In this document: piece by piece, positions 1 through 64,000 of the stretch | Numbering within the stretch: position 1 is the first letter of the stretch | Layout of the letters: every line of letters starts with the position of its first letter | Assembly: GCA_018818885.1 (NCBI GenBank) | Contig: JAHIRB010000007.1 | Span: 18,357 to 82,356 of the forward strand | From: Patescibacteria group bacterium | GTDB lineage: Bacteria > Patescibacteriota > Patescibacteriia > Buchananbacterales > SURF-54 | Direction of reading: 5' to 3' | DNA: 64,000 nucleotides | Translations under genes and position numbers: made by a program | Notes under the pieces: generated by a model | What the model was told of the DNA's origin: nothing | The model's input: the letters and a program-made list of their open reading frames with translations, nothing else | The model's database searches: none

Positions 1-92
1 TTTTTGTGTTAACTTACAATATCTCATTGTGGAGATAGAGCGGCCGCGCTCTTAAAACATACGAAACGCCAACTCTAAAAAGGAGGAGAACA

Positions 93-662
93 ATGAGTGA
101 GCGCGTAAGAAGACTAGGTACATTAAAATGGGAGGAAACACCCGAAATAACGATATGTACATATTCGTATGCATATACCATGGATGGAGGCGCTACAACC
201 ATAGTGCCAATGGTTCTAACTCTCGATACTGATGATATTTGGCACAACACTTTCGAAAAACTACCAAAACTTATAAAGAAGCTTCAAGGTAGTTCCCCGT
301 CCACATTTTTTCTGGAACAATGTATCTCCGACCTCGAAGTAGAATGGAAATTGACTTTTATTTTCGAAGGTCCTCCTAGAAATCTGGCTGGTTGCCTCAA
401 AGCTGCAGCCAAATTCTTGGAGAAGGAGTTCAAAAATATTCTCCATGAGGAAACGACAGTACATCTCTTATCTAAAAGTGATTCACTTCTACCTCTAAGT
501 AATCACAAGGAAACCACAGTTTGTGGAATAACATTCAATTATCGTGATGGCACGCTTGTTACAAAAAAAATTGGTGCAGATATCGACCACCCAGATGTAT
601 GTCCTGACTGCAGGGCAAAATTCAATGGGGAGTTCTGGGTAGCCGTCAAGATTGACGAATAG
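93..662 (+). CDS. hypothetical protein (GC-rich ORF, CPDC motif near C-terminus)
   Basis: 189-aa ORF with consensus SD (aaaggaggag) 7 nt upstream of ATG; GC content clearly above window average; followed by rho-independent terminator; no recognisable family. Confidence 0.5.
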   Translation: MSERVRRLGTLKWEETPEITICTYSYAYTMDGGATTIVPMVLTLDTDDIWHNTFEKLPKLIKKLQGSSPSTFFLEQCISDLEVEWKLTFIFEGPPRNLAGCLKAAAKFLEKEFKNILHEETTVHLLSKSDSLLPLSNHKETTVCGITFNYRDGTLVTKKIGADIDHPDVCPDCRAKFNGEFWVAVKIDE

Positions 663-683
663 TAAGTCAAAACACGTCTATCA

Positions 684-721
684 GAAGACCGCGACAGCAA
701 TGCCGCGGTCTTCTTCTTTTA
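684..721 (+). terminator. rho-independent terminator
   Basis: stem agaagaccgcg/cgcggtcttct with 9-nt loop followed by ttctttt. Confidence 0.7.
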
Positions 722-746
722 TATTATTGACTTAACTATATTACCA

Positions 747-773
747 GTAGGTCGAGGCCTGACCCCGACCTAC
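747..773. repeat. GC-rich palindromic extragenic element (GTAGGTCG...CGACCTAC)
   Basis: 8-bp stem gtaggtcg/cgacctac with GC-rich loop; same motif family recurs at 25540-25599. Confidence 0.5.
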
Positions 774-794
774 AAGTATTAAATTTAATTTTAC

Positions 795-1172
795 TTAAAT
801 CCCAAGCTTTTCTTTTATTCTTTTAACCAAATCATCTAGATCTGTTTTTGCTTTTACAAAGTATTCATAATCCCCTACTGCATTCACTTGATCTCTGCTA
901 TCTTGGCTATCTAAGTTACTTAAGACTATCACAGGAATCTTGTTTGTTTTTTCTCCGTCGTGGATCATTTGCAAAACAGAAATGCCTTCTATCTTTGGCA
1001 TTAAGATATCTAAAATCACAAAATCAGGAATATTGGTTTCTAAATAATTAATAGCTTCTTCGCCATCCATAATCTTTTTGACATCAAAACCTTCGATAGA
1101 TAATTTTTTTTCCATCAAGGCAGATATATCTGGATCATCTTCTACAAGTAATATAAGTTTTTTCTGAGACAT
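795..1172 (-). CDS. response regulator receiver domain protein (CheY-like, stand-alone)
   Basis: 125 aa; LLVEDDPD...DFVILDILMP...IPVIVLSN pattern of receiver domain with conserved Asp positions. Confidence 0.8.
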   Translation of the reverse strand: MSQKKLILLVEDDPDISALMEKKLSIEGFDVKKIMDGEEAINYLETNIPDFVILDILMPKIEGISVLQMIHDGEKTNKIPVIVLSNLDSQDSRDQVNAVGDYEYFVKAKTDLDDLVKRIKEKLGI

Positions 1173-1561
1173 TATTTTTTGCTTTTAGTTATATTTGGCT
1201 CTTTGCCATAATGAGGTATAACAAATTTGTTGTTTTTTATTTTAGAGATTAGTTTTTCTGACTTTATAACTACTTGATCTAGATCAGTTTGTTTTATTCC
1301 AACAACTGGAATTTTTAAGCTCCACGAAAGCGTGTTTGCAACTGTTGCTCCAATTCTTAAGGCAGTAAACGAGCCTGGTCCAATAATAACAATTATTCCT
1401 TTAAGTTTATTTAAGTTGATATTAAGTTTTTCAATTTGCTTGAGTAGTAATTCAGCTTGTTTAAACTTAGCCTTAAACTCTATTTTCTTTTTTAGTTTTT
1501 GGTTGTCTATTAGCGCTACAGTAGCTTTCGCAGAATCAGAAGTATCAATAAATAGTATCAT
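1172..1561 (-). CDS. tsaB: tRNA threonylcarbamoyladenosine biosynthesis protein TsaB (YeaZ)
   Basis: MILFIDTS start and GPGSFTALRIG motif; longer ORF-track start MIRLANKN probably an extension. Confidence 0.75.
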   Translation of the reverse strand: MILFIDTSDSAKATVALIDNQKLKKKIEFKAKFKQAELLLKQIEKLNINLNKLKGIIVIIGPGSFTALRIGATVANTLSWSLKIPVVGIKQTDLDQVVIKSEKLISKIKNNKFVIPHYGKEPNITKSKK

Positions 1562-1565
1562 GTTC

Positions 1566-2186
1566 TTATTTGCTAATCTTATCAATAACTACAATTTTTT
1601 TACCTTCGATGATATCATACAAAAATCTATCTGTGATATCTTGTCTATACTTAAATTCAGAAAGTGGCATAACTGTGTAATTTATTGGACGATTTAATGC
1701 ACGTTCGAACTTTTTAACGACTCTGACTAAATTTTTTTTGTTAACTTTTCCTATTAATAATAAATCTGTAGAAAAATTTTCCATCCCAACAAAAACTCCT
1801 GTCAATGCCAGATACTGTACTTGTGCAATTTTTTCTATTTCATTTATTAAATTTTTTTCAAGTAGCAATTGAGCTTTTAGAAACATTGCCTTTAACTCTG
1901 GATATATTACTGATTCAGTGTTAATCAAATAAAATTTTTTATACTGAGCAGTCTTTTTTTTACGTTGAGTATTTTTAGCAGGTTTCTTTGCTTCTACTTC
2001 GGGAATTATTTTGACTGATTTGATAATGCTAACTTTTTCTAAGTACAATACTTCTCTTCTCACAGAGTTTAGCTGTACTTTAATTTTTCTTGAAATTTCT
2101 CTTAAATAAAAAGATTTGCCCGGATTATTCAAAAGAAGCATTAAAAGTCTTACTCTAGTTTTTGAGCCAAATAATTGTTCAAGCAT
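1566..2186 (-). CDS. winged-helix DNA-binding protein (transcriptional regulator-like)
   Basis: N-terminal LFGSKTRVRLLMLLL...FYLREISRKI winged-helix signature; start taken at internal Met MLEQLFGSK. Confidence 0.45.
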   Translation of the reverse strand: MLEQLFGSKTRVRLLMLLLNNPGKSFYLREISRKIKVQLNSVRREVLYLEKVSIIKSVKIIPEVEAKKPAKNTQRKKKTAQYKKFYLINTESVIYPELKAMFLKAQLLLEKNLINEIEKIAQVQYLALTGVFVGMENFSTDLLLIGKVNKKNLVRVVKKFERALNRPINYTVMPLSEFKYRQDITDRFLYDIIEGKKIVVIDKISK

Positions 2187-2248
2187 ATATAGCAATATTG
2201 TTGTATTTATAGTATAATATAACCATCTTATTTGCACAATATACTTAA

Positions 2249-4486
2249 ATGTCTTCTTACATACCACAAATCAGAGAATTGATAATTGCACCGCCCGATA
2301 AAGCGGCTTCTTATTGTAAATTTTTAAATTCCTCGGTTGAATCACAGTACCATCAAAACTTTGGTTATCTTTTTGGTTTGATTGAATATGAGGGCCCAAT
2401 TGAAAGTATTGATGATTTACTCAACCAATTACTTGGGGAATTACAAAACAATTTTTATTATGATAATTACGAAAAGGATATAGATTTAGAACAGCGACTA
2501 GAAATTGCTCTGCAAAAAACTAATAGCAATTTTTTAAGAATTTTAAATGCCTCTAAAGTAAATATTGAACTAGAAAAACTAAATCTTAATATTGCACTAG
2601 TTAAAGACAAAGACTTATTTTTAATTACAGTCGGAAAAATTCCAGCACTATTAGCTCACAAAGCAACAGATAATGAATACAAAATGATTGACATTGGAGA
2701 ATCCACTTCTGGAGATAAAGCAGGTAATAAAATTGACCCTCTAAAATTATTTTCTCAAGTAATTTCTGGTAGCATTACAACAAACGATTATTTATTTTTA
2801 GCCAATACTACTGTACTAGATTATCTTTCTTTAGAAAAAATTAAAAAGATTATTACTCTAAACAAAATCGATGATGCAATTTTAGAATTAAAAAAACTGC
2901 TTGATGAAGTTAATACTGATTTTAGCATGGGGTTAGTGATTATCTCTGTTGAACCAGCGCTAAAAGATCAACCAGAAATCATCATCAAACAACTAGAAGA
3001 ATTCGAATACACAAAAGCTGCCTCTAAAGATTCAATGCACGAACTTATCAGAACCCAAAACGCTACTCAAAAAATATTAAATACATCTTATTTACCTGAT
3101 ATCAATAAATACAGAACTGTATTCAAGAGATCAATGCAACAATATTTAAATAAAGTTAGAAGTGTACCAATACCAAAAATTCCATCGATTAATAAATTGA
3201 CCTCCATGCAAAAAGCCACTCAACAAATTGAAGAAAAACAATATAGACCCACTATGCAAGACAGACTTTCTAGCATACCAAATCCTTTAAAAAGTTTTAG
3301 GATTTTTAAAAGCGTAAGGTTTAAACTGCCATCAATAAAATTTATTAAAGAAAGAACCAGACAAATGACACCAAAAAGTCGTTTACTTTTATTTGCATCT
3401 ATTGCCCTAATAGTTATTTTTGGAATTAATGTGGTTTACATTGGTGTTAAAAATAAAAATGAGACCAATGCAGAACTGGTTCGCGAAACAATGCTTGCGG
3501 TTCAAGAAAAAAATGACGAGGCCAAAGCTAGCCTGATTTATGAAGACGAAACAAAAGCAAGAAAATTACTGCTAGAAGCAAAAGAAATACTTAATGAACT
3601 AACTAGTGAAAATAAAAAAGAACCTGCCATACAAAATTTAGAACAAGAAATTGAACTGCAACTATCTAAATTAAGACATTTAGTAGAAATTAACGATCCA
3701 CTCATGCTTGCTAATTTCGAAAATGTTAATTCAGCTGCAAGTGTTGCGCCGCTAATTGTGCTGTTAGAAAATAAAATATACAGTCAGGATCATAACAACC
3801 AAGCAATTTATAAACTTGACCCAGACACAAAAAATATCACAACAATTTTTCAAGCTGATGTAAAAATTAAAAACGCAATTTCTTCTAGGCCATTTAGTAG
3901 CTCGAAAATTATATTCTTGAATGAAAACCAAACAGTTTTTGAACTCAATACAAATTCAGATACAATTAGCCAACTGGGATTGAGTATTAATCCCGGAGCT
4001 GAGGTTAACGATTTTGATGTTTATAATCAGCGCTTATATTTTATTGATAAGAAAAATAATCAAATATATAGATATCGTGAGTTAGAAGAAGGCTTTGGCT
4101 CCCCTACTGATTGGATTAAAGAAAAAGTAGATCTATCGATGGTTACTTCTTTTGCCATCGACGGACAAATATTTTTACTAAAAGAAAACGGACAAATTAC
4201 CATGCTTTTGAATGGCTTAAAGACTGATTTTGAAGTATCTGATATTGATCCAGCGCTACAAAACCCAACTAAAGTAAAAACTTTTGTTGATTCAGACTAC
4301 TTATATATTTTAGATCCCTCCAGTAGTCGCTTAGTTGTAATAGATAAAACAGGTAAACTAATTATTCAATACCACTCGAGTAGTTTTGACAATTTAAAAG
4401 ATTTTGCAGTTGACGAACGTAACGATAAGATATATCTTCTAAATGGTAATATGGTTTTTGGAATTTCTGCTAATCACTTAGAATAA
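2249..4486 (+). CDS. large hypothetical membrane-anchored protein (cytoplasmic N-domain, one TM helix, coiled coil, C-terminal beta-propeller-like region)
   Basis: 745 aa; TM segment LLLFASIALIVIFGINVVYIGV mid-protein; coiled-coil stretch; repeated hydrophobic/aromatic blades near C-terminus. Confidence 0.5.
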   Translation: MSSYIPQIRELIIAPPDKAASYCKFLNSSVESQYHQNFGYLFGLIEYEGPIESIDDLLNQLLGELQNNFYYDNYEKDIDLEQRLEIALQKTNSNFLRILNASKVNIELEKLNLNIALVKDKDLFLITVGKIPALLAHKATDNEYKMIDIGESTSGDKAGNKIDPLKLFSQVISGSITTNDYLFLANTTVLDYLSLEKIKKIITLNKIDDAILELKKLLDEVNTDFSMGLVIISVEPALKDQPEIIIKQLEEFEYTKAASKDSMHELIRTQNATQKILNTSYLPDINKYRTVFKRSMQQYLNKVRSVPIPKIPSINKLTSMQKATQQIEEKQYRPTMQDRLSSIPNPLKSFRIFKSVRFKLPSIKFIKERTRQMTPKSRLLLFASIALIVIFGINVVYIGVKNKNETNAELVRETMLAVQEKNDEAKASLIYEDETKARKLLLEAKEILNELTSENKKEPAIQNLEQEIELQLSKLRHLVEINDPLMLANFENVNSAASVAPLIVLLENKIYSQDHNNQAIYKLDPDTKNITTIFQADVKIKNAISSRPFSSSKIIFLNENQTVFELNTNSDTISQLGLSINPGAEVNDFDVYNQRLYFIDKKNNQIYRYRELEEGFGSPTDWIKEKVDLSMVTSFAIDGQIFLLKENGQITMLLNGLKTDFEVSDIDPALQNPTKVKTFVDSDYLYILDPSSSRLVVIDKTGKLIIQYHSSSFDNLKDFAVDERNDKIYLLNGNMVFGISANHLE

Positions 4487-4494
4487 ATTGCATA

Positions 4495-4530
4495 CAAAAA
4501 AATCTCGCTTAGGTTTGCGAGATTTTTTTG
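4495..4530. terminator. bidirectional rho-independent terminator between convergent genes
   Basis: A-run, stem aatctcgc/gcgagatt, T-run. Confidence 0.7.
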
Positions 4531-4541
4531 TATTTTTAAAA

Positions 4542-4979
4542 TTATTTCAAAGTTACTTGTCCGCCTGCTTCTTCTAACTTCTTTTTCATGTTTTCTGCTT
4601 CTTCTTTCTTTACCCCTTCTTTGATAACTGCTGGAGCAGAATCAGCTAAATCTTTAGCTTCTTTTAAACCAAGTTCTGTTACTTCTCTTACTGCTTTAAT
4701 AACACCAATTTTGTTATCACCTGTAGAAGTAAGTTCAACAGTAAATTCTGTCTTTTCTTCTGCAGCAGGTGCATCAGCACTTGCAACTGCCATAGCTACT
4801 GGAGCAGCAGCAGAAACACCAAACTTATCTTCTAAAATGCCAACTAGTTCTGCTAAATCAACTACTGACATCTTTTCGATTTCAGATACAATTGATTTAA
4901 ATTTTTCTGGAACTACTACGTCCTTTTCTTGACCTGAGTTGGTTGAAGGTTTTTCTTCCTTAGTTTTTTCGTCTGTCAT
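4542..4979 (-). CDS. rplL: 50S ribosomal protein L7/L12
   Basis: [10 protein letters not shown]...Ala-rich hinge...[19 protein letters not shown]...EAGGQVTLK; ~18-aa N-terminal extension relative to typical L12. Confidence 0.9.
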
Positions 4980-5023
4980 ATTGTTTTAGTTATTATTAAT
5001 TAAATATTAGAAATTAATTATTG

Positions 5024-5548
5024 TTATTCTTTACTTTCTTTAATTGCTTGCAAAGTATATACTAGATTACTTAGGTTACCCTTTAAAGCAAAGACAAATC
5101 CAGCAATTGGTGATTTGAGTGATCCTACAACTTTAGCATATAACTCTTGTTTAGAAGGTAGTTTAGCTAGTTGTAATAAGTATGCTTCGTCTACATATTC
5201 ATTTTCTATCAATCCACCATACATTTTTAAAGATTCATGGTCTTTAGCAAAGTCAGCAATAATTTTTGCTGGTAATACTTCGTCTTCATATCCAAAAACA
5301 GTAGAAACACCACGTTCAAAACTTTTTACATCAACTTCTTTAAGCTCTGCTTTTTTAATTGCGTTTTTGAGCAAAGTCTTTTTAGTAACTTCAAGATCAA
5401 TATTTTGCTCTTCGCACTTATTTCTAAGTTCTTCTAGTTCTTTTACCGATAATTTATCAAAATTAGCAAAAACAACTGACTTAACTTTCTTTAATTTTTC
5501 TACTAAATTTTTTACTATTTCTTCTTTTTTCTGTTTAGTTTTAGCCAT
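5024..5548 (-). CDS. rplJ: 50S ribosomal protein L10
   Basis: 174 aa, position upstream of rplL, typical L10 N-terminal region. Confidence 0.9.
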   Translation of the reverse strand: MAKTKQKKEEIVKNLVEKLKKVKSVVFANFDKLSVKELEELRNKCEEQNIDLEVTKKTLLKNAIKKAELKEVDVKSFERGVSTVFGYEDEVLPAKIIADFAKDHESLKMYGGLIENEYVDEAYLLQLAKLPSKQELYAKVVGSLKSPIAGFVFALKGNLSNLVYTLQAIKESKE

Positions 5549-5700
5549 ATTATATTTAATTAATTTAAAAAATCTGTGGCAAATCCACAGACTAAAATTA
5601 AGGCCTTTTTCCTCGATAGGGTTATACTTTTAAGCTAATTTAGCCCCTATTGTCTGTGGAAATATTTAATTAAGTATAGTTTAGCAGATTACCAGAATTT
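5549..5700 (-). promoter_or_regulatory. rplJ leader region with attenuator-like hairpin (tctgtgg/ccacaga + T-run)
   Basis: hairpin 5567-5595 followed on minus strand by tttttt immediately upstream of rplJ start; L10 leaders are commonly autoregulatory. Confidence 0.4.
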
Positions 5701-5778
5701 GTCAAGAAAATGTATTAGTCCAGCACATATTGGACACATAGTTATTTTTTAATAAGTAATCCACAGGAGTCTCTAAAT

Positions 5779-5973
5779 TCAGACCCCAGTGGAATCGTTT
5801 TGTATTATACCAAACCAGCCATCAGCTGATTTCCTGGTATCTGCAACTTCTGATGTTCTGCATGAATCATTTTTTATATCCTGTAGATATTCTTCTCCTT
5901 GCTTATCCTTAATCCGATCTAAAAATTTCTGCCAGCATTCCAAACATAAATCTTCGCCATCCAGAATCGTCAT
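5779..5973 (-). CDS. small hypothetical ORF (64 aa, Cys-containing), possibly gene remnant
   Basis: ORF only; GC slightly elevated; adjacent 24-codon ORF in another frame suggests frameshifted remnant. Confidence 0.2.
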   Translation of the reverse strand: MTILDGEDLCLECWQKFLDRIKDKQGEEYLQDIKNDSCRTSEVADTRKSADGWFGIIQNDSTGV

Positions 5974-6066
5974 CCTTCCCTCTGTATCTAATTCTTTTTA
6001 AACCTGTCCAAATTAGTAAGTTGCTTTTCTTTTTTGACATATTTTTCAAATCCTTCAGACATAGTA

Positions 6067-6753
6067 TTAGCTAATTACTGTTCCTTTGATCTTTTTGTTA
6101 GTTAATATACTTTTAAGATTATTGAGATCACTACCCATAGCTATCACTAGAGTTAGTCCTAGTTTGTGTGATAATTTTGTAGCGATTGGATCAAAAGGCA
6201 CATGTGCACCTGGTACCCACTTATAACCAACAATTTTTTGAAAATCATTCCATTTCATTTGTTTATACTTTTTGGCATTTTTAAATTTATTTGGATCTTT
6301 GTCGTAGACATAAGATATGTTTGAAAGATTGATTAATGTCTTGGCATGAAAATTTTTAGCTATAAGTACTGCGTCTTTATCTGATGATGATCCAGGCAAG
6401 TATCCGGCGCCAACAATAATTTTTTTAGTAGTTTTGATTTTTGCTGATGGATTATGTATAACTTTTTCATATGCTAAATTTCCAAAAATTGCTCTAACTA
6501 ATTCTGCGTTAATTTTTGTTGTAGCAATCCCAACCCAATCTAAATCTATATGGGTAACTTTAGGATTGACTTTTTTTGCTGCCCCTTGATATTTTCTGCA
6601 TGTATCTCCTCCACCGCAGACAATTATTACACGATTTCCTTTTTTTACAAAATCTATAATTATCTTTTTAAAATTCTTTAAAAATTTTACATCTACGCCT
6701 TTTGGTGCAATTAGTGACCCGCCGAGTGACATTACGATAGTTTTGTTAGCCAT
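6067..6753 (-). CDS. pyrH: uridylate (UMP) kinase, amino-acid-kinase family
   Basis: MSLGGSLI...VIIVCGGG motifs of UMP kinase/aspartokinase fold. Confidence 0.75.
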   Translation of the reverse strand: MANKTIVMSLGGSLIAPKGVDVKFLKNFKKIIIDFVKKGNRVIIVCGGGDTCRKYQGAAKKVNPKVTHIDLDWVGIATTKINAELVRAIFGNLAYEKVIHNPSAKIKTTKKIIVGAGYLPGSSSDKDAVLIAKNFHAKTLINLSNISYVYDKDPNKFKNAKKYKQMKWNDFQKIVGYKWVPGAHVPFDPIATKLSHKLGLTLVIAMGSDLNNLKSILTNKKIKGTVIS

Positions 6754-6841
6754 AATGTATAGTTATGTTAATAAAGTTAATACGGTTGATATGTTAATAT
6801 AGAAATCGTATTAACTATATTAACTGTATCAACTACACTTC

Positions 6842-7879
6842 TCAATCTAAATACTTAGCCCTATTCGCTGCGTGACCTTCTAAATTTGATGCATAATGTA
6901 CTGTTCCGTCTTCTTCTGTTAAAAAATAATAATAACTATTTTTATCTGGATATATTGCAGCCATAATTGAAGAAAGTGATGGGTTACAAATTGGTCCTGG
7001 CGGTAATCCAATATATTTATATGTGTTGTAAGGATTATCAATTTTTGTTTCTTCTATGCTTGAACGCGTTTTACCTGTTTGGGTGAAAAAATTAATGGTA
7101 GAATCTGCCTGTAGGGGCATGTCATTATTTAATCTTTTATAAAATACTGAGGCTACTAGCTTTCTATCCTCATCTGTTGCTACTTCTTTTTCGATTATTG
7201 AAGCTAGGGTAAGAGTATCGTGAATGTTGACATTATTTATTTTGATTTGTTCTTTCATCTCAGTTGTTAATTTTTGTTCGAAATTATCTAGCATCTTTTT
7301 AACGACTGTGATTAGTTCTGCATCATGATATATTCTGTAAGTATCAGGAAATAAATACCCTTCTAACCCTTGATCTTTTGGTTTATCGAATAAAAAGTCG
7401 TAATGTTCGGAAAAATCATACAGACCCACATCTTCACCTACCTCGTAAGTTTGACCTGGTTCTCCAACTAATTTGTATAAATCATCAGCATTATACACAC
7501 CTTCTTGTTCAAAATAGTATGCAATATCGCGTGTATCCCAACCTTCAATTATTGTTATTGCACGTTCCTTGTCTTTGACTAAGCCGCCTGATAAAACTTG
7601 TGCTACTTCTTTAATACTTAAATTTTTTGCCAAATCATATTCACCACTCATTAATTTTGAACTAATACCATTTTTCCAAACATACAAAACAAAAACTTGA
7701 TTACTTTTTATAAAACCTTGTTTTTCTAATTGCTCAGCTATTTTCATACTCCCCCAGCCTGGGTGAACAATAAACTCTTCTACTTCGGAAACTTTGGAAT
7801 ATGGTGAACCAACTACATACAGATAATACAAAAAAAGTATTACAATAATAATGATGATTGTGAAAACTAATTTTCTCAT
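6842..7879 (-). CDS. mltG: endolytic murein transglycosylase MltG (YceG family)
   Basis: N-terminal TM helix, YNTYKYIGLPPGPICNPS motif characteristic of YceG/MltG. Confidence 0.85.
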   Translation of the reverse strand: MRKLVFTIIIIIVILFLYYLYVVGSPYSKVSEVEEFIVHPGWGSMKIAEQLEKQGFIKSNQVFVLYVWKNGISSKLMSGEYDLAKNLSIKEVAQVLSGGLVKDKERAITIIEGWDTRDIAYYFEQEGVYNADDLYKLVGEPGQTYEVGEDVGLYDFSEHYDFLFDKPKDQGLEGYLFPDTYRIYHDAELITVVKKMLDNFEQKLTTEMKEQIKINNVNIHDTLTLASIIEKEVATDEDRKLVASVFYKRLNNDMPLQADSTINFFTQTGKTRSSIEETKIDNPYNTYKYIGLPPGPICNPSLSSIMAAIYPDKNSYYYFLTEEDGTVHYASNLEGHAANRAKYLD

Positions 7880-7880
7880 G

Positions 7881-8591
7881 TTATTTTGGACCTTGCCAAT
7901 TATTTTTTACGTCTTCGTAACGCTTAAATGTTCCTGTGTCAAACCATTGGGCATTACTTTTAAAACCATATAATTTTTCATCTGATGCTAATTTAGGAAA
8001 AACATCTTTTTCAAACATGACAAAATCATTGTCTGGAATGTATTTATAAATTTCTGGTTTAAAAATATAGTAGCCTGAATTTGCGTAATTGCTAGGTGCA
8101 TTTTCTTCTGCTGGTTTTTCAATAAAATCTACAATTTTATCATCATCCATTTTTGCTATACCATAGTGTGTTACATCGTCTACCTTAGTTAAAGCTATGG
8201 TGGCGATCCCATCGTGGCTTATATGAAATTCTAACATTTTATTTAAGTCTAAAGCAAATAAATTGTCTCCGTTTATTACAATAAAATCTTCCTTTTCCTC
8301 GCATCCTATTTGCTTCATCAATACTAATGGTCCTGCAGTTCCCATTGGCTTTTCTTCTATTAGATAATTGATTTTGAGTCTAAACTTTGCACCATCACTA
8401 AAGTGTTGCTTGATCTTTTCTGCTTTGTAACCAAGGCTTAGAATGATATCGGTGATATTATACTTTTTTAAAATATCAAAAACATGCTCAGTAAGAGTTT
8501 GACCTTGCACATCTATTAATGGTTTTGGAGTTGTGTACGTAAGCGGCCTAAGACGAGTGCCTTCTCCACCTGCTAAAATTATTGCTTTCAT
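7881..8591 (-). CDS. sugar-phosphate nucleotidyltransferase (NTP_transferase family, short form)
   Basis: ILAGGEGTRLRPLT...KPL signature. Confidence 0.75.
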   Translation of the reverse strand: MKAIILAGGEGTRLRPLTYTTPKPLIDVQGQTLTEHVFDILKKYNITDIILSLGYKAEKIKQHFSDGAKFRLKINYLIEEKPMGTAGPLVLMKQIGCEEKEDFIVINGDNLFALDLNKMLEFHISHDGIATIALTKVDDVTHYGIAKMDDDKIVDFIEKPAEENAPSNYANSGYYIFKPEIYKYIPDNDFVMFEKDVFPKLASDEKLYGFKSNAQWFDTGTFKRYEDVKNNWQGPK

Positions 8592-9598
8592 TTTTCTCGT
8601 TCAATTTGATCTTTAAAAATAATATCTTTAATAAATTGCCTTAATTGTGCTTCGGTTTCCGTAGTTGTGCCTAATCTTGCTTTATTGTGTTGTGCTAACG
8701 CCGGTCTTGCTTTTTTTGTTACTGTATCAGACAACCTCAGCATTTCAGTATCACCTTGCAAAACTAATCTACCTCTTGCGGCATACGACTTAACCATATC
8801 TATTATTTTATTATCTTCATAATTATCAACGATTGTTTCAAGTGCTTTTCTCACCTCCATCCAGTTATTTGAACGACGTAGTTCTTCCACACCAATATTA
8901 AACATAAATTCTAAAACTTCTGTAGCTTTTTTATCTATTTCTGCAGTTTGTTTTTTAGGATTGTATACAATATCTGGTAAATTAAGCACTGGCTCACTTA
9001 CTTGCTCTCCGTCTTTAGAAGAAAAGATAATATCACTGGTAAGTAATTCACCTATACCACCATGCTCCTTGTGTGTTTGACTAACATGTTGCGTGGCAGT
9101 AGCTAGAGCTTGAAAACGATCAATTTCATTTAATCTATCAGAGTCTATTTGATCAGAACGATAAATATCCTGCAAGGCTATGCCTTGGGTATATAGTTCC
9201 TGCTGTTTGATTTCAATCCCGTTTACATGTTCACCATAATAGTCTTGTAATCCTAACCTTTTAATGTTTTGTAACTTTTCTTCTTGATTGCCACGATATC
9301 GTTTTGTGCCAGGAGCTAAAAATTTTAAAAACCATTTTGGATGTTTTTTTAACAACTTCCATGGTTCCTCTAAAAGATGCTCATCATATGTTCTTAGTAC
9401 AGCATCACCTTTTTGATCTCCCTTTGAAACAACACCCGTTGTATCGTAAATCATTTTTTCATCCTGCATCTTTAATTTTCCACCATATATACCAACCGTG
9501 CTTTCATAATTAACATTAGGCAATCGTGACTCATTAACTGTTGACTGTACTTTTTCTTTCATACCTTCTAGAAAAGATTGTGATTCATGTTTGGACAT
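8588..9598 (-). CDS. hypothetical protein (possible atypical kinase-like HGGIGELLTSD motif)
   Basis: 336-aa ORF overlapping upstream gene by 4 nt (operon); no confident family. Confidence 0.5.
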   Translation of the reverse strand: MSKHESQSFLEGMKEKVQSTVNESRLPNVNYESTVGIYGGKLKMQDEKMIYDTTGVVSKGDQKGDAVLRTYDEHLLEEPWKLLKKHPKWFLKFLAPGTKRYRGNQEEKLQNIKRLGLQDYYGEHVNGIEIKQQELYTQGIALQDIYRSDQIDSDRLNEIDRFQALATATQHVSQTHKEHGGIGELLTSDIIFSSKDGEQVSEPVLNLPDIVYNPKKQTAEIDKKATEVLEFMFNIGVEELRRSNNWMEVRKALETIVDNYEDNKIIDMVKSYAARGRLVLQGDTEMLRLSDTVTKKARPALAQHNKARLGTTTETEAQLRQFIKDIIFKDQIEREK

Positions 9599-9599
9599 A

Positions 9600-10265
9600 T
9601 TACTCTTGGTTCAATTGCATTCTAAATTTAATTAAAAAGTCGACAACTTCATATAATTTTTCTAAACCCAAAACGGTATTTTCTTTAAACTCATCAATAA
9701 TTTCATGTTGAGCTTTCTCAACAGAAAAAGCTTCTTTATAACTACGCTTTGAAAGCATTGCATCTACTTCGTCTGCAATCCTAAGCAACTCAATAGATTC
9801 TAATTGTTCATTAGTTAATTCACCGGTTGGAGAAGTATAATTGTGATGGCTTTCTATTAATGGTAATTCTTTTTCTAAGCCGAGTTTATTTTTTGCAATA
9901 CTAACGCCGTCTTCAACATGTTTACCCATTACCTCGGCAATCTGTTCTTTTGGGATTTGTACATCACTATTTAATATTTCTTGATCAATGCTAGTTTTTC
10001 CTAAATCATGGACAAGTGCAGACTTCACTAAAACATCTTTTGCTTTGTCACTGATATTAAGCTTTAGCCTCTTAACCATCTCTAAACACATTTCTGAAGT
10101 ACGTAAAGAATGATCATAACTGCCTTCGTCCCAGCCTTTTAAACTGTTGAGCTCGTCGGCAACTTCTTTTCTTTGTTCTTCATCAAAAAGCATCAAAATC
10201 TCTTGAGATATTAATTTTTCACTATTTTCTTTTTCCGCAAGTGCAGAAGAATATTCTAAATTCAT
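9600..10265 (-). CDS. HD-domain phosphohydrolase
   Basis: H...HDLGK...D pattern of HD superfamily. Confidence 0.65.
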   Translation of the reverse strand: MNLEYSSALAEKENSEKLISQEILMLFDEEQRKEVADELNSLKGWDEGSYDHSLRTSEMCLEMVKRLKLNISDKAKDVLVKSALVHDLGKTSIDQEILNSDVQIPKEQIAEVMGKHVEDGVSIAKNKLGLEKELPLIESHHNYTSPTGELTNEQLESIELLRIADEVDAMLSKRSYKEAFSVEKAQHEIIDEFKENTVLGLEKLYEVVDFLIKFRMQLNQE

Positions 10266-10267
10266 AA

Positions 10268-10888
10268 TTAATCTTTAATTAATGGTACAAAAACAAATCC
10301 TGGAAAAATTTCTTCGTCGTACTTGTTTTTGTCTGTTTTGACTACCAAACGTATATCTTGATTAGCAGTCGGTATTACTAACCTTCCATTGACAACTAGC
10401 TGTTCTTTTAAAGCATTTGGCACTTCTTTAACTGCTGCAGACACAATTATCCTATCAAAAGGTGCATATTTTTTCAAGCCTTGGTATCCGTCAAAATTAT
10501 AAAACTCAACATTATTGAATTTATATTTTGCTACATTGTTTTGCCCAAATTCATTTAATTCTTTAATCCTTTCGATTGCATAGACTTTTCCTGACTTTCC
10601 TACTATATTTGCGAGCATGGCAGTTGTCCAGCCAGAGCCAGAACCTACATCTAATATTTTTTGACCTTTTCTTGGTTGCAAATTTTCAAACATAAAAGCA
10701 ACTGTTAAAGGTTGCGAGATTGTCTGGCCATGTCCAATTGGTAAAGGTGAATTCAAAGTTTCTTGACCTTGTAATTCTTGCGAAATAAAATCTTTACGTT
10801 TGACCGTTCTGAAGGCTTCGATAATTTCTGGACTCTTTAAATAGCCTTGGGAAATTAATTGATTAATTAAATTTTGCATACTAAACAA
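10268..10888 (-). CDS. pcm: protein-L-isoaspartate O-methyltransferase
   Basis: GQTISQP and LDVGSGSG motifs. Confidence 0.8.
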   Translation of the reverse strand: MFSMQNLINQLISQGYLKSPEIIEAFRTVKRKDFISQELQGQETLNSPLPIGHGQTISQPLTVAFMFENLQPRKGQKILDVGSGSGWTTAMLANIVGKSGKVYAIERIKELNEFGQNNVAKYKFNNVEFYNFDGYQGLKKYAPFDRIIVSAAVKEVPNALKEQLVVNGRLVIPTANQDIRLVVKTDKNKYDEEIFPGFVFVPLIKD

Positions 10889-11702
10889 CTAAATATAGTG
10901 TAATCAAAATTACAAAACCTAAAATTATTCTATAAAGCGCAAAAACTTTTAAGGAATGGCTAGACAAAAACTTTAAGAAATATTTTATAGTAAAAAATCC
11001 AGTTACTGTGGCTGCTACAAAACCTATCAAAATTATTAACCACTGATTTAGATCCATGGCTTGACAATTTAGATCTAATACTTTCTTTATACCTGCACCA
11101 AAGACAATTGGCATAGAAAGTAAAAACGAATACCTGGCAGCAGCATCTCGTTTAAGTTTTTGGCTTAAACCTGCTATAATTGTAATACCAGATCTTGAAG
11201 TGCCAGGTATTAGTGCGATTACTTGAAAAATACCAATCAATATTGATCCCCAAAACCCAAGCTTATCTAAATCATTAATTTTCTTGCTAAGTTGATCAAA
11301 AAGATAAAGTATCAGTCCAACAGCAATAAGCATAAAAGCTACTATGATTGAACCACGAAACATTAATTCGATTTGGGTTTCAAAAAAATACCCAGCAATG
11401 GCTGCGGGTATAGTACCAATTAATAAAAACCACGAAAGTCGTTGATCAATATTATTTTTCAAATCCCATTTAATGAAACTTTGAAAAAATGCACTAATCA
11501 AATCAATGACATCTTTATAAAAAAATAATAATAATGCTAACAAAGTTGCAAGATGCAGTGCAACATCAAAAAATAAATCATCGGCTAATCTAAAGCCGAA
11601 AAATTCATGAAATAATACTAGATGTCCAGAACTAGAAATTGGTAAAAACTCCGTCAGACCTTGTAACACTCCGGCTAAGATTGCAAAAATATAATTTGAC
11701 AT
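10881..11702 (-). CDS. uppP: undecaprenyl-diphosphatase UppP (BacA)
   Basis: LQGLTEFLPISSSGHL N-terminus and 8-TM profile. Confidence 0.85.
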   Translation of the reverse strand: MSNYIFAILAGVLQGLTEFLPISSSGHLVLFHEFFGFRLADDLFFDVALHLATLLALLLFFYKDVIDLISAFFQSFIKWDLKNNIDQRLSWFLLIGTIPAAIAGYFFETQIELMFRGSIIVAFMLIAVGLILYLFDQLSKKINDLDKLGFWGSILIGIFQVIALIPGTSRSGITIIAGLSQKLKRDAAARYSFLLSMPIVFGAGIKKVLDLNCQAMDLNQWLIILIGFVAATVTGFFTIKYFLKFLSSHSLKVFALYRIILGFVILITLYLVV

Positions 11703-11744
11703 AATTAATTAGAAATTAAAAATTGAAAATTAGTAATTATTTCT

Positions 11745-12191
11745 ATGGACTATCTAGTACTCATTATACCAATTATCGTTGTTTTTGCCACTCAAATTTT
11801 AAAACTTTCTATTGACGGCATCAAAGGAAACCTCAACTTTAGAAATCTTTTTTTAACTTATGGAGGGATGCCTTCTAGCCATACTGCTATTGTTACATCT
11901 TTGACAACTGTAGTCGCTTTAGTAGAGGGTTTAAGTTCTGCCGTTTTTGCGGTTGCAGCTATATTTAGTTTTATTATTATTCGTGATGCTTTTACATTTA
12001 GAAAACATTTAGAAGATAAGTCCAGAATTGTAAATCAGCTTGTGAAAAAATTACCAGAATCAGAACAAAAAAAATATCCTACGTTACCAAATGATTTAGG
12101 ACATACAGTTTCTGAGGTAATAGTAGGAATTGTTTGGGGATTTTCTTTAACTGTATTGCTTAACTGGCTAATCACCAATTACTTATATTAA
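11745..12191 (+). CDS. divergent PAP2 family membrane protein (DUF212)
   Basis: GGMPSSHTA motif. Confidence 0.7.
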   Translation: MDYLVLIIPIIVVFATQILKLSIDGIKGNLNFRNLFLTYGGMPSSHTAIVTSLTTVVALVEGLSSAVFAVAAIFSFIIIRDAFTFRKHLEDKSRIVNQLVKKLPESEQKKYPTLPNDLGHTVSEVIVGIVWGFSLTVLLNWLITNYLY

Positions 12192-12215
12192 TTAATTAAC
12201 GAATGCCATATTTTG

Positions 12216-12304
12216 CCGGAATGACACACTTTTTCGCCAGAGGCGAATCATACTCAGGCTGAAGTGTGTTAAAAACGATAACAGTCTAAAGACTGTCAAT
12301 CCGG
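12216..12304. repeat. REP-like 89-bp element copy 1 (two hairpins: acacact...agtgtgt and acagtct-aa-agactgt)
   Basis: near-identical (1 mismatch) to 12926-13017; partial third copy with expanded loop at 12316-12376 containing the transposase stop codon. Confidence 0.8.
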
Positions 12305-12362
12305 CTCTATTGTTACCAACGATAACAGTCTACCTTCGAAAAGTTAAGGTCAAAAAAGACTG

Positions 12363-12914
12363 TCAATCCGGTGGGGTTTTGGTAAAATCTATCACTGAAT
12401 ACTCTTCAAACACAGATAAGATCCATTCTTTTCCGTATTTCTTTAAATAATAATTATAACTTGAAAATTTATAACTTTCTAGCTGATCAAGGCTTCTAAC
12501 ATAATCATGTTTTATAGGATTGCAATGAATATAATTGAAACGTGTCCAGAAGTCTTTTTCTGATTCTAGAATAGTATCATGATATTGATGCCATACTTTT
12601 CTACCTCGTTTATCGTCTAGACTATTCACAAGAAAAGAACTCTTTCCATTAATCAACTTAGTAATTTTTTTCAAATTATCTTTATTCTTAATTCTACAAT
12701 TTAAATGATAATGATTTCTTAAAACAACCCATGCTAACAAATTTTCATTACATTCATCAAATGCATTCTTAATACATTCTGATAATATTTCTCTTTTTTT
12801 GTCACTATGAAAATAATTAAATTCCTTATAGGTTCTTGCTGTAATAAAATATTGAGTATTATCTAAATATATATGAGGTAAACGGTGTATATTTCGTTTT
12901 TTTGGATAATGCAT
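12363..12914 (-). CDS. IS200-like / REP-associated tyrosine transposase (HuH Y1 transposase, RAYT)
   Basis: 183 aa; HuH motif NHYHL, conserved Tyr region, flanked on both sides by REP-like repeats. Confidence 0.75.
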   Translation of the reverse strand: MHYPKKRNIHRLPHIYLDNTQYFITARTYKEFNYFHSDKKREILSECIKNAFDECNENLLAWVVLRNHYHLNCRIKNKDNLKKITKLINGKSSFLVNSLDDKRGRKVWHQYHDTILESEKDFWTRFNYIHCNPIKHDYVRSLDQLESYKFSSYNYYLKKYGKEWILSVFEEYSVIDFTKTPPD

Positions 12915-12925
12915 AAAAAATCTTG

Positions 12926-13017
12926 TCGGAATGACACACTTTTTCGCCAGAGGCGAATCATACTCAGGCTGAAGTGTGTTAAAAACGGTAACAGTCTAAA
13001 GACTGTCAATCCGGTGG
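12926..13017. repeat. REP-like element copy 2 (direct repeat of 12216-12304)
   Basis: direct sequence identity, begins 12 nt upstream of transposase start. Confidence 0.8.
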
Positions 13018-13129
13018 GATCACTGACAATACTTGCCGACTTTTTTTGTAATATGAATAATGTCACAGATTCCTTTTGTTGTTAATGTAAAAGTTTTGCT
13101 ATATACCATGAAATTATGCTTATTCTATC

Positions 13130-13173
13130 TGTCATCCCGAGCATAATATAAAATAACAAAGGTCGAGATGACA
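13130..13173. repeat. hairpin of the TGTCATYCYGA dispersed family
   Basis: tgtcatcccgagc ... gtcgagatgaca inverted arms; related motifs at 17325, 18046-18140, 53957. Confidence 0.45.
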
Positions 13174-13185
13174 ATAATGATTAAG

Positions 13186-14052
13186 TTATTTTTGACAAAC
13201 GTCACAAAAATGCGTACCACGCGCGTTTAATTGTATCTTTCTTATAACCCCCTTACAGCCCTGTCTTTTGCATTTTTGACCTTTACGTCCATAAACTTTA
13301 AGAAACGGCACCATCCCGCCAACTGTGCCATCTGTTCTGACATAATTATTAGCGGATGTCCCTTTCTTTAAAATTGCAAACTCCAAAACTTTGGGTATAC
13401 ATCTATGTAATTTTTTAATTTCTTCTTCTTTTAATGTTTTGACAATCCGCATGGGTTTAATATTTGCACAAAAACAACTTTCATCTGTATAAATATTGCC
13501 CAATCCTGCAATTAAAGCTTGATCTAATATTACTTGCTTGATTTTTCGATTTGGATAGTGCATTAATTGTGCCTTGAATCTTTCGTAAGTAAAATCATTT
13601 TTTAGTGGTTCAAGCCCAAAAGAGTTTCTAACTAAAAGATATAGCTTGTCATCTACCAATCTTACCCAACCAAATTTTCTAACATCATTAAAAAATAGTT
13701 TTGATCCATCAGAAAATGTAAAGATGATATGAGAAAACTTGTTCGGTAGATGTCCTAAATTTTTTATTGAATGTCCACCAGAAATTGTTTTACCGATTTT
13801 TGGAACATAGACTAGTTGTCCTGTCATTTTTAGATGAAACAATAAAAAATTGTGGCCATATAAATCCACAACTATTAATTTTGCTCTACGATAAACGTGT
13901 TTAATTTTCTTACTGCGGACTTTTCGTACAAACTCGCTTATCGGTAAATTTACCATCTTTGCTACTTTTATTTCTACATTTATGATGGTTTTGTTTTTGA
14001 TTTTAGAATTCAATTCACGTCTAATTGTCTCAACCTCTGGCAATTCCGGCAT
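13186..14052 (-). CDS. mutM: formamidopyrimidine-DNA glycosylase
   Basis: N-terminal MPELPEVE, C-terminal zinc finger CKRQGC...C. Confidence 0.85.
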   Translation of the reverse strand: MPELPEVETIRRELNSKIKNKTIINVEIKVAKMVNLPISEFVRKVRSKKIKHVYRRAKLIVVDLYGHNFLLFHLKMTGQLVYVPKIGKTISGGHSIKNLGHLPNKFSHIIFTFSDGSKLFFNDVRKFGWVRLVDDKLYLLVRNSFGLEPLKNDFTYERFKAQLMHYPNRKIKQVILDQALIAGLGNIYTDESCFCANIKPMRIVKTLKEEEIKKLHRCIPKVLEFAILKKGTSANNYVRTDGTVGGMVPFLKVYGRKGQKCKRQGCKGVIRKIQLNARGTHFCDVCQK

Positions 14053-14085
14053 GGCGTTAAAATTTACAATTTAATTATTGAAATT

Positions 14086-14125
14086 TGTTTGGGATTTGGG
14101 ATTTGGATATTGGGATTTGGAATCA
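14086..14125. repeat. tandem octamer repeat (tgggattt x ~5)
   Basis: visible tandem repetition in fpg-guaA intergenic region. Confidence 0.7.
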
Positions 14126-14126
14126 A

Positions 14127-15659
14127 CTACTCATACTCCACAGTAGCTGGTGGTTTTTGTGTTATGTCGTATAAAACGCGGTTAACTTCTTTTACCTCGT
14201 TAACAATTTTACTTGAAATCTTAATTAAAGTTTCATATTTAAATTTATACCAATCAGCTGTCATAAAATCTTCTGTTGTCACAGCGCGTAAACTTACAAT
14301 ATATTTATAGGTTCTGGCATCACCCATTACACCAACTGATTTAGCTGGTAGTAACGCTGCAAACGCTTGGGTTATGTTGCTATAATCTCCAGATTTTTTT
14401 AGTTCTTTCATATAAATTTCATCTACTGCTTGCAGGATTTTAATTTTTTGAGATGTTATATTACCTAAAATTCTTACAGCTAAACCTGGACCTGGAAAAG
14501 GATGACGATATATGACGTCTTTATCAAGTCCTAAATCTAGACCTAATTCTCGAACTTCGTCTTTATATAAATCTTGTAATGGTTCGATGATTTTAAAATG
14601 TAGTTTTTCTGGCAGAGTTAAATTATGATGGCTTTTAATTTTATCAGCCTTATTAGAACTGGCAGCTGATTCAATTCTATCAGGATAAATTGTTCCTTGT
14701 GCAAAATATTTAATATGCTCTTTTTTAGAAATTTTCTTACCTTCAGTTTCAAATACCTTAATAAAAGTATGTCCAATTATTTTTCTTTTCTTTTCTGGCT
14801 CAGTTACTCCTTTTAGTCTATTCAAAAATAAATTTCTAGCATTTACTACTTTAAAATTTTTAATATTTAATTTTTTGTAAATCTTTCTTATTTCTACAGT
14901 TTCATTTTTTCTCATTAAACCATGATCTACAAATACACAATACAAATTATCTCCTACTGCCTTATGAATTAATGCAGCAACTACGGTTGAATCTACTCCG
15001 CCAGAAGAACCAAGCAAAATTTTATTATCTCCAACTTGTATTTTAATTTGTTCAATTAAATCTCTGGATAGGCTTTTTACTTTCCAAGTCTTTTTTGCTT
15101 TGCACACACCAAAGACAAAATTTGCAAGTATATCCTTGCCGCGTTTAGTATGAACTACTTCTGGATGAAACTGCACACTATACATTTTCTTATTTGTATT
15201 TTCCATCGCAGCAATTGGACAGCTTGGACTTGTAGCAGTTCTAATAAATCCTTTTGGTAATTTTGATACAATGTCATAGTTTGAAAACCAAGTTTGCTGT
15301 TTTCCCTTAATTCCTTGAAATATTTTTCCTTGCTTTGTTACTTTTATAAAATACCTGCCAAACCTACCAACTTTTCCTGGTTCAATTTTAATATTAAAAA
15401 AATCAGCAATAAGCTGATGTCCATAACATATTCCCAAAATTGGAATACTCATTTTAAATATTTCTTTTTTAACTTGAGGTGAACCTTTACCGTAAACGGA
15501 TGCAGGGCTACCAGAAAAAATAATGCCATCTGGTTTTAGTTTCTTGAGTTGCTTGCTAGATACATTGTGTGGCAAAATTTCAGCATAAACACCGAGTTCT
15601 CTAACTCGGCGGGCAATTAGGTGAAGATATTGTGATCCAAAATTTAATATAACTATCAT
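14127..15659 (-). CDS. guaA: GMP synthase (glutamine-hydrolysing)
   Basis: 510 aa; class I GATase N-domain plus ATP-PPase SGGVDS and C-terminal dimerisation domain. Confidence 0.9.
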   Translation of the reverse strand: MIVILNFGSQYLHLIARRVRELGVYAEILPHNVSSKQLKKLKPDGIIFSGSPASVYGKGSPQVKKEIFKMSIPILGICYGHQLIADFFNIKIEPGKVGRFGRYFIKVTKQGKIFQGIKGKQQTWFSNYDIVSKLPKGFIRTATSPSCPIAAMENTNKKMYSVQFHPEVVHTKRGKDILANFVFGVCKAKKTWKVKSLSRDLIEQIKIQVGDNKILLGSSGGVDSTVVAALIHKAVGDNLYCVFVDHGLMRKNETVEIRKIYKKLNIKNFKVVNARNLFLNRLKGVTEPEKKRKIIGHTFIKVFETEGKKISKKEHIKYFAQGTIYPDRIESAASSNKADKIKSHHNLTLPEKLHFKIIEPLQDLYKDEVRELGLDLGLDKDVIYRHPFPGPGLAVRILGNITSQKIKILQAVDEIYMKELKKSGDYSNITQAFAALLPAKSVGVMGDARTYKYIVSLRAVTTEDFMTADWYKFKYETLIKISSKIVNEVKEVNRVLYDITQKPPATVEYE

Positions 15660-15770
15660 AATAAAATTATATGGATTTTTGCAATATATTACTATCCATG
15701 AAATTACTCGATCGCTTCAAATGAACACAATGTGCCCCTTTGAAGCTCACTCGTAATTATATAAAAATTT

Positions 15771-15816
15771 TGACAAAAAGAAAAGGGGGCTTCTGGAATT
15801 TAATCCATATCGCCCC
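15771..15816 (-). terminator. rho-independent terminator (minus strand)
   Basis: minus-strand ggggcg...gccccc stem with structured loop followed by ttttcttttt. Confidence 0.6.
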
Positions 15817-16091
15817 AATTTCACCCAATTATTTCCAGCGGCTTGGGCGGCCGGGATGGACTTTTTGCGTCTTGCGCATAGTCCTGCCCTGCATTCGGGC
15901 TAATAACGCTAATTATAGCGCCTGGTAGTCTCAAGTTACATCAAATCATAATTAGGTTTCTGGCTTGAGGTACAACATTCCCTCCTTTCAGCATTTTTGG
16001 TTGATCACGGTCGAACAATTAGCTTACCCGCTGCACAAGTAATATGGTGTTGCTGCAGGCAAAGTGCAAACACCTTATTACGCTTCCTTCC
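15817..16091 (-). other. GC-rich untranslated region (candidate structured RNA or long 3-prime UTR), class unknown
   Basis: approximately 275 nt markedly GC-richer than surroundings, no convincing ORF, bounded downstream by terminator. Confidence 0.3.
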
Positions 16092-16640
16092 TTAATTGAT
16101 CTTCATTTTGCTGCTCACAACAGCAGTAAGCTTGCACCGTGCCGATTCCCAGATTTCTTCCCAGCAGTCAAATACTGCTGTCCAACAATGCGGTCGTTTT
16201 CCTGACCAATCAAATCCGGTCACTCGCCAACGAAGGTATGTCTGACAGAATTCTGCTTTCCAGAATTGTCCACCCGGAATGACAATACCTACCTCTGAGT
16301 AGAAAATCATCTTACCTTTATTGGTGTAGGGTTTTGGAATTATTAAGCCGGTCATGAATTCAATCTCGGCTTTTTTCAAGCGTTCCCCCAACACACGTAT
16401 GTCCTCGCAGACAACACATACCATTTTGCGCATTACTTGAGGAGTACTTCCCTTACGAGAAGAAGGCGGACAGAAGTATACATCCAACTGTCCATTTCCG
16501 TTTTGACAGGCTCTTTGAAATCTAACCATGAGCCTTTCAGGTATGAGGAATACTGGCAGTGTTCTTTTCTTTGCCATTTGTATAAACTTGGCTGGTGTTT
16601 TTTTATTAACTAGATTCATTATGAGCCTGCCCCCTTTCAA
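16092..16640 (-). CDS. hypothetical protein of atypical (GC-, Trp-, Cys-rich) composition
   Basis: 182-aa ORF in compositionally anomalous island; no recognised motif. Confidence 0.35.
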   Translation of the reverse strand: MKGGRLIMNLVNKKTPAKFIQMAKKRTLPVFLIPERLMVRFQRACQNGNGQLDVYFCPPSSRKGSTPQVMRKMVCVVCEDIRVLGERLKKAEIEFMTGLIIPKPYTNKGKMIFYSEVGIVIPGGQFWKAEFCQTYLRWRVTGFDWSGKRPHCWTAVFDCWEEIWESARCKLTAVVSSKMKIN

Positions 16641-16728
16641 AACAACATTGGTTTAGATCCTTAAATAAACTACAGGTTTACTTAAAGATCATTGTCAAAA
16701 TACTAACCTTAAATCATAGCATAAAAAC

Positions 16729-16760
16729 AAAAAAATGTCAAATGGTATGACATCTTTTTT
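16729..16760. terminator. bidirectional terminator hairpin (atgtca...tgacat flanked by A-run and T-run)
   Basis: direct inspection. Confidence 0.55.
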
Positions 16761-16782
16761 GCTTATTTTATTTAAAAATTAT

Positions 16783-17316
16783 CTATTCCAGTACATATTC
16801 CCACCCAGGCTGCCATTGCCACGGATCTGTTAAAACCTTTTCAAGAGAATACCCTTTTATCCAGTGCTCCAAACCATATTGAGTTACTCTATGCCCTATT
16901 ATCATAATCTTCTTGTCTTGATAGTCTTTATTTAAGTCATCAAAAAAACTTTTCATTCTTTCCATGCACTCTTGATAACTTTCCCCGATAGGGAACGGTT
17001 GATTAATATATTTTGATCTTACTTTGTTTACTTCTTCATTGGGGTGATGTTCTAAATCCCCGTAATCACATTCACGTAATCTTTTATCTTTTATAATTTT
17101 GAAATCTCTATTCTTAAAAGCTATTTCTGCAGTATTGTAAGATCTTTTTAGATTAGAACAAAAGATAGCGTCAAAGTGTTCATTCTTGTAACGCTCTCCT
17201 AATTCTTTAGCTTGTTGTTGTCCTAGTTCAGATAGCTCAACATCATCTAACCCAGAAGCTAATCCTTTCTCATTATCGAGACTTGTGGCATGTGATTCAA
17301 AAATTATCGTAACCAT
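16783..17316 (-). CDS. histidine phosphatase superfamily protein (phosphoglycerate-mutase-like)
   Basis: ESHATS...GHR arrangement resembling RHG...H catalytic pair but with R/G substitutions. Confidence 0.55.
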   Translation of the reverse strand: MVTIIFESHATSLDNEKGLASGLDDVELSELGQQQAKELGERYKNEHFDAIFCSNLKRSYNTAEIAFKNRDFKIIKDKRLRECDYGDLEHHPNEEVNKVRSKYINQPFPIGESYQECMERMKSFFDDLNKDYQDKKIMIIGHRVTQYGLEHWIKGYSLEKVLTDPWQWQPGWEYVLE

Positions 17317-17324
17317 ATTATTAT

Positions 17325-17456
17325 ATTGTCATCTCGACCGTTATTTATTTATTTTATGCGAGTGGAGAGATCTCACCCCAAACTTCTTGAAAGGTGTGAG
17401 ATTCTCCGCCAGAGGCGGATCTGCCTATGGCATGACTCGACAAGCTCGGAATGACT
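17325..17456. repeat. composite REP-related hairpin cluster
   Basis: ggagagatctcacc/ggtgtgagattctcc hairpin; gccagaggcggatctgcctatggc palindrome shared with REP and with CDS tails at 47071 and 55461; gctcggaatgac terminal motif. Confidence 0.55.
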
Positions 17457-17460
17457 AAAA

Positions 17461-18027
17461 TTAACTAACTTGCTTAATTAGTTTCTTTGTTAATTCTATT
17501 GGCAAACCTTGCACACTATCAATTGTTCCTTCTATCTTAATTACATGATCCGCAATATCTGCATATGCCATGTTATACCCCCCAGCAAAAGTATAAACGA
17601 CTTTATCCTTAGCTATCTTTTCGATTTGATCATCAGAAAATTTGCTAAACCATAGCTTAGCAATGTCAATTCCCTCTGCTGTTTTGCCAGTTTTGGTATT
17701 TGTGGTTATTACAGATGTTACGGTTTGTACAGGATATTTTTCATAGCTTTGTAAAAATTTTCTAACCTCTGCTTCGTTTTCTGGTTTTTCTCGTATCTCG
17801 CCATCACAAACTCCCACTTGGTCAGATGTAATTAAAATTGCATCTTCTTTTATTTTTGGTAAAAGCGCTTCTGCTTTGGCACGACCTATTTTTAAAACTA
17901 GCTGTTTTGGGTCTTCATCACGAATGGCTTTTTCGTCAATTCTTGGAATCATCACTTCAAAATCATAACCCATACTTTCTAAAACTTTTTTGCGCCAAAA
18001 AGATTGTGAACCGAGAATTATTTTCAT
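17461..18027 (-). CDS. maf: Maf-like nucleoside triphosphate pyrophosphatase
   Basis: MKIILGSQSFWRK N-terminus (Maf signature LxSxSPRR-like) and full-length 189 aa. Confidence 0.85.
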   Translation of the reverse strand: MKIILGSQSFWRKKVLESMGYDFEVMIPRIDEKAIRDEDPKQLVLKIGRAKAEALLPKIKEDAILITSDQVGVCDGEIREKPENEAEVRKFLQSYEKYPVQTVTSVITTNTKTGKTAEGIDIAKLWFSKFSDDQIEKIAKDKVVYTFAGGYNMAYADIADHVIKIEGTIDSVQGLPIELTKKLIKQVS

Positions 18028-18045
18028 AATATTATCTATCCTCTT

Positions 18046-18140
18046 TGTCATTCTGAACACGTTCGTTACACTCAGTGTAAACTCCGTGAATAATCTCAGC
18101 TTAGATCCTTCAGTCGTTTACACTCCTTCAGGATGACAAG
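18046..18140. repeat. 95-bp element with terminal inverted repeat tgtcattctgaa/ttcaggatgaca
   Basis: direct inspection; internal palindrome gttacactcagtgtaaac. Confidence 0.5.
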
Positions 18141-18159
18141 TTAAGCACCATGACATTTC

Positions 18160-18363
18160 TTAAAATTGTTTCTGTAAAGCTATTATTGCAATAATAATCG
18201 CACCTAATGCAATTAAATTAGCGACTGCGGCCATCCAGAAACTCCAAGTTTTCCATTCTGGTTTTTTCATCACTCCGGCAATAGCTACAAGTGATTCTTG
18301 GCTTTTTTCTTTTAATCCCATAATTTTATTAAAATGAATTGTAACCTTTATTCCACATGACAC
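18160..18363 (-). CDS. small membrane protein
   Basis: 67 aa with one hydrophobic helix. Confidence 0.35.
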   Translation of the reverse strand: MSCGIKVTIHFNKIMGLKEKSQESLVAIAGVMKKPEWKTWSFWMAAVANLIALGAIIIAIIALQKQF

Positions 18364-18374
18364 TTTTAATCTTA

Positions 18375-18887
18375 TTAGCCCACAGAAATCTTATCTATCT
18401 TATCCTGAATATACCTTGAAAAATATCCTCTATATTTTTTTTGTAGTGTTTTCTTTTGCCAATCTTTACCAGCAATAATCTTACGACAATTTTTCTGTGC
18501 ACAGTTACATTTTGTTTTATAAATATCATTGTCTACCATTGCGTAATCAATGGTCAATTCTTCCTCTGCTTTAATATCTCGCATAGCCACAAAAGTAATT
18601 TCGCCTCGAACACCAATGTTCGGATTACATGAGTGATTTAAAAACATCATAATTTTACCGACCTCATTGCTTTTTAATGGACCTATAACAAAATCATCAT
18701 CAATTTGGAAATAGGAATCACCAATCAAATGTCTTATTCTCTGGAGAGTTTTCCAACCAATAATATGACCACCTTTGATACCGACCAACTCTCCTTTCTT
18801 AATTTGACGTATGCCAAATAATCCACGGCCTTCAATTAAACTTTTCTTTACCCTCGTTTTTGGTGATAAATAAGATTTTATATTCAT
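18375..18887 (-). CDS. SET-domain protein (lysine methyltransferase-like) with post-SET Cys cluster
   Basis: NHSCNPN and ELTIDY motifs plus CNCAQKNCR. Confidence 0.75.
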   Translation of the reverse strand: MNIKSYLSPKTRVKKSLIEGRGLFGIRQIKKGELVGIKGGHIIGWKTLQRIRHLIGDSYFQIDDDFVIGPLKSNEVGKIMMFLNHSCNPNIGVRGEITFVAMRDIKAEEELTIDYAMVDNDIYKTKCNCAQKNCRKIIAGKDWQKKTLQKKYRGYFSRYIQDKIDKISVG

Positions 18888-18897
18888 ATCTTTTATT

Positions 18898-18969
18898 CTA
18901 CATTACATAACACTTCTTATCCAAGATCTTTTTGCGAGGTTTGGATTGTGAGCCGAGGATTATTTTCAT
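18898..18969 (-). other. 23-codon upstream ORF that is a relic copy of the maf 5-prime end (MKIILGSQSKPRKK...)
   Basis: about 80 percent nucleotide identity to first 41 nt of maf; stop 10 nt before SET start codon. Confidence 0.6.
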
Positions 18970-19523
18970 TTTGACTTCTCTAACAATAGATAGGGATAAC
19001 CTTTAAAATCTCTCTCAACATTTTGACAGCCATGTTGTTTTAAAAAATCAATCATTTCATCTGATTTGTGCTTAACATCTGATATTTTTTTTAAACCGAT
19101 ATATTCTACTTCGATAAAACTGCCTAAATCCTTTACAGAATCAATAGCCACTTCATAATCTTGATAAATATATACTTTCCTTACTTTATCTACGGTTATC
19201 ACTTTTTTGAGATCTAATGCTTCTAAGATTTTTTGACCAGTGTCTTTGTCATCAATTACTATTTCATACTCATCGCAATGATAAGCTTTGCCGTCTTCTT
19301 GATAATGCCAGTTTTTGTAATTAATTGTATTCTTTTCCGCTTCTGTTCTTAATCGTAGCCATTCTTTAATTGGAGTGACTTTCGTAAAATCTCGATGAGA
19401 AGGGACATAATATTGATCGACTTGTTTATTTTCAAATTGAAATTTTCCTTTTTCTATTAAAAACTCTTCCAAGTCTTTTGTATCGTTTACTTTTACTTTA
19501 ATTTCTATTTCTTGATTAGACAT
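18966..19523 (-). CDS. CYTH-domain protein (CyaB-like class IV adenylyl cyclase / triphosphatase fold)
   Basis: EIEIKVKV N-terminus, RLR and SFIEVEY acidic strands typical of CYTH; start taken at ATG MSNQEIEIK rather than TTG of ORF track. Confidence 0.7.
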   Translation of the reverse strand: MSNQEIEIKVKVNDTKDLEEFLIEKGKFQFENKQVDQYYVPSHRDFTKVTPIKEWLRLRTEAEKNTINYKNWHYQEDGKAYHCDEYEIVIDDKDTGQKILEALDLKKVITVDKVRKVYIYQDYEVAIDSVKDLGSFIEVEYIGLKKISDVKHKSDEMIDFLKQHGCQNVERDFKGYPYLLLEKSK

Positions 19524-19524
19524 A

Positions 19525-19590
19525 TTATTTCTTATGACACTTCTTAAATTTTTTTCGCCAAGGAGATTGTGATCCAAGAATTATTTTCAT
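19525..19590 (-). other. 21-codon upstream ORF, second relic copy of the maf 5-prime end (MKIILGSQSPWRKK...)
   Basis: nucleotide similarity to maf start; stop codon 1 nt before CYTH ATG. Confidence 0.6.
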
Positions 19591-19614
19591 AAATTCTCTG
19601 TTACCCTTTATAAT

Positions 19615-20190
19615 TTAGTCAAAAATAAAAATGTTATTAACTAATCTTAGATGTAATGTTTCGATTTCTTTAATCTTACCCAACACCCATACCTCGCTTC
19701 CTCTCTTTGAATTTTTAAAAGTTGGATATTTTTCTAAGTCAACATTCTCACAAATAACTGACAGACCTAAAATAGAACCAGTTTTAGAATGAAAATATAA
19801 AGTAACTTTTTTATTATCGCTAATCGATAAACTTGAAAATTCTAACTTCCAACAAATTTTAATATCCTTAAAACTTTCTCTAATTGATGATTGCTGGAAT
19901 GGCGTTACAGACTCTACCTTCTCTTCAATCTCTTCAGGTGTAGGGCTTAACTGATACCCGCCATCTTCTATCATCTTCTTAACCTTTTGGGATAATTCTT
20001 TCTCAATAGGAATTTTCTCAATTGAGTCGTTGCTTGGAAAACTTTTAGAGACGGGTTTATCTGTGTCTGCATATTTTTTATTTTTTCTGTGTTTAAATAG
20101 CAACACTATCGATGGTAATAAAGTAAATATAATAACAACTCCTACCCCTGAAAAAATCCATTCTTTGTTTTGCCAAATATACTCTAACAT
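19615..20190 (-). CDS. hypothetical membrane-anchored protein
   Basis: one N-terminal TM helix; ATG start chosen over GTG of ORF track. Confidence 0.45.
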   Translation of the reverse strand: MLEYIWQNKEWIFSGVGVVIIFTLLPSIVLLFKHRKNKKYADTDKPVSKSFPSNDSIEKIPIEKELSQKVKKMIEDGGYQLSPTPEEIEEKVESVTPFQQSSIRESFKDIKICWKLEFSSLSISDNKKVTLYFHSKTGSILGLSVICENVDLEKYPTFKNSKRGSEVWVLGKIKEIETLHLRLVNNIFIFD

Positions 20191-20210
20191 AATATTTATC
20201 CACCATGACA

Positions 20211-20240
20211 CCCCGTACAGTCGCTTCGCGACTTACGGGG
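20211..20240. other. near-perfect 30-nt palindrome (13-bp stem with one bulge, ttc loop) downstream of secA
   Basis: ccccgtacagtcgc-ttc-gcgacttacgggg. Confidence 0.6.
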
Positions 20241-20253
20241 CATGCTCCTTAAA

Positions 20254-23076
20254 TTATTTGCCGTGGCACTTTTTAAACTTCTTACCACTCCCACATGGAC
20301 AAGCATCATTTCTCCCTACTTTTTGTCCGTTGTAATGGGTCTGTGCGCTGTCTTCTAACTTTGCTTGACGTTTTTCTACATCTTGTTGCATTGCTTGCTG
20401 CTCATCAACTTTCTGATCCCTGATCCCTGATCCCTGATTACTGATTCCCTGCCCCCGTTCCATAGTCTTTGCCGGTGCTACAAACTGCATGCCTGCCCGT
20501 TGGAATATTCCTGGAGTAAACTGCTGTGCTACACCAACTTTGTATATAGAGTAAACTACTTGTTTTTGAATTAAATTCATCAATTCTGTAAATAGCTTAT
20601 ATGCTTCTTTTTTATATTCAACTAAAGGATCGCGCTGGCCATAGCCACGAAGTCCAATCCCAGTACGTAAATAATTTATTGCATCTAAATGTTCTACCCA
20701 CAAATTATCTATAGCTCTCAAATAGATTTGTTTTTCTACTTTTCGTATTGGAATAACTTTTGTTTCTTGGAAGTCAGCTGTGTTCTGCATTGCTTGATTA
20801 ACATTATATTCAAGTTTATCATATTGCTCTTTTGCAATATTTAGTAAATGATTGATTATTTTAGTTCTAGCCTTTACTTCGTCTGGTTTTGACTTTTCCG
20901 ACATGTCTTCCTTTATCTTGTCTAAATCTAAACGAAGGGTTTGATCGACTCTAAAAATTGAATTAGCTACTTCGTAAATTTCTTTAATATCCCAAGATTT
21001 AGGATCATCAGAAGCAGTATGGAAAGAAACCACCGCCTCAATCTCTTGCTCAATTAACTCAATAACTTTATCTCTAATATCGTCTTTCTCTAGCACTTCA
21101 CGCCTTTTCTGATACACTACTTCCCTATGCTTGTTTATAACATCATCGTATTCTACCAAATGTTTTCTGATATCAAAATTATGTCCTTCTACTTTTTTCT
21201 GCGCTGATTCAATTGAACGAGTAATCATTTTGTTTTCAATTGGCATGTCTTCTGGCACTTTTAGAGTTGTCATCATGCTTTTAATTCTATCAGACCCAAA
21301 AATCCGCATTAGTTCATCTTCTAAAGAAAGATAAAATCTAGTACTTCCTGCATCTCCTTGACGGCCAGAACGTCCACGAAGTTGATTATCTATTCTACGC
21401 GACTCATGCCTTTCTGTACCGATGACATGCAAACCACCAGCTTTTTTGACGATATCTTGTGCACCTTCTTCTGGCGGGTTACCACCTAAAACAATATCAA
21501 CTCCCCTACCGGCCATGTTAGTAGCTACTGTAACACCACTCGGTCGACCAGCTTGAGCAATAATGTTTCCTTCTTTTTCGTGTTGTTTGGCGTTTAGAAC
21601 TTGATGTTCTATTCCCGCTCTATTTAACATCTGTGATAAAAATTCGTTTTGCTCAATAGCAACTGTGCCAATAAGTACTGGCTGACCCTTAGTTTGCTTT
21701 TCTTTGATATCCTTAATTAGCGCCTCGTATTTTCCCTTGGCAGTTTTGTAAACAAGGTCGTTTTTGTCATCACGTACCATTGGTTTGTTTGTCGGTATTA
21801 CTGTAACTTCTAAACCATAAATTTTAGAAAATTCTTCTGCTTCTGTTGCAGCAGTACCTGTCATCCCAGAAAGTTTTTTGTATTGCCTAAAATAATTTTG
21901 AAAAGTAATTGTTGCCAATGTTTTTGATTCACGTTGAACTGCCACACCTTCTTTTGCTTCTATTGCTTGGTGCAAACCTTCTGAGTAGCGACGACCTTGC
22001 ATCATTCTACCGGTGAATTCATCTACGATAATTACCTCGCCATCTTTTACCACGTAGTCTTTGTCGCGCTTAAATAATGCATGCGCCTTTAATGCTTGTT
22101 CAATATGATGAACCATAGTAATGCCACCTTCGGTATAAATATTTCCCATGCCCAACATTTTTTCCATTTTTGTTATTCCGTTTTCAGTCAAAGTCGATGC
22201 TCGCATTTTTTCATCAATATTATAATCAACGTCTACTTCTAATTTTTTGACTAGTTCTGCAAACCGAGCATATTGGTCTGTACTTTCTGTATCTGGCGCA
22301 GATATGATAAGCGGAGTTCTGGCTTCGTCGATTAAAATACTATCGATTTCATCAATAATACAATAATGCAAATCTCTTTGAACCATTTGTTCTTTTGTTT
22401 GCACCATGTTGTCACGTAAAAAATCAAAACCATATTCATTGTTTGTGCCATATGTTATATCTGCAACATATGCTTCTTTACGTTCAACTGGGCGTAAAAA
22501 TTCATGTACAATTTTAAACGCACCCGTTTTATCGCGTTCTTTATCTTGTTCTGACCCTTCCTCTTTAGGTGTTTGATATGCTGGGTCATACAAAAAAGCA
22601 GACTCATGTTGAATACAGCCTACTGATATACCTAAAGAATAAAAAACTTGTCCCATCCAGACGCTATCTCTAGCAGCTAAATAATCATTGACAGTGATAA
22701 GATGTACACCCTTGCCTTCTAGAGCGTTTAGATATGCTGCTGTAGTAGAAGCTAAAGTTTTTCCTTCTCCGGTTCTCATTTCTGCAATTATGCCGCGATG
22801 CAAAGTTATACCACCCATCAGCTGTACGTCGAAGTGTCGCTGTTTTAGTGTTCTTTTGGCAGCTTCTCTAACGCATGCGAAAGCATCCGGCAAAATTTCG
22901 TCAAGTGACTTTCCGTCTTTAAGTTGGGATTTAAAAACCGATGTCTGATTTTTAAATTCATCTTCAGACATCTTTTGATATTTTGGTTCTAATTTATTTA
23001 TCTCGTCGACTTTGTCTTGTAGTTCCTTAAGAACTTTGACATTTGGATCTCCGAGAATTTTTGTGAGGATGGACAT
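20254..23076 (-). CDS. secA: preprotein translocase ATPase SecA
   Basis: 940 aa, DEAD motor motifs, C-terminal CPCGSGKKFKKCHG zinc finger. Confidence 0.95.
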   Translation of the reverse strand: MSILTKILGDPNVKVLKELQDKVDEINKLEPKYQKMSEDEFKNQTSVFKSQLKDGKSLDEILPDAFACVREAAKRTLKQRHFDVQLMGGITLHRGIIAEMRTGEGKTLASTTAAYLNALEGKGVHLITVNDYLAARDSVWMGQVFYSLGISVGCIQHESAFLYDPAYQTPKEEGSEQDKERDKTGAFKIVHEFLRPVERKEAYVADITYGTNNEYGFDFLRDNMVQTKEQMVQRDLHYCIIDEIDSILIDEARTPLIISAPDTESTDQYARFAELVKKLEVDVDYNIDEKMRASTLTENGITKMEKMLGMGNIYTEGGITMVHHIEQALKAHALFKRDKDYVVKDGEVIIVDEFTGRMMQGRRYSEGLHQAIEAKEGVAVQRESKTLATITFQNYFRQYKKLSGMTGTAATEAEEFSKIYGLEVTVIPTNKPMVRDDKNDLVYKTAKGKYEALIKDIKEKQTKGQPVLIGTVAIEQNEFLSQMLNRAGIEHQVLNAKQHEKEGNIIAQAGRPSGVTVATNMAGRGVDIVLGGNPPEEGAQDIVKKAGGLHVIGTERHESRRIDNQLRGRSGRQGDAGSTRFYLSLEDELMRIFGSDRIKSMMTTLKVPEDMPIENKMITRSIESAQKKVEGHNFDIRKHLVEYDDVINKHREVVYQKRREVLEKDDIRDKVIELIEQEIEAVVSFHTASDDPKSWDIKEIYEVANSIFRVDQTLRLDLDKIKEDMSEKSKPDEVKARTKIINHLLNIAKEQYDKLEYNVNQAMQNTADFQETKVIPIRKVEKQIYLRAIDNLWVEHLDAINYLRTGIGLRGYGQRDPLVEYKKEAYKLFTELMNLIQKQVVYSIYKVGVAQQFTPGIFQRAGMQFVAPAKTMERGQGISNQGSGIRDQKVDEQQAMQQDVEKRQAKLEDSAQTHYNGQKVGRNDACPCGSGKKFKKCHGK
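20413..20451. repeat. in-frame heptamer microsatellite (ctgatcc x3 then ctgatta/ctgattc) inside secA C-terminal coding region
   Basis: encodes QGSGIRDQ-type repeat; same ctgattact unit recurs at 24505-24556. Confidence 0.7.
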
Positions 23077-23190
23077 AGAATGGTTTGGAGATACTAAGAT
23101 ACTGGATATAAAGATATTGAGAGCAACTTAATATCTAAGTATCTTAATATCAAAATATCTAATAATAAACTGTAACTTAAAAACTATACC

Positions 23191-23215
23191 AAAAAAACTT
23201 GCATAAAGCAAGGAT
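23191..23215. repeat. 25-bp direct repeat copy 1 with palindromic core cttgcataaagcaag
   Basis: 24 of 25 identical to 24100-24124. Confidence 0.7.
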
Positions 23216-23360
23216 TGACAAAAATTATTAAACGTGATAGAAGTAATGCATTAAACCTTTCAAAGCACAGCTGTGCTACTACTTAGTACCTACTTAGATA
23301 CTGTGATCTAACTAGCGAAAGGTGGTTTTGCCCTAGTGAACGGGCGAAAGGAGATTTAAA

Positions 23361-24041
23361 ATGTCTAAATCACCAAACTGGGGTCAAGGCACTCAACTCG
23401 AGAAACTTGGATTTCACCACGCTGAAATTCAAGAAATCATTGACAATCATCGAGCAGTTCATGAGTTACTAGCCAGTATTCGTGAAAAGAAAAGACGCTC
23501 AACTTTTCAGCGTATTATGTATGCCACAGGAATTATTGACCCAACAGGTTTTTTGAACAAAGCACTCACTCACAAAGAACTTCTGATCGGATTTCCTTCG
23601 GTTAATGGGAGAATTATTGACCTTCTGTTGAAAATTGAAATAAATGTCTCCCTGCACATCCTCAATCTTAATATTGTGCTACCAAACAAAGAGTCTGACG
23701 ACGAAGTACAATCCGCAATAAAAAAGATGAACTGGACATCGATAAAATCAAAAAAACTTGGTTCTTTAGAGGCGATGGAAGAAAATATCGATAGCACTCA
23801 CAAAGAATGCCGGCGTACAAATATTTGGGCAGCAATATCTATGGCAATATTGCATCCTGAATCTTTCAGGCAAGGTGAAATTTTGGTGTTTAGCCAGTTT
23901 CGATATAAATCTGCTTCACCACTACACAACCTTGTTGTTCCGATCTTAAGACTTAAACGCGGACAAATCTATATCGATGCTGCTGACTATTGCGACCCAA
24001 TAAGGGAAGGAAACTTTCACTCACTCAGATTGTATGGCTAA
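23361..24041 (+). CDS. hypothetical protein (226 aa) on repeat-bounded cassette
   Basis: ORF with SD aaaggag; 130-nt structured leader; own terminator. Confidence 0.5.
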   Translation: MSKSPNWGQGTQLEKLGFHHAEIQEIIDNHRAVHELLASIREKKRRSTFQRIMYATGIIDPTGFLNKALTHKELLIGFPSVNGRIIDLLLKIEINVSLHILNLNIVLPNKESDDEVQSAIKKMNWTSIKSKKLGSLEAMEENIDSTHKECRRTNIWAAISMAILHPESFRQGEILVFSQFRYKSASPLHNLVVPILRLKRGQIYIDAADYCDPIREGNFHSLRLYG

Positions 24042-24057
24042 AAACATACGTTTTAAA

Positions 24058-24097
24058 AACCCCCGCGTTGATGCGTTCAGCGCGGGTTCTTTTTTTT
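24058..24097. terminator. bidirectional rho-independent terminator (cccgcg...cgcggg + T8)
   Basis: direct inspection. Confidence 0.75.
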
Positions 24098-24099
24098 GC

Positions 24100-24124
24100 A
24101 GCAAAAAAACTTGCATTAAGCAAG
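24100..24124. repeat. 25-bp direct repeat copy 2 (cttgcattaagcaag core)
   Basis: see 23191-23215. Confidence 0.7.
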
Positions 24125-24163
24125 GATCTAATTGATATATCGTCTATAAAAATTTTCTTATTC

Positions 24164-24463
24164 TCACCTATGTGTTTCTTTATATTTAACTAGTATAGTT
24201 TTCAGATGATCTTTAACTTTATCGATTGCCTTATAAATATTTTTTGTAGTTTTTTCTACTCTTATTAATTTTCCCGGCACATCTAAATTAACTTCTGCTC
24301 TGTATAACTCTCCTTTTTTATGATGACGTGTTGTATACTCAACTTCAACGTCTGCTTCAATAATGCCATTATAGTATTTCATCAAAGATAATATTTTTTC
24401 TTCAATATATTGTTTCAGCTCAGGAGTAAGATTTATTTTTGTTGCTTTAATTTTTATTTTCAT
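24164..24463 (-). CDS. hpf: ribosome hibernation promoting factor (RaiA/HPF family)
   Basis: 99 aa, MKIKIKATKINLTPELKQYIEEK typical S30AE N-terminus. Confidence 0.8.
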   Translation of the reverse strand: MKIKIKATKINLTPELKQYIEEKILSLMKYYNGIIEADVEVEYTTRHHKKGELYRAEVNLDVPGKLIRVEKTTKNIYKAIDKVKDHLKTILVKYKETHR

Positions 24464-24504
24464 ATTTTTTGTTAAATAATTATTTATATATTACTATCAT
24501 TATC

Positions 24505-24556
24505 TCTGATACCTTGCACCTGATTACTGATTACTAGTCACTGATTACTCACTACT
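24505..24556. repeat. ctgattact microsatellite (3-4 units) in murB-hpf intergenic region
   Basis: direct inspection. Confidence 0.6.
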
Positions 24557-24567
24557 TAACTTCCCTA

Positions 24568-25530
24568 TCAAAACCCAACCATTTGTATTTCTTCGTGCAA
24601 TTGAATACCAACTTTGCTTCTCACTTTCTGCTTGATCATACTTATCAGCATGACAATATCTGTGGCTTTAGCATTATTAATATTGACTATAAAATTACAA
24701 TGTTTTTCTGATACTTGTGCTCCCCCGACAATTTTCCCTTTAAATCCAAGGTGTTCAATAATATAACCAGCTGGAAAATCCCCCAACTTCATTAGATTAT
24801 TGTATTCGCTTTCGGAAATATCCAAACCTTTCATCATTTTTTCTTTATCAATTTCTTCTGGGGGAATATTTTTAAATATTGAACCAGGATTTGGTTCTAT
24901 TGGAATGCGTTGAGTACGTTTTAACATTGTTTCTCTAGCTGTTTTTTGAATTTCTTCTGCATCACCTTTTTCTAATTTTAGTTTTACTGAAAGTATTACT
25001 CCCCCATTTTGTTTGAACGCACTATCTCGATAGCCAAAATTGCAATCCTTATTTTTGATTTTTTGTATTTTTCCGCTTTTATAAACTTTTACTTCCTCAA
25101 CAAGATTTGAAATACTATGGCCATATGCTCCGGCATTTCCCCTAACCGCACCTCCAATTGTACCATAAATTCCCACCATCCATTCCATTCCAGAAAGTCC
25201 TTGCTTAGCAGTCTCGTTGACTAACTTATTAAAATTGACACCGGCCTCAGCTTCAACTATTTGGCCTTGTGTCCTGCACGTTGTACCCTGCACCTTAACT
25301 ACTACTCCTTCAAAACCAGTGTCCGAAATCAATACATTGCTACCACCAGCTAAAAGAAAAAATGGTACTTCTAGTTCTTGTACAATCTTAACCACTTCTA
25401 GTAATTCTTTGCTACTATTGACTTCTACAAAATACTTTGCCTTACCGCCAATTTTGTATGTGTTAAATTCTTTCAAGCTGATATTTTGCTTTAAACTATC
25501 ACCTAATTTTTCTTTTAATAGTTTACTCAT
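24568..25530 (-). CDS. murB: UDP-N-acetylenolpyruvoylglucosamine reductase
   Basis: FAD-binding GGGSN-like region and MurB C-terminal domain. Confidence 0.85.
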   Translation of the reverse strand: MSKLLKEKLGDSLKQNISLKEFNTYKIGGKAKYFVEVNSSKELLEVVKIVQELEVPFFLLAGGSNVLISDTGFEGVVVKVQGTTCRTQGQIVEAEAGVNFNKLVNETAKQGLSGMEWMVGIYGTIGGAVRGNAGAYGHSISNLVEEVKVYKSGKIQKIKNKDCNFGYRDSAFKQNGGVILSVKLKLEKGDAEEIQKTARETMLKRTQRIPIEPNPGSIFKNIPPEEIDKEKMMKGLDISESEYNNLMKLGDFPAGYIIEHLGFKGKIVGGAQVSEKHCNFIVNINNAKATDIVMLISMIKQKVRSKVGIQLHEEIQMVGF

Positions 25531-25539
25531 ATATTCTTA

Positions 25540-25599
25540 GGGTAGGTTGGCCTTTAGGCCGACCTACTAACTACGGGCAGCCTAAAGGCAGCCCTACCC
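25540..25599. repeat. pair of inverted GC-rich palindromic elements (GGGTAGGTTGGCCTTTAGGCCGACCTAC and its mirror)
   Basis: same family as 747-773. Confidence 0.55.
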
Positions 25600-25602
25600 A
25601 AT

Positions 25603-27015
25603 CTAGAAATTAGAAATTATTTTATATACATCACCTGCTCCCATAACTGCGACGACTTCTCCAGCGCAGGCTTCTTTGGTTAAATATTCTGAAATGTTTT
25701 TTAGACTACCCTTATATTTAATGTTTAGATGATGATTAGATGCCAGTTTAGCTATGTCTTTAGAAGTTATACCTTTTGCTTTTTCTCTGGCAGAAGCAAA
25801 AATATCTGCTAAGATAACTTCGTTACAATCTACAAAACAAGTAGCAAATTCTTTTTTAAATGCTTTTGTTCTGCTCACCATGTGCGGTTGGAACACGCAT
25901 CTAACATATTTTTTTGGAAATTTTTGTCTAATTGCCTGTAGTGTTGCCCTAACTTCTGTTGGATGATGAGCATAGTCGTCAATAAACTGTATTCCTTTTT
26001 TATTCGCTATTGTCATTCTGCGTTCTACTCCCTTAAAATCAACCAAGACTTTTGCAATTCTAGCCTTACTTATTTTATTTATGTCACACACAATTATACA
26101 AGCCAAGGCATTCAAAACATTATGATCACCTGCTAGCCTAGTTTTAAATCGACCATAATATTTTTTATTTTTTTTGATTTTAAATTCAGTTAAATTTTTT
26201 ACATATTTGATATCGTATGCTTGCCAATTAGCATTTGAATTTAATCCATAGGTAATAATATTTTTCTTATTTTTGATAATTTTATTTATTGATGGCCAGT
26301 CCGAACAAGCAATTACTTTACCTTTATTTTTGAAAGTTTGATTGATCAGTTTTAAAAAAGTATTTTCGATTGATTTTAAATTCTTATAAACATCTACGTG
26401 TTCCCATTCCAAACTTGTGATGATTGTTAATTTTGATTTAAGATCTAAAAATTTTGCTATGTTTAGTTTTAAACTTTTAACGTATTCATCCCCTTCTACA
26501 ATAAAATGTTTGCCATCTTGCCATTGTCCGTTAGCTGGTAATCCATAGGCTTTCGATGAACCAAATAGATAACTTGGCTTTAACCCTAATGATTTAAACA
26601 TAAATGCGAGACATGACGTAGTGGTGGTTTTTCCGTGAACTCCCGTAATTGCAATTGTATTTTTTAGCTGACTAACGTAACCTCGCAATTCTGATTCTAG
26701 AACAGTTTTAAGCTTCTTTGTCCTGAGTTTATCGAAGGATTGTTTTTCGACAAAATCGTATTCTGGATTATTATTACTAAACGAAGTTCCTACCACAACT
26801 AAATCTGGGTTGAATTCACTGATATTCTTAGCACTAAAATTCTGAAAAATTTTGATTTTATTTTTAATTAACACTGGATCAGTAATAAATTTTTCTGAAA
26901 CATCAGAACCTGCAACATCATATCCCATTTGTTTAAAAATAATAGCTAAGCCTGACATGGCCACGCCCTTAATGCCTAAAAAGTATATTTTTTTTGCACT
27001 TTTACTAAGTTGCAT
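25603..27015 (-). CDS. murC: UDP-N-acetylmuramate--L-alanine ligase
   Basis: GIKGVAMSGLA and GTHGKTTTT motifs. Confidence 0.9.
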   Translation of the reverse strand: MQLSKSAKKIYFLGIKGVAMSGLAIIFKQMGYDVAGSDVSEKFITDPVLIKNKIKIFQNFSAKNISEFNPDLVVVGTSFSNNNPEYDFVEKQSFDKLRTKKLKTVLESELRGYVSQLKNTIAITGVHGKTTTTSCLAFMFKSLGLKPSYLFGSSKAYGLPANGQWQDGKHFIVEGDEYVKSLKLNIAKFLDLKSKLTIITSLEWEHVDVYKNLKSIENTFLKLINQTFKNKGKVIACSDWPSINKIIKNKKNIITYGLNSNANWQAYDIKYVKNLTEFKIKKNKKYYGRFKTRLAGDHNVLNALACIIVCDINKISKARIAKVLVDFKGVERRMTIANKKGIQFIDDYAHHPTEVRATLQAIRQKFPKKYVRCVFQPHMVSRTKAFKKEFATCFVDCNEVILADIFASAREKAKGITSKDIAKLASNHHLNIKYKGSLKNISEYLTKEACAGEVVAVMGAGDVYKIISNF

Positions 27016-28072
27016 CTTTTACTATTTGAATGATTTGATTTGCTAAATTATTTTCTTGATCTACAATGTTTAATTTTTCAATATTTCTAGAAAGATTTTC
27101 TAGTTGTGATTTGTCTACAATAATATTAGAAATGAATTCACTAAAATCTTCTGGGGTTAAATCGTTTTGTTTTAGATATATTGCAGCGTTATTTTTTGAA
27201 AATTCCAAAGCATTATCTTCTTGATGGCTATTAGGAATTGGTATTAAGGCAACCGCTTTTTTTAATGCAGCGCATTCTGTTAAAACTGACATGCTGGCAC
27301 GGCACACCACTAAATCTGCTGCGGCTAAGACATCTTTAAACTCGTCAGTTAAAAATTCCAACTGCAGATAATTATTAAAAAATATCTTTTCGCCTTTTCC
27401 CTTGCCAGTGATGTGTATTACTTGGGCATTTTTTGCAATTTGTTCTACAGATTCAAATACTAGATCGTTAATTGCTTTAGACCCTGTACCTCCACCTAAA
27501 ATTAAAATGATTGCTATATCGCTTTGTAATTTGAATTGTGCTATGGCTTTTTCTTTTGAGCCTTCATAAATTTCACTTCTAGCAGGATTTCCTGTTTGAA
27601 CTACTTTGGATGGGTTAAAATTATTTTTTGAATTTTCAAACGTAACCGTAATTTTTTTAGCAAAAGAAGAAATTATTTTATTTGCCAAACTCGGTCTAAC
27701 ATCTTGTTGATGAATTAGTACTGAAATTTTAAAAAATTTGCCTGCCCAAGAAAGCGGTACTGCTACATACGCAGCAGAAGATACAATTATATCTGGTTTA
27801 AACTTTTTGATAATAATTAAAGATTGGATAAACCCAATCAAAATTCTTGCAGGATCTAAAAAATTTTGCCAAGAAAAATAACGCCGCAGCTTGCCACTTT
27901 GGATTGCTTTAAACTCCAAACCATAACTTTTAATAAATTGTATTTCGGGGCCACTCTTTGTTCCTACCCATAAAAAATCCGCGCTAGGATAATCCCTTTT
28001 TATGGTTTGATAAACTGCAATCAAAGGGCTAACAGAACCAAAAGTTCCACCCCCAGATAATAATATCTTCAT
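27005..28072 (-). CDS. murG: undecaprenyldiphospho-muramoylpentapeptide beta-N-acetylglucosaminyltransferase
   Basis: LSGGGTFGSVSPLIAV N-terminus, GT28 fold. Confidence 0.9.
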   Translation of the reverse strand: MKILLSGGGTFGSVSPLIAVYQTIKRDYPSADFLWVGTKSGPEIQFIKSYGLEFKAIQSGKLRRYFSWQNFLDPARILIGFIQSLIIIKKFKPDIIVSSAAYVAVPLSWAGKFFKISVLIHQQDVRPSLANKIISSFAKKITVTFENSKNNFNPSKVVQTGNPARSEIYEGSKEKAIAQFKLQSDIAIILILGGGTGSKAINDLVFESVEQIAKNAQVIHITGKGKGEKIFFNNYLQLEFLTDEFKDVLAAADLVVCRASMSVLTECAALKKAVALIPIPNSHQEDNALEFSKNNAAIYLKQNDLTPEDFSEFISNIIVDKSQLENLSRNIEKLNIVDQENNLANQIIQIVKDAT

Positions 28073-28222
28073 ACCCGGTAGTAGAATTTCAAACGGTTAT
28101 TTTATTTAAATATATATATTATTGTATTGATTATTAAATAATTGTTAATCTTTTGAACAACTCGACATAAAACGCTCAAAATATTATCAAAATTATTTGA
28201 AATTTCACTACCGGGTCATATC
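28070..28222 (-). mobile_element. MITE-like element copy E1 (short-TIR subtype), ATG-bounded, fills gap between orf132 stop and murG start codon
   Basis: termini catacccggtagtagaatttcaaa / tttgaaatttcactaccgggtcat are inverted repeats; element ends with murG ATG. Confidence 0.55.
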
Positions 28223-28619
28223 AAAATCCAAATTTCATACCATCTTCAATTTGGTGTCCATATTCATCCATTAAAATTATATTTTCCACCCTTCCTTCAA
28301 GATAAGATTGGCACTGATTTTCTGCTTCTGAATCAACATCTTCTAATGGATTGTGCACAATATCAATTGCCCAGTTTGGCACAATTTCTTCTGCTAAACA
28401 TGGTCTTTTTTCTAGATCAAAACCGCTGATTAACTTTTCATCTAACATCTTTCTTCCTTCTCTGATTGCGTTTGCTTTATTACTTTTAAAGTCATCCAAT
28501 TTTTCTTCACTACTTGCTATAATCTTATCCATGCTTTCTCTAACAATTTTGACGTTTTTGTAATACGCCACTCCGATAACAATTGCTATTATGATTGTAA
28601 GAAGCAACAATTTTTTCAT
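28221..28619 (-). CDS. hypothetical membrane-anchored protein within dcw cluster
   Basis: 132 aa, N-terminal TM helix. Confidence 0.45.
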   Translation of the reverse strand: MKKLLLLTIIIAIVIGVAYYKNVKIVRESMDKIIASSEEKLDDFKSNKANAIREGRKMLDEKLISGFDLEKRPCLAEEIVPNWAIDIVHNPLEDVDSEAENQCQSYLEGRVENIILMDEYGHQIEDGMKFGF

Positions 28620-28628
28620 ATATTTAAA

Positions 28629-29768
28629 TTAATTATGTCTTTGCCTAGAAACATTGGCTAACAAACCTGCTGCAGCAAAAAGTGTCATAAGCGAGGTTCC
28701 CCCGTAACTAATGAATGGTAATGGTACTCCGGTTAAAGGAGCAAGGCCAATCATGGCAGCAATATTTATAAATGACTGAAAAATTATCCAAGTAATAATT
28801 CCCACCACTAAATATTTTCCAAAATTATCAGGTGCATTACTGGCAAGTTTAAAGCCTTTGATCATCAATATGATAAATAATACTATCAATAATGCTGAAA
28901 AAATAAAACCTATTTCTTCTCCTATTATAGCAAATATTGAATCTCCCGTAACTTCTGGTAAATATGAAAATTTCTGAATTGATTTTCCAAAACCTCGCCC
29001 TAACCAACCACCAGAGCCAACAGCAAGTATCGCTTGATTTAAGTGATAACCAATGCCTTCTGGATCTGTTCCTGGATGCAAAAATACTAGCAAACGATTA
29101 AAACGATATGGGGCCTGAAATATTAGTAAAGTTAATAACGCAGCTCCCATTCCGCCAAAAAATATTAAATGCAAAATTTTAGCACCTGCCACAAAAAATA
29201 TTGTTAAAGCAATAACTACTATTATTGATGCGGTGCCAACATCTGGCTGCAAAACTACTAGTCCTAAAACAACTCCAAGTAGCACAACAAAAGGAACAAA
29301 GCTAATACGAAAATGTTGCAAATCTTGCTTTGTTTTTATGCTAAACCACGCTGCTAAATATATTGTTAAAGTCAATTTTATTATTTCGGAAGGTTGCAAA
29401 GAAAATCCACCAATACTTAGCCAACTTTTTGCATAGCCATATGATGCAGCAAGTCCAGGCACAAAAAGTGCTACTAAAAGTAAAATATTTCCACCCAAAA
29501 TCAATAAACTCCATTTTTTCCAAAAGTGATAATCAACACGATACAAAATATAAAAAAGTACCAACCCAGGTAATACGCCTACAGTAATTTGATGGATCAA
29601 CAAATAATATGTGCTACTATACTTTTGATAGCTAATTACACTCGAGGCAGAAGAAAGCACAACTAGCCCAAATAAAATAATAAATCCTATTATTCCCAAA
29701 ATAAAATAATCTGGTGGTGGGTCCAACAGTGTTTTAGAAAAAATCTTATTTAATATTTTTTTCTTCAT
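28629..29768 (-). CDS. ftsW: peptidoglycan glycosyltransferase FtsW/RodA (SEDS family)
   Basis: 10-TM profile with conserved SEDS periplasmic loop. Confidence 0.85.
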   Translation of the reverse strand: MKKKILNKIFSKTLLDPPPDYFILGIIGFIILFGLVVLSSASSVISYQKYSSTYYLLIHQITVGVLPGLVLFYILYRVDYHFWKKWSLLILGGNILLLVALFVPGLAASYGYAKSWLSIGGFSLQPSEIIKLTLTIYLAAWFSIKTKQDLQHFRISFVPFVVLLGVVLGLVVLQPDVGTASIIVVIALTIFFVAGAKILHLIFFGGMGAALLTLLIFQAPYRFNRLLVFLHPGTDPEGIGYHLNQAILAVGSGGWLGRGFGKSIQKFSYLPEVTGDSIFAIIGEEIGFIFSALLIVLFIILMIKGFKLASNAPDNFGKYLVVGIITWIIFQSFINIAAMIGLAPLTGVPLPFISYGGTSLMTLFAAAGLLANVSRQRHN

Positions 29769-31168
29769 TTCAACTTCTTTACAATATTTACAAATTGATC
29801 ACCACGATCAAATTCGTTGGTGAACAAATTAAAACTTGCACAGGCAGGTGAAAGAAGTACTATATCATTTTTCTTAGCAAGACTATTGGCGATTGATACT
29901 GCCTCAACCATAGAACTAACTTCACTTATTAATGATTTGAATTTTACTTTTTTTAACCTAGGAATTATATTTTTACTACCCTCGCCTTTTAATAAAACTA
30001 ATGCGTGGCAATTTTTCTTAATTTCTTTTGCTAAATTTTCAAATTTTAACTTTTTATCAGTACCTCCAGCAATCAATACAATGTTTTTCTTCTTTGCAAT
30101 TGTTTTTAATGCTGCTATAGTTGCGTCTGGAGTTGTGGAAGCTGTGTCATTATAATACTTGATATTATTGATTTCTTTAATAAATTGTAGCCTACTTTCT
30201 ACTCCACTAAATTTTGAAAGTACTTTTTTGATTTGTAGTTTTGGCACACCTAGTAATTTTGCTACGGTAACAGCCGCTAAAACATTTTCTATGTTATGTT
30301 CTCCCAAAATCTTGACTGCAGAAACTGACGCAACTTTAGTTTCTTTTCCGTCAAGACGAAATACTATGTTTTTATTTTTTACAAAACTACCATTTTCATT
30401 TTTAAATTCTTTTTTCGAAAACCAAAATCTCCTACCGCAGACTAATTTGCCCATTGCTTTGGTGTGTTGATTGTCGCGATTCAAAACAGCTACGTCAAAA
30501 TATCTTTGGTATCTCAATATATTTTCTTTTGCTCTAATATATTCTTTAAATGATTTGTAACGATTAAGGTGGTCTGGCATAACGTTTGTTACAACAGCAA
30601 TATTGGGACAAAGTTTTTGGTCTCCAAGATTTTCTAAATGCCAAGAAGATAGTTCCAGTACTACCTCGTTTTGACCCTTGATTTGATCAATAACATTAAA
30701 CATTGGCACAGTACCAATATTTCCAGCAAGCTTTATCTTTTTAAATTTTTTCTTTAAAAGTTCGTAAATTAAAGTTGTGGTAGTTGATTTTCCTCGAGTG
30801 CCTGTTATGCCTAATATTTTTTGAGGATTATGAAGTTTAAAAAATAATGTTGCTTCGTTTTCTATTTGTACTCCAGCTTTTTGAGCAATTTTTAAAAATT
30901 TAGATTCTTTTGGCACAGCTGGATTTTGTACAATAATATCATTTTGTATAAAATCATTATATTGATGACCACCCAAATGATAAGTTATGTTGAGTGGTTT
31001 TAAACTATTTACTGAATCTATTAATTGATTTTTTGTTTTTAAGTCTGTAACAATAACCTTGGCTCCAGCTTTTACCATCCATCTTGCAACAGAAACACCG
31101 CCTCCGTGCAAACCAAGGCCCATAATTAATACATTCTTTTTTTTAAAATCAGACTTTTGTAGTTGCAT
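29765..31168 (-). CDS. murD: UDP-N-acetylmuramoylalanine--D-glutamate ligase
   Basis: N-terminal GLGLHGGG and GTRGKSTTT motifs. Confidence 0.9.
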   Translation of the reverse strand: MQLQKSDFKKKNVLIMGLGLHGGGVSVARWMVKAGAKVIVTDLKTKNQLIDSVNSLKPLNITYHLGGHQYNDFIQNDIIVQNPAVPKESKFLKIAQKAGVQIENEATLFFKLHNPQKILGITGTRGKSTTTTLIYELLKKKFKKIKLAGNIGTVPMFNVIDQIKGQNEVVLELSSWHLENLGDQKLCPNIAVVTNVMPDHLNRYKSFKEYIRAKENILRYQRYFDVAVLNRDNQHTKAMGKLVCGRRFWFSKKEFKNENGSFVKNKNIVFRLDGKETKVASVSAVKILGEHNIENVLAAVTVAKLLGVPKLQIKKVLSKFSGVESRLQFIKEINNIKYYNDTASTTPDATIAALKTIAKKKNIVLIAGGTDKKLKFENLAKEIKKNCHALVLLKGEGSKNIIPRLKKVKFKSLISEVSSMVEAVSIANSLAKKNDIVLLSPACASFNLFTNEFDRGDQFVNIVKKLK

Positions 31169-31169
31169 A

Positions 31170-31880
31170 TTATTTTATACCTATTATTGCTGCCATACTT
31201 TCAACTTGTCTTGGTTTATCTCGACGATATGAAAAGTATTTATCATTTTGACAATAAGTACACTCATCACTAATTTCGATATTATTTTTAGATACTCCTG
31301 TGCTAACTATTTGATCGTAGGCGTACGACTTTAAATCAATATAGTTAATATCGTTTTTTTTGATTTGATACTTTGCATCGATTTGCTCTAAAACATCATC
31401 CTTAACTTCAAAATGACATTTACCAATTCCTGGGCCAATGGCAACTTTAACGTTATTAATATCTGAATTAAGTTTACTTAATTCATCAAAAAAGTTTGGA
31501 ATTATTCCTTTAGTTAAACTTTTCCAGCCAGAATGCATAACTCCGCAGATTGAATTTTTTGAATCGTAAATAAAAATTGGTAGACAGTCGGCAATTGTTA
31601 CCATCAAAAAAATACCTTTTTTATTTGTAATTAAAGCATCACAATTTTTTACTACTTGATTGTTATTTTCAACAATACAGATGTTTTTCCCGTGTATTAA
31701 ATCTCCTAAAACTATTTGTTTAAAATTAATACCCAATAAGCTAGCAAATTTTTTTTGATTATTGATTACTTCAATTTTGTTATTTGTATCGATTCTTTGA
31801 TTCCCCAATTGCTTTGTAGAAAATCCACAAATTATTTCTGTTTTACTGGCAAAAATTTCAGGGATTATAATGTCTGACAT
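31170..31880 (-). CDS. pgeF: purine nucleoside phosphorylase / peptidoglycan editing factor PgeF (YfiH, DUF152)
   Basis: ADCLP, HSGWK and GPG...C motifs. Confidence 0.75.
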   Translation of the reverse strand: MSDIIIPEIFASKTEIICGFSTKQLGNQRIDTNNKIEVINNQKKFASLLGINFKQIVLGDLIHGKNICIVENNNQVVKNCDALITNKKGIFLMVTIADCLPIFIYDSKNSICGVMHSGWKSLTKGIIPNFFDELSKLNSDINNVKVAIGPGIGKCHFEVKDDVLEQIDAKYQIKKNDINYIDLKSYAYDQIVSTGVSKNNIEISDECTYCQNDKYFSYRRDKPRQVESMAAIIGIK

Positions 31881-31881
31881 T

Positions 31882-32922
31882 TTATGTTCTGTCGATTAAA
31901 AATATAATTAACCCAATTACTGCTGTAACACCAGAAACTACCCAAAGACGCATTACAATTTTTGGTTCGGGCCAACCAATTGCTTGAAGATGATGATGAA
32001 AAGGCGAAGAAAGAAATATTTTCTTTTTTCTAATTGATTTAGAAGCCCACTGTAATAAAACTGATGAAGTTTCCATCACAAAAATAAACCCGATAATAGG
32101 TAACAATAATGATGCATTAGTAAGCATAGCAATCACACCCAAAGTTACCCCTAAAGACATTGCACCAGTATCCCCCATAAAAAATCTTGCGGGGTTAATG
32201 TTGTACCATAAAAATGCTAACAGTGCTCCAATAATTACTCCGCAAAATGTTGCTAAATCAAATCTTCCTTTAGCAAAAGCAATTGACCCATATGCTGCAA
32301 AAGCTACTAAAAGTGTTCCTCCCGCTAAACCATCAAGGCCGTCGGTTAAATTGACTGAATGAGCTGTGGCTATAATGATAAAAATAAAAAATGGAATATA
32401 CCACAATCCAATATCAAAATTTCCAAAAAACGGAATATACAAGGTTGTCCAATCCAATTTAAAGTAAAACCATAAAGCACCTACTGTTGCAATGATAGCG
32501 TAAATTAAAAATCGATGTCTCATCCTAAGACCACCCCCATTATGCCCGACTTTCCAAATATCGATTAAATCATCAATCAAGCCCACAATAGCAGAAGCAA
32601 CTAACGCCCCAAGGGGAAGCAATGTTTCACTTCTAGAAAGAAAATTGAGTTGGGTAAATACTCCGTTAAATATTTGTGATAAAAAATAAAATCCTAAAGC
32701 AAAAACTAAAACTGTTACCCAAATTAAAACACCACCCATCGTAGGTGTGCCTTTTTTACTTTTGTGTAATTTAGAAAATATTGGTGCAGATTTTTCGTCT
32801 CTGATTTGCTTGCCTAATTTAAACTTATACAAAAAATGTGTAAGTAGTGGCGTCCAGAGCATTGTAACGATAAATGCTAAGGTTGTTAGAAAAAATATTT
32901 TTGTGATATAAATGTTTTCCAT
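31882..32922 (-). CDS. mraY: phospho-N-acetylmuramoyl-pentapeptide transferase
   Basis: HSVNLTDGLDGLA motif, 10 TM. Confidence 0.9.
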   Translation of the reverse strand: MENIYITKIFFLTTLAFIVTMLWTPLLTHFLYKFKLGKQIRDEKSAPIFSKLHKSKKGTPTMGGVLIWVTVLVFALGFYFLSQIFNGVFTQLNFLSRSETLLPLGALVASAIVGLIDDLIDIWKVGHNGGGLRMRHRFLIYAIIATVGALWFYFKLDWTTLYIPFFGNFDIGLWYIPFFIFIIIATAHSVNLTDGLDGLAGGTLLVAFAAYGSIAFAKGRFDLATFCGVIIGALLAFLWYNINPARFFMGDTGAMSLGVTLGVIAMLTNASLLLPIIGFIFVMETSSVLLQWASKSIRKKKIFLSSPFHHHLQAIGWPEPKIVMRLWVVSGVTAVIGLIIFLIDRT

Positions 32923-32927
32923 TTGCT

Positions 32928-33314
32928 TTAAGTTTTTATGTTGATAATTAAAATGCCTGCTAAAAACAACAAAAATTCATAAAAAATTGTTGCTAGTATA
33001 ATAAGGTTACTTAAAAGTTTAGCCTTTAAATAGAACATCTGAGCTAACAAAAAGTTCATAACTAATATTATTGTTCCAGCAACAGGTATTAATAGAATAT
33101 TGATTGCCGAGCCAAAAAAATCCACTCCAAAATAAATGTTATAGTGCAAAGCAATGTGCTCTTGTGAAACATTAAATTTAATATACAAAATTATCCACGT
33201 TGCAGTATTAAATATAATGGAAAGTAGTAAGCTTATCTGCGTTATCCGCTGTCTTAAAAAAAGGCTTTTAAAAAACCTCTTGTTTGTAGTTATGTCTGTT
33301 AATAAATTAAGCAT
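32928..33314 (-). CDS. hypothetical polytopic membrane protein
   Basis: 128 aa, 4 hydrophobic helices. Confidence 0.4.
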   Translation of the reverse strand: MLNLLTDITTNKRFFKSLFLRQRITQISLLLSIIFNTATWIILYIKFNVSQEHIALHYNIYFGVDFFGSAINILLIPVAGTIILVMNFLLAQMFYLKAKLLSNLIILATIFYEFLLFLAGILIINIKT

Positions 33315-33359
33315 AATATATTACATCTAATACATAAAATATACAAAATAAATGCAACT

Positions 33360-35144
33360 TTGTCTATAATGGCACAAATATTACTAATATGTTATAATAT
33401 ATCCACTATGTTAACACCCAAACAACTAAAAAGCATACTTGTTGAGGAAGGTGTGCTTTCAGAAAAAGAGTTAGAACTAAATTTAAAGGAGGCCGAAAAA
33501 GAAGGAGTTTCTTTAGAAGAATATCTTGAAGCAAAAAAACTTGTTTCTCAACATGATATTTATAATGCTGCAGCTAAACACTATAAAGTTGCATTTATTG
33601 AGTTAAAGAATTTGACCATCAGAAAGGACATCTTGTTATTAATTCCAGAACCTATTGCACAAACTCATAAAATTATTGCTTTTGAAAAAAATAATAATAA
33701 ACTTAAAATTGCAGCGCTAGACCCACAAGACTTGGAAATATTTGAATTTTTAAGAAAAAAAACTGGCCTAGAAGTTGAAATTCATTTAACAACACCCCAA
33801 AATCTTAATGACGTTTTAAAACAATACCACAAAGGCCTAAAGGCAGAATTTGAAAAAATAACAGAAAAGAAAGCAACAGAAACAACTGACGAGAAAACAG
33901 GTGATAAGCTAAAAGAATTAGCAGAAGACCTCCCGGTTATTCGAATAGTTGATACATTGCTTGAATACGCAATTATTGAAAACGCCTCTGATATTCATAT
34001 CGAGCCATTAGAAAAAGAAGTTAATGTCCGGTACCGAATTGACGGTATTTTAAGAAATGTGATGACTCTACCTAAATCAGTTCATGCAGGTGTTATAGCT
34101 CGTATTAAAATATTATCTCACTTAAAACTAGACGAACACCGCCTACCTCAAGATGGGAGATTTAAAGTTGTTAACCCAGAATATAAGGTTGCTTTTAGAG
34201 TTTCGATAATGCCAACTTTTGATGGCGAAAAAGCAGTTTTGAGATTGTTGAACGAAAATTCCCAAAAGCTGACTCTAGAGCAACTTGGTTTTCAAAACAA
34301 ACCGCTAGAAATTATTCAAAGAAACATTAAAAAACCTCATGGCATGATTTTAGTTACTGGCCCAACGGGATCAGGAAAAACAACTACTCTGTACACAATT
34401 CTAAACATCTTGAATAGAACAGAAGTAAACATTTGCACTATAGAAGACCCAATCGAATATAGAATGCAACATATTAACCAAAGCCAAGTCAGCCCAAAAA
34501 TTGGTTTTAATTTTGCCACCGGCTTAAGATCTTTCTTAAGGCAAGATCCAGACATTATTATGGTTGGTGAAATTCGTGATACTGAAACTGCAGAAATTGC
34601 TGTTCACGCAGCCATGACAGGCCATCTAGTACTTTCAACACTGCACACAAATGATGCCGTAACCACATTGCCTAGATTAAGTGATATGAACATACCTTCA
34701 TTTTTAGTTGCTTCTACAACCAATATAATTATAGCTCAACGTTTGGTAAGAAAAATCTGCCAAGAATGCGTAGAAAGTTACAATTTAGATAAAAATGCAA
34801 TTAAGGAATTGGAAAAACAAGTAGATTTAGAAAAAATATTTAAAAAATTGGAAAACGAAAAAGAAATACTTCCAGGAAGACAGAAAATTGATAGCTTATT
34901 ATTCTATCGAGGTAAGGGATGTAGTAGATGCAATAAGACAGGGTACAAAGGAAGGATTGGCATCTACGAAGTACTTGAGATAAATGAAGAAATCTCAACT
35001 TTAATACAAAAAAACGCCAAAACTGATAAGTTGCTTGAAGCTGTAGAAAAACAAGGCATGATTACTATTCTAGAAGATGGTTTTATCAAAGCAAAAAATG
35101 GCATTACTACGCTAGAAGAGATACTTCGGGTCACAAAAGAATAA
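33360..35144 (+). CDS. pilB: type IV pilus assembly ATPase PilB (GspE family)
   Basis: Walker A VTGPTGSGKTTTLY, Asp box, His box, C-terminal tetracysteine; ORF-track start is TTG, true start probably ATG at 33369 or 33408. Confidence 0.9.
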   Translation: MSIMAQILLICYNISTMLTPKQLKSILVEEGVLSEKELELNLKEAEKEGVSLEEYLEAKKLVSQHDIYNAAAKHYKVAFIELKNLTIRKDILLLIPEPIAQTHKIIAFEKNNNKLKIAALDPQDLEIFEFLRKKTGLEVEIHLTTPQNLNDVLKQYHKGLKAEFEKITEKKATETTDEKTGDKLKELAEDLPVIRIVDTLLEYAIIENASDIHIEPLEKEVNVRYRIDGILRNVMTLPKSVHAGVIARIKILSHLKLDEHRLPQDGRFKVVNPEYKVAFRVSIMPTFDGEKAVLRLLNENSQKLTLEQLGFQNKPLEIIQRNIKKPHGMILVTGPTGSGKTTTLYTILNILNRTEVNICTIEDPIEYRMQHINQSQVSPKIGFNFATGLRSFLRQDPDIIMVGEIRDTETAEIAVHAAMTGHLVLSTLHTNDAVTTLPRLSDMNIPSFLVASTTNIIIAQRLVRKICQECVESYNLDKNAIKELEKQVDLEKIFKKLENEKEILPGRQKIDSLLFYRGKGCSRCNKTGYKGRIGIYEVLEINEEISTLIQKNAKTDKLLEAVEKQGMITILEDGFIKAKNGITTLEEILRVTKE

Positions 35145-35161
35145 AATTACTTAAAACAAAA

Positions 35162-36244
35162 ATGCAACCTTTATTTGAAAAAATAAAAAAATTTACAATA
35201 AATCTGCAAAGAGTTCCTGTTTCTCAAAAAATATTTTTTGTTCAACAGTTGGGCATTATGATAAAAACCGGCATTTCGCTTTCTGTAGCTTTAAACACTT
35301 TAAGCCGTCAAGCCTCAAATAAAAAATTTAAAACCATACTTTTATCTTTAAAAAGTGAAGTAGAAAAAGGAAATTTACTTTCTAAAGGTTTAGAAAAATA
35401 CTCCCAGGATTTCGGTGAGCTTTTTATTAATATGATAAAAACTGGAGAAACTTCTGGTAAGTTAGAGGACGTCTTAAAACAATTATATATTCAGATGAAA
35501 AAAGATCACGAGATTGTGGGTAAGGTAAAGGGTGCCTTAATCTATCCAGCGATTGTTATTACCATGATGATAGTAATAGGAATTTTAATGATGGTTTACG
35601 TTATCCCAAATATCACATCAATTTTTGAAGAAGTAAACGCTCAAATCCCACTTTTTACTAGAATATTAATATGGTTAAGTAAATTTATTACAGCCAATGG
35701 AATTTTAGTAGCTGCTGTTTCATTAATATCGATAACAATTTTTGTTCGCCTAATAACTTGGGAAAAAGGTAAATTTCAATTTCATAGAATTTTATTAAGG
35801 ACACCGGTTGTTGGAAAAATAATAGTAAAAATAAATTTAGCAAGATTCTGCAGAACACTTAGCTCTTTATTAAAAACAGATATACCTATTGTAAAAACTT
35901 TTGGCATAACTGCAGATGTATTAAGCAATCGCTTATACCGAAAAGCGTTAAATGAGGCTAAGGAACAAATACAAAAAGGGGTTAGTATAGAAAAATCTTT
36001 AAATGTTTACCCTAAACTTTTTCCACCAGTAATTTTGCAAATGATTGCAGTGGGCGAAGACACAGGTTCTTTAGACGACGTATTACAAGAATCAGCAATT
36101 TTTTACGAAGACGAAGTATCCCAAACCATGGATAATTTACCATCTATAATGGAACCAGTTTTAATGGTTATTTTAGGTCTTGGAGTTGCTGCCATGGCAG
36201 TTGCTGTTATTATGCCAATGTACAGCTTAAGCCAAGCAATTTAA
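35162..36244 (+). CDS. pilC: type IV pilus inner-membrane platform protein PilC (GspF family)
   Basis: two T2SSF repeats, 3 TM. Confidence 0.85.
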   Translation: MQPLFEKIKKFTINLQRVPVSQKIFFVQQLGIMIKTGISLSVALNTLSRQASNKKFKTILLSLKSEVEKGNLLSKGLEKYSQDFGELFINMIKTGETSGKLEDVLKQLYIQMKKDHEIVGKVKGALIYPAIVITMMIVIGILMMVYVIPNITSIFEEVNAQIPLFTRILIWLSKFITANGILVAAVSLISITIFVRLITWEKGKFQFHRILLRTPVVGKIIVKINLARFCRTLSSLLKTDIPIVKTFGITADVLSNRLYRKALNEAKEQIQKGVSIEKSLNVYPKLFPPVILQMIAVGEDTGSLDDVLQESAIFYEDEVSQTMDNLPSIMEPVLMVILGLGVAAMAVAVIMPMYSLSQAI

Positions 36245-36245
36245 T

Positions 36246-36362
36246 ATGACCCAGTAGTGATCCCGTAAAATTTAAATTACTATTGGATTATAAAAACATA
36301 AAAAAATTTGGAATAATTAATAAATATAATAAATGCCATTTACGGGACTACTACCGGGTATG
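36246..36362 (+). mobile_element. MITE-like element copy E2 (long-TIR subtype, 118 bp), ATG-bounded, between pilC stop and pilin-like gene start
   Basis: TIRs atgacccagtagtgatcccgtaaaa / tttacgggactactaccgggtatg; AT-rich core; terminal ATG is start codon of downstream gene. Confidence 0.6.
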
Positions 36363-38633
36363 AAAACCAAAAATCAAAAAGGACTATCTTTAATCGAAGT
36401 ATTATTTTCGGTTTTTATTTTGGCTATTTTGAGTATAGGAATTTTTTCTCTGTTCCAAATTGCTTTGAATGTTTTAGCAGAAAATAAAGCCAGAGTTGGT
36501 GCAGTTTCGTTAGCCAACGAAAAAATGGAAATTATCAGAAACTTATCATACGAAAATGTTGGTACAGATGGCGGATGGCCATCAGGAGATCTTGAACAAA
36601 CAGAACTTATTACTAAAAACAATATTGAATATACTGTTAATATAGCTATTAATTACGTTGATGATCTTTTTGATGGTGATTGTGACACTGACTTAGATTG
36701 CAATGATTATAAAGACGTTGAAATCGAAGTGCTGTGGACTGGGCATTTGGGTGTGCGTAACGTGATTATGAGAACAGCAGTTGCGCCACGAGGTTTAGAA
36801 ACGATGACTGGCGGAGTTTTAAGAGTGAGTGTATTTGATGCTAATGGTGATCCTGTGGATAACGCACAAGTCCACTTAGTTAATAATATTATTTCTCCAA
36901 CAATTAATACAAATTTTTATACTAATGATAGTGGTCAGGTAATTATTCCTGATCTTGAAGAATCATTAAACACATACCAACTAGATGTAACAAAGATAGT
37001 AGTCCCAGGGGAGACAGAATACAGTATTGATAGGACTTGTGCTATTGATTCTAATTTTGCAGATTGCACAAACGGTAATGCAGACCCAACCAAACCACAC
37101 GCCTCAGTAATCGAAAGTGAAATTACAGAAATTAGTTTTGCCATTGACCTTGTCTCGACTTTAACCATAAGAACAGTTAATCAAACTACGCCTTTGGCAT
37201 GGATAGTTAATACCGGCGACCTTTCAGAAGATCAAGACAACCCAGCCATTACGGTGTGTGATAGTGGCGAATATATTTTTGGTTGGCGAGATGATGATTA
37301 TGGTATAGATAAAATATATAGCCAAAGATACGACGAATATGGTGAAGTGATTTGGGTAGAAGATAAAGCGATTTCAACGGCTTCGAAACAAAACAATATA
37401 GACTTAGCCGTAGATAATGATTGTAATATTTATGCTACTTGGCAAGATGATAGAGACGATAAAGGTAATGAAGATGTGTATTTTGTTAGTTACGATGACA
37501 ACGGAGATGATCGTTGGGACGGCGAAAAAAAGATAGTCACAGAAGCTGAAAGTTCAGATCAAAGCTGGCCAAAAATCACTCTAAACACTGCTAAAGATAG
37601 AGCTTATATTGCATGGGAAGATGAAAGAAATGATAATGGCGATATCTACATTATAAAATATGATATTTCATCAGAAGAAACTCCACTATCAGTAGTAGCA
37701 GAATTCGATCCAGCAATAAAGGTAAATTCTGATTCAATTGGTTCAGCGCAGGAAAAACCAGTGGTAGCTAACGATACAGATGATAATATTTACGTTGTTT
37801 GGGAAGATGATAGAAATTTTAATTATGATATTTATGCTCAAAAATTAAATAGTGATGGAACCAAGTTGTGGTCTGACACAAAAATAAATTCTGATTCTGG
37901 CGCATCTCAAGAAAATCCAGATATCGCACTTGATTCTTCAGACAATTTGTATGTTGTCTGGCAGGATTTTAGAAGTGATAATGATTATGACATTTATATT
38001 CAAAAATACGATAGCTCTGGCAATAGATTGTGGGCATTAGAAGATATTAAAGTAAATTCTGATTCTTCTGACGCATCTCAAGAAAATCCTGTAATAGCAG
38101 TATATGACCCCGGAACACCAGCTGATATTAGAATTTATGTCGTCTGGCAAGATTACAGAAACAGTAACTCTGATATATACATGCAAATTTTTGATTACAA
38201 TGGTAATAAACAATTAGATTATGATCTCAATATTGGAAATGGTAGTGCAGACCAAGAAAATCCAGATATAATAATTTCTCCGATCACTGGGTTTCCAACA
38301 ATAACCTGGCAAGACAACACCAACGGCGATTGGGATATAATAGCAGCGCAATACGGAGACACAATAGAAAACGGTGGTAACGTTGCAAATGTGGCTTTTG
38401 ACATGTCTGGCTCAAAAACTATTGGTGAAGATATAAACGAAGATCCTATCTATAAATATAACAATATTACCCTACAAACTGACGGTACTGGGACTCTAAT
38501 ACTTACAAATATGGAATGGGATACATACACAATTAATCTTGATCCTGACCGCACACTTCTAATGTCAGAACCCCCTATCCCCTTCTTATTAAATCCCAAT
38601 ACTTCGTTAACCGTATTTCTAAATGTTGAATAG
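36360..38633 (+). CDS. giant type IV pilin-like protein: prepilin N-terminus + seven ~45-aa YVVWxDxR...DIYxQK repeats (predicted beta-propeller)
   Basis: leader MKTKNQKG then LSLIEVLFSVFILAIL (class III signal); tandem sequence repeats visible in translation. Confidence 0.7.
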   Translation: MKTKNQKGLSLIEVLFSVFILAILSIGIFSLFQIALNVLAENKARVGAVSLANEKMEIIRNLSYENVGTDGGWPSGDLEQTELITKNNIEYTVNIAINYVDDLFDGDCDTDLDCNDYKDVEIEVLWTGHLGVRNVIMRTAVAPRGLETMTGGVLRVSVFDANGDPVDNAQVHLVNNIISPTINTNFYTNDSGQVIIPDLEESLNTYQLDVTKIVVPGETEYSIDRTCAIDSNFADCTNGNADPTKPHASVIESEITEISFAIDLVSTLTIRTVNQTTPLAWIVNTGDLSEDQDNPAITVCDSGEYIFGWRDDDYGIDKIYSQRYDEYGEVIWVEDKAISTASKQNNIDLAVDNDCNIYATWQDDRDDKGNEDVYFVSYDDNGDDRWDGEKKIVTEAESSDQSWPKITLNTAKDRAYIAWEDERNDNGDIYIIKYDISSEETPLSVVAEFDPAIKVNSDSIGSAQEKPVVANDTDDNIYVVWEDDRNFNYDIYAQKLNSDGTKLWSDTKINSDSGASQENPDIALDSSDNLYVVWQDFRSDNDYDIYIQKYDSSGNRLWALEDIKVNSDSSDASQENPVIAVYDPGTPADIRIYVVWQDYRNSNSDIYMQIFDYNGNKQLDYDLNIGNGSADQENPDIIISPITGFPTITWQDNTNGDWDIIAAQYGDTIENGGNVANVAFDMSGSKTIGEDINEDPIYKYNNITLQTDGTGTLILTNMEWDTYTINLDPDRTLLMSEPPIPFLLNPNTSLTVFLNVE

Positions 38634-39237
38634 AAATAAAACTGGATACACATTGCTTGAAATAATATTTGCCATTTCAATATTTACGCTGGCAATAACA
38701 ATGGTTTCTGCCTATATTGTAACAGGTTATAAAACCAGTAGATTTGCAGAGGAGCAAAATGAATCTATTGAGCACGCACGTAAAGGTATCGAAACAATGA
38801 TCGAGGAAATACGAGAAGCAAGCCCAGCCGAGAATGGAGATTTTGCCATAGCAGAAGCAGATGAACAAAATTTTGTATTTTATAGTGATATTGACGTAGA
38901 TCAACAAACCGAAAAAGTAAGGTACTTTTTAGAAGGATCAGACCTTAAAAAAGGCGTTACACAACCTACAGGTTTCCCAGTAACTTATCCAACAGAAAAC
39001 GAAGTGATAACAATCCTTTCTATGTATGTTAGAAATGATACTGATCCAATTTTTTATTTCTACGATGCTACTTGGGCTGGCACAGATACAAATGATTACC
39101 TTACAACACCAGCTTCTCCTAATCAAGTTAATATTATCAGACTAAACTTAGAAATTAATATTAATCCAGCCATTGCACCTAATCCATTTATTTTAGAATC
39201 ATACGTCAACGTCAGAAACCTTAAAGAAAATCTTTAA
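38623..39237 (+). CDS. type IV pilin / pseudopilin (prepilin-type N-terminal methylation domain)
   Basis: MLNRNKTG then YTLLEIIFAISIFTLAI. Confidence 0.7.
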   Translation: MLNRNKTGYTLLEIIFAISIFTLAITMVSAYIVTGYKTSRFAEEQNESIEHARKGIETMIEEIREASPAENGDFAIAEADEQNFVFYSDIDVDQQTEKVRYFLEGSDLKKGVTQPTGFPVTYPTENEVITILSMYVRNDTDPIFYFYDATWAGTDTNDYLTTPASPNQVNIIRLNLEININPAIAPNPFILESYVNVRNLKENL

Positions 39238-39254
39238 TCAAACAACAAATAATA

Positions 39255-40736
39255 ATGTACAAGTCCCAAAAAAATAAAAACAATAATTGGAAATTGGAAA
39301 TTGGAAATTGGAAATTTCAACAGAAGGGTGCTATACTTATAATGACAATGACCTTTACAGTTGTTTTTTTAATTATTGCTGGAGGTCTTATCGCCCTAAT
39401 AAATCAACAACAAAGATTAAATAGAATTAGAAAAGCTAAAGCACAAGCACTACATCTTGCAGAAGCTGGTGTAAATTATTACCGCTGGCATCTTGCGCAT
39501 GATCCCGATGATTATACCGATGGTACCGCTACTACCTGCAACGAAGAAACGAATCCATGTATTCATGATTATTTGCAAGGTGATACTATGGGTCAATTCT
39601 CATTAACCATTACGCCACCTTCCACTGGTTCAACAGTCGTAACAATTAAATCCACTGGCTGGGTAAATGATTTCGAAGATTATAAAAGAAGAGTTGTCGC
39701 AAAATACGGACTACCATCTTGGGCACGCTATGCTGTAGTTGCTAATGCAGATATGCGTTTTGGTGAAGGTACTATTGTCCATGGTCCATTACATTCTAAT
39801 GGTGGAGTTCGATTTGATGGTATTGCTTATAACGAAATTACTTCTGCCCAGGAAAGCTATAACGATCCAGATCATAGTGGTGGTAATGAGTTCGGAGTTC
39901 ATACACACGTAGACCCTACGGATCCTCTACCGCCCACAACCGTACCCGCTAGATTAGATGTATTTGCAGGAGGAAGAAGTTTTCCCACCCCTTCAATTGA
40001 TTTTAACGCCATTACGGTCGATCTAGCTATGCTAGAAGATGCAGCAGATGATGACGGTCTACATATCAAAAAATCTAATCAAGAAGGCTGGCACATTATA
40101 CTATCTCCAAATGGCACATTAGATTATAGAAAAGTTGATTCATTTGAATACTGTGGTAGTACTCCAACCGGAGGAGATTTAGATTATCAAGGTAATTGGA
40201 CAACCGATGAACCATTTCCCAACAATGGCATAATCTTTGTTTCAGATCATGTCTGGATTGATGGGAGTATAGATGGACACAGACTAACTATTGTAGCTGC
40301 AGAAGATCCACTAGCTTCTGGTGATGCTGATATTTGGATAAATACAAATTTAACATATACAAATTACAACGGAACTGATGCTATTGGCCTCATAGCGCAA
40401 AATGACATTAATATTGGTTTATATAGTGAAGATATTTTAAGAATTGATGGTGCACTTATTGCACAAAATGGACGAGTCGGTCGTTATCATTACTCTTCTT
40501 CGTGCGATCCAATTTATTACGACAGAGATACAATTACAGTTTTTGGTGCGATTGCGACAAATCAAAGATATGGATTTAAGTGGGTTTATGGAGACGGAAC
40601 CAAGGCATCAGGATATACAACCAGAAACCTAGATTTTGACGGTAATTTAACCTATGCTCCCCCACCTCTATTTCCCTCTACTGACACTTACGATTTTATT
40701 TCTTGGGAAGAGGTCTTAATAAACGAAACTTATTAA
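39255..40736 (+). CDS. PilX-like minor pilin / pilus-associated protein
   Basis: QKGAILIMTMTFTVVFLIIAGGL...AEAGVNYY resembles PilX_N domain; 5-prime coding end contains heptamer tract. Confidence 0.5.
   Translation: MYKSQKNKNNNWKLEIGNWKFQQKGAILIMTMTFTVVFLIIAGGLIALINQQQRLNRIRKAKAQALHLAEAGVNYYRWHLAHDPDDYTDGTATTCNEETNPCIHDYLQGDTMGQFSLTITPPSTGSTVVTIKSTGWVNDFEDYKRRVVAKYGLPSWARYAVVANADMRFGEGTIVHGPLHSNGGVRFDGIAYNEITSAQESYNDPDHSGGNEFGVHTHVDPTDPLPPTTVPARLDVFAGGRSFPTPSIDFNAITVDLAMLEDAADDDGLHIKKSNQEGWHIILSPNGTLDYRKVDSFEYCGSTPTGGDLDYQGNWTTDEPFPNNGIIFVSDHVWIDGSIDGHRLTIVAAEDPLASGDADIWINTNLTYTNYNGTDAIGLIAQNDINIGLYSEDILRIDGALIAQNGRVGRYHYSSSCDPIYYDRDTITVFGAIATNQRYGFKWVYGDGTKASGYTTRNLDFDGNLTYAPPPLFPSTDTYDFISWEEVLINETY
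39284..39313. repeat. heptamer microsatellite (aaattgg x4) in 5-prime coding end of PilX-like gene
   Basis: direct inspection; unit length not multiple of 3. Confidence 0.75.
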
Positions 40737-40742
40737 CAAATA

Positions 40743-41798
40743 ATGTTTTCTCCTAACACAACTGCATTTGGTCTAGATATTTCTGACTTTGCAATAAGAC
40801 TAGTTAATCTAAGAAAGACTAGATCAAGTGTTAGCATTGAATCATTTAACGAACTGAAAGTGCCTGCAGGCTATATTGTTGATGGTGAAATCAAGGATGA
40901 AGAAAACGTAACAAAATTACTCAATAAATTACTACTGACTGCTCAAGGTAAAAAATTATTAAAAACTGAAGTTGTTTCTGTGCTACCGGAAACAAAAACC
41001 TTTATTAAAATAATCACTGTTAAAAAAACTGAAAAAAAAGAGCTACCCAAAGCTATCAAGTTGGAACTAAAAAAACATATACCAATTAATATCGAGGAAA
41101 TCTACTTGGATTGGCAAGTAATTTCTGAAAATGAAAAAACTATGAATGTATTAGCTGGTATTGCCCCTAAAGTAATTGTAGATTCATACCTAAATATTCT
41201 AAGAAAAGTTAATTTAATACCACTGGTCTTAGAAATTGAAGCTGCTGCAATTTCGCGTGCCTTAATTGCTGGTGACGATAAAGCTAAGATAATAATTGAT
41301 ATAGGAGCAGCACGAACCGGTTTAATTGTTTATGTCCATAACACGATCGTGCTTACTGTTAGCTTACCTATATCAGGAGAAAAAGTAACACAAGAAATTT
41401 CACAAACATTAAATATTGATTACCAGAAAGCAGAGAAAGCAAAATATGTCTGTGGACTAGATAAAACAAGATGTAAAGGAGCATTAAGGAAAATTCTTTT
41501 TAATTCTATGGATAATCTAGTCTTTGAAATAGATAAGGCAGTTGAATTTTACACAACCCACTTTCCACAAAGTGAAAAAATATCTCAAATTTATCTATGC
41601 GGCGGTGGAGCGTATCTAAAAAAAATTGACAAATATTTATCTCATCGCATAAAAATGGAAGTGATAACTGGCGACCCGCTTAGAACAATCAAAAAAGATA
41701 AACTAAAAGAAATAAAATTTCCTGTGAATCGTTCTCTTTCTTACACAACAGCTATCGGTCTTGCCTTACGTGGAGTTGATAAAAATAATTTATTATGA
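40743..41798 (+). CDS. pilM: type IV pilus assembly protein PilM (actin-like ATPase fold)
   Basis: FGLDISDFAIRLV N-terminus, length 351 aa, position before PilN/O-like genes. Confidence 0.75.
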   Translation: MFSPNTTAFGLDISDFAIRLVNLRKTRSSVSIESFNELKVPAGYIVDGEIKDEENVTKLLNKLLLTAQGKKLLKTEVVSVLPETKTFIKIITVKKTEKKELPKAIKLELKKHIPINIEEIYLDWQVISENEKTMNVLAGIAPKVIVDSYLNILRKVNLIPLVLEIEAAAISRALIAGDDKAKIIIDIGAARTGLIVYVHNTIVLTVSLPISGEKVTQEISQTLNIDYQKAEKAKYVCGLDKTRCKGALRKILFNSMDNLVFEIDKAVEFYTTHFPQSEKISQIYLCGGGAYLKKIDKYLSHRIKMEVITGDPLRTIKKDKLKEIKFPVNRSLSYTTAIGLALRGVDKNNLL

Positions 41799-42334
41799 TT
41801 ACTCTTAATTTAATATCACCAGTACAAAAAAAAGAATTGAAGTTGATTCGTGCTTTTTTGATATTAAAAAACGTAATAATATATTTACTACTTTTCTTAA
41901 TCCTAACAGCAATTATTCTTCTTTTCTCTAAGCTTATTCTTCAAAATAATTTTAATCGTGTTATTGCAGAATTTAATCTTAATAATCAAACAGGGACTAT
42001 TTTCACCCAAGACATCAAACAATTTAACCAAAAAATAAAAGTTATAGAATCTGTACAAAACAGTTACATCTCCTGGTCCGAACCAATTGTTTATTGGTTA
42101 AATTTAATGCCAAAAAACGTTGTCCTTAACTCATTAATTATTAATAAAGAAAAACAAATTATACAAATTTCTGGCAGAGCTTTGAATAGAGCTGCACTAC
42201 TTGAGATGGAACAAGCATTAATGCAAGCAGAATGCATACAAAATTTATGTATGGAAGAAATTGATATTCCAATTTCACAAAAAATATTAAAAGAAAATAT
42301 TGATTTTCAAGTATCTGCAAAATTAATCATTTAA
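41795..42334 (+). CDS. PilN-like bitopic membrane protein
   Basis: single N-terminal TM plus coiled coil, 4-nt overlap with pilM. Confidence 0.5.
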   Translation: MITLNLISPVQKKELKLIRAFLILKNVIIYLLLFLILTAIILLFSKLILQNNFNRVIAEFNLNNQTGTIFTQDIKQFNQKIKVIESVQNSYISWSEPIVYWLNLMPKNVVLNSLIINKEKQIIQISGRALNRAALLEMEQALMQAECIQNLCMEEIDIPISQKILKENIDFQVSAKLII

Positions 42335-42339
42335 AAATA

Positions 42340-42867
42340 ATGAATATCGTAAAAAAATTTATAATATATTTAGTGATTGTAATCATTATTTATGTGTCAA
42401 TAATATTTTTTGTTATTATCCCAACAACAAGCGACATTCAGGCAATCAGTGACCAAATATATAACGAAAGAATTGACCTTGAAAAAAGATACAAAAAGGG
42501 TCAGTTGATAAAACAACTAGTTGAAGATTTTAGAAAAATTAAACCACAACAAGATCGATTAGAATTAATATTTGTTAAAGAAAGTGAAATTCTTAATTTT
42601 GTAACTAGCTTAGAAAATCTAGCTAATAATAATAATATTGATTTAAGCATAAAGCTTAAAGAAATCGAAAACACTAATAACATAGCTAGCATGCCTTTAG
42701 ACTTAACTATTGGAGGAAGCTATCAGAATGTCATTGCATATTTAAATGATATTGAAAAACAAGATTATTATTTTAGTATAGATAGTATAAGAATTAATAG
42801 TGCCGGGCAAACTGCTGGAATTATCAACTTATTTGTGCATGGCGATATTTTTATTGAATTAGAATAA
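42340..42867 (+). CDS. PilO-like bitopic membrane protein
   Basis: single TM, coiled coil, position. Confidence 0.45.
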   Translation: MNIVKKFIIYLVIVIIIYVSIIFFVIIPTTSDIQAISDQIYNERIDLEKRYKKGQLIKQLVEDFRKIKPQQDRLELIFVKESEILNFVTSLENLANNNNIDLSIKLKEIENTNNIASMPLDLTIGGSYQNVIAYLNDIEKQDYYFSIDSIRINSAGQTAGIINLFVHGDIFIELE

Positions 42868-42872
42868 TAACT

Positions 42873-43202
42873 ATGAAGCTTAATATAAAAAAAATAAAAG
42901 TCGGACTCAACATTAACATTATATACAAGCTAATTTATCCAGTAATGTTGATCGTGATACTTGTTGGAGTAGGTTTTTTAATGATATTTCTTTATAATGA
43001 CATTTACAAAACAATCACACATGCGGAGGAAGTATCAATACTTAGAACTGAGGTTGCACCAGAAGTTTTTCAAATAAAAACTTTCGAAGGTGTTATGGAA
43101 AATCTAGACCAAAAAACTACAAAAGCCTCAATTGATAAATCATTAATAAAAAATGTTTTTACCATTCCTCCTGTCGAAATACTAAAACCAGAAATACAAT
43201 AA
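42873..43202 (+). CDS. hypothetical membrane protein (pilus cluster)
   Basis: 109 aa, one TM. Confidence 0.35.
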   Translation: MKLNIKKIKVGLNINIIYKLIYPVMLIVILVGVGFLMIFLYNDIYKTITHAEEVSILRTEVAPEVFQIKTFEGVMENLDQKTTKASIDKSLIKNVFTIPPVEILKPEIQ

Positions 43203-43255
43203 ATTTATAATATAAAAAAAACAGTGACAAATAAACGGAACTGTTTTTTAAAATA

Positions 43256-44425
43256 CTATTTAATTGGTGACATTTGGCGAAGTCTTTGTATGATCTTTGG
43301 TAATATTCTGATTAATCTATCAACTTCATTCTTAGTGTTCTGCTTTCCCAGTGTGATGCGTAAACTACCATGAGCTAAATCATTTGGTATTTGCATTGAA
43401 GTAAGCACATGTGAAGGCTCCAGCGAACCAGAAGAGCAAGCAGAACCAGTTGATACTGCGAAACCTTCCATATCAAGCATTAACATTACACTTTCTCCTT
43501 CTGCATTTTTGAATGAAAAATTAACATTAGAAGCTACTCTATTTTTTATGTCGCCATTAACTTTAGTGTTTGGAATTTTTTTACTAATTTCTTTAATCAA
43601 ATAATCTCGAAGTTTTTTAATTTTTTGATTATTTTTCTTACCTACTTTGACTAATTCAATAGCTCTTCCTAGCCCAACGATACCTACAACATTATAAGTT
43701 CCTGGACGAATACCTAGTTCGTGATGACCGCCATATTCTATTGGTTTGAGTTTGATATTTTTTTTGATATAAAGTACCCCAACACCTTTTGGTCCATAAA
43801 TTTTATGTCCAGAAATTGATAATAAATCTACACCTAGTTTATTGACATTCATTTCGCAATAGTTGACTGCTTGGACTGCATCAGTATGGAAATATATTCT
43901 ATTTTTTCTTTTAGTATTTAATTGATCAACTAATTTACCTATTTCAGAAATTGGTTGAATGGTACCTACCTCGTTATTTACATACATCACAGAAATTAAT
44001 ATTGTATTGGGTTTAATTGCTCGTTTAATATCATTTACTTTGACTATCCCCTTTTTGGTGACAGGCACATAAGTAACTCCCACACCTTGTTTTTCTAAAT
44101 CTCGGCATACTTCGAGTATTGCGGGGTGTTCAATTTGTGTAGTAACAATATGCGGATTATTTATTTTTGAAGCTTTTACTATCCCCTGCAATGCAATATT
44201 ATCTGCCTCTGTTGCGCCTGAGGTAAAAATAACTTCTTCTGGCAGACAGTTTAGAAACTTAGCTATCGAAAGTCTTGATTGATCAATTGCCTTAGCTGCT
44301 ATCTGACCAAAAGAATGCATAGACGAAGCATTGCCATAATCTTTTGTAAAATATGGTTTCATCGCCTCAAAAACCCATTGGTCTAATGGCGTAGTTGCAG
44401 AATGATCAAAATAAATCTTTGGCAT
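43256..44425 (-). CDS. cysteine desulfurase (NifS/IscS class)
   Basis: PLP lysine motif SGHKIYGPKGVG, SxHK, C-terminal active-site Cys loop. Confidence 0.85.
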   Translation of the reverse strand: MPKIYFDHSATTPLDQWVFEAMKPYFTKDYGNASSMHSFGQIAAKAIDQSRLSIAKFLNCLPEEVIFTSGATEADNIALQGIVKASKINNPHIVTTQIEHPAILEVCRDLEKQGVGVTYVPVTKKGIVKVNDIKRAIKPNTILISVMYVNNEVGTIQPISEIGKLVDQLNTKRKNRIYFHTDAVQAVNYCEMNVNKLGVDLLSISGHKIYGPKGVGVLYIKKNIKLKPIEYGGHHELGIRPGTYNVVGIVGLGRAIELVKVGKKNNQKIKKLRDYLIKEISKKIPNTKVNGDIKNRVASNVNFSFKNAEGESVMLMLDMEGFAVSTGSACSSGSLEPSHVLTSMQIPNDLAHGSLRITLGKQNTKNEVDRLIRILPKIIQRLRQMSPIK

Positions 44426-44428
44426 AAC

Positions 44429-44653
44429 TTAAACTCCAACAACTTCTTTTACGCCTTTAACTTTTTCTTTGAGTACTCTACCGATGCCTTCTTTAAGTGT
44501 CACTTCTGACATCGGGCAATGTGTACATGCTCCTTTAAGCTGTACTTTAACTACTCCTGTTTTTTCGTCTACATCAATTAACTCTACATCGCCTCCATCG
44601 GCTTGTATGGTTGGTCGAATTTCTTCGATCACTTTTATTACTTCATCCTTCAT
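44429..44653 (-). CDS. NifU C-terminal (Nfu-type) Fe-S cluster carrier domain protein
   Basis: GACTHCPMS motif. Confidence 0.65.
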   Translation of the reverse strand: MKDEVIKVIEEIRPTIQADGGDVELIDVDEKTGVVKVQLKGACTHCPMSEVTLKEGIGRVLKEKVKGVKEVVGV

Positions 44654-44680
44654 ATTTTTGTTACTTAGTTAATAGATTAT

Positions 44681-45055
44681 TTAGTTAATGACTTTACTTT
44701 GATAATTATATATTGCCTCAGCTAAAGCTTCGTGCGCTAAAACAGAACAATGGATCTTAGATGTTGGTAAATTTCCAAGTTTTTTGACAATATCAGCTTT
44801 AGAAATATTTTTTGCTTTTTCCAATGGTTGACCTTTTGCCATATCAGTTAGTATGGACGAACATGCTATGGCAGCTGCGCAACCTAACGTCTCAAACTTT
44901 ATATCAATAATTTTATCGTCCTTGACTTTAATGTAAACTTTCATCATGTCACCGCACATTGGATTCCCAGTTTCCCCTACTCCATCAGCATTTTTAATAA
45001 CTCCCTGGTTGTGAGGATTTTTAAAATGATCCATTACAATTTTTGAATATTGCAT
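44681..45055 (-). CDS. Fe-S cluster scaffold IscU/NifU N-terminal domain
   Basis: three conserved Cys (NPMCGD, GCAAAIAC, HC). Confidence 0.8.
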   Translation of the reverse strand: MQYSKIVMDHFKNPHNQGVIKNADGVGETGNPMCGDMMKVYIKVKDDKIIDIKFETLGCAAAIACSSILTDMAKGQPLEKAKNISKADIVKKLGNLPTSKIHCSVLAHEALAEAIYNYQSKVIN

Positions 45056-45056
45056 A

Positions 45057-45470
45057 TTATTTATATAAATCAGTAAGTTTTGTAGATTCAAGTGATTTCT
45101 TAATACTTTTTTTTACATTTATCCACATATTTTTTGTCAAACAATCCTTTTTAGTGCAACAACGTGCATCAGCATCAGAGACACAATAGAATGGTGCTAA
45201 ACTGCCTTCGGTTGCTTCTATGACATCTGCTGCGGATATCAAATTTGGTTTTTTAGTCAAAATATACCCACCTTTAACACCCTTAGTACTTTTTACTAAG
45301 TTATTTGCTTTTAATTTAGCGATTAATTGTTCTAAATATTCTTTTGAAATCTTTTCTTCTTTTGCTATTTTAGCCAAGGAGATTGGCTCTTTGCCATAGT
45401 GCTTTGCCAAGTTAATCATTGCTTTCAAAGAATATTCAGCTTTAGTAGAAAATTGCATCATAAATACCAA
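45057..45470 (-). CDS. Rrf2-family transcriptional regulator (IscR-like)
   Basis: N-terminal winged helix FSTKAEYSLKAMINLA; three Cys for cluster ligation. Confidence 0.75.
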   Translation of the reverse strand: MVFMMQFSTKAEYSLKAMINLAKHYGKEPISLAKIAKEEKISKEYLEQLIAKLKANNLVKSTKGVKGGYILTKKPNLISAADVIEATEGSLAPFYCVSDADARCCTKKDCLTKNMWINVKKSIKKSLESTKLTDLYK

Positions 45471-45547
45471 GTAGATTACTTGGTATTTATATTAACATAT
45501 ATAAAATTGCTGTCAACCCCACCTCTCGCGAGAGGATGGGTCAAGCT

Positions 45548-46369
45548 CTATGGCCTCTCAACAATTATCATTACTTTTTTGCCTGAGTTCATTTCGTTAT
45601 CGCTCATTCCACCTTCTGCTAATCCATGGTTCCAATTATGTATAGCAGCTAGTAACACATCGTATTTATATTTAAAACCTTCGCCATTTCTGGTTCCAGG
45701 ATCATTAGTTATGAATTCATCTTCATCAAAACCTCTAATCATAAGCATATGAAAGATTGGACCAGGATAATGAAAGTTCGGATTACCTAAAAGCCGTCCT
45801 GCTGCTGGAACAAGAATTAATTTTTCTTGTTGTAAAATTTCTTTAATATTTTTTACAGTTACTTCTGTTGATATTGTTGAATCAAAACCAAAATATTCTT
45901 TAAGAATGGTTTTTGTTTCTAGCGCAGTTAAATCTACATTATATTCTCTTTCTTCTTCCCATGCTACAAGTGCTTGAATTTCACGTTCCATAATAATTGC
46001 GTCTAGCGATTCGCCATTGTAATGCTTTACTGCCATTATCATGGAGGCCTCTTCACAAGCTTCATCATGCAAATAATCCCAAATTGCAAATGGTGCTTGA
46101 GGAACAAAAGTAACATTTTGATCAAAATTATCCAAAATATTTTCTCTTTTTATGTCTTCGATTTGATCTATCTCTTTAATTATTACTACTTCTTTTTTAT
46201 CCTCTATTTCATTTTGCATATCAGTAGGTTCTGTGATTGCATCGTCTATGTCACCTTGAGAGTTTACCACTATATTTTGCTGAATTACATCAATAGAAAG
46301 ATGACTGGCTGCAGAACTTGCACAACCAGTCAAAAATAACAATGCTATGAGCAACAGGATTTTTTTCAT
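45548..46369 (-). CDS. lipoprotein, putative C39-like (papain-fold) peptidase domain
   Basis: lipobox LTGC; conserved Cys/His/Asn-containing segments. Confidence 0.45.
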   Translation of the reverse strand: MKKILLLIALLFLTGCASSAASHLSIDVIQQNIVVNSQGDIDDAITEPTDMQNEIEDKKEVVIIKEIDQIEDIKRENILDNFDQNVTFVPQAPFAIWDYLHDEACEEASMIMAVKHYNGESLDAIIMEREIQALVAWEEEREYNVDLTALETKTILKEYFGFDSTISTEVTVKNIKEILQQEKLILVPAAGRLLGNPNFHYPGPIFHMLMIRGFDEDEFITNDPGTRNGEGFKYKYDVLLAAIHNWNHGLAEGGMSDNEMNSGKKVMIIVERP

Positions 46370-46371
46370 AG

Positions 46372-46608
46372 TTATTCCTTTTCTTCTTTTTGACTTCTCA
46401 ATTCGTTAGACTTTTTTCTGCCTTGTTCAGATATTTCTAAAGTATCCTTAACTTCAGTCATTCCCTCAACAATCTCATCTACAGTAGAATCATCAACGAT
46501 ACGACCAGTTTGTTTCATATCTTTGCCGGTACCATCAACTATTCTTTCGGGTGGTACTATTCTTAATTTTTCGATTCCTCTTCCCATAATATTTCTCCTC
46601 CCTCCCAT
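46372..46608 (-). CDS. small hypothetical protein
   Basis: ORF; ORF-track start overlaps rpmA promoter so internal Met chosen. Confidence 0.3.
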   Translation of the reverse strand: MGGRRNIMGRGIEKLRIVPPERIVDGTGKDMKQTGRIVDDSTVDEIVEGMTEVKDTLEISEQGRKKSNELRSQKEEKE

Positions 46609-46643
46609 AATTAGTTCAATAAATATAACATATTTAAAAATTC

Positions 46644-46672
46644 TTGACAACATTATAAAATTGATATATACT
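46644..46672 (+). promoter_or_regulatory. sigma70-like promoter for rpmA (TTGACA-17-TATACT)
   Basis: near-consensus hexamers with 17-nt spacer 50 nt upstream of rpmA. Confidence 0.5.
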
Positions 46673-46721
46673 ATTTTTATCCTAAAAACTTATTACTTAC
46701 TTTAAAACTTACTACTAAACT

Positions 46722-47003
46722 ATGGCACATAAAAAAGCAGGCGGTTCCACAACTTATGGCCGCGATTCTACTTCAAAAAGACTAGGGATAAAACTTTACG
46801 CTGGCCAGCAAGCAAAAACTGGCAGTATTTTAGTGCGACAACGTGGTTCTAAACTTCGAGCTGGAGAAAATGTTAAAAAAGGCGGAGATGATACCTTATT
46901 TGCCACAACTTCTGGAATTGTAAAGTTTACCAAAAAGAAAATACGTAAGTACGACAATCGTCTTGAATGGGCAAAAATTGTAAACATTATTCCAAAAAAA
47001 TAA
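46722..47003 (+). CDS. rpmA: 50S ribosomal protein L27
   Basis: [16 protein letters not shown]... Confidence 0.9.
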
Positions 47004-47015
47004 TCAGTCACTATA

Positions 47016-47052
47016 TAAAAAAACGATCCCTAAATTTGGGATTGTTTTTTAT
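47016..47052. terminator. bidirectional terminator-like hairpin between rpmA and pyrG
   Basis: A-run, gatccc/gggat stem, T-run. Confidence 0.5.
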
Positions 47053-47061
47053 TGTCTATCT

Positions 47062-48714
47062 TTATTTTCTGCTAGAGGCAGATCCGCCTTTGGCGTGTTT
47101 CTTGGCCGATTTTATAAATTCTACAAAAAGAGGATGTGGGTTTAGTGGGCGTGACCTAAATTCAGGATGGAATTGCACACCAACAAAAAATTTATGCTTA
47201 GGAATTTCCACTATTTCTACTAATTTTTTATCTGGCGAAAGACCAGCTAAAAGTAATCCTTTTTTAGTTAGTCTATCTCTATAAGCATTGTTAAATTCAT
47301 ATCTATGGCGATGACGTTCGTCAATTCTTTTTTTACCATAAGCTATAAAGCTTCTAGATTTTTTTGCTAAGACGCAAGGGTAACTGCCTAACCTCATGGT
47401 ATTTCCGTACTGTTTCTTAGCAAGCTTTTCTACTTGCTCTTCCATAATGTGAATAACCGGATGCTTTGTTTTTGGTTTTATCTCTGTACTATTAGCATCT
47501 TTTAATTTGGCAACATTACGAGCAAATTCAATTGTTGCCAGCTGCATACCATAACATAAACCGAAATAAGGAATATTGTTTTCACGTGCATATTTGATGG
47601 CTTTTATTTTTCCTTCTATACCTCTGCTGCCAAATCCTCCAGGTACAATTATGCCATCATAATTTTTAAGTTCCTTAACTTTAGCAGGATTTTTTTCGTA
47701 TTCATCTGAATTGACCCACTCGATAACTGGTTTAACTTTATTAGCCCAGGCTGCATGCTTTAACGACTCAATAACCGAAATATATGAATCAGCTAAAATA
47801 AAAGCGCCAGTTGCAAAATACTTGCCAACCATTGCAATCTTAACTTCTTTTTTAACTGATTTAGCCGTTCTAACTAATTTCTTCCAATCACCAAGATCCT
47901 TTTTTGGTTTTGCTTTCAAACCTAGTTTGGCAATTATTTTTTGGCTTAAGTTTTCTTTTTCAAAATTGATAGGTACTTCGTAAATTGAATCAACATCTGG
48001 AGCAGAAATTACATCTTGTGGCAAAACATTGCCAAAAACTGAAAGCTTTTGTCTGCGCTTTTCGTCTAGGGGTTTGGCAGATCTGCACAAAATAAAATCA
48101 GGTTGAATACCTGCTGAATTAAGAGTTCTTATTGCATACTGCGTTGGTTTTGTCTTCATCTCCCCTATTGTGCCGGGGATAGGAAGATAACTCACCATTA
48201 TAAATTGAACATCCAAAGGATTTTTTAAATGCATCATTCTAGCTGCTTCTAAAAACAAAATATTCTGATACTCTCCAACAGTTCCACCGACTTCGATTAT
48301 AGTAATATCTGCCTTAGATTTTAAGGCAGCTTTTTTTATTCTTCTAATTATTTCTTCTGGAATATGCGGTACAACTTCTACACATTTTCCGTTATATTCT
48401 AAATTTCTTTCTTTATGAATTACAGACTCGTAAATTCTACCGGTAGTCATATAATTTGCTCGGTATATATCTTGGTTTAAAAAACGTTCATAATTTCCAA
48501 TATCTTGATCAGTTTCGTCTCCATCTTCTGTTACAAAAACTTCACCGTGTTCAGTTGGGTTCATTGTACCTGCATCAACGTTTACATATGGATCAATTTT
48601 GATGGCAGTTACTTTATATCCTCTAGCCTGTAAAATTTTTCCTATTGATGCTGACGCTACTCCTTTACCCACACCTGACATCACGCCACCAACTACAAAA
48701 ATATATTTTGACAT
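47062..48714 (-). CDS. pyrG: CTP synthase
   Basis: 550 aa, N-terminal synthetase and C-terminal GATase (GLCYGMQ); C-terminal tail AKGGSASSRK encoded by REP-like palindrome. Confidence 0.9.
   Translation of the reverse strand: MSKYIFVVGGVMSGVGKGVASASIGKILQARGYKVTAIKIDPYVNVDAGTMNPTEHGEVFVTEDGDETDQDIGNYERFLNQDIYRANYMTTGRIYESVIHKERNLEYNGKCVEVVPHIPEEIIRRIKKAALKSKADITIIEVGGTVGEYQNILFLEAARMMHLKNPLDVQFIMVSYLPIPGTIGEMKTKPTQYAIRTLNSAGIQPDFILCRSAKPLDEKRRQKLSVFGNVLPQDVISAPDVDSIYEVPINFEKENLSQKIIAKLGLKAKPKKDLGDWKKLVRTAKSVKKEVKIAMVGKYFATGAFILADSYISVIESLKHAAWANKVKPVIEWVNSDEYEKNPAKVKELKNYDGIIVPGGFGSRGIEGKIKAIKYARENNIPYFGLCYGMQLATIEFARNVAKLKDANSTEIKPKTKHPVIHIMEEQVEKLAKKQYGNTMRLGSYPCVLAKKSRSFIAYGKKRIDERHRHRYEFNNAYRDRLTKKGLLLAGLSPDKKLVEIVEIPKHKFFVGVQFHPEFRSRPLNPHPLFVEFIKSAKKHAKGGSASSRK
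47071..47094. repeat. REP-related palindrome (gccaaaggcggatctgcctctagc) inside pyrG 3-prime end
   Basis: 27/30 nt identical to 55461-55490; related to 17408-17431 and REP core. Confidence 0.65.
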
Positions 48715-48730
48715 TTTTGTTTAATTAATT

Positions 48731-48802
48731 ATAGTTATTATAGTTATTATAGCGATAATAGTTTAAAATAATATCTCTACATCCACTCTAATCGCTCTAA
48801 TC
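48731..48802. repeat. short tandem repeats (tagttatta x2; ctctaatcg x2)
   Basis: direct inspection. Confidence 0.55.
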
Positions 48803-48810
48803 TTTCTAAC

Positions 48811-49257
48811 TTATTCCTCTAGTTTATTTACAATGATAGTAATTCTAGCCTCTAAGCCATGTGGCAGGTTTAGTATTACTTCATGTTCACCTACTTCTTT
48901 AATATGTTCAACAAGAATTTGATCTTTAGAAACCTCAAAACCTTTTTCTTTGAGGACAGATACGATTTTTGACGAAGTTATTGATCCAAATAAAGTTCCT
49001 TCGTCTGATGCTTTTGCAAAAATTTCGACTTCTTGGCCATCTATATTTTGAGCTAATTGTTCTGTTTTGACCAAATCTGCTTCTGCAATTTTGGCTTGTT
49101 TTTCTTTTTGTGCCTTTACTTCTTTAATAACTTCTGGTGTTGCGACTTTTGCTAATTCTTTAGGAAATAAAAAGTTTCTGGCATATCCGATATTAACATC
49201 GATAATATCGCCAGCTTCGCCTAATTTTTCTACATTTCTTAGTAAGATTACTTGCAT
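48811..49257 (-). CDS. rplI: 50S ribosomal protein L9
   Basis: MQVILLRNVEKLGEAGDII... Confidence 0.85.
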   Translation of the reverse strand: MQVILLRNVEKLGEAGDIIDVNIGYARNFLFPKELAKVATPEVIKEVKAQKEKQAKIAEADLVKTEQLAQNIDGQEVEIFAKASDEGTLFGSITSSKIVSVLKEKGFEVSKDQILVEHIKEVGEHEVILNLPHGLEARITIIVNKLEE

Positions 49258-49339
49258 AGCTTTTTTCATATTCCTCAATAAGTATATAAAAAAAAAGACT
49301 ATATTGCAAGAAATGCCTTTTATAAAATGTCAATAATAG

Positions 49340-49615
49340 CTAATGTTTAATATTAAAGTCTGAAAATTCACCTGTAACTTGAGAAAAATCTACCTGAACC
49401 TGTTTAACATTGGCTGATTTTACACCATCTTCACACCATTGCGCTAAACATTTGAGCTTCTCTTCTTCTCCTTCAGCAATTATTATAACACTACCATCTG
49501 GTTCATTTTTGACATATCCAGTTATTTTTAGATACTTAGCTTTTTCTACTGTATTTATCCGATAGCAGACATCCTGAACATTACCAGTAATTCTAATTTC
49601 TGCTTGTTTCTTCAT
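49340..49615 (-). CDS. acyP: acylphosphatase
   Basis: GNVQDVCYR...[11 protein letters not shown] motif pattern. Confidence 0.75.
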
Positions 49616-49845
49616 ATTTTTCTAATGATACCTCTGGTTGCTAGCACTTCTACTTTATCTCCATCTTTAAATACTTTGGTAGCAATTTTTGTTCCTACAA
49701 CGCAAGGTATCTTTAATTCCCGCGAAACTATCGCTGCATGACATGTTAGTCCACCAACATTTGTTATAATTGCTCCAGCTTTTTTCATGGCAGGTACCAG
49801 CGCTGGATAAGTTGTTTCAGAAAGCAAGATATCTCCTTGATTCAT
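49612..49845 (-). CDS. stand-alone PEP-utilising-enzyme mobile (phosphohistidine swivel) domain protein
   Basis: [21 protein letters not shown]. Confidence 0.55.
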
Positions 49846-49931
49846 TTAACCATCAACTAACATAAAAACTGGAAATAAACTTACTTCGTATTCAGAAGCG
49901 ATTATTTCCCATTTTTCGTTTTTTTGCATAT

Positions 49932-51200
49932 TTATTCTGTCAATATTTCAATTGCTTTATCCATCTGTGTATCTACCCCGTTTTCAAAATCTTCTCTAGT
50001 TAATTTTACTTCAACATCTGGAACAATGCCTTCTTCGTTTATATTTGAACCGCTGGGTGTTAACCATTCAGCAATAGTAAGTTTTATCGAAGACCCATCA
50101 TCTAATTTGCGTAAATCTTGAACTGATCCCTTACCAAATGTTTGTTCACCTACAAGTTGTGCTAATTGGTAGTCTTGCAAAGCACCAGCTACGATTTCAG
50201 ACCCAGAGGCTGACCCAATATTTACCAAGACCACTGTTGGAATATTCTTAAATGGCGCGCTACCGCGTGGTCGATGTCCTTCTTGATAGCCATCTCTTTT
50301 CTTTTCAAATACTACCACATCATCCTCTACCCAGGCACCTGCTACTTCAATGGCTGTTCCTAAAAAACCTCCCGGATTATTTCTTAAATCTAAAATTATT
50401 CCATTTGGATTATATTGGATAACTTCATTTATTACTTTGTTAAATTCATCTAAAGTATCTCCATTAAAATATTTTACTTCTATGTATGCTAACCTATTTT
50501 CTTTTTGCTCCCACTCAACTGAAACAACATCAATTTTATCTCTTACTATGCTGATATCAAAAGGTTCGTCTACTTCGTCCCTAAATATTTTTAAAATTAC
50601 TTCTTCACCTTTGGGGCCACGAATTTTGTTTATTGCTTCGTCTAATGTAATGTTGAAAGTACTTTCTCCATCAATGGCAATTACACTATCACCTGCCTTC
50701 AAACCAGCTCTATCTGCTGGTGTATCAGAAAGAGGAGCGATTATTGTTAGTTGATCTTTCCTAATGCCAATTTCTGCACCAATACCTTCAAATGACCCGG
50801 AGAGCTCTTCGTCGAATTTCGCAGCTACTTCAGGTTCTAAAAATACTGAATAAGGATCACCTAAAGATGATACCAACCCCTCCAAAGCTCCGTAAAATAA
50901 ATCTTGATCTGAAATATCTTCTTTAACATAATTTTGCTTAATATGGCTCCAGGTATCAAAAAATAAATTAAAATCAACATCTAACTCAGAAACATTAGGA
51001 TATTGAGTAAGCAATTGTTTGGTGCTGATATTTTTTGTGTAACCTTCCAAACCAAACATATAACCTGCGGAAAATCCAAGAATAATTAGTACTGAAACTA
51101 AAAAGATCATTACAACTACCTTAAAAGGATGTTTTTTCGGTTTTTGATTTTGATTTTGTAAATTTGGCATTTTTTTATATTCTTTTAATATCAGCGCCAA
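49932..51200 (-). CDS. carboxyl-terminal processing protease (S41 family, PDZ domain)
   Basis: N-terminal TM, PDZ, catalytic GSASGSE and K. Confidence 0.8.
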   Translation of the reverse strand: MALILKEYKKMPNLQNQNQKPKKHPFKVVVMIFLVSVLIILGFSAGYMFGLEGYTKNISTKQLLTQYPNVSELDVDFNLFFDTWSHIKQNYVKEDISDQDLFYGALEGLVSSLGDPYSVFLEPEVAAKFDEELSGSFEGIGAEIGIRKDQLTIIAPLSDTPADRAGLKAGDSVIAIDGESTFNITLDEAINKIRGPKGEEVILKIFRDEVDEPFDISIVRDKIDVVSVEWEQKENRLAYIEVKYFNGDTLDEFNKVINEVIQYNPNGIILDLRNNPGGFLGTAIEVAGAWVEDDVVVFEKKRDGYQEGHRPRGSAPFKNIPTVVLVNIGSASGSEIVAGALQDYQLAQLVGEQTFGKGSVQDLRKLDDGSSIKLTIAEWLTPSGSNINEEGIVPDVEVKLTREDFENGVDTQMDKAIEILTE

Positions 51201-52455
51201 TTAAATTTAGGCGCAGATCGATTTTTTCGTATCCCCTATCTACTTGATAGATGTTTGATATTTTTGATTTACCTTCTGCCACTAACGCGGCGATGACCAA
51301 GGTCGCACCTGCTCTAAGGTCGGACATTTCCATTTCTTGTCCTGTTAATTTTGATGGCCCGACTATAATTACCCGATGAGGATCACATATTGTTGCATCT
51401 GCTCCCATTTTGATAAGTTCGTTAACATACTTTAGCCTACCCTCATACATCCATTCGTGAATTAAGCTTGTACCTTCTGCCTGTGTCATCATAACAGCAA
51501 AAGGCGGCAATAAATCCGACATAAAGCCTGGGTAAGGCATATCATGCACTCTTTTTACAGCCTTGAGCTTTGAGGCCTTGATTACTATATCTACTAATTT
51601 GTAATGATCTGCTTTTCCTACTTCTTTTATTTCGAAATCTACATTGGCTAGACGAAATTTTTCCATTTCAAGTCGCAAGAAATCAACTGTCGTATGTTTA
51701 ATAGTTATGTTGGATTTAGTAGCAGCTGCTAATGAAATAAATGTTCCAGTTTCAATGGGATCTGGAATTACATTATATTCTATACTTTTTAAATTTTTTA
51801 CTCCCTTAATTTCTAAATCGTGTGAATTCACTAATTTGATTTTTGCTCCTGCTTTATTTAAAAAAGTACACAAATCCTGTATTGAATAACCATAGTCTGC
51901 ATTAAGTAGTTTAATTTTATATTTGCCAACAGTCATGGCCAGTATAACATTGGCAGTGGCAGTAACAGATATTTCTGTTAGTAAAATTTCTGACAGTGGA
52001 TCTTTTGTCTTTTCAAAATATAAAAACTTTTCATCTTGTTTAACAACAAAACCGCATTTCTCAAGAGCTAGTATGTGAGTGTCAAAAGACCTTGCACCAA
52101 TCTGGCATCCACCTGGATAAGGCATTTTAATTGTTTGAAACCGATTAATTAAGCTACCAATAAGTAGCACTGAGGATCGTAATTTGCAGACTGATTCAGA
52201 ATTCATTTTCGTTGGATCTATATTGGCATTATCAATGCTTAGCTTATTTTCTCCAATCCATTCTGCTACAGAACCCATGCTTTCCATGATTTCTAACATA
52301 CGATTAACATCCTCAATTTTGGGCACATTATCTAAAGTTGTTTTTCCGTCAAATAAAAGAGAGGCTGCAATTAAGGCAGTTGCAGCATTTTTTGCGCCAC
52401 TTACAGTGATTTCTCCTGATAGTGGCTTATTGCCTGTTATTTCGAAATTCTCCAT
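51175..52455 (-). CDS. murA: UDP-N-acetylglucosamine 1-carboxyvinyltransferase
   Basis: 426 aa EPSP-synthase fold, KNAA N-terminal motif. Confidence 0.9.
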   Translation of the reverse strand: MENFEITGNKPLSGEITVSGAKNAATALIAASLLFDGKTTLDNVPKIEDVNRMLEIMESMGSVAEWIGENKLSIDNANIDPTKMNSESVCKLRSSVLLIGSLINRFQTIKMPYPGGCQIGARSFDTHILALEKCGFVVKQDEKFLYFEKTKDPLSEILLTEISVTATANVILAMTVGKYKIKLLNADYGYSIQDLCTFLNKAGAKIKLVNSHDLEIKGVKNLKSIEYNVIPDPIETGTFISLAAATKSNITIKHTTVDFLRLEMEKFRLANVDFEIKEVGKADHYKLVDIVIKASKLKAVKRVHDMPYPGFMSDLLPPFAVMMTQAEGTSLIHEWMYEGRLKYVNELIKMGADATICDPHRVIIVGPSKLTGQEMEMSDLRAGATLVIAALVAEGKSKISNIYQVDRGYEKIDLRLNLIGADIKRI

Positions 52456-52587
52456 ATTCTTAATCAGCTATAATATATTTAATTCGCTCAAAGCTATATA
52501 ATAGTCCAATGCTGTAACGAAAGTGGATAATTTGATACAATGTTATTATAATAGTTATTAGTGTAATTTTCAAGACTTAACACTTTT

Positions 52588-53949
52588 ATGAAACTTTGGC
52601 GAAGAAGAGCAGTATATATATCTTTTTTTGTTATATTTTTTATTGGTGCTCCAATACTGATATTTTATACTGCTGGATACAAATTTAATTTTAAGAATTT
52701 TAAGGTTGAAAAAACCGGTATTTTAGTTTTGGAAACAAAGCCAAAAGATGCGAAAATTTATATTAATGATAATCTGGTTGAATACACTACTCCTGCACAG
52801 ATTAATAATTTTCTACCAAATTTTTACCACATTAAGCTTCAAAAAGAAGGTTATCACTCATGGCAGAAAACCTTAAAGTTAGAAAGCAACTTAACTACAT
52901 TTGCTAAAGGAATAATTTTATTTAAACAATCTCTGCCGATCTTAAAGACTTCAGGTGATATTGTTGATATAAAGTACTTGTCTGGTAAGGATAGTGTCTT
53001 GTACTTACTTAAAGACCAAGAAAGATATGAACTCAGGCTATTAAATTTAAATTCAGAAAACGATCAACTTGTTTATAAATTTTTAGCTGGAGAAAATATT
53101 AATTTTAAAAATATTAAGACATCGTCTAATCAAAACAAAATTCTAGTAAATATTAATACTTCCATACCCAAAATTTTAGTAATTAACATAAATACATTAG
53201 AAAGTTCTGATTTATTTGAATTAACTAAAACCAGTTACGAACTAATTCGTTGGAGTGATACTGGTGATGGTGTCATCTATGGCTACAATGCTGGTATACT
53301 TTATCAGATTGACTTAGTTACAAATATTGTAAGCAGAATACTTGCAGCACAAATCAATGATTTTAAAATTGAAAACTTGTATGCTTATTACATCTCACCC
53401 GATAATTTGATCACAAAGATTAATACCATAAATTCAGATGAGATAGAATCTGTGAAATTACCAGCTAATAGTAATTTTTCGTTTGATCTTGAGCCATCTG
53501 ATTATCTTTCTTTAATTGACAAACAAAGCGGTGAATTAATAATATTAGATGATAACGTTTTTGAAACCGAAGATAATGTTTTAGATTCAATTATCATGCA
53601 GGCAGATACTTTTAATACGGTTTGGACCAAAGAAAGTAAAAACTTACTACATTATACTGATTTTGAACTTTGGGTATATAATTTTGATAGTTCAGAAAAT
53701 ACACTGCTGAATCGTATGAGCAAGGATGTTTTAAATGCTTTCTGGTATACTGATAACAAATACGTAGTATATCAAACAAATAATGAAATAAAAATAACGG
53801 AACTGGATTCAAGGGATAAAAGAAATGATACTGTGTTGACAAAGATGGAAAATATTTATGATAGTTTTTTAAGTGATGACGGCGAAAAAGTATATTTTTC
53901 TGGAGTGTTGGGAAATCAACAAGGGATATTTGAACTGCAGATACGTTAA
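52588..53949 (+). CDS. PEGA-domain membrane-anchored protein
   Basis: TM then KIYINDNLVEYTTPAQI...KEGYHSW PEGA-like segment. Confidence 0.5.
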   Translation: MKLWRRRAVYISFFVIFFIGAPILIFYTAGYKFNFKNFKVEKTGILVLETKPKDAKIYINDNLVEYTTPAQINNFLPNFYHIKLQKEGYHSWQKTLKLESNLTTFAKGIILFKQSLPILKTSGDIVDIKYLSGKDSVLYLLKDQERYELRLLNLNSENDQLVYKFLAGENINFKNIKTSSNQNKILVNINTSIPKILVININTLESSDLFELTKTSYELIRWSDTGDGVIYGYNAGILYQIDLVTNIVSRILAAQINDFKIENLYAYYISPDNLITKINTINSDEIESVKLPANSNFSFDLEPSDYLSLIDKQSGELIILDDNVFETEDNVLDSIIMQADTFNTVWTKESKNLLHYTDFELWVYNFDSSENTLLNRMSKDVLNAFWYTDNKYVVYQTNNEIKITELDSRDKRNDTVLTKMENIYDSFLSDDGEKVYFSGVLGNQQGIFELQIR

Positions 53950-53956
53950 ATCTATT

Positions 53957-53994
53957 TGTCATCCTGAACGAAGTGAAGGATTTCACCTTTGACA
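53957..53994. repeat. TGTCATCCTGAACG hairpin family member
   Basis: tgtcatcctgaacgaagtgaaggatttcacctttgacaa. Confidence 0.45.
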
Positions 53995-54080
53995 ATAAGC
54001 ATGGGTAAGATTCATCCGGTTCGATTATAATAACAAAAACAAAACAGACAATATTCATTTGTCTGATTTTTTATTCTTTA

Positions 54081-54794
54081 TTACTTCTTCGCCAAGTAAT
54101 TGGCAGTATCAAGCATGCTATCAAAACTCTCACCAGCATCTCCCCAGAAACCAGTTAACTTCTCGTAGGTCATCTCACCCTTTTGTATATAGTTATTATT
54201 GACATCAGTAATCTCTAATTCTCCCCTACCAGAAGGTTTTAGATCAGTAATAATATCCCACACTTGAGCATCGTACATGTATAGACCTATGACAGCTAAA
54301 TTAGTTTTTGGACTTTCTGGCTTTTCTTCTATGTTAACTATTTTTTCACCTTCTATTTCTGCTACTCCGTAGCTTTTAGGATTATCTACCTCTGACAAAA
54401 AGATTTTGGCGCCTTTTTCTTGATGTTGAAAATTTTCAACTACTGACTTAATATTATCTTCTACTACGTTATCACCCAAAATAACGAGAATCTTTTCATT
54501 ACCAGCAAATTCTTTACATAGACCTAAGGCTTGAGCAATTCCGCCAGGTTTTTCTTGTAAGCCATAAGTAAACTTCGCTCCAAATTCAGAACCATCTTTT
54601 AGTACTTCTAAAAAATCTTCTTTATGATTTACGCCAGTAACAATCATTATTTCTGTAATGCCAGCAGAAACCAAAGTAGTTATGGGATAAAAAATCATCG
54701 GCTTATTATAAACCGGCAAAAGATGCTTATTTGTAACTAATGTTGTGGGGCGAAGTCGTGTGCCTTCTCCGCCTGCTAGTATGATGCCTTTCAT
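54081..54794 (-). CDS. sugar-phosphate nucleotidyltransferase (RfbA-like short form)
   Basis: GIILAGGEGTRLRP motif. Confidence 0.75.
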   Translation of the reverse strand: MKGIILAGGEGTRLRPTTLVTNKHLLPVYNKPMIFYPITTLVSAGITEIMIVTGVNHKEDFLEVLKDGSEFGAKFTYGLQEKPGGIAQALGLCKEFAGNEKILVILGDNVVEDNIKSVVENFQHQEKGAKIFLSEVDNPKSYGVAEIEGEKIVNIEEKPESPKTNLAVIGLYMYDAQVWDIITDLKPSGRGELEITDVNNNYIQKGEMTYEKLTGFWGDAGESFDSMLDTANYLAKK

Positions 54795-54932
54795 AATGAT
54801 CTAATTATATCACAATGCTTAATTTTATTTAAATATGATTATTTTGTCAATTGAAACTTAAGCCATTGCTTTTTATCAAATAAAGATATATACTAACTGC
54901 TGATCATAATTAATTACTAATTTAAACAAAAT

Positions 54933-55511
54933 ATGAGAAACTTCAACAAAAACAACAGATCTAGTGGGGGTGGTTATAACAGAAGAGATTCTGGTAGACC
55001 AGACATGCACCACGCTGTTTGTGACAAATGCGGCAAGGATTGCGAAGTCCCGTTTAAACCTACTGGTGACAAACCAATCTATTGTAGTGATTGTTTTAAA
55101 AATGTCGAACCTAAAAGATCAGGTGGTCGTGATTTTCAAAGATCTAGTTTTGCGGATAAAAGAATGTATAAAGCTACTTGCGATAAATGTCATAATGAAT
55201 GCGAAGTACCTTTTATGCCAACTAGGGGTAAACCAGTTTATTGCGACAACTGCTTTGTAAGAGAGGATAAACCAAATTCAAGAGGTGGTAGCCCATCTAA
55301 CGATCAGCTTGCTAAAATTAACGCCAAACTAGACGAAATTTTAAAAGCCTTAGGCACAAAAGTAAAGCCAGAAAATAAGGAAGTGCCAGCAAAAGAAGAT
55401 AAACCAAAAAAGTCTGCAACGAAAAAAACTACTACCAAAAAGCCAGTAGCAAAGAAATCCGCCAAAGGCGGATCCGCCTCCGGCAGAAAAGTGGTTAAGA
55501 AAAAGAAATAA
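54933..55511 (+). CDS. tandem zinc-ribbon (CxxC-x17-CxxC x2, zf-trcl-like) Lys-rich protein
   Basis: two copies of CDKCxxxCEVPFxPTxxKPxYCxxCF; tail AKGGSASGRK encoded by REP-like palindrome. Confidence 0.6.
   Translation: MRNFNKNNRSSGGGYNRRDSGRPDMHHAVCDKCGKDCEVPFKPTGDKPIYCSDCFKNVEPKRSGGRDFQRSSFADKRMYKATCDKCHNECEVPFMPTRGKPVYCDNCFVREDKPNSRGGSPSNDQLAKINAKLDEILKALGTKVKPENKEVPAKEDKPKKSATKKTTTKKPVAKKSAKGGSASGRKVVKKKK
55461..55484. repeat. REP-related palindrome (gccaaaggcggatccgcctccggc) inside CDS 3-prime end
   Basis: see 47071-47094. Confidence 0.65.
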
Positions 55512-55524
55512 CAAACTCACATAC

Positions 55525-55560
55525 AAAAAACTCTCCCGCGAGACAGGAGGGTTTTTTGTT
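55525..55560 (+). terminator. rho-independent terminator
   Basis: aactctcc/ggagggtt stem followed by ttttttgtttt. Confidence 0.55.
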
Positions 55561-55666
55561 TTACGAGGGTGAAGCATGATATATTGACAAATAAAATAAT
55601 TTTTGCTATATTTAATTCTTGATAACAAGGTTTTTTGAAACGGCCTTTTATTTTTTTATTAAAATT

Positions 55667-57460
55667 ATGGAATACAAAGAAACAAGAAATATAGCTATCA
55701 TTGCTCACGTTGACCACGGTAAGACAACCTTAGTTGATGCAATGATGAAGCAAACCGGAATGGTAGAAGATGGCGTTAGTATGGATTCCAATACTCTAGA
55801 AAAAGAACGCGGCATTACTATTTATGCTAAAAATGCTTCATTAATCTATAAAGAAACTAAAATTAACATCGTGGACACACCTGGCCACGCTGATTTTAGT
55901 TCTGAGGTCGAACGTGTTTTACGTTCTATTGATTCAGTTCTACTTATTGTTGATGCACAAGAAGGCCCCATGCCTCAAACTAGGTTTGTTTTAAAAAAAT
56001 CTTTAGAGCTTGGTTTAAAACCAATAGTTGTTTTAAATAAAATTGATAAACCAGCTGCAAACCCCAACAAAGCCCATGATGATGTTTTAGAATTATTTAT
56101 GGATCTTGGAGCAAACGACAAACAGCTGGATTTTGTTACTATTTATTCCATTGGTATCAAGGGGATAGCCATGAAAAGTTTAAATGATAATACCAAAGAT
56201 ATTACTCCATTACTTGATACTATTTTAGAACATGTGCCTCCATCCCCTCATGACACCAAGGCTCAGCTTAGAATGCAACCTTTTAATCTAGCGTACGACG
56301 ACTATTTGGGTCGTTTAGCAATTGGCAGAATTTACGAAGGTAAGATTTCTAAAACACAAAAAGTTGTTGTTAAAAATTCAGAAGGAAAAAACAGAAAAGC
56401 AAGTATTACCAAACTTTTTACTTTTTATGGTTTTGAAAGGCAAGAAGTTCAAACAGCTAATGCTGGGGACATCATAATGGCTGCGGGGATAGAAGATATT
56501 GATATTGGTGAAACAATTTGTGAAAGTGAAGATCAAAAAGCTTTACCAGCAATTTCAATTGACGAACCCACAATTTCTTTAGACTTACTTGTAAACAACT
56601 CTCCTTTTGCCGGTTTGGACGGAACCTATGTTACAAACAATCAGCTCAATGAGCGACTAAGAAAAGAATTAGAAGTAAATGTCGGCTTAGTCATTGATTT
56701 TTCTTGCGGGGACAGCTATCGAATTCATGGTCGTGGCGAAATGCATATAGCAATTTTGCTAGAAAACATGAGACGAGAAGGATACGAAATGCAAATTTCT
56801 CAACCACATGTTATCACAAAAACAATTAAAGGTAAGTTACACGAACCATTCGAAGAAGTAACTATTGATATTCCAAGTGAATTTTCTGGTCTAGTAATTG
56901 AAAAACTTTCTAAGCGTGGTGGCAGGATGACAGACATGCATCAAAGTGAAACTCAAAATCGTTTGTTGTTTGAAATCCCAACCAGAGGAATACTTGGCTA
57001 TCGAGGTGAATTTATTATTGACACTCGAGGCGAAGGTATAATGGCTTCTAGAGTTATTGATTTTAAACCCCATGTAGGAAATATACAAAAGAAAAGTACT
57101 GGTTCTATGATTTCAATGGCAACTGGAAAAGCTTTAGGGTTTTCACTTGATAATTTGCAAACTCGTGGAAAATTATTCATTGGGCCAACAGTTGAAGTTT
57201 ACGAAGGCATGGTTATTGGTAATGTCTCCAAAGGAGATGATATGGCTGTAAACCCAATCAAAGGTAAACAATTAACTAACATGCGTTCTTCTGGTGCTGA
57301 TGATGCAATTTCCTTAACTCCTCCAATTAAATTAACTATTGAAAGTGGTATGGAAATAATGAATGATGATGAATATTTAGAAATTACTCCTAAAAATATT
57401 AGGCTTAGAAAACAGCTTCTTAAAGAGGTTGATAGAGTTAGAGCTTTTAGAAAAAAATAA
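55667..57460 (+). CDS. typA: translational GTPase TypA/BipA
   Basis: [26 protein letters not shown]-motifs; ATG at 55667 preferred over TTG. Confidence 0.9.
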
Positions 57461-57477
57461 CTTAAGATATTCCGAAT

Positions 57478-57511
57478 AAAAAACTTCCCCGTTTTGCGAG
57501 GGAAGTTTTTA
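57478..57511 (+). terminator. rho-independent terminator
   Basis: cttccc/gggaag stem + ttttt. Confidence 0.7.
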
Positions 57512-57531
57512 ATTTGACGATATTTCTTCTA

Positions 57532-57894
57532 TTAATTTTGTATCAAACCAGTGCACCGCCAGTTTACTTCTACGTTTTTGGTAACTTCTGAAATCACGCA
57601 GGCAGGATTACAGCCGTCATTTTCCAACTCTGGCATTCTTTCTATATCTATCCACCAGGTTTTTGTGTTTTCATTATAAAAAATATCCTGATGAGAGGGT
57701 ATACCTGCCATTGTGCAATTTTTGGTGTTGCCTGCAATCTGCTGTGCCTCTTCTTTTGTTAGTGTATTGGGTTTTCCTACATTGATATCTGGCTGGGGAG
57801 TTTCTTTAGGTTGCATCCCTAACAACATATACAAAATAAAACCTGATACTGTCAGTCCCATTAAAATGATGATAGTTATAATTGCTTTTGCCAT
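57532..57894 (-). CDS. hypothetical secreted/membrane protein
   Basis: N-terminal hydrophobic helix; start at MAKAIIT. Confidence 0.4.
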   Translation of the reverse strand: MAKAIITIIILMGLTVSGFILYMLLGMQPKETPQPDINVGKPNTLTKEEAQQIAGNTKNCTMAGIPSHQDIFYNENTKTWWIDIERMPELENDGCNPACVISEVTKNVEVNWRCTGLIQN

Positions 57895-57896
57895 AA

Positions 57897-58292
57897 TTAT
57901 AAATTTAAGTAAGTAATTGTTAACTGCAAAACTGTGGCAAACAAAACCCACAAAAGATAAGGAATTTGAATATAAGCAATCCAGCGTGAATGCGGATAAA
58001 TTGCCACCATTGCCCAGATCAAAGTTGCTAAGACAAGCACGATATCAACAGCAGCCAAATAATTATTTTTTAAACCAAACTGCAATGGAGTAAAAGAAAA
58101 ATTAAATATAAGATTTAACACAAACGGCAAAGCTATAATTATCGGTATTTGCTTTTTAATTGCCATCCAAAAAACTTTGCCAAATGAAATTGCGATTAGA
58201 ACATATAGGAATGTCCAAACAGGCCCAAACAACCAAGAAGGTGGAGACCACGAAGGTTTTATTAATTGTTGATACCAACTGTATGTTTCCAT
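57897..58292 (-). CDS. tspO: TspO/MBR family tryptophan-rich sensory protein
   Basis: PSWSPPSWLFGPVWTFLY motif, 5 TM. Confidence 0.75.
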   Translation of the reverse strand: METYSWYQQLIKPSWSPPSWLFGPVWTFLYVLIAISFGKVFWMAIKKQIPIIIALPFVLNLIFNFSFTPLQFGLKNNYLAAVDIVLVLATLIWAMVAIYPHSRWIAYIQIPYLLWVLFATVLQLTITYLNL

Positions 58293-58304
58293 AAGTTAAT
58301 TATA

Positions 58305-58385
58305 GCATGGTTATGAGTAGTAAGTAGTAAGCTGTAAGATATAAATTACTTTTGCATACTTACTGCTTAAGACTTACAACTTACT
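58305..58385. repeat. inverted repeat of agtaagtagtaag units flanking 40-nt spacer
   Basis: direct inspection. Confidence 0.45.
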
Positions 58386-58587
58386 ACTTTTTTGGTGTTA
58401 AAATATTTTGCACTCTACCTACTAACCCAGACTTCAAACGCACTTTAATGCCACGGTGATGTTGTGCAGAACTAGTTAAAAGATCCTTAACAATACCTTG
58501 GGATAGTTCTCCAGTACCTTGATGGTGTTTTTGGACAATTTCAACGTGTTGACCAGGATATATGTTTTTTCTAATAGTTGGATCCAT
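58384..58587 (-). CDS. YwbE-family small protein (DUF2196)
   Basis: GIVKDLLTSSAQHHRGIKVRLKSGLVGRV. Confidence 0.6.
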   Translation of the reverse strand: MDPTIRKNIYPGQHVEIVQKHHQGTGELSQGIVKDLLTSSAQHHRGIKVRLKSGLVGRVQNILTPKK

Positions 58588-58631
58588 AATTTGTTAATTA
58601 TAGCACAATTATATTCTTGATTGACAGTTAG

Positions 58632-58660
58632 TTGACAAAAATGTTTTTTTGTAGTAAAGT
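58632..58660 (+). promoter_or_regulatory. putative promoter (TTGACA-17-TAAAGT) upstream of HAD hydrolase gene
   Basis: duplicated ttgaca boxes; weak -10. Confidence 0.3.
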
Positions 58661-58709
58661 ACATTATTGAGTTTAGCAGTTCTTTGACTTCAATAAAAAT
58701 CCAAAGGAA

Positions 58710-59369
58710 ATGGAGGTGAATCTATTGAGATGGACAGAGGTTTTTAAGGTCTTAATCTTTGACCTCGACGAAACACTGTATAGCTCAGAAAAACTTCGCC
58801 TCATGATGAGGCAATTCTTTTTTGACTATGTTACAAAGCACAGCGACCTGTCGATACAGGAACTCTTAAATTTGCAGGAAGTGCATGGCATGAGAAAAAC
58901 CTGCCAAATTATAGGGTTTGACTTTGTATCTTATCTAGATGTACTCTCAGCGAACATTGATCCTTATCCCCATGTCAAACCTTATCAACCACTACGACCA
59001 CTGCTTGAAAATCTCAAAAGTTGGTTCAACCTGAGATACTTTGTGGTTACACACAATAGCGAAAAGCTAGCTCACAAAATTATTAATGCTATCTCTTTAG
59101 ATGGAAAACTTTTCGAAGCTATTGTCACACCAGAAACACTCGAGATATGCTTTGATAAGTACCACAAAGAATTTTGGGAAGCATTCTGCGAAGAGTACGG
59201 GATCGATCCGAACCAATGTCTCGCTGTAGGAGACAGATTGAAGACAGATATTGAAGCTCCAGCTAAAGCTGGCATAACTGCTGGATTTCTGGTTCATAAT
59301 GGACCGCGTGACATATCCAGTAAGTTGATACCTACCCTCCAACAACTCGCCCATCAAAAAAAGCCCTAA
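58710..59369 (+). CDS. HAD-superfamily hydrolase
   Basis: LIFDLDETLY motif I and downstream GDR...D. Confidence 0.7.
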   Translation: MEVNLLRWTEVFKVLIFDLDETLYSSEKLRLMMRQFFFDYVTKHSDLSIQELLNLQEVHGMRKTCQIIGFDFVSYLDVLSANIDPYPHVKPYQPLRPLLENLKSWFNLRYFVVTHNSEKLAHKIINAISLDGKLFEAIVTPETLEICFDKYHKEFWEAFCEEYGIDPNQCLAVGDRLKTDIEAPAKAGITAGFLVHNGPRDISSKLIPTLQQLAHQKKP

Positions 59370-59405
59370 GCAATCTAAAGAAACACGATTGTTTAGGGCT
59401 TGCTT

Positions 59406-60257
59406 TTATTTTAAGTATTCTCTTAGCGCGTCTTCCCAACTGCTCAATTTTTCAGCTTTAGTATTAATGAGTACGGCATGTTCTGGTCTTTTGGCTTTAT
59501 CTGGTCGTTCTGCGGTCTTCACGGCTTTTATATCAACCGTAATATTTTTTAAAGCAAATATTTTTTGAGCAAATTCATACCAGCTTACTCCCAATTTTTC
59601 AGCTTCGTTAACTAAGTGATATATGCCAAATGGCTTTTTATTTTCTATTAATTGAAGGACTGCTTGAGCTAAATCAACTGTATAAGTAGGTTTTCCGAAT
59701 TGATCGTCAACTACTTCTAACTGCTTATTTTTTGCTGCTAGTTTCAACATCAAATCTACAAAATTCATACCACGTGGTTTACCAACTTGAGGATTTTTAC
59801 CATAAAGCCATGAACTTCTTACTAAATAATATTTCTGACAGTTCTTCTGTAATAATTCTTCCCCTAACGCTTTTGATTTACCATACACGTTGATTGGGTT
59901 AGGTTTTGATGTTTCGTCATATACATCTTTTTCTTGACCATCAAAAACATATTCAGTACTTATGCTAACTAGTATTGCATCAATCTGGCTTGCAGTTTTT
60001 GCTAATTCCCCTACTGCGTGGCCATTAATTTGATTAGCTAGCTCTTCGTTGGTTTCTGCGCCATCAACATTTGTGTATCCAGTGGCATTAATAATAATTT
60101 CCGGTTTCAATTCAGAAATTTTTTGTACGATTTGATCGCTGTCTGTTATATCTAAATCTTCTATATCCCACGCAGTTACATCAAAGTCTAAAAATGCTTG
60201 AACCAAGTCTCGTCCAAGCATGCCATTTGATCCTAAAATTAAGATTTTTTCTGCCAT
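59406..60257 (-). CDS. rfbD: dTDP-4-dehydrorhamnose reductase
   Basis: ILILGSNGMLG Rossmann N-terminus, 283 aa. Confidence 0.85.
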   Translation of the reverse strand: MAEKILILGSNGMLGRDLVQAFLDFDVTAWDIEDLDITDSDQIVQKISELKPEIIINATGYTNVDGAETNEELANQINGHAVGELAKTASQIDAILVSISTEYVFDGQEKDVYDETSKPNPINVYGKSKALGEELLQKNCQKYYLVRSSWLYGKNPQVGKPRGMNFVDLMLKLAAKNKQLEVVDDQFGKPTYTVDLAQAVLQLIENKKPFGIYHLVNEAEKLGVSWYEFAQKIFALKNITVDIKAVKTAERPDKAKRPEHAVLINTKAEKLSSWEDALREYLK

Positions 60258-60931
60258 GCTTTTGAAAGTAGTTTAGCAATTTCTTTTTTAAATTTGATTT
60301 GCTGTGATATTGGATTGACTAATTCTAAACAAATATATTTTGAAAAATATTTCTTGGGAATATTTATAACATACTTTAGTTCATCTAAATTTTTTGCTTC
60401 ATGCCAGCTTTCTCCGTCTTTTCTTACTGCACTCAAGTGATTGCATCCAATCTTAAAATTCTCAGCCGATTTTTGCGACATAACGTAACATTCTTTTTCT
60501 GTAAGTCGAAACTGTTCATGATGAGAAAGATCAATACATACTCCTCCAACCTGGTTAAGTTTTGATAATTTCTCTATTTTGTGCTTTTTCCAATTATTTT
60601 CTATATAAATTTTCTTTTTGTGTTTAGAATTTTTAAAAAAATCAATGTATTGATAATGAAGCGTAAAAGCTTTTGTTTTATAATTTTTGACAAAATAATC
60701 GAGCTCATCTTCTGATTCTTCTTGTCTGATGTGCACATGCGGTATTGAATTTACCAAAGTATTTTCAAGAGCTTGATATATCCTTTTGCGCTCATTAATC
60801 TTAGCTCCGGTTAGAAATAAGCTAATTTCTTTTAGCTTCAATCTTTTCACATCTGCTATACTTTTTTCCCAATCTCCTAACCAAGTTACAACCGAAGGAT
60901 AAATTATTTTTAATATGTCTGATTCTTTCAT
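60239..60931 (-). CDS. hypothetical protein within rhamnose operon
   Basis: ORF overlapping both neighbours by 4-19 nt. Confidence 0.45.
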   Translation of the reverse strand: MKESDILKIIYPSVVTWLGDWEKSIADVKRLKLKEISLFLTGAKINERKRIYQALENTLVNSIPHVHIRQEESEDELDYFVKNYKTKAFTLHYQYIDFFKNSKHKKKIYIENNWKKHKIEKLSKLNQVGGVCIDLSHHEQFRLTEKECYVMSQKSAENFKIGCNHLSAVRKDGESWHEAKNLDELKYVINIPKKYFSKYICLELVNPISQQIKFKKEIAKLLSKAWQKKS

Positions 60932-61944
60932 TTTTTATCGATCTCTTTATAATTTTCTACAAAACCCTTACCTATTAGCGGTCGCCACCACTTTTCATTA
61001 TTCTTATACCACTCAACTACTTCGTCCATACCTTTTTCAAAATCGATTTGTGGCTGCCAGCCTAGTTTATTTTTTATTTTAGATATATCTAAAAGATAGC
61101 GTCTGTCATGCCCTGGCCTATCTTCTATATACTTTTTGAAATCGTCAGGTTTATCAAGTCTTTTCAAAACAGCAGATGCAATTTCTTCAATTGTTTTTTC
61201 TACACCACTACCAATGTTGTATGCTTCTCCAATTTTTCCTTTCTGTAATATTGCGTCGATAGCAGTACAATGGTCATGCGTATGAAGCCATTCTCTCTTA
61301 TTTAAGCTACTTTTAAATAAAGGAATTTTTTTGCCATCCATAGCATCTGTAATAAATCTAGGAATTACCTTTTCTGGAAATTGATATGGCCCAAAATTAT
61401 TTGAACAATGGCTTATTGTTACTGGTGTGCTAAAAGTATGAAAATATGCCATTACTTCGCAATTAGCACCTGCCTTTGATGCGTTGTATGGAGTTTTTGG
61501 TAGATAAGGATCATCTTCTTTAAATGATCTATCTTCTTCTAAACTTAAATCACCAAAAACTTCGCATGTTGAAATATGATGAAATCTTTTTAAACCGACA
61601 TCTTTTGCTGCTTCTAAAAGCATTTGTGTTCCTAAAACATTAGTTTTTACAAAAATATCTGGTTCTATCATGGCTCTGCCATTATGTGATTCAGCGGCAA
61701 AGTTTACAATTATATCAATTTGCTTTTCTTTGAGTAATTTGATGTTGTTTTTTAAATCTCCGATATCACCTTTTACAAATTCATAATTAGAATTGCTTTC
61801 TACTTCTTTAAGATTATCAAGATTTCCAGCATAAGTTAAAATATCCAGATTCACAACCTTGTCTTCTGGATAATTTTTCAACCAATAGTGTATGAAGTTT
61901 GAACCAATGAATCCTGCTCCACCGGTAACTAAGAGTTTTGACAT
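60928..61944 (-). CDS. rfbB: dTDP-glucose 4,6-dehydratase
   Basis: VTGGAGFIGSNF and YxxxK SDR motifs. Confidence 0.9.
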   Translation of the reverse strand: MSKLLVTGGAGFIGSNFIHYWLKNYPEDKVVNLDILTYAGNLDNLKEVESNSNYEFVKGDIGDLKNNIKLLKEKQIDIIVNFAAESHNGRAMIEPDIFVKTNVLGTQMLLEAAKDVGLKRFHHISTCEVFGDLSLEEDRSFKEDDPYLPKTPYNASKAGANCEVMAYFHTFSTPVTISHCSNNFGPYQFPEKVIPRFITDAMDGKKIPLFKSSLNKREWLHTHDHCTAIDAILQKGKIGEAYNIGSGVEKTIEEIASAVLKRLDKPDDFKKYIEDRPGHDRRYLLDISKIKNKLGWQPQIDFEKGMDEVVEWYKNNEKWWRPLIGKGFVENYKEIDKK

Positions 61945-62063
61945 ATATTTTTTAAAATCTCAAATTCCAATAATCAAATTTTAAATTGAAATGGCATAGA
62001 CGTTTGAATATTGCTCATTGGACATTGTTTGTTATTTGTGATTTGGTGCTTGATATTTAATTA

Positions 62064-62471
62064 TCATAATGCTTCTTTGATTTTTTCTGCAACTGATTCT
62101 GCCTCGTCCTCTTTATATTTACCACCTGCCCACATTTCCTTACCGTCATCTGCAGTTCTTGGCATAATGTGAAAATGAACATGATCCACAACTTGGCCTG
62201 CTACTTTTCCATTATTTAATCCTATATTGTACGCTGGGCTGCCTGTTCCTACCTTAACTGCTGATCCTATCTTTTTTACGGCGACTATTAGTTTTTCTAA
62301 AATTTTGTCTGGTGTATCGTCTACGCTAGTATAATGTGTCTTTGGTATTACTAAAGTATGACCAGGGTTAATTGGCATAATATCTAAAAATGCTAAGACA
62401 TCTTCATCTTCGTAAATTTTATTTGATGGAATTTCGCCTGCAATAATTTTACAAAAAATACAATCTTCCAT
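62064..62471 (-). CDS. HIT-family (histidine triad) protein
   Basis: HVHFHIMPR motif. Confidence 0.8.
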   Translation of the reverse strand: MEDCIFCKIIAGEIPSNKIYEDEDVLAFLDIMPINPGHTLVIPKTHYTSVDDTPDKILEKLIVAVKKIGSAVKVGTGSPAYNIGLNNGKVAGQVVDHVHFHIMPRTADDGKEMWAGGKYKEDEAESVAEKIKEAL

Positions 62472-62479
62472 AGTTATAA

Positions 62480-62516
62480 TTACTTGTTACTTGTACATTG
62501 TACATTGTTACTTGAC
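62480..62516. repeat. heptamer tandem repeats (ttacttg / tacattg)
   Basis: direct inspection. Confidence 0.6.
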
Positions 62517-62993
62517 TTAGCCTCCGTCTTTTACTTCATCTGGCCATTTGTAATTGACTTCTTCACTATTCCAAGGGTATCTCAACTCGTCAGGTTCTTC
62601 ATAGTCGTATTTTTGATTAGGCACATTGACAATTCGCGCCTCATCACAATTATGAGCAGTGAAACCATGCAACACACCAATTGGCACTTTGACAATAACT
62701 TGTTCTCCGCTTGTTGTTGGGTCTGTCATAATCACTTCTTGGACTTCTTTGTAAGTTGGTGAATTCTTTCGTGCATCATACATGACCCACAATGCTTGTC
62801 CTAAAACACATGTAACTCGGTCAATCTGTCCTTTGTGATAATGCCAAGCCTTAGCATAACCTTTTTTTACTCCAGTCATATAGACTTGGCCAAAGGTATC
62901 AAACATCTCGTCGTCGTTTCTTAACATCTCCATTAAAAAACCACGTTTATCTTTCATTACTTTTAACTTTTTTATCTCAACTCCGTCAATCAT
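62517..62993 (-). CDS. rfbC: dTDP-4-dehydrorhamnose 3,5-epimerase
   Basis: cupin fold, KRGFLMEM...WHYH motif. Confidence 0.85.
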   Translation of the reverse strand: MIDGVEIKKLKVMKDKRGFLMEMLRNDDEMFDTFGQVYMTGVKKGYAKAWHYHKGQIDRVTCVLGQALWVMYDARKNSPTYKEVQEVIMTDPTTSGEQVIVKVPIGVLHGFTAHNCDEARIVNVPNQKYDYEEPDELRYPWNSEEVNYKWPDEVKDGG

Positions 62994-63351
62994 TTTTATA
63001 AATTAATACTAAGCTAATTGACATTACGATAACTGCAACCATGGAAATAATAATTTCTTTTCTGCCTCTGCTAGCAAAACTATTGAATATAATAATTCCA
63101 AAGGTTATCGACAAAACTGCAATTAATAAATAGTAAAATATTTTTTTTACTATATTTAGTCTATCAATTTTTTGAAAACACAGCGCAGTTATGATACCAC
63201 TTAATATGCAAATTAGCAAGGCTATGTTTATATTGAAATAATTAGTTACCAAACCAGTTTTATACCATTCCATAATAAATAAAACTAGGTATGTGACAAA
63301 TGACACAAAAAATAAATCCTTAAAAATATGCGTAATTATTTCTTTTTTCAT
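62986..63351 (-). CDS. hypothetical polytopic membrane protein
   Basis: 121 aa, 3-4 TM; start codon supplied by MITE-like element E3. Confidence 0.4.
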   Translation of the reverse strand: MKKEIITHIFKDLFFVSFVTYLVLFIMEWYKTGLVTNYFNINIALLICILSGIITALCFQKIDRLNIVKKIFYYLLIAVLSITFGIIIFNSFASRGRKEIIISMVAVIVMSISLVLIYKND

Positions 63352-63488
63352 ACCGGGCAGTAGAAATTCAAATTGTAAGTATAATTTAAAATCATAATAT
63401 TTTTTGTGAATAATTTTTTAAATGTTTACGACTCATAATATGAACGAAATATGAACAAATATTTTTTGAATTTTCACTGCCCGGTCAT
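63349..63488 (-). mobile_element. MITE-like element copy E3 (short-TIR subtype)
   Basis: termini cataccgggcagtagaaattcaaa / ttttgaattttcactgcccggtcat; very similar to E1 termini. Confidence 0.5.
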
Positions 63489-63603
63489 ACCCGGTAGTGA
63501 TCCCGTAAATGGAATTTAATTTTTATTAATAATATTGAGTAGATTAAATAAATTTATTGCTAGATAGTAATTTTAAATTTTACGGGACTACTAGTGGGTC
63601 ATA
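63486..63603 (-). mobile_element. MITE-like element copy E4 (long-TIR subtype, 118 bp, inverted relative to E2)
   Basis: TIRs match E2 with few mismatches; shares cat junction with E3; terminal atga provides stop of upstream ORF. Confidence 0.6.
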
Positions 63604-64000
63604 ATGCTAGAATTTGTTGTTTAATTTTAGAAGCAATATCTTGCCATGTTTTAGGAATTCTTTTTAGCACAATATTAATTTCTTTAATCATCAAACCATC
63701 ATCCCCTGCCTTGATTTGTGGAAGAGATATTACAAAATGCAATTGATTGTCTTGTGTATCATATTTATCTAAATCGTTAAAGCGAATCAATTTTTGCTGA
63801 ACTTTCCCGTTATCACTTGGCGCGTCGTAGCGTGCGATCACATACTCAATTTTTTCTTCATCAAAACCCAAACCATTCTTTAAACTAGTAGGTGCTGGAT
63901 CGAAAAACATGTCTTTACTAAAACCAAACAATCCACGAGTGGTTATTTTTATATCATTTTTTGGCATGGTAATTTCTTTTATACCAAAATCTGTTTGCAC
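63599..64000 (-). CDS. hypothetical protein (runs off window end)
   Basis: 133-aa ORF, partial. Confidence 0.4.
   Translation of the reverse strand: MQTDFGIKEITMPKNDIKITTRGLFGFSKDMFFDPAPTSLKNGLGFDEEKIEYVIARYDAPSDNGKVQQKLIRFNDLDKYDTQDNQLHFVISLPQIKAGDDGLMIKEINIVLKRIPKTWQDIASKIKQQILAL

Follow-up and report, generated by a model that had tools for sequence, protein, structure and literature searches.

Four short inverted repeats lie in the window, the 64,000-nucleotide stretch of a Patescibacteria genome analysed here (assembly GCA_018818885.1, contig JAHIRB010000007.1, positions 18,357 to 82,356), and each is bounded on both sides by ATG. The question raised by this locus is what these elements are, what could have moved them, and why they sit on the start codons of their neighbours. 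We propose that the four elements, denoted E1 to E4, are non-coding miniature copies of very small Patescibacteria cassettes, and that a GIY-YIG nuclease encoded by the cassettes probably mobilises both forms.

Structure of the four elements in the window

E1 (28070-28219, minus strand) is a miniature of the short-arm type and lies between a 132-aa gene of unknown function (28221-28619, minus strand) and murG (27005-28072, minus strand, 355 aa). In gene orientation, its 5' arm spans 28196-28216 and its second arm 28073-28093, with the upstream ATG copy at 28217-28219 and the murG start ATG at 28070-28072. This start is supported by the Pfam domain Glyco_transf_28, which begins at residue 3, and by homologues of 348-355 aa. 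E2 (36246-36362, plus strand) is of the long-arm type and is placed between pilC (T2SSF; 35162-36244, plus strand) and a pilin-like gene with an N-terminal methylation motif (36360-38633, plus strand, 757 aa). The arms of E2 are at 36249-36269 and 36339-36359, and its ATG copies at 36246-36248 and 36360-36362. Based on relatives, in which MYKNNQKG... or MNKKG... directly follows pilC, the true start of the pilin-like gene is 36360.

E3 (63349-63488, short-arm type) and E4 (63486-63602, long-arm type), both on the minus strand, form a tandem pair with the ATG at 63486-63488 in common; L106 and L108, from other samples, contain the same pair. The distal ATG of E3 (63349-63351) starts a 121-aa gene (62986-63351, minus strand). 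E4 has its arms at 63489-63509 and 63579-63599 and its upstream ATG at 63600-63602. The gene upstream of E4 (63599-64000, minus strand) is cut by the window end, so that only its 3' end is included, and is 499 aa long on the full contig (L106 gene 8254-9753). While the preliminary description had found all four elements, E1 ends at 28219 and not at 28222, a difference of 3 nt, and E4 at 63602 and not at 63603. It was right that ATG flanks both sides of every window copy, that the distal ATG is the start of the next gene in three of them (murG, the pilin-like gene and the 121-aa gene), and that two copies begin 1 nt past an upstream stop, with TGA-T-ATG at E1 and TAA-T-ATG at E2. At E4, the upstream stop TGA (63599-63601) overlaps the flanking ATG as TTATGA.

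The elements are MITE-like and non-coding, as had been suggested, with a size of 117-150 bp from outer ATG to outer ATG and a reading frame from the flanking ATG of only 3 codons. Their 21-nt arms are 81-90% complementary. Each element folds into a single long hairpin with a z value of -3.6 to -5.7 relative to shuffles, that of E1 having -39.1 kcal/mol and a z of -5.7. In E3, the same two substitutions occur in both arms (CCGGGCAGT / ACTGCCCGG). The proposed division into two subtypes was borne out, E1 and E3 being 70% identical and E2 and E4 73%; at this identity within subtypes the window copies are old and may have lost mobility. All four have the same orientation relative to their flanking genes. 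Read in gene orientation, the junctions are always T-ATG-A followed by CCCGG on the left and CCGGG followed by T-ATG-A on the right. From these invariant junctions, the window alone allows a duplication of 3, 4 or 5 bp.

A further suggestion, that the elements supply promoter or RBS context to the next gene, found no support. Matches in a promoter consensus scan did not exceed those in shuffles and E2 had none, the right arm contains no Shine-Dalgarno sequence, and the source genome hardly uses one.

Full-length relatives encode a GIY-YIG nuclease

The preliminary description was silent on a coding partner and thereby missed the full-length relatives of these elements. In Patescibacteria, the same inverted ends, about 20 nt long (CCNNGTAGTGAAA... 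and ...TTCTACTACNNGG), enclose a single gene for a GIY-YIG nuclease of 85-95 aa, in elements of 305-320 bp. The end of E1, CCCGGTAGTGAAATTTCAAA, is identical at 20/20 nt in the full-length elements L008, L016 and L090, and the end of L078, CCCGGTAGTGAAATTTCAAT, differs from it at the last position only; all four of these relatives contain the GIY-YIG gene. For the inner-arm type of E2 and E4, no full-length partner was seen. An intact cassette, with its nuclease gene at L106 6048-6332, lies about 4 kb past the window on the same contig and is flanked by ATGA on both sides. Its ends (CCCCGTTAGAAATT) differ from those of E1-E4, and no autonomous partner with E1-E4 ends was seen in 83 kb of the source genome.

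The cassette ORF encodes a GIY-YIG domain (Pfam PF01541, E = 2e-16) with conserved catalytic residues (Y, Y-x-G, R, H, N and E). Its nearest solved structures are the UPF0213 proteins 1zg2 and 1ywl (E = 6e-10 and 2e-8), followed by SLX1. Only GIY-YIG-type Pfam domains were found, and these cover the whole protein without any additional DNA-binding domain.

We searched for further copies by two routes. An end-sequence scan of one genome per species was flank-agnostic and used the ends plus N{0,30}TTT for the AT-rich core as its pattern; its matches lay either around a small ORF or were miniature copies. The other scan was seeded with the protein and took no account of ends or flanks; among its 80 loci were 54 independent sites with inverted ends. 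No match was obtained on viral contigs scanned with two arm types, on plasmids searched by tblastn with a family member, or, for a nuclease copy, in the window searched by tblastn with the nuclease. One weak tblastn match in the window, at 58450-58548 (E = 0.9), turned out to be a DUF2196 gene.

The two ends of the elements covary, with changes at both ends in 13 of 20 pairs and pairing in 94% of cells, a count that is inflated in that the elements were chosen by arm complementarity and that both ends of any transposon co-evolve. A G.U pair plus a mismatch is conserved at end positions 10-11. We also considered a GA/AG swap between the arms as an orientation marker and rejected it, as the nuclease gene is found on the same strand in either arrangement.

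The gene content of the cassettes bears on two other explanations. In the first, the elements are ordinary MITEs of a DDE transposase of the IS630/Tc1 or IS5/PIF kind with CCNNGTAGTG ends, and the GIY-YIG gene is a passenger. Inverted ends with a short duplication are a general hallmark of DDE elements, and the window itself is devoid of a nuclease gene. However, about 60 full-length elements have the GIY-YIG gene as the only ORF between their ends, and it fills the element. A transposase gene was seen neither between the ends nor adjoining any copy, and the duplication is TATG or ATGA, neither TA nor TNA. We consider this explanation highly improbable. In the second, the cassettes are free-standing homing endonuclease genes that propagate from allele to allele through the repair of double-strand breaks ("intronless homing") and not by transposition. 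GIY-YIG proteins are classic homing endonucleases; in NCBIfam, where nothing scored above the cut-offs, the nuclease has a faint match to a group I intron endonuclease (18 bits; cut-off, 56), and one subgroup of elements is found repeatedly behind one conserved Trp codon in a dockerin-like motif. Homing, though, depends on a long conserved target and creates no target duplication, whereas the host genes here are unrelated and have only the ATG in common. The lack of a DNA-binding domain outside the nuclease core and the existence of gene-less miniature copies with the same ends also speak against it, and we give homing very little credence.

Empty and occupied orthologous sites

At both the murG and the pilC-pilin junction, relatives were found to carry a single ATG. 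The murG junction is empty in L105, where it reads TAA-ATT-ATG. At the pilC-pilin site, the empty forms are TAA-T-ATG in L112 and TAA-AAAT-ATG in L111. In the closest relative, L104, the murG start is occupied by a different family member, a full-length GIY-YIG element. The 132-aa gene upstream of murG is conserved in both L104 and L105. Elsewhere, one MAG contains two 91%-identical copies at different loci.

These comparisons also bear on the idea that the hairpins are domesticated, that is, kept for a host role in mRNA processing, translation of the next gene or recombination control, and no longer mobile. Domestication has been proposed by the Ssn authors (PMC11893778). The almost perfect stems of old copies (70% core identity), the matching changes in both arms of E3, the strong covariation of the ends and the orientation of copies along essential-gene operons would all fit it. 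Against it, presence and absence at the same junction differ between close relatives, the nuclease gene has decayed to a pseudogene in L009 and L104, end variants are many and host genes differ. The window genes with and without an element share no common function, and E1-E4 matched no family of Rfam 15 at the gathering threshold, the sole hit in the window being an L10 leader at 5557-5677. Domestication seems distinctly unlikely to us.

Target duplication and start-codon position

The preliminary description had read the flanks as a 3-bp duplication of ATG that is always present. The single ATG at the empty sites identifies it as a real target duplication, but its length varies between 3 and 5 bp and is usually 4, as TATG or ATGA. 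In the wider scan with the end sequence, which detected these ends in 8 Patescibacteria-annotated MAG contigs from 7 MAGs and in one labelled Bdellovibrionales, the copies were likewise all flanked by (T)ATG(A). This was not so in the protein-seeded set. Among its 54 independent sites, ATG flanks both sides in 36, one side in 5 and neither in 13, and about a quarter of independent sites across the family duplicate AGGA, TGGA, TGAA, TACG, TTCA or other sequences. The 13 non-ATG sites are direct repeats of arbitrary 3-4-mers, which indicates that the duplication is genuine. ATG is therefore preferred and not obligatory. Where present, it occurs in two duplication registers, NATG (TATG) and ATGN (ATGA, ATGC or ATGG), and always on the nuclease strand in these 54 nuclease-seeded sites.

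The start-codon position holds far beyond the window: of the 36 sites with ATG on both flanks, the majority are followed by a gene that starts at the right ATG. The genes started in this way encode SecA, PheRS, a class I tRNA synthetase, PBP1, PilB and others, and their Pfam domains begin at residues 2-9. The non-ATG sites are mostly 8-62 nt upstream of a gene, and one copy (L077) lies inside a pilin gene. Tandem arrays with one common ATG were found not only at E4-E3 but also in L036, L067 and L073.

The bias may come from the target or from what survives. With retention only, there would be little or no insertion preference, the survivors would be those that rebuild a start codon in sense, and ATG would be the filter of a compact genome. 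The two registers and the variable duplication length, the quarter of sites that duplicate other sequences at a distance upstream of a gene, and the copy inside the pilin gene all favour this reading; for the registers and the length, selection for a rebuilt start fits at least as well as a fixed recognition sequence. On the other hand, ATG is expected in about 1 in 64 random 3-mers and yet occupies both flanks at two thirds of the sites (36/54), and other positions between stop and start, such as those in TGA-T-ATG at E1 and TAA-T-ATG at E2, would be equally harmless and are unused. Moreover, the tandem arrays re-use an ATG made by an earlier insertion, and the murG start was taken by a different family member in each of two genera. 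Retention as the only cause is unlikely in our view, and we suggest that the ATG bias would be mainly an intrinsic target preference that is sharpened by selection.

Proposed mechanism of mobilisation

Insertions duplicate 3-5 bp, mostly TATG or ATGA, and lie overwhelmingly on a host start codon and in the orientation of the host gene. The right ATG copy preserves the start codon of the host gene and the left copy its initiation context. What begins at the left ATG is either a 3-codon mini-ORF (ATG ACC CGG TAG, the form seen in the window) or a nuclease extended at its N terminus (MPGSEN...), and about 20 of the 32 NATG-class copies have the nuclease ORF in frame with the flanking ATG. The nuclease ORF usually ends 15-20 nt ahead of the right end and the host ATG, or overlaps this ATG. 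The cassette therefore probably acts as an extra translationally coupled cistron, and it is tolerated before essential genes.

In the model of nuclease-driven mobilisation that we prefer, by analogy with Ssn and with IS200/IS605-RAYT elements, the two ends probably pair as a hairpin in single-stranded DNA, and the nuclease would recognise this hairpin and cut beside it at (T)ATG. By this cut, it would move its own cassette as well as the gene-less miniature copies. GIY-YIG enzymes are DNA hydrolases without strand-joining activity, so that integration would require functions of the host. A bolder version, which we put forward only tentatively as a possibility, is that a nuclease of about 88 aa mobilises an autonomous, start-codon-specific element of 305-320 bp that borrows the transcription and the start codon of the host and returns a rebuilt one, with the gene-less hairpins of the window as its offspring.

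If the nuclease indeed moves the cassettes, GIY-YIG would join the short list of enzymes for bacterial transposition, and the element concerned would be no longer than about 310 bp. The known classes of bacterial DNA transposition enzymes are DDE, DEDD, HUH, serine, tyrosine and Cas1, and to our knowledge the smallest insertion sequences are about twice as long as a cassette of 305-320 bp. The start-codon position illustrates how a parasite can live in the most compact genomes, before the genes for SecA, MurG and a tRNA synthetase, without killing its host, which may survive because the cassette acts as a coupled cistron.

Comparison with known systems

The cassettes resemble RAYT/REP-REPIN and IS200/IS605 systems in their small nuclease gene, flanking hairpin repeats and many gene-less copies in the genome, as well as in the probable recognition of a folded single strand and the oriented insertion by a short specific sequence. 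RAYT and IS200/IS605 enzymes are HUH tyrosine transposases with covalent intermediates and leave no target duplication, whereas the only ORF of the cassette is a GIY-YIG hydrolase and the duplication of 3-5 bp includes arbitrary non-ATG sequences. The miniatures are similar to Correia/NEMIS of Neisseria, RUP, ERIC and Nezha elements, which have 100-160 bp, inverted ends, a short duplication and co-transcribed long hairpins. These insert at TA or other sites regardless of start codons and are presumed to be moved by classical transposases; we know of none with a GIY-YIG partner. Like the free-standing GIY-YIG homing genes of phages (T4 seg), the cassettes sit tightly between conserved genes and owe their expression to the host operon, but T4 seg proteins have an extra DNA-binding domain and a long specific target, and their genes are without inverted ends, duplication or miniatures. 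Rickettsia palindromic elements are also small palindromic repeats whose insertion is tolerated by the host gene product; those are translated in frame inside coding sequences, whereas elements of the E1-E4 type sit at the start codon, outside the host protein.

Our literature search found no description of such GIY-YIG elements of about 310 bp, of their start-codon duplication or of their miniature copies; the only relevant paper was that on Ssn, the nearest system described so far (PMC11893778). Ssn proteins are ssDNA-specific GIY-YIG nucleases associated with NTS/SRM hairpin repeats (Chenal et al., Nat Commun 2025; PMC11893778). They bind an ssDNA hairpin and cut beside it, and SsnA has 94 aa; ssn genes are flanked on both sides by short inverted repeats, which also occur in many gene-less copies outside genes, an architecture that its authors likened to an insertion sequence (PMC11893778). 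For NTS/Ssn in Neisseria, control of recombination was proposed (PMC11893778). The cassette protein likewise has a single GIY-YIG domain and about 90 aa, and is encoded by a repeat-flanked gene with gene-less repeat copies. In contrast, the cassette is flanked by inverted repeats of another sequence, and its ends would form one hairpin that spans the gene while each Ssn repeat forms its own hairpin. The SRM motif (HGTCWY...RNCYNB) had 0 matches on either strand of the window or within 150 nt of 68 elements. Target duplication, start-codon position, fixed orientation, miniature copies and Patescibacteria are not mentioned in the Ssn paper (PMC11893778). The link to Ssn suggests that there is a pool of small nucleases whose partner hairpins vary in sequence, and the cassettes offer a hypothesis for the origin of the unexplained insertion sequence-like architecture of ssn genes.

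Effects on annotation and assembly

The elements break metagenome assemblies at repeats and also mislead gene callers. In public gene calls, the pilin-like gene after pilC starts 9 codons too early, inside E2, and is annotated as 766 aa.

Hairpin elements at start codons in the window

The window is a segment of a 200-kb metagenome contig and contains the four gene-less hairpin repeats of the preliminary description, denoted here as E1 (28070-28219, minus strand), E2 (36246-36362, plus strand), E3 (63349-63488, minus strand) and E4 (63486-63602, minus strand), where the outer ends of E1 and E4 had to be corrected to 28219, instead of 28222, and to 63602. The terminal inverted repeats are 21-nt arms with 81-90% complementarity, and each element forms a single extended hairpin when folded (z-scores of -3.6 to -5.7 relative to dinucleotide-shuffled sequences). 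The proposed division into two subtypes also holds, as E1 and E3 are 70% identical and E2 and E4 73%. All four are oriented alike with respect to the neighbouring genes, and their junctions in gene orientation always read T-ATG-A/CCCGG...CCGGG/T-ATG-A, with slashes at the element borders. The distal ATG was confirmed as the start codon of murG (E1), the pilin-like gene following pilC (E2) and the 121-aa gene (E3). Upstream, the stop codons are arranged as TGA-T-ATG at E1 and TAA-T-ATG at E2, and stop and ATG overlap at E4 (TTATGA).

A single ATG is common to E3 and E4. Tandem arrays in which a miniature copy has one ATG in common with its neighbour, either full-length or likewise miniature, were observed at loci L036, L067 and L073/L095 and at window 63349-63602. 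In public annotation, the pilin-like gene begins too early (window 36333-36362), at an ATG in frame within the right E2 arm, giving 766 aa; based on relatives, the true start is at 36360 (757 aa), so that E2 causes a spurious 9-codon extension in the annotation.

Relatives of the elements carry a GIY-YIG nuclease gene

When one genome per species was scanned with the arm pattern, leaving the flank unconstrained, 21 loci were returned and the repeat family was present in nine. Eight of these are in MAGs annotated as Parcubacteria, Buchananbacteria, Moranbacteria or unclassified Patescibacteria, and one is labelled Bdellovibrionales. The arms enclose a small ORF at L004, L007, L008, L009, L011 and L016, and surround a non-coding stretch of only about 80-90 bp, similar to the window elements, at L012, L013, L021 and a second L009 site. 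The ORF encodes a GIY-YIG nuclease domain alone (Pfam E = 2e-16), with the catalytic residues kept across 30 family members, and its nearest solved structures are UPF0213 proteins, followed by the structure-specific nuclease SLX1. Searched against 1.8 billion representatives, the family profile matched 5,367 clusters (50% identity, E <= 1e-10).

No copy of the nuclease gene was found within the window. The same contig has an intact 94-aa GIY-YIG cassette about 4 kb past the right window end, located between dapB and a PMT_2 gene (locus L106, 6015-6322), with ends CCCCGTTAGAAATTTTTA and flanks ATGA/.../ATGA, and the right ATG is the start of the PMT_2 gene. Its left ATG is preceded, at a distance of 7 nt, by a TATAAT box.

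Flanks represent a target duplication with a strong preference for ATG

A metagenome scan seeded by the nuclease protein, in which ends and flanks were not presupposed, gave 80 loci, and inverted ends adjoin the nuclease gene in 72 of them. Merging loci with similar flanks left 54 independent sites, with ATG on both flanks at 36, on one flank at five (apparently mutated or tandem cases) and on neither at 13. Wherever ATG flanks a site, it is read on the same strand as the nuclease gene. The ORFs beginning at the right ATG are long; the nine compared with Pfam were SecA, PheRS alpha, class I tRNA synthetase, class A penicillin-binding protein, PilB, M29 peptidase, family 2 glycosyltransferase, cytidylyltransferase and radical SAM enzyme, and in most of the nine the domain begins within the first few residues.

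At the 13 sites lacking ATG, an arbitrary sequence is directly repeated (TGAA, TACG, TGGA, TTCA, CAAG, AGGA, TTGA, TGG, GGA), which shows the flank to be a true target duplication; the proposed duplication is thus genuine, with a usual length of 4 bp instead of 3 bp. A gene start is nevertheless close to most of the non-ATG sites. The AGGA duplication lies 13 nt ahead of an ATG and is its Shine-Dalgarno sequence, the TGAA-flanked site coincides with a TTG start, rebuilt as GTG by the final G of the element, and others precede a start by 8-62 nt; one full-length cassette is within a pilin gene (L077 ~2479-2792, duplication TTCA). As such, ATG is strongly preferred but not, as had been suggested from the window copies, obligatory. 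The window elements are very probably miniature copies of the nuclease cassette, with a real duplication and a start-codon position.

The ATG is found in two registers of the duplication, TATG (commonest) and ATGN. This, and the variable duplication length, would be expected if the ATG flank reflected only which insertions survive, the main rival explanation, whereas the roughly 40-fold ATG excess, the tandem arrays and the fact that neighbouring positions are left unused argue against survival alone. Judging from the architecture and from analogy to the Ssn and IS200/IS605 systems, we give an even chance that the nuclease moves the elements and that ATG is its intrinsic preference.

The L077 cassette is positioned exactly at the prepilin cleavage motif (G/FTLIE). 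A TGGA-flanked subgroup of end variants (L063, L075, L088, L092, L100 and L102; e.g. L092 ~2390-2470) is always found immediately behind a Trp codon, the one in the conserved dockerin-like motif ...DFSIMAYYW, and the order is often miniature copy-TGGA-nuclease gene. The subgroup could be one old, vertically inherited insertion or could have its own target.

Empty and occupied sites in relatives

At the pilC-pilin junction, the closest relative (78% PilC identity) has ATTTAATATGTAC, with a single ATG and no element, and the next relative has TAAAAATATGAAC, also with one ATG and the element absent. The murG junction is likewise empty (TAA-ATT-ATG) in a relative with 55% MurG identity, and these empty sites uphold the proposed ATG duplication. 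At the murG junction of the closest relative (62% MurG identity) there is a full-length, frameshifted family member with differing ends (CCCCGTTAGAAATTA) and flanks TATAA/.../TATGA, which we read as a second, independent insertion on the same start codon.

Covariation of the ends

Among 43 distinct end pairs, changes in both arms preserve complementarity at 13 of 20 positions and 94% of cells are paired, although the elements were chosen by arm complementarity and both ends of any transposon co-evolve. Every end variant has a GA/AG swap at arm positions 10-11, whichever of the two comes first (e.g. window 28205-28206 and 28083-28084), and this places a G.U pair beside an A.C mismatch in the hairpin. 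The ends CCCGG, CCAGG, CCCCG, CCCAG, CCTAG and CCGGG each occur with a matching partner, and this variety fits recognition of a folded hairpin.

Cassette geometry and translation

The start of the nuclease ORF lies 19-28 nt in from the left end, and its stop is usually 15-20 nt ahead of the right end, while some ORFs read through the right arm and overlap the host ATG. At TATG junctions, the host ATG reads CCC GGT AGT GAA... through the left arm, and about 20 of 32 copies, which are not phylogenetically independent, have it in the nuclease reading frame (MPGSEN..IMFYYVYV). At ATGA junctions, the window type, it opens ATG ACC CGG TAG, three codons and a stop. With this geometry the cassette looks like an extra cistron, which would take host transcription and the start site and pass ribosomes to the host gene.

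A Shine-Dalgarno-like motif is present within 25 nt upstream of only 7 of 51 window genes, and many carry TATAAT 6-10 nt upstream of the ATG, pointing to common use of leaderless or SD-independent initiation. For murG and the pilin gene, which follow gene-less copies, local structure may decide start selection, or the mRNA may be processed at the hairpin foot to leave a leaderless AUG. The promoter role suggested for the elements was not supported.

Comparison with the Ssn family

Of the systems described so far, the Ssn family comes closest, and a literature search found nothing nearer. SsnA is a 94-aa single-domain GIY-YIG protein that binds a hairpin repeat only as single-stranded DNA and cuts beside the hairpin; ssn genes commonly lie between such repeats, an arrangement the authors liken to an insertion sequence (PMC11893778). 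A small GIY-YIG nuclease with hairpin repeats is thus common to both systems, whereas the Ssn hairpin motif, SRM, had no match in the window or within 150 nt of 68 elements, and start codons, duplications, MITEs and Patescibacteria go unmentioned in the Ssn paper (PMC11893778). Therefore, the start-codon duplication, fixed orientation and ~310-bp size are new relative to known systems.

Other features

Contigs from another sample, L107 (1-127) and L002, end inside or beside elements, suggesting that short-read assemblies of these genomes are broken up by the repeats. In the window, a ribosomal protein L10 leader (5557-5677, minus strand; Rfam RF00557, 64.9 bits) is upstream of rplJ/rplL. An intergenic palindrome at 6767-6824, with a perfect centre and spacer-free 29-nt arms that are 83% complementary, is unrelated to the element family. 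Directly past a DUF2196 gene, an inverted repeat of AGTAGTAAG-type units (58316-58389) is probably a terminator-like hairpin.

Follow-up and report, generated by a model that had tools for sequence, protein, structure and literature searches.

A modular minor pilin with a predicted seven-bladed SBBP-like beta-propeller in a conserved type IV pilus operon of Patescibacteria

In modular pilins, an N-terminal pilin module is combined with at least one further domain that has no specific link to pilus biology (Raynaud et al. 2021, PMC8179133). Their prototypes are PilB and PilC of Streptococcus sanguinis, which carry a vWA and a ConA-like lectin module, respectively, and pilins with the PF13620 domain as well as several CPR representatives are among the commonest architectures of the same survey (PMC8179133). 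Both modular pilins, CPR ones included, and a propeller pilin of the Saccharibacteria have already been published. The latter, PilX2 of Nanosynbacter lyticus TM7x, is a minor pilin that bears a beta-propeller of seven blades and has been proposed as the tip adhesin; when it is deleted, the share of hosts bound falls from 10.6% to 4.6% while the filament persists (PMC11623550). Large propeller proteins are also known from the minor-pilin tip complexes of Pseudomonas and Neisseria T4aP in the form of PilY1/PilC, with links to calcium biology and adhesion (PMC8179133, PMC11623550).

Here we describe a modular minor pilin of 757 aa (the giant pilin) that is encoded at positions 36360..38633 on the + strand of a 64-kb window, i.e., the whole stretch of DNA that was analysed. 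The gene is present in the list of open reading frames, and its product is identical to NCBI protein MBU1164070.1. An upstream ATG at 36333 is an alternative start; NCBI places the start at 36360 (757 aa), and JGI, Logan, and ENA place it at 36333 (766 aa). We retrieved 337 homologs, more than 90 of them full-length, and these homologs support the ultra-small CPR (Patescibacteria) bacteria as the probable source of the gene, bearing out the setting that the initial annotation had assumed. The protein starts with a class III (prepilin) leader of 8 residues, MKTKNQKG (36360..36383, + strand), which ends in the cleavage-site glycine and is followed by LSLIEVLFSVFIL. The cleavage context reads MKTKNQKG/LSLIEVLFSVFILAILSIGIF, with Glu5 corresponding to E13 (LSLIE). 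Pfam N_methyl (PF07963) matches residues 4-29 with 26.4 bits, above its gathering cut-off of 21.2, and an alignment of 73 homologs shows conservation of 90% or more at Gly8, Leu11, and Glu13, so that the prepilin leader and cleavage motif noticed earlier stand and the prepilin peptidase site is kept across the family. The giant pilin thus shows the hallmarks of a type IV pilin: a short leader with its glycine, a hydrophobic stretch and Glu at +5, an alpha1 helix on an antiparallel sheet in the predicted structure, and filament assembly genes alongside, with PilB, PilC, PilM, PilN, and PilO encoded on its flanks.

All genes of this operon lie on the + strand. The assembly ATPase of PilB type (33360..35144; Pfam T2SSE, E 3.7e-134, plus MshEN) and the platform protein of PilC type (35162..36244; Pfam T2SSF, E 9.9e-55) are encoded directly upstream of the giant pilin, and open reading frames and Pfam matches confirm this order as previously claimed. 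Downstream, the next gene (38623..39237) shares its first 11 nt with the end of the gene for the giant pilin. It had been taken for a conventional pilin, but its 204-aa product (MLNRNKTG/YTLLE; N_methyl 22.3 bits against a cut-off of 21.2) is a minor rather than a major pilin, with weak, sub-threshold NCBIfam matches of ComGF, GspJ, and GspI type. The following gene (39255..40736) encodes a protein of 493 aa that was initially called PilX-like but is structurally ComZ-like. Its AlphaFold2 (AF2) model (pLDDT 88.6) has a pilin fold with an inserted beta-solenoid, as in ComZ (ComZ-PilA2) of Thermus thermophilus, and its sole significant fold match in the PDB is ComZ (6qvi_B, E 1.4e-10) at 13% identity and with a TM-score of 0.26 that is low owing to domain orientation. 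This protein has at least 2855 homologs, and its hydrophobic N-terminal helix lacks Glu5. Its NCBIfam subtype matches are likewise sub-threshold, and the tentative subtype calls of all three pilins are drawn from sub-threshold matches of their N-termini. For ComZ of Thermus, the role of a tip pilin in GspK position has been argued (PMC6561018), and the order of small pilins followed by a cap in K position resembles gspI-J-K and comGE-GF-GG. The operon continues with genes for PilM (40743-41798; Pfam PilM_2, E 9e-48), PilN (41795-42334; Pfam PilN, E 1.9e-3, below cut-off), and PilO (42340-42867; Pfam PilO, E 1.7e-5) and with a conserved gene for a 109-aa protein (42873..43202) that has no Pfam match and whose orthologs end the operon at many loci. 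Within the 64-kb window we found no major pilin, PilD, or PilT, and regex scans for more pilins returned just the two known ones. Scans for promoters and terminators in the window remained at chance level and are uninformative on the operon boundaries.

The AF2 model of the giant pilin (pLDDT 90.5) comprises four modules, namely a pilin domain, a CarboxypepD_reg-like beta-sandwich, a seven-bladed beta-propeller, and a second beta-sandwich. In the predicted pilin module (residues 9-148; 36384..36803, + strand), the hydrophobic alpha1 helix with Glu5 (residues 11-60) is followed by a sheet of four strands (81-86, 89-100, 117-128, and 131-141) at a pLDDT of 81-94. We scanned 47 members of the giant pilin family against family models and found ComGE (41/47), PilV (31/47), and GspI (16/47) matches at E<0.01, all of them sub-threshold and mainly covering the N-terminal helix; for the protein of the window, the GspI, PilV, and ComGE models reach about 21 bits against cut-offs of 49-52, again aligning mainly this helix. 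The first sandwich (residues 149-276; 36804..37187, + strand) was assigned by Pfam PF13620 and blastp. PF13620 matches the window protein below its cut-off (E 9.6e-5) and is found in 47/47 family members with a best E of 2.8e-12. The second sandwich (residues 675-757, 83 aa; 38382..38630, + strand) is delimited by blastp and by the HMM architecture of 86 loci: residues 675-751 align with residues 280-353 of the corresponding proteins of two propeller-less relatives (L005 and L007), in which this sandwich directly adjoins the first one. The propeller is therefore an insertion between the two sandwiches. Conservation across the giant pilin family is even by domain, at about 40% identity, so the head does not evolve faster than the stalk.

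The propeller itself (residues 283-674, about 390 aa; 37206..38381, + strand) is supported by AF2, Foldseek, profile searches, and repeat statistics. Its blades span residues ~291-337, 344-391, 401-454, 464-508, 517-564, 574-624, and 632-674 and are anchored at W309, W361, W419, W481, W534, W596, and W650. Pairwise scores of the repeat units (38-137) compare to 26 +/- 6 (maximum 62) for shuffled units, and TIGR04275, a repeat model of NCBIfam, is matched at E 5.5e-13 (48.4 bits, below its curated cut-off of 85). The seven repeats of the initial annotation are thus real and its propeller reading is supported, and structure prediction gave a confident seven-bladed fold of seven sets of four strands (pLDDT mostly >90), with all top PDB fold matches being 6-7-bladed propellers. 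Two details required correction, since the diverged repeats are 52-62 aa long instead of ~45 aa and occupy residues ~283-674 followed by the 83-aa sandwich, not the C-terminal 500 aa. No tandem repeat was detected by TRF at the DNA level of the propeller region, indicating that the blades are old and diverged.

Among solved structures, the propeller of CylK, which is of SBBP type, comes closest to this propeller in both sequence and fold. In Foldseek searches against the PDB, CylK structures (7ron/7fh6-8) are the top matches with E 1.9e-12 to 1e-10 and probability 1.00, and a profile search finds CylK with E 6e-10, aligning the propeller alone (CylK residues ~250-605). TIGR04275 is matched by 47/47 members at E<0.01 despite falling below its cut-off on the window protein, which marks the propeller as a divergent SBBP relative; Pfam SBBP (PF06739) gave no match on the window protein and matched 7/47 homologs at E<0.01. 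Like other SBBP propellers (PF06739/TIGR04275; C-terminal domain of CylK, 7RON, 7FH6), that of the giant pilin has seven predicted blades with a similar repeat signature (G..D.Y..KyD..G...W), but the context of CylK is natural-product biosynthesis and the context here is a pilus operon. The same propeller module is also found outside of pilins, on secreted or surface proteins whose tails are of T9SS, dockerin, or FlgD-Ig type. With a net charge of -57, the propeller of the giant pilin is very acidic. Per-loop entropy, with faces taken from strand topology, gave no signal of a hypervariable or specially conserved propeller face, and with no ligand face marked in this way the conservation of the propeller could be purely structural. 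As a counterpoint to a binding role, most structural neighbors of the propeller are enzymes (CylK, sialidases, polysaccharide lyases). Specific enzymatic assignments were considered and rejected: CylK-like enzymology because the N-terminal beta-roll is missing and the giant pilin begins with pilin and sandwich modules instead, and a sialidase/BNR enzyme because there is no Asp-box (S-x-D-x-G-x-T-W), and the conserved residues are only those of the repeat motif; there is a fold likeness to these enzymes, at 8-12% identity.

Compared to the described systems, the giant pilin fits the definition of modular pilins in carrying a CarboxypepD_reg-like sandwich and an SBBP-like propeller on a pilin module. 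Like PilB and PilC of S. sanguinis, it is a minor pilin of a pilus operon with a class III signal peptide and a proposed location at the tip. Unlike in these prototypes, its head is an SBBP-like propeller, which goes undetected by Pfam in most members, and this head sits between two beta-sandwiches instead of being appended via a short linker. Like PilX2 of TM7x, it is a minor pilin from the CPR whose propeller has seven blades, but the propeller of PilX2 is described as RCC1-type and PilX2 has no predicted PilD signal peptide, whereas the giant pilin has an SBBP-type propeller, a canonical leader, and Glu5. Furthermore, the giant pilin occupies the first (GspI/PilV-like) pilin position and not the X position. 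PilY1 differs in being a Sec-exported non-pilin whose C-terminal propeller docks and whose variable N-terminal part is adhesive, while the propeller of the giant pilin is fused to a pilin. In line with these differences, neither an RCC1 family nor the PilY1/PilC propeller family was detected on the giant pilin by Pfam at E<=1.

We compared the pilin position after pilC (the slot) at 87 related loci including the window, of which 86 were usable. The order pilB-pilC-slot pilin-~205-aa pilin-~490-aa ComZ-like protein-pilMNO is kept in nearly all 87 loci, and the gene of the ~205-aa pilin always comes directly after that of the slot pilin. At the 86 usable loci, the slot protein invariably contains the stalk of pilin plus sandwich, and the first sandwich is common to all slot proteins at 34-44% identity and belongs to this conserved stalk. 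The basal form of ~445 aa has no propeller and is found in the majority of Patescibacteria that share the operon, while a propeller between the two sandwiches is present at 26/86 loci including the window. In some natural variants the propeller is absent, split by inserts, or joined by lectins, and two relatives (L025 and L026) have an added concanavalin-A-like lectin module that scores above threshold. In a neighbor-joining (NJ) tree of the stalk, the propeller forms fall into one clade of 23 tips and a separate clade of 3 tips. This stalk tree does not support that the propeller forms arose only once, with 0/20 bootstraps uniting them in a single bipartition.

We favor the interpretation, with a probability of roughly 0.55, that the giant pilin is a GspI/PilV/ComGE-like minor pilin and that the pilus tip is where it displays its binding propeller, which would be non-enzymatic and is probably stabilised by cations. 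After removal of the 8-residue leader, the small pilin domain would anchor the protein in the pilus core, with the beta-sandwich stalk extending from it and bearing the acidic seven-bladed propeller. The giant pilin, the ~205-aa pilin, and the ComZ-like protein in GspK position may jointly form a priming complex that ends up at the tip, and a head of this bulk could be transported there because CPR cells have no secretin to cross. The propeller would bind a ligand on a host cell or surface, most plausibly a glycan, and we infer from this a role of the giant pilin in adhesion. Cation stabilisation is suggested by the propeller of CylK, which has seven blades and Ca2+ sites at every blade junction (PMC8916777), and the ConA-like lectin added in two relatives belongs to the same class as the module of PilC, a glycan-binding pilin of S. 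sanguinis (PMC8179133). The presence of the same propeller module on secreted or surface proteins also speaks for this reading, and PilX2 sets a precedent as a propeller-bearing minor pilin that is required for hosts to be bound efficiently (PMC11623550). The propeller would be an optional extra on which the core function of the pilus does not depend.

This optional nature bears directly on the possibility that the propeller instead has a structural or regulatory role within the tip or priming complex and, similar to the C-terminal propeller of PilY1, steers assembly or retraction, perhaps via Ca2+, with no external ligand. Conservation that is even and confined to fold-determining repeat positions would be expected for such a part, as would a strongly acidic propeller with a relative that binds Ca2+ at its blade junctions, and the PilY1 propeller is indeed a carrier that docks on minor pilins (PMC8179133). 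However, most Patescibacteria with this operon have the propeller-less form of ~445 aa, so the propeller is dispensable for assembly; being covalently fused, it is not needed for docking either, and relatives also carry lectin modules. We therefore regard a structural or regulatory role of this kind as unlikely. Quite unlikely is also that the propeller is a pilus-borne enzyme that remodels the host surface upon contact, e.g., as a glycosidase or polysaccharide lyase. The fold matches that follow CylK are sialidases, GH145/PL42 rhamnose-glucuronate lyases, PL24 ulvan lyases, and GH43 enzymes, and some homologs have faint Pfam matches to GH43 and BNR_4, but identity to the enzyme fold matches is only 8-16%. 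Moreover, all propeller positions with at least 90% conservation belong to the repeat motif and form no unique catalytic cluster, a regex search of the giant pilin found no canonical Asp-box, and the N-terminal Ca2+-binding beta-roll, which in CylK provides Arg105 at the domain interface for catalysis (PMC8916777), is absent.

Other readings concern the filament as a whole. The lack of a major pilin, PilT, and PilD in the 64-kb window and the argument that bulky pilins do not fit into a filament shaft (PMC6561018) could mean that the giant pilin acts outside of filaments and remains membrane-bound through its pilin helix, either as a protein displayed on the surface or as a component of a short pseudopilus. 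We consider this very unlikely given that its gene is found strictly between pilC and two pilin-fold genes of a pilBC...pilMNO operon in many lineages and that its family retains Glu5 and the N_methyl features, which serve in filament assembly. Participation of the giant pilin in DNA capture by a competence (DNA-uptake) pilus appears least probable of all. Its neighbor resembles ComZ, a DNA-binding protein of the pilus tip in Thermus (PMC6561018), ComGE is the best family-wide match of the pilin domain, and many CPR bacteria have Com genes and natural competence (PMC10633639). Yet the strong negative charge of the propeller argues against DNA binding, and in S. epibionticum T4P genes are critical and comEC is dispensable (PMC10633639), so the essential role of T4P in that organism is not competence. 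DNA uptake by the pilus as a whole is compatible with an adhesive propeller.

A broader extension of the favored tip-displayed binding propeller is tentative and, in our view, rather doubtful: the slot may be a host-range cassette in which an invariant stalk next to a ComZ-like cap receives inserted or swapped heads in different lineages (SBBP propeller, ConA-like lectin, or large unassigned inserts). The propeller would then act as a multivalent lectin that requires Ca2+ and recognises glycans of the host cell wall, the type of head would predict host or ligand, and a single tip complex would couple host capture to the acquisition of DNA or nutrients.

An SBBP-like propeller between two sandwiches on a CPR pilin is an uncharacterised architecture of the known modular-pilin kind. 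Current annotation as "prepilin-type" or "carboxypeptidase regulatory-like domain-containing protein" overlooks both the propeller and the ComZ-like neighbor. How CPR bacteria recognise and hold on to their hosts is little understood beyond a few cultivated Saccharibacteria, and the giant pilin family offers a concrete candidate for uncultivated lineages related to Parcubacteria, Falkowbacteria, and Buchananbacteria. With a propeller of ~390 aa that is predicted to be well folded and expressible, and with its natural variants, ligand screens and comparisons of heads versus hosts are feasible.

The giant pilin, a modular and probably minor pilin, is encoded by a single long plus-strand ORF at 36333..38633 (766 aa, as called by JGI, Logan, and ENA), whose internal ATG at 36360 gives the 757-aa form of NCBI record MBU1164070.1 (named [quoted passage not shown]). 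Which of the two in-frame ATGs is used depends on the annotation pipeline, and either leaves a prepilin leader, of 17 residues from 36333 or 8 from 36360; the family alignment favours the shorter one. Read from 36360, the protein begins with MKTKNQKG followed by LSLIEVLFSVFIL; the leader is short, basic, and closed by Gly, and the hydrophobic segment after it has Glu at +5. The prepilin leader and cleavage motif claimed in the initial annotation were borne out by the Pfam N_methyl match (26.4 bits at a gathering score of 21.2) and by conservation of G8, L11, and E13 at 90% or more among 73 aligned full-length homologs.

An AlphaFold2 model built from this 73-sequence alignment is confident (mean pLDDT 90.5, pTM 0.77) and comprises a pilin fold (helix 11–60 and four-stranded sheet 81–141), a first beta-sandwich at about residues 149–276, a propeller with seven four-stranded sets between 291 and 674 (in each set, one strand is short and the others are long), and a final beta-sandwich at 675–757. 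The first sandwich coincides with a CarboxypepD_reg match in Pfam that is weak in the giant pilin itself and recurs in 47/47 family members. The seven repeats noticed from the sequence are real, with anchors at W309, W361, W419, W481, W534, W596, and W650 and unit-versus-unit scores of 38 to 137 (shuffled units, 26 ± 6, maximum 62), but their period is 52 to 62 aa instead of the proposed ~45 aa. TRF detected no nucleotide-level tandem repeat in the propeller region, which argues that the blades are ancient.

The predicted propeller also holds up in comparisons to solved structures, since the top Foldseek matches of the model in the PDB are all propellers, led by CylK (7ron and 7fh6-8, E 1.9e-12 to 1e-10) and followed by sialidases, GH145/PL42 and PL24 lyases, and GH43 enzymes. 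A search of PDB sequences with the family profile likewise recovered CylK (E 6e-10), with the repeat signature G..D.Y..KyD..G...W aligned. In CylK, the C-terminal domain forms a propeller of seven blades, each blade junction having a Ca2+ site (PMC8916777). NCBIfam TIGR04275 (SBBP-type repeat) matches the giant pilin at E 5.5e-13, although its 48 bits lie below the cut-off of 85, and also matches 47/47 family members tested, while Pfam SBBP matches only 7/47. We conclude from these fold and profile matches that the domain is a divergent SBBP-like seven-bladed propeller missed by routine annotation.

The ORF list and Pfam matches confirm that the gene lies directly after pilB and pilC with a pilin gene next, in the order pilB (T2SSE, E 3.7e-134), pilC (T2SSF), giant pilin, 204-aa N_methyl pilin (its start overlapping the giant pilin stop), 493-aa protein, pilM, pilN, pilO, and a 109-aa ORF. 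The 493-aa protein (39255–40736, +) lacks Glu5 in its hydrophobic N-terminal helix. With at least 2855 homologs at about 50% identity, its conservation reaches much further than that of the propeller pilin, yet it is almost without annotation, a few copies being named "PilX N-terminal domain". The sole significant fold match of its AF2 model (pLDDT 88.6) in the PDB is ComZ from Thermus thermophilus (6qvi_B, E 1.4e-10), a pilin fold bearing an inserted beta-solenoid, and the 493-aa protein is likewise predicted to be a ComZ-like pilin fold with a beta-solenoid. The last ORF (42873–43202, +) has an N-terminal hydrophobic segment and the same place in many loci; it matches no family and may be a component like PilP. 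The 64-kb window encodes neither a major pilin nor PilD or PilT.

Upstream and divergent from the pilus operon (33360, +) lies a dcw cluster of mraY, a Cu-oxidase_4 gene, murD, and ftsW (28629–32922, −), an adjacency also seen in the related loci L001, L003, and L004. Homologs of a nearby 273-aa Peptidase_C39_2 protein (45548–46369, −) share this neighbourhood in L001, L002, and L004, and this linkage may be conserved. Farther away, a 745-aa ORF (2249–4486, +) with a mid-protein hydrophobic segment and a repeat-like C-terminal region has no Pfam family at E ≤ 1e-5, and a 453-aa membrane-anchored PEGA-domain protein (52588–53949, +) has a long uncharacterised C-terminal region; the PEGA protein at the equivalent place in L007 gives faint beta-propeller matches.

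A whole-protein search found 337 relatives, of which more than 90 are full-length (~730–770 aa, 30–60% identity) and come from MAGs labelled Parcubacteria, Falkowbacteria, and Buchananbacteria. By itself, the propeller is also found in secreted proteins that are not pilins and carry T9SS, FlgD-Ig, dockerin, or PPC tails. Synteny is the same in a Buchananbacteria contig (45% identity) and others. Between pilC and the ~205-aa pilin gene, in a slot reached via the ComZ-like protein, we found pilins of 597, 733, and 1443 aa that all share residues 1–276 of the giant pilin, i.e., its stalk of pilin domain and first sandwich (34–44% identity), and align at residues ~280–353 to its residues 675–751. 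These blastp alignments indicate that, in the family of the giant pilin, the propeller is an insertion between two conserved sandwiches. Domain HMMs were run on 87 related loci (80 identified by scanning species-representative genomes and 7 collected earlier), leaving 86 usable loci once the window was added and one duplicate and one truncated locus were left out. The basal form of ~440–455 aa (pilin, both sandwiches, and usually one more) is found in Moranbacteria, Woesebacteria, Chisholmbacteria, Paceibacterota, and other lineages, and 26/86 loci have the propeller. Some propellers are split after roughly blade 1–2 or blade 3–4 by inserts of about 650 aa (L029, 2351–4327, and L030) or 330 aa (L004, 9402–10385) without any Pfam match. 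In L025–L027, the pilin domain holds inserts of 210 to 420 aa, which in L025 (7334–7969) and L026 (5735–6991) are concanavalin-A-like lectins (Laminin_G_3, E 2e-13 and 1e-19, above threshold) that join a propeller in the same pilin. The stalk alone retrieved 863 representative clusters (E ≤ 1e-10), whose lengths peak near 445, 590, 745, and above 1000 aa. On its NJ tree, the propeller-bearing forms group in one clade of 23 tips, to which the window belongs, and in a separate clade of 3 tips. Some genomes have parts of the system twice: L047 and L055 contain another large pilin (773–783 aa), another ~205-aa pilin, and another ComZ-like gene, and L005 has an extra pilM-N-O set immediately downstream. 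Contigs titled "uncultured Gammaproteobacteria", "Bdellovibrionales", or "Thiotrichaceae" (L018, L019, L024, L027, L031, L045, and others) have an operon typical of Patescibacteria and are probably mislabelled or mis-binned.

Computationally, the giant pilin is a canonical prepilin with a pilin fold and covalently attached stalk and propeller, and its gene is obligatorily linked to two more pilin-fold genes and the assembly machinery. The three pilin-fold proteins would form the complex for priming and for the tip, arranged like GspI-J-K. Family-wide, the pilin domain best matches ComGE (41/47), PilV (31/47), and GspI (16/47), all sub-threshold, and subtype matches of its partners are weak; the 493-aa protein would take the K position given its fold match to ComZ. 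ComZ and PilA2 have been argued to cap the competence pilus with ComZ in the GspK position (PMC6561018), and a steric argument like that for ComZ would exclude the bulky head from the filament shaft and place it at the tip. Its size would not be limited by an outer channel since the operon has no secretin gene. Readings of the propeller as an enzyme or DNA binder are both argued against by its features: the positions conserved at 90% or more are all repeat-motif positions, no hypervariable loop face or Asp-box was found, and the net charge is −57. These features fit an SBBP scaffold that is stabilised by cations and serves in binding. On the best reading, its role would be adhesive and probably glycan-directed, based on lectin modules in relatives, the propeller in other surface proteins, and genetic evidence for host binding by the analogous Saccharibacteria pilin PilX2 (PMC11623550). 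Most lineages lack the propeller, which makes it an add-on to a pilus with its core role elsewhere; in S. epibionticum, comEC is dispensable while T4P genes are still critical (PMC10633639).

Modular pilins are well established, with more than 1,200 in 264 architectures listed by Raynaud et al., the commonest including PF13620-containing pilins and several CPR representatives (PMC8179133). For TM7x, a minor pilin that has a propeller and promotes binding to the host has already been published (PMC11623550). What differs here is propeller type, carrier, and topology: PilX2 has an RCC1 propeller on a non-canonical PilX carrier, whereas the giant pilin has a canonical leader, occupies the first, GspI/PilV-like position, and carries an SBBP-like propeller inserted between two sandwiches. 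The proposed tip presentation resembles PilY1, but the giant pilin is itself a pilin and its Pfam results contain no PilY1-type family. For uncultivated CPR lineages, it is a tractable candidate for a module of host recognition, of further interest because the slot varies like a cassette.

Follow-up and report, generated by a model that had tools for sequence, protein, structure and literature searches.

A heptanucleotide repeat in the leader code of a ComZ/PilX-type minor pilin gene from Patescibacteria

A short tandem repeat at the 5' end of a type IV pilus gene may act as an ON/OFF switch, or it may only be tolerated by the gene. This question is raised by a locus in a 64 kb stretch of Patescibacteria DNA (the window), in which a heptanucleotide tract was originally predicted to be a phase-variation switch. 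The anatomy described in the original prediction (tract, frame, gene and position) held up in our analysis, and the proposed function gained no support.

The tract, its gene and its leader

Tandem Repeats Finder detected an (AATTGGA) x4.6 heptamer repeat with 100% matches (period 7, score 64), which was the best-scoring perfect short repeat of the window. With 25 consecutive lag-7 matches over 32 nt, it was also the longest perfect repeat of period 4–12; in dinucleotide-preserving shuffles of the whole window (n = 100), the longest such repeat was 19–25 nt. Heptamers make up four of the seven perfect repeats in the window. From 39281 to 39320 the DNA reads acaat, four AATTGGA units, AATT and tcaa, and the Gly25 codon begins after a gap of 10 nt from the tract end. 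The tract described before as aaattgg x4 at 39284–39313 is the same one (39285–39316 by Tandem Repeats Finder), with the register about one base off. Read in that register, the first unit is actually tAATTGG. The tract does lie inside the 5' coding end, in codons 11–21 of the ORF 39255–40736 and not in codons 10–20 as first stated. The features of the locus are listed in Table 1.

Table 1. Features of the pilus locus, in positions of the window
Feature	Position	Strand	Remark
Type IV pilus operon context	33360..43202	+	syntenic in relatives L001–L003
ComZ/PilX-type minor pilin gene (predicted), 493 aa	39255..40736	+	N-terminal pilin helix, then beta-solenoid-rich domains
Most likely start codon ATG	39255..39257	+	17 nt past the stop of the upstream pseudopilin gene; sole in-frame ATG 5' of Gly25
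Leader-coding region, 24 codons, MYKSQKNKNNNWKLEIGNWKFQQK	39255..39326	+	hypervariable in the family; cleavage at Gly25 probable
Perfect heptanucleotide microsatellite (AATTGGA) x4.6	39285..39316	+	translated N-W-K-L-E-I-G-N-W-K(F), codons 11–21
In-frame TTG in the tract, possible alternative start, leader MEIGNWKFQQKG	39294..39296	+	candidate from copy-number simulation
Conserved Gly25 codon, -1 of the prepilin-like cleavage site	39327..39329	+	followed by the hydrophobic alpha-1 helix
Internal in-frame ATGs Met30 and Met32 (MTMTF) in the hydrophobic segment	39342..39350	+	possible re-initiation sites if the leader is frameshifted

The gene lies in an operon with the order pilB-like ATPase, pilC (T2SSF), 766-aa pseudopilin, 204-aa pseudopilin, ComZ/PilX-like gene, pilM, pilN, pilO and a small ORF. 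Both upstream pseudopilins are of the N_methyl type. The product has the hallmarks of a minor pilin, which are a short leader, a Gly at -1 and a hydrophobic N-terminal alpha helix. In its AF2 model (pLDDT 85), residues 1–19 have low pLDDT, residues 20–82 form a helix and beta-rich domains follow. A Foldseek search with this model gave ComZ of Thermus thermophilus (6qvi) as the top PDB fold match (E 8.6e-10, probability 1.0), with a TM-score of only 0.28. A sequence profile search of the PDB with the window protein gave no match. The Pfam family PilX_N (PF14341) matched 15 of 32 family members (best E 2.2e-5), and the window protein itself had no match at E<=1. Because of the PilX_N matches in the family and the fold match to ComZ, the earlier name 'PilX-like' can stand, and 'ComZ/PilX-type tip minor pilin' describes the product more precisely; the model predicts that the product is of this type. 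The pilus context was likewise borne out by the pilB, pilC, pseudopilin and pilMNO neighbours together with the ComZ match. Like ComZ, the window protein is a large minor pilin with an N-terminal pilin helix and a beta-solenoid, encoded in a type IV pilus locus. It differs from ComZ in sequence (about 14% identity) and in domain arrangement. No repeat tract is known to have been described in comZ.

The 493-aa protein had 2855 detectable homologs, virtually all of them patescibacterial, with 80% identity for the best one. No relative above 80% amino acid identity was found among the 5.8 billion proteins searched. The exact 24-nt pattern made of the last unit and the conserved 3' flank had no match in genome_contigs or metagenome_contigs. 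The PilM of the 80%-identical relative was 71% identical to that of the window.

The leader of this family has a conserved end and a variable body. In all 120 homologs examined, a short, variable and mostly basic leader is followed by (K/R/Q)G and a hydrophobic segment, which is AILIMTMTFTVVFLIIAGGLIAL in the window protein. Gly25 was invariant in an alignment of 32 sequences. The leader length ranged from 3 to about 50 aa across the 120 homologs, with a family median of 10–11 aa. Within clusters at 90% identity, the mature parts were 95–100% identical and the leaders were unrelated. In one pair (L006 and L085), the middle of the leader was swapped for different GC-rich hairpin-like inserts flanked by direct repeats. 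Since leaders can be completely different between proteins that are more than 90% identical, the comparison indicates that this segment is under very weak constraint and has a high turnover. The leader is probably removed by a prepilin peptidase, with cleavage after Gly25.

The position of the start codon decides whether the tract is translated. The tract lies 3' of the only in-frame ATG and 5' of the hydrophobic N-terminal segment, as had been proposed. The context of ATG 39255 is A-rich and lacks a Shine-Dalgarno site, which is typical of the window's genes. Ranking of the candidate starts by Shine-Dalgarno sites was uninformative, for most genes in the window are without such a site. The three nearest relatives (L001–L003) start at the equivalent ATG just past the stop of the upstream gene. 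From the placement and context of the sole in-frame ATG and from this equivalent start in homologs, the tract is most likely translated from ATG 39255, and initiation at the MTMTF Met is improbable. The latter had been named as the case that would leave the tract untranslated; the Gly and the basic leader upstream of it are conserved in the family, and Met30 and Met32 are not kept as Met beyond close relatives.

Origin of the repeat and heptamers in related loci

The three nearest relatives share 80, 69 and 68% amino acid identity with the window protein, and the gene order of their pilus operons is identical. In the alignment, all three show a gap of exactly 21 columns facing the tract. Each carries one copy of the unit with a single TGG/AAATTGGAAAT, and the single-copy state of L002 reads AAATTGGAAAT. 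The Trp codon at the 3' end of the tract is kept in relatives as NWK, SWQ or MW. The window tract thus equals the single-copy state plus exactly three units (+21 nt, +7 aa, KLEIGNW). Because the difference is exactly three units, the reading frame is kept. By this comparison, the window tract appears to be a frame-preserving expansion by exactly three units.

We then compared 83 loci, which were 80 species-representative Patescibacteria family loci from a genome-contig scan, less one in which the anchoring motif was absent, plus the three closest relatives and the window. Perfect repeats (unit 4–12, at least 18 nt) were counted separately for the 120 nt that precede the Gly codon and for the rest of each locus. 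Their density was 0.70 per kb before the Gly codon versus 0.026 per kb elsewhere. When imperfect repeats were allowed, the values were 1.5 and 0.12 per kb, with 15 repeats before the Gly codon in 13 of the 83 loci (about 16%). The density at the 5' end of the gene was therefore 12–27 times that elsewhere. In 10 of the 13 repeat-bearing loci, the repeat falls in the stretch from the only in-frame ATG to the Gly codon. Repeats near starts were found in 7/83 genes of the ComZ/PilX-type family, 6/134 other prepilin-like genes and 7/410 other genes.

Period 7 dominated in these loci. It accounted for 20 of 25 perfect repeats and 51 of 99 Tandem Repeats Finder repeats in 710 kb of Patescibacteria loci, and for 14 of the 15 imperfect-allowed repeats before the Gly codon versus 37 of 84 elsewhere. 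The unit sequences were all different between loci (AATTTTC, ATTTCGAT, TCGCCCT, AAGTCAG, ACGTTGC, TGAAAAT, TAAAACT). A degenerate version of the window unit, GAAATTG/AATTGGA, occupies the same place in the distant ortholog L017. The leader of a large pseudopilin in L037 carries AGAATGC x4.7, each unit of which includes an ATG. Many tracts of the family are degenerate (68–92% matches), meaning that they are apparently decaying and not kept pure. Of the other heptamers in these loci, most are no more than about 100 nt away from the start of a gene. The other heptamer tracts of the window lie in the guaA-fpg gap, in the murB-hpf gap, upstream of a HIT-family gene and in the essential secA, where one (20413–20451) is translated in the C-terminal linker as GQGISNQGSGIRDQ. 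Two of the intergenic tracts span 14088–14120 and 62480–62514. The bias towards heptamers extends across the lineage and is not confined to surface genes.

Heptamers are over-represented among bacterial repeats, and polymerase slippage has been offered as the explanation (PMC4692102). In Beggiatoaceae and cyanobacteria, heptamer repeats are also described that closely precede start codons (PMC4679880). The Patescibacteria tracts fit this class, with period 7 dominant and most tracts near gene 5' ends. The same holds for the heptamers of Calothrix/Nostoc, of Xanthomonas (GGGAATC) and of Beggiatoaceae (TAACTGA), in which period 7 is dominant, 2–6 copies are found at gene 5' ends or in intergenic regions, the length differs between relatives and an origin by slippage has been proposed (PMC4692102, PMC4679880). 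However, those systems use one or a few units genome-wide, mostly intergenic, whereas the Patescibacteria tracts have a different unit at each locus and many of them lie in translated pilin leaders. This family-wide pattern of hypervariable leaders with repeats concentrated before a conserved Gly codon is a modest new observation.

Tolerated expansion or phase-variation switch

The reading that we favour, with restrained confidence, is that slippage has expanded a tolerated repeat in a leader that is probably cleaved off, which would make the tract a latent frameshift-prone site and not an evolved high-frequency ON/OFF switch. Slipped-strand replication would have extended a single-copy proto-repeat (AAATTGGAAAT, still present in relatives) by three heptamer units. 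This would have added the seven residues KLEIGNW to the leader of a ComZ/PilX-type tip minor pilin with the frame unchanged. The leader would be a short, basic and disordered segment before the conserved Gly and the hydrophobic pilin helix, and would probably be cut off by prepilin peptidase. Since it appears to be under very weak sequence constraint, repeats in it would be tolerated while the frame is kept. The heptamer would be the favoured slippage unit in this lineage and would accumulate wherever it is tolerated, namely in intergenic 5' regions, pilin leaders and disordered linkers. Cleavage of the leader, near-neutrality and a low switching rate are the parts of this explanation that we infer.

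Two observations sit less easily with a tolerated expansion. The tract is 100% pure and the longest perfect one in the window, as would be expected if slippage were recent or still going on, or if purity were selected for. The other is the 12–27x repeat density before the Gly codon, together with the excess at prepilin genes. Both findings could come from relaxed constraint, but also from recurrent selection for switching of pilus genes.

The main alternative, which we judge rather unlikely, is that the tract is a translational phase-variation (contingency) switch. Slippage by one unit would then turn the tip pilin OFF, or back ON at 1.6, 4.6 or 7.6 copies, so that pilus priming, DNA uptake or host attachment would be toggled in part of the population. 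It would then have analogues in neuO, with its heptamer tract, and in pilC of Neisseria, whose tract lies where the signal peptide is encoded. In Neisseria pilC1 and pilC2, a poly-G tract lies in the signal-peptide coding region, and high-frequency switching has reportedly been shown by experiment. The likeness is a simple repeat in the leader or signal-peptide code of a protein associated with the type IV pilus tip, at a place where a shift of frame would cost the cell that protein; the difference is a homopolymer tract there versus a heptamer here. Neisseria PilC is a PilY1-type protein and not a ComZ/PilX-type pilin.

The frame arithmetic agrees with a switch. In simulation, copy numbers of 1.6, 4.6 and 7.6 are in frame with ATG 39255, and every other copy number leads to termination after 26–58 aa. 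The original statement that gain or loss of one unit shifts the frame was therefore confirmed. By its sequence, the locus resembles a contingency locus, with a non-triplet unit within the ORF and downstream of the predicted start. The gene encodes a surface pilus component, and its tract is perfect and stands between the only in-frame ATG and the essential Gly with its helix. In the same place, 13 of 83 orthologs carry seemingly independent heptamer or octamer tracts of different sequences, and other prepilin leaders have tracts too (e.g. the one in L037). An excess of short repeats close to N-termini is known as a signature of phase variation (PMC3315296).

However, the length and the stability of the tracts argue against a switch. 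Hypermutability is assigned by the PhasomeIt criterion to at least five units for tetranucleotide and longer units (PMC6321876), and the window tract has four full units (4.6 copies). An in-frame ATG was present in 83 of 83 orthologous loci. No OFF allele was observed at any of the 83 loci or at any of the 10 with a repeat inside the ORF, a count in which the metagenome consensus would hide minority OFF variants. The shorter gene calls P0124 and P0125 in the 90% clusters were considered as OFF alleles and rejected; because their DNA is in frame or identical, they reflect the start-codon choices of gene callers. The unit number did not change in any of five near-strain comparisons of similar tracts, where the length was the same and only substitutions were seen. 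TCGCCCT x3 was identical in two assemblies and substituted in a third, and the counterpart of AAAGTCA x3 was a degenerate copy of the same length. Three variants that are 99.8% identical shared AATTTTC x4.3 apart from one substitution, and TGAAAAT x4.1 was the same in three variants. CGAAATAT x4.4 was perfect in one strain and had four or five substitutions at the same length in the other. In addition, tracts are limited to about 16% of orthologs, and many of them are decaying. The same kind of tract occurs in the essential secA and beside housekeeping genes. The in-frame TTG at 39294 could also blunt an OFF state. Taken with the frame-preserving gain of three units, these results left the claim of a phase-variation switch unsupported.

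Comparison with established systems gave a similar picture. In neuO, the O-acetyltransferase gene of the CUS-3 prophage in E. coli K1, AAGACTC heptamers lie in the 5' coding region (PMC13001214). They number 3–53 units with a mode of 20, minority lengths occur within cultures, and the gene is OFF in 65.6% of 64 genomes (PMC13001214). Like the window tract, the neuO tract has a 7-nt unit in the 5' coding region, gives a full-length product only for one copy-number class modulo 3 and encodes residues that the protein tolerates. In contrast, the window tract has 4.6 units and no OFF alleles among orthologs, and its repeat lies in a probably cleaved leader. The hmw1A/hmw2A genes of Haemophilus influenzae likewise have heptanucleotide repeats at a surface-structure gene, here an adhesin (PMC2651432). 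Their 13–38 copies lie in the promoter/5' UTR and exert graded transcriptional control, versus the coding frameshift considered here.

A wider form of the switch idea is that heptamer (occasionally octamer) tracts with unrelated units have repeatedly colonised prepilin leader code, as a lineage-wide contingency system that switches pilus-tip proteins and of which the window tract is one active, pure example. We regard this as distinctly improbable. If it were true, DNA uptake or host attachment would be switched on and off in ultra-small episymbionts. In the literature searched, no description of phase variation in the Patescibacteria radiation was found, and none is known to exist. A switching tract would give the Candidate Phyla Radiation its first described contingency locus. 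The protein under its control would belong to the pilus tip, in a machinery thought to be used for DNA uptake and host contact, and the heterogeneity of piliation in populations could be tested directly from metagenomic reads. In the likelier case that the tract does not switch, a non-triplet repeat at the 5' coding end is by itself no sign of phase variation in these genomes. Heptamer slippage would then be common, with pilin leaders, intergenic regions, disordered linkers and even secA tolerating the repeats. The part that deserves follow-up is the recurrent concentration of heptamers in pilin leader code across Patescibacteria.

Alternative starts and regulatory elements

Translation could also start at TTG 39294 or at Met30/Met32, which would place the tract wholly or partly in the 5' untranslated region and make its copy number frame-neutral. 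The copy number would then at most tune initiation efficiency or leader length. Each unit contains a TTG, and with three or more units the third TTG counted from the 3' end is always in frame (39294 in the window). A start there would give a leader of 11–12 aa, which is near the family median. Several observations are consistent with such a start. The analogous tract of L037 offers an ATG in every unit, and starts cannot be ranked by ribosome-binding site in a genome mostly without Shine-Dalgarno sites. At the RNA level the region is unstructured (z +1.4) and in this way permissive for initiation, and the Beggiatoaceae heptamers lie just 5' of start codons (PMC4679880). Nevertheless, we consider this reading highly doubtful. 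ATG 39255 has a typical context 17 nt past the upstream stop and its equivalent is used in homologs, and the NWK codons at the 3' end of the tract are homologous to coding NWK, SWQ and MW. Initiation at Met30 would leave out the invariant Gly along with some of the conserved segment. A start codon is absent from most family tracts.

It is very unlikely that the tract has a cis-regulatory role at the DNA or RNA level, whether through repeated binding sites, through TTGGAA -35-like boxes of an internal promoter or by folding into a structured RNA, although a promoter-like TTGGAA-18-TATACT with an upstream TG overlaps the last unit, a GGA motif occurs four times in the tract, and the related repeat of L017 lies at the same place. 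A sequence-specific binding site was rejected because the unit sequences differ between loci and so share no common motif, and the closest relatives lack the repeat. RNA structure was rejected, for the region folds less well than its shuffles. The internal promoter was rejected as well: promoter-like matches numbered 20 versus 22 expected in shuffles, and in relatives the -10-like box falls in conserved coding sequence (G-A-I-L).

Heptamer tracts in the leaders of prepilin-type genes

The tract in the window minor pilin gene (39255-40736) lies in the leader, the short variable segment preceding the conserved Gly and the hydrophobic pilin helix. The coordinates of further heptamer tracts, in the window and in Patescibacteria loci carrying orthologs (L-numbers), are collected in the table. 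The 40-aa leader of a 49% identical ortholog from Candidatus Harrisonbacteria (L017:3911-4031) contained two tracts in the same gene, and the degenerate one encodes NWKLEIGN, a peptide identical to that of the window tract, which may reflect either convergence or shared ancestry. Every unit of the L037 tract contains ATG, and therefore an ATG is offered in all three frames at any copy number. The unit of the window tract similarly contains TTG. The tract of L002 is its own and lies outside the coding leader, ahead of the ATG.

Heptamer tracts in the window and in ortholog loci
Unit	Position	Location	Copies
AGAATGC	L037:1264-1310	leader of 619-aa prepilin-type protein	4.7
AATTTTC	L017, leader tract 1	leader of ortholog	4.3, perfect
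GAAATTG/AATTGGA	L017, leader tract 2	leader of ortholog	3.9, degenerate
CAAGTGA	L002:2979-2997	23-nt spacer, upstream stop to ATG of 69%-identical ortholog	2.7
GGATCAG	window 20413-20451	inside secA (- strand, 20254-23076)	3.7 perfect, 5.4 imperfect
AATTAAA	window 11707-11732	divergent spacer, bacA / DUF212 (divergent PAP2) family gene	
TCCCAAA	window 14088-14120	guaA-fpg spacer	
GTAATCA	window 24520-24549	murB-hpf spacer	
CAAGTAA/TGTACAA	window 62480-62514	spacer upstream of HIT-family gene	

The leaders were also compared between two members of the same 90% protein cluster (L006:3930-4000 versus L085:1500-1580). In place of the mid-leader coding region each locus has a GC-rich, hairpin-like insert: one carries CCGCCAAAGGCGG...TCCGCCTCTGGCGGA, its counterpart CCCCG...CGGGG, and the two are unrelated in sequence. 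Direct repeats flank these inserts, and the 20-mer AAAGTCAAAAGTTATTAGTC is present twice in L085. Turnover by insertion or duplication seems a better description of this difference than point mutation.

Products of two prepilin-type genes

The modeled fold of the 39255-40736 product resembles that of Thermus ComZ, with a pilin helix followed by an ice-binding-protein-like beta-solenoid. ComZ is a proposed pilus-tip DNA receptor. This family is very common across Patescibacteria (2855 matches). The window also encodes a 766-aa prepilin-type protein with a CarboxypepD_reg-like domain (36333-38633), in which a D-x-DIY...W motif is repeated many times, suggesting a propeller-like repeat. In its orthologs at other loci (L037, L048, L064, L070), 5' heptamer tracts were frequent.

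Other heptamer tracts and gene starts in the window

The secA tract reads in frame as GQGISNQGSGIRDQ and occupies a variable linker preceding the SEC-C zinc motif; its host gene is essential. The spacers holding the intergenic heptamers are short, and the tracts lie directly past one stop and ahead of the following start.

For most window genes the Shine-Dalgarno motif was absent and the upstream region was A/T-rich (e.g. starts 35162, 40743 and 42340), and a strong AGGAG was found at only a few (93, 23361). At several genes a TATAAT-like box lies 6-12 nt upstream of the ATG, which suggests that their mRNA leaders may be very short or absent.

What the first reader, a model, noticed from the sequence alone, without database searches (positions are those of the whole stretch)
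47062..47100. REP-related GC-rich palindrome embedded in the 3-prime ends of two unrelated CDS gives them the same C-terminal tail
pyrG (minus strand) ends with gccaaaggcggatctgcctctagcagaaaataa, encoding ...AKGGSASSRK. The tandem zinc-ribbon gene (55461-55490, plus strand) ends with gccaaaggcggatccgcctccggcagaaaag, encoding ...AKGGSASGRK. These match at 27 of 30 nt. The shared string is a palindrome (ggcggatccgcc core). It is related to the hairpin at 17408-17431 (gccagaggcggatctgcctatggc) and to the REP core cgccagaggcgaatc. Inference: a mobile palindromic element inserted into, or was co-opted at, CDS 3-prime ends and extended both proteins with the same peptide.
Basis: seen in the sequence. 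Interest (0 to 1): 0.6.

Follow-up and report, generated by a model that had tools for sequence, protein, structure and literature searches.

The report
Tiny palindromic insertion element inside genes
Two unrelated genes in this genome share a tail because each picked up a copy of the same 30-36 base double-hairpin DNA element, which is scattered through many uncultured bacterial phyla and is often read in frame inside essential proteins.

Summary
pyrG ends ...KKHAKGGSASSRK* and the zinc-ribbon gene carries ...KKSAKGGSASGRK seven residues before its stop. The DNA matches at 27/30 nt (36/42 with flanks). None of 119 PyrG orthologues and only 3 of 119 zinc-ribbon orthologues have the peptide, and both copies use codons that are rare here.

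The palindrome belongs to a sharply bounded family: TTT-TCCGCC-NNN-GGCGGA-TCCGCC-NNN-GGCGGA-AAA, two tandem 15-nt hairpins. Most hits are Patescibacteria; others are Ignavibacteriota, Omnitrophota, PVC, Planctomycetes and more. About 44% lie in confident CDS, and 87% of those are in the one phase that reads SAxGGSAxGG. Hosts include RpoB, RpoC, GyrB, UvrB, FtsH and MurA.

In GyrB, empty sites read ATT TTT|AAA GAT, and filled sites hold the 30-nt core exactly there. Across seven GyrB orthologues the stem codons are frozen at synonymous sites (7/8 columns against 5/105, p=1.6e-7).

The link to the neighbouring IS200-like (RAYT) transposase is not: 38 related RAYT loci lack the element. How it moves is unknown. 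I found no description of it in the searchable literature.

The parts
47065..47100 (-). Element copy in the last 12 codons of pyrG. It reads AAA CAC GCC AAA GGC GGA TCT GCC TCT AGC AGA AAA = K H A K G G S A S S R K, followed directly by the stop TAA (47062-47064). The 30-nt core is 47068-47097. It is a diverged copy, 29/36 to the family consensus.
   Evidence: 36 bits. The tail is absent from 119 orthologues.
55455..55490 (+). Element copy in the Lys-rich tail of the tandem zinc-ribbon (zf_Tbcl_2) gene. It reads AAA TCC GCC AAA GGC GGA TCC GCC TCC GGC AGA AAA = K S A K G G S A S G R K. The core is 55458-55487, 29/30 to the consensus core. Seven more codons follow before the stop.
   Evidence: 55 bits. 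The peptide is absent from 116 of 119 orthologues.
17402..17437 (.). Intergenic copy (TTCTCCGCCAGAGGCGGATCTGCCTATGGCATGACT). It belongs to the recurrent '...GGATCTGCCTnnGGCATGAC' sub-type and is embedded in a cluster of other small GC-rich hairpins.
   Evidence: 43 bits. The same sub-type is seen in L005, L042, L049, L075, L101 and L111.
12230..12265 (+). Degenerate copy (TTTTTCGCCAGAGGCGAATCATACTCAGGCTGAAGT, 30/36). It sits at the apex of the ACACACTT...AAGTGTGT hairpin in the 108-nt repeat downstream of the IS200-like gene.
   Evidence: 13 bits; the best shuffle scores -12.
12940..12975 (+). Second degenerate copy, with the same 36 bases as 12230-12265. It lies in the other 108-nt repeat, which overlaps the 5' end of the IS200-like gene.
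   Evidence: (family D1, 92% identity).
47062..48714 (-). pyrG (CTP synthase, 550 aa), host gene 1. Orthologues are typically 539-544 aa.
54933..55511 (+). Tandem treble-clef zinc-ribbon protein (PF23477) with a Lys-rich disordered tail, host gene 2.
12363..12914 (-). IS200-like Y1 transposase (RAYT-like) gene. It is listed because its flanking repeats contain the degenerate copies. It is probably not the mobiliser.
   Evidence: PF01797, E=2.7e-6.
47018..47050 (.). Terminator-like hairpin between pyrG and the convergent rpmA gene. It shows that the element is not needed to terminate pyrG.
55533..55549 (.). Terminator-like hairpin just downstream of the zinc-ribbon gene. The scan reports it on the minus strand. 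The plus-strand version with a T-run (ctctcccgcgagacaggagggtttttt) I read by eye in the sequence.
   Evidence: sequence.

Best explanation
Both tails come from independent insertions of one small non-autonomous palindromic DNA element.

Anatomy. The core is 30 nt, TCCGCC-NNN-GGCGGA-TCCGCC-NNN-GGCGGA: two tandem 15-nt stem-loops with 6-bp stems and 3-nt loops. It is usually flanked by TTT on the left and AAA on the right, which makes a 36-nt (12-codon) unit.

Insertion. It enters T-run/A-run DNA without a detectable target duplication. Its length is a multiple of three and it has no stop codon in any frame, so a copy inside a gene does not break the reading frame.

Selection. Copies that persist are mostly those read in the phase giving the flexible peptide (F)SAxGGSAxGG(K). 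In this genome two copies landed in the AAA/AAG runs that encode Lys-rich C-terminal tails. These sites are A-rich and tolerate extra residues. pyrG gained about 10 residues just before its stop, and the zinc-ribbon protein gained 10 residues seven codons before its stop. Both copies have since drifted.

What is shown: the element family, its sharp boundaries, its presence or absence among orthologues, the frame bias, the empty and filled GyrB sites, and the nucleotide-level conservation of the stems.

What is inferred: that copies arise by active insertion driven by an unidentified trans-acting enzyme that recognises the hairpins, and that the frozen stems reflect continued recognition, gene conversion between copies, or a structural role.
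For: - Tail absent from 119 PyrG orthologues and from the syntenic close relative L125. Absent from 116 of 119 zinc-ribbon orthologues.
The 15 positions not specified in the search pattern are nevertheless conserved: 99 of 123 sites have 3 or fewer mismatches there. Information content falls to about 0 outside a 36-nt block.
- 54 of 123 sites lie in confident CDS, and 47 of those 54 are in frame 0, in either orientation (26 and 21), p=4e-16.
- Hosts are unrelated housekeeping proteins: FtsH, PyrG (at an internal site), AspS, PheT, UvrB, Mfd, RpoB, RpoC, GyrB, MurA, MurC, RecJ and ClpB.
- GyrB: 88 of 120 orthologues have no insert, 19 have +12 aa, and others carry decayed remnants. Empty sites read ATT TTT|AAA GAT, and filled sites hold the 30-nt core exactly between TTT and AAA.
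- Stem codons are identical in 7 of 8 columns across 7 GyrB orthologues (72-91% aa identity), against 5 of 105 invariant S/A/G columns elsewhere; Fisher p=1.6e-7.
- Covariation: all 11 sites with A at position 24 have T at position 14, its partner in hairpin 2. Only 1 of 11 has the partner required by a single long hairpin.
- All three good copies in the window carry A24, a state found in 9% of the family, which points to a genome-specific lineage.
- Codon usage excludes convergence.
Against: - No transposition event, polymorphic allele or mobilising gene was found.
- No gene family recurs near the element; the most frequent is in 6 of 120 loci and is a generic family.
- There is no consistent target-site duplication.
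- The unit of insertion is not settled. The GyrB net gain is 12 codons, of which 10 are the core and 2 are an adjacent indel of unclear origin. The internal PyrG copy in L016 is a net +8 aa.
- In the window copies the left flank is AAA, not TTT, so the target rule is loose.
- The zinc-ribbon copy could be old rather than a separate insertion: relatives P0206, P0208 and P0141 also carry one in their tails.
- Some taxon labels on the assemblies are automatic and may be wrong. However, 1.6-Mb Ignavibacteriota contigs (L036, L074) and a 287-kb Omnitrophota contig (L080) cannot be stray Patescibacteria DNA.
Confidence: 0.85

Rival explanations
1. It is a REP/REPIN mobilised by the RAYT-type IS200-like transposase encoded 35 kb away at 12363-12914. 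The coding copies would be ordinary intragenic REPs.
For: - The RAYT-like gene is flanked by two 108-nt repeats that each contain a 30/36 copy.
- A 47%-identical RAYT in L007 lies 3 kb from a copy, and one of its flanking hairpins also has a GC-rich insert with similar ends.
- Intragenic REPs are documented (PMC3733652).
Against: - 38 metagenomic loci encoding relatives of this RAYT (157.6 kb) have no PWM hit above 5 bits.
- Their flanks carry different repeats of the 'GGAAT + hairpin' type, e.g. ggaatagcggacgaaagtccgcgcc.
- In the window the copy sits nested at the apex of such a hairpin, like a passenger.
- The element has no GTAG or CGTC tag.
- Only 1 of 120 element loci has a RAYT within 8 kb.
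Confidence: 0.1
2. One tail was copied from the other inside this genome, by ectopic gene conversion or recombination between the two Lys-rich 3' ends 8 kb apart. There would then be one insertion, not two.
For: - Similarity extends to 36/42 nt including flanks.
- Both copies share AAA on the left and A at position 24.
Against: - The extra flanking matches are Lys/Arg codons (AAGAAA, AGAAAA), which are common in such tails.
- By my own base-by-base comparison of the sequences, the pyrG core is closer to a copy in FtsH of another genome (L010, 27/30) than to the zinc-ribbon copy (25/30).
- The intergenic copy at 17402 also has A24.
Confidence: 0.1
3. The hairpins are kept because they do something as nucleic acid, such as protecting the mRNA 3' end, acting as a DNA structural signal or protein-binding site, or blocking antisense transcription. 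The peptide would be a by-product.
For: - Synonymous sites of the stems are frozen in GyrB over long divergence.
- Covariation keeps hairpin 2 paired.
- In both window genes the element lies just upstream of the terminator. Together with the upstream Lys codons it looks terminator-like on the antisense strand.
Against: - Copies occur at any position in proteins, in both orientations, and in intergenic DNA, with no fixed relation to gene ends.
- Many copies decay (GyrB remnants; the pyrG copy itself).
- On the sense strand the consensus is T-run, hairpin, A-run, which is not a terminator.
- This reading is compatible with the best explanation rather than exclusive of it.
Confidence: 0.25
4. The shared peptide is a functional protein motif (a sorting, degradation or binding tag) that both proteins acquired or converged on. 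The DNA similarity would be secondary.
For: The peptide is hydrophilic and sits at or near C-termini, where such tags act.
Against: - The codon choice is improbable given the peptide.
- The same DNA occurs in intergenic regions and, in reverse orientation, encodes a different peptide (SAGGGSAFGG).
- It occurs in the middle of RpoB, GyrB and MurA.
- It is absent from nearly all orthologues.
Confidence: 0.02

Closest known systems
Rickettsia palindromic elements (RPEs)
   Same: Palindromic repeats that insert in frame into many unrelated, often essential, protein genes and add a peptide without destroying function (PMC10969869; PMC3733652).
   Different: RPEs are about 100-150 bp and confined to Rickettsia, and Di Nocera et al. 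report that they carry a CGTC tag. This element has a 30-36 nt unit and no tag. It keeps almost the same sequence across several phyla, and its stems are conserved at synonymous sites.
REPs / REPINs with RAYT transposases, including intragenic GTAG and CGTC REPs
   Same: [quoted passage not shown]
   Different: REPs have a GTAG or CGTC tag, are mainly extragenic, and form species- or genus-specific families, and GTAG REPs flank their RAYT. Here the tag is absent, at least 44% of sampled copies are in CDS, the family spans phyla, and RAYT relatives are not flanked by it.
MITEs (e.g. Correia, ERIC, Coxiella QMITE)
   Same: Non-autonomous elements with inverted-repeat ends that can create in-frame fusions.
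   Different: From general knowledge, MITEs are usually more than 50 bp, have terminal inverted repeats around an unrelated middle, and make target-site duplications. Here the whole element is two hairpins, and no duplication is seen.
PARCEL (palindromic amphipathic repeat coding elements) of Mollicutes and other microbes
   Same: A palindromic coding sequence distributed horizontally among diverse microbes (PMC2996958; title and abstract seen). That it yields similar peptides on either strand is from my own recollection of the paper, not checked here.
   Different: From the abstract and general knowledge, PARCELs are intragenic tandem-repeat modules in surface proteins. They are not single dispersed 30-nt insertions in housekeeping genes.
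HIP1 (highly iterated palindrome GCGATCGC) of cyanobacteria
   Same: [quoted passage not shown]
   Different: HIP1 is 8 nt and arises by point substitution within existing sequence. This is a discrete 30-36 nt insertion.

Membership tests
REP (GTAG/CGTC-tagged repetitive extragenic palindromes) | Short (20-40 bp) imperfect palindrome present in many dispersed copies | tested here: met
   The block is 30-36 nt. There are 5 copies in 64 kb and at least 120 stretches in species-representative genomes.
REP (GTAG/CGTC-tagged repetitive extragenic palindromes) | GTAG or CGTC tetranucleotide at one end (PMC3733652) | tested here: not met
   The consensus ends are TTTTCC... and ...GGAAAA, and information content is about 0 beyond them.
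REP (GTAG/CGTC-tagged repetitive extragenic palindromes) | Predominantly extragenic, mostly downstream of ORFs | tested here: not met
   54 of 123 sampled copies lie in confident CDS and only 32 are clearly intergenic.
REPIN-RAYT system | The RAYT gene is flanked by its cognate REP/REPIN | tested here: not met
   38 loci with relatives of the window's RAYT contain no copy and are flanked by other hairpins. The window's RAYT flanks hold only a nested degenerate copy.
MITE | Terminal inverted repeats | tested here: met
   The whole element is a palindrome.
MITE | Target-site duplication | tested here: not met
   The best direct-repeat signal at any tested boundary is 11-13% of sites. The GyrB filled and empty sites show none.
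MITE | Derived from, and mobilised by, an identifiable IS transposase | tested here: inconclusive
   No gene family recurs in the 8-kb neighbourhoods. A genome-wide search was not possible.
Rickettsia palindromic elements | In-frame insertion into unrelated protein-coding genes | tested here: met
Rickettsia palindromic elements | Sequence family of about 100-150 bp restricted to Rickettsia | tested here: not met
   The element is 30-36 nt. Hosts are Patescibacteria and other environmental phyla.
Intrinsic (rho-independent) terminator | GC-rich hairpin followed by a T-run on the transcribed strand | tested here: not met
   On the sense strand the hairpin is followed by A-rich sequence. Terminator-like matches are on the antisense strand only, and separate terminators lie downstream.
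Described RNA family (Rfam 15) | Match at the gathering threshold | tested here: not met
   The only hit in the window is the L10 leader at 5557-5677.

The most novel reading that the evidence does not exclude
The 30-nt double hairpin is a distinct, actively maintained class of element. It keeps one sequence across distant phyla, and its stems are protected from synonymous change inside essential genes. That would imply an unknown trans-acting machinery that recognises the two hairpins (a new mobilisation or copy-correction system), or a general nucleic-acid function carried inside coding sequence.
Probability: 0.3. Interest if true: 0.85.

Novelty: new variant of a known kind. Interest (0 to 1): 0.68.

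Why it matters
- In-frame palindromic insertions in essential genes were known mainly from Rickettsia and from a few REP families. This case shows the same phenomenon in Patescibacteria and several other uncultured phyla, with a much smaller element that keeps nearly the same sequence across those phyla.
- It explains a recurrent 'SAKGGSASGGK'-type peptide shared by unrelated predicted proteins. Such a peptide can mislead homology searches, motif discovery and annotation.
- The insertions give a natural map of sites in RpoB, RpoC, GyrB, UvrB, MurA and other proteins that tolerate a 10-12 residue insert.
- The frozen synonymous sites raise a testable question: what reads or corrects this DNA or RNA?

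Tried and rejected
- RAYT as mobiliser. I fetched 38 loci of RAYT relatives. None had a copy, and their own flanking repeats differ. tblastn of the RAYT against 120 element loci gave one hit.
- Target-site duplication. I tested all boundaries from -9 to -2 on the left and 25 to 32 on the right, with k=3-5. There is only a weak signal.
- A linked gene. All-against-all clustering of 2,363 ORFs from the 120 loci found no family in more than 6 loci.
- Viral or plasmid carriage. There are 2 hits in IMG/VR and none in PLSDB plasmids or GenBank phages.
- Rfam. No family covers it.
- Literature strings GGCGGATCCGCC and GGSASGG returned only cloning primers and linkers.
- An 'empty site' for pyrG. The closest relative (84% aa) is too diverged in the tail for a base-exact comparison. 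A weak resemblance just 3' of its stop codon (caggcgcatcagcgtctac) is unproven.
- A single origin for the GyrB insert. The NJ/Fitch analysis gives 13 changes against 28 for shuffled labels. This indicates mostly vertical descent, but the tree is too rough to exclude repeated gain or precise loss.
Full report
**1. The observation**

The window is AT-rich (about 32% GC). It comes from a Patescibacteria (CPR) genome: the identical PyrG is on a 200-kb metagenomic contig and is labelled 'Patescibacteria group bacterium'.

pyrG (47062..48714, minus strand) ends ...KKHAKGGSASSRK*. The tandem zinc-ribbon ORF (54933..55511, plus strand; PF23477) reads ...KKSAKGGSASGRKVVKKKK*. The two 30-mers match at 27/30, and the match extends to 36/42. 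The core GGCGGATCYGCC occurs three times in the window against 0.02 expected.

**2. Is the tail an extension?**

- Among 119 PyrG orthologues (69-84% identity), none ends in GGSAS-RK. They end in short Lys-rich tails, and most are 539-544 aa against 550 here.
- The closest orthologue (84%) lies in a syntenic locus (L125) and ends EFIKASIKK*.
- Among 119 zinc-ribbon orthologues, 116 lack the peptide. Three carry it elsewhere in their tails: P0206, P0208 and a decayed form in P0141.
- In the Buchananbacteria relative P0208, the DNA is gaaaaaaag-TCCGCCAAAGGCGGATCCGCCTCTGGCGGA-aaataa, with the stop directly after the element. The PyrG of the related Buchananbacteria assembly (P0004) has no copy.
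- Convergent codon use is excluded. GCC, GGC and TCC are minority codons here (15%, 19% and 5%), and the probability of the observed codons given the peptide is about 1e-6 to 1e-7.

**3. What the palindrome belongs to**

Aligning the 120 sites that have full flanks shows conservation well beyond the pattern. The 15 conserved positions not specified in the pattern match a consensus in nearly all sites (99 of 123 have 3 or fewer mismatches), and information content drops to about zero outside a 36-nt block. The block is:

TTT TCC GCC ARA GGC GGA TCY GCC TNN GGC GGA AAA

This is two tandem 15-nt units, each TCCGCC-NNN-GGCGGA (a 6-bp stem and a 3-nt loop).

The loops vary and are usually not complementary to each other (10 of 123). 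All 11 sites with A at position 24 have T at position 14, its partner in hairpin 2. Only one has the partner needed for a single long hairpin. So the two local hairpins, not the long palindrome, are what is kept. Seven of those 11 sites belong to one sub-type ('GGCATGAC'), so the number of independent events is smaller than 11.

A matrix built from these sites finds exactly five copies in the window. Three are good: 55455-55490, 17402-17437 and 47065-47100. Two are degenerate: 12230-12265 and 12940-12975. All three good copies share A24, a state seen in 9% of the family, which suggests a lineage specific to this genome.

**4. Where it occurs**

Labels of the hit genomes are mostly Patescibacteria. 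They also include Ignavibacteriota (contigs of 1.6 Mb), Omnitrophota (287 kb), Planctomycetia, Verrucomicrobiota/Kiritimatiellia/Lentisphaerae, Deltaproteobacteria, KSB1, Zixibacteria, Margulisbacteria, Firestonebacteria and a Desulfotomaculaceae genome. Some automatic labels ('uncultured Gammaproteobacteria' or 'Saccharibacteria' in third-party assemblies) are doubtful, but the long contigs make a multi-phylum spread secure.

The element is nearly absent from viral contigs (2 hits). It is absent from PLSDB plasmids and GenBank phages and matches no Rfam family.

**5. Copies inside genes**

- Of 123 sites, 54 lie in a confident ORF (at least 200 aa, at least twice the next-longest spanning ORF, locus GC 55% or less). 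32 are clearly intergenic and 37 are ambiguous.
- The element has no stop codon in five of its six frames. The sixth gains one only with certain loop sequences. ORF detection is therefore not biased by frame.
- Even so, 47 of 54 coding copies are in the one phase that reads (F)SAxGGSAxGG(K), in either orientation (26 and 21), p=4e-16. The other phases would read PPKADPPLAE or RQRRIRLRRK.
- Hosts are unrelated housekeeping proteins: FtsH, another PyrG (at an internal site), AspS, PheT (two copies), UvrB, Mfd (two), a type I restriction subunit, ArsA, RpoC, RpoB, GyrB, ClpB (at its very end), MurA, MurC, RecJ and an RHS protein (three).
- Positions are spread along the proteins, with a slight excess at both ends. 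CDS 3' ends are therefore a special case, not the rule.

**6. A worked example: GyrB**

The GyrB of a Nomurabacteria genome (L116) carries the element. Among 120 orthologues, 88 have no insert at that site, 19 have exactly +12 residues, and the rest carry shorter remnants such as STKGGSTSGGK or IAKDGT--KDGG. Carriers cluster on a rough tree (13 Fitch changes against 28 for shuffled labels), which indicates mostly vertical descent.

Empty sites read GAA ATT TTT|AAA GAT ATT AAA TTT. Filled sites read ATT TTT [TCCGCCAAAGGCGGATCCGCCTCGGGCGGA] AAA GAT plus two further codons. The 30-nt core therefore sits exactly between a pre-existing TTT and AAA, with no duplication. At least here, the T and A flanks of the 36-nt logo can be target-derived. 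Whether the inserted unit is 30 or 36 nt is not settled. A general search for target duplications was negative.

**7. Nucleotide-level conservation**

In seven GyrB orthologues with the insert (72-91% aa identity), the eight stem codons use a single codon in 7 of 8 columns. Only 5 of 105 columns with invariant Ser, Ala or Gly elsewhere in the gene do so (Fisher p=1.6e-7). Identical codons given identical residues are 0.85 inside the element against 0.47 outside. Variation is concentrated in the second loop codon and the outer TTT/AAA codons. All carriers share the adjacent two-codon indel, so a single old insertion with later conservation is more likely than repeated re-insertion. The cause could be purifying selection on structure, gene conversion among copies, or continued recognition by some enzyme. 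The data do not separate these.

**8. Application to the window**

Both coding copies sit in A-runs that encode Lys-rich tails: AAG AAA | core | AAA. These sites are A/T-rich and tolerate extra residues, which explains why two unrelated genes were hit at their 3' ends. It also explains why the similarity seems to extend into the flanks, since those flanks are Lys codons.

The pyrG copy is diverged: TCC has become CAC, GGC has become AGC, and it has the compensated T14/A24 pair. The zinc-ribbon core is 29/30 to consensus. By my own base-by-base comparison of the sequences, the pyrG core is closer to a copy in FtsH of another genome (L010, 27/30) than to the zinc-ribbon copy (25/30). Direct copying between the two tails is therefore not needed.

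Both genes have their own terminator-like hairpins downstream. The element itself looks terminator-like only on the antisense strand, because the upstream Lys codons read as a T-run there.

**9. The REP/RAYT question**

ORF 12363..12914 is an IS200-like Y1 transposase (PF01797). It is flanked by two 108-nt direct repeats (92% identity). Each folds into a hairpin ACACACTT...AAGTGTGT whose apex holds a 30/36 copy of the element.

However, 38 metagenomic loci that encode relatives of this protein (38-49% identity, 157.6 kb) contain no copy at all. They are flanked by other repeats of the form GGAAT + hairpin. Some of those hairpins carry other GC-rich inserts in their loops (L159, L007). The window's RAYT-flank copies are therefore best read as passengers nested in the RAYT's own REP-like hairpins.

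The element also lacks the GTAG or CGTC tag that defines the REP superfamilies (PMC3733652). No other gene family recurs next to the element. The mobiliser is unknown.

**10. Comparison and novelty**

In-frame palindromic insertions are known: Rickettsia RPEs (about 150 bp) and some intragenic REPs. This element works like those, but it differs in four ways:
- size (30-36 nt);
- lack of a tag and of a RAYT link;
- near-identical sequence across phyla;
- frozen synonymous sites.

Full-text searches for its DNA and peptide strings found only unrelated primers and linkers. That search covers open-access papers only. I rate it a new variant of a known kind. The mechanism of spread and the reason for the nucleotide conservation remain open.

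Noticed in passing
window 12197-13014: An IS200-like (RAYT-type) Y1 transposase gene (12363-12914, minus strand) is bracketed by two 108-nt direct repeats (92% identity). Each has two hairpins (ACACACTT..AAGTGTGT and ACAGTCTAAAGACTGT) and a GGAATGAC-type motif. Relatives elsewhere are flanked by 'GGAAT + hairpin' repeats.
   Followed up: yes
window 36245-36363 and 63485-63603: A roughly 120-nt MITE-like element is present in two copies in opposite orientation, 27 kb apart. It has about 25-nt inverted ends (TATGACCCAGTAGTGATCCCGTAAA ... TTTACGGGACTACTACCGGGTATGA) around an AT-rich middle. The first copy lies between ORFs 35162-36244 and 36333-38633 and overlaps the start of the second by about 30 nt.
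   Followed up: partly
window 13129-13176, 17324-17359, 17431-17458: Other small GC-rich motifs recur in intergenic DNA (GTCATCCCGAGC / GGTCGAGATGAC / CTCGGAATGAC), including a 36-nt inverted pair at 86%. They form a hairpin cluster around the intergenic copy at 17402.
   Followed up: partly
L159 (about 2590-2680) and L007 (about 3830-3885): The loops of RAYT-flanking REP-like hairpins in other genomes carry different nested GC-rich inserts. This suggests that hairpin apices are favoured landing sites for small palindromic elements.
   Followed up: no
window 47070-47105 (+) and 55448-55487 (-): The element plus the upstream Lys codons gives a hairpin followed by a T-rich run on the strand antisense to each host gene. 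At pyrG this would lie behind the shared terminator facing the convergent rpmA gene.
   Followed up: partly
window 5557-5677 (-): Ribosomal protein L10 leader (Rfam RF00557, 64.9 bits). It is the only Rfam hit in the window.
   Followed up: no
window 37400-38300: Several families of diverged direct repeats with a spacing of about 170-360 nt lie inside the 766-aa ORF 36333-38633, pointing to a protein with tandem repeat domains.
   Followed up: no
L125 662-949 compared with window about 49280-49340: The close relative has a small GIY-YIG gene inserted between the acylphosphatase and ribosomal protein L9 genes. The window lacks it. Small GIY-YIG and 23S-rRNA-IVP genes also appear near the zinc-ribbon gene in L123.
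   Followed up: no
L022, L038, L060, L088, L096: Some single genes carry two or three copies of the element (PheT, Mfd, an RHS protein), at different stages of decay.
   Followed up: partly
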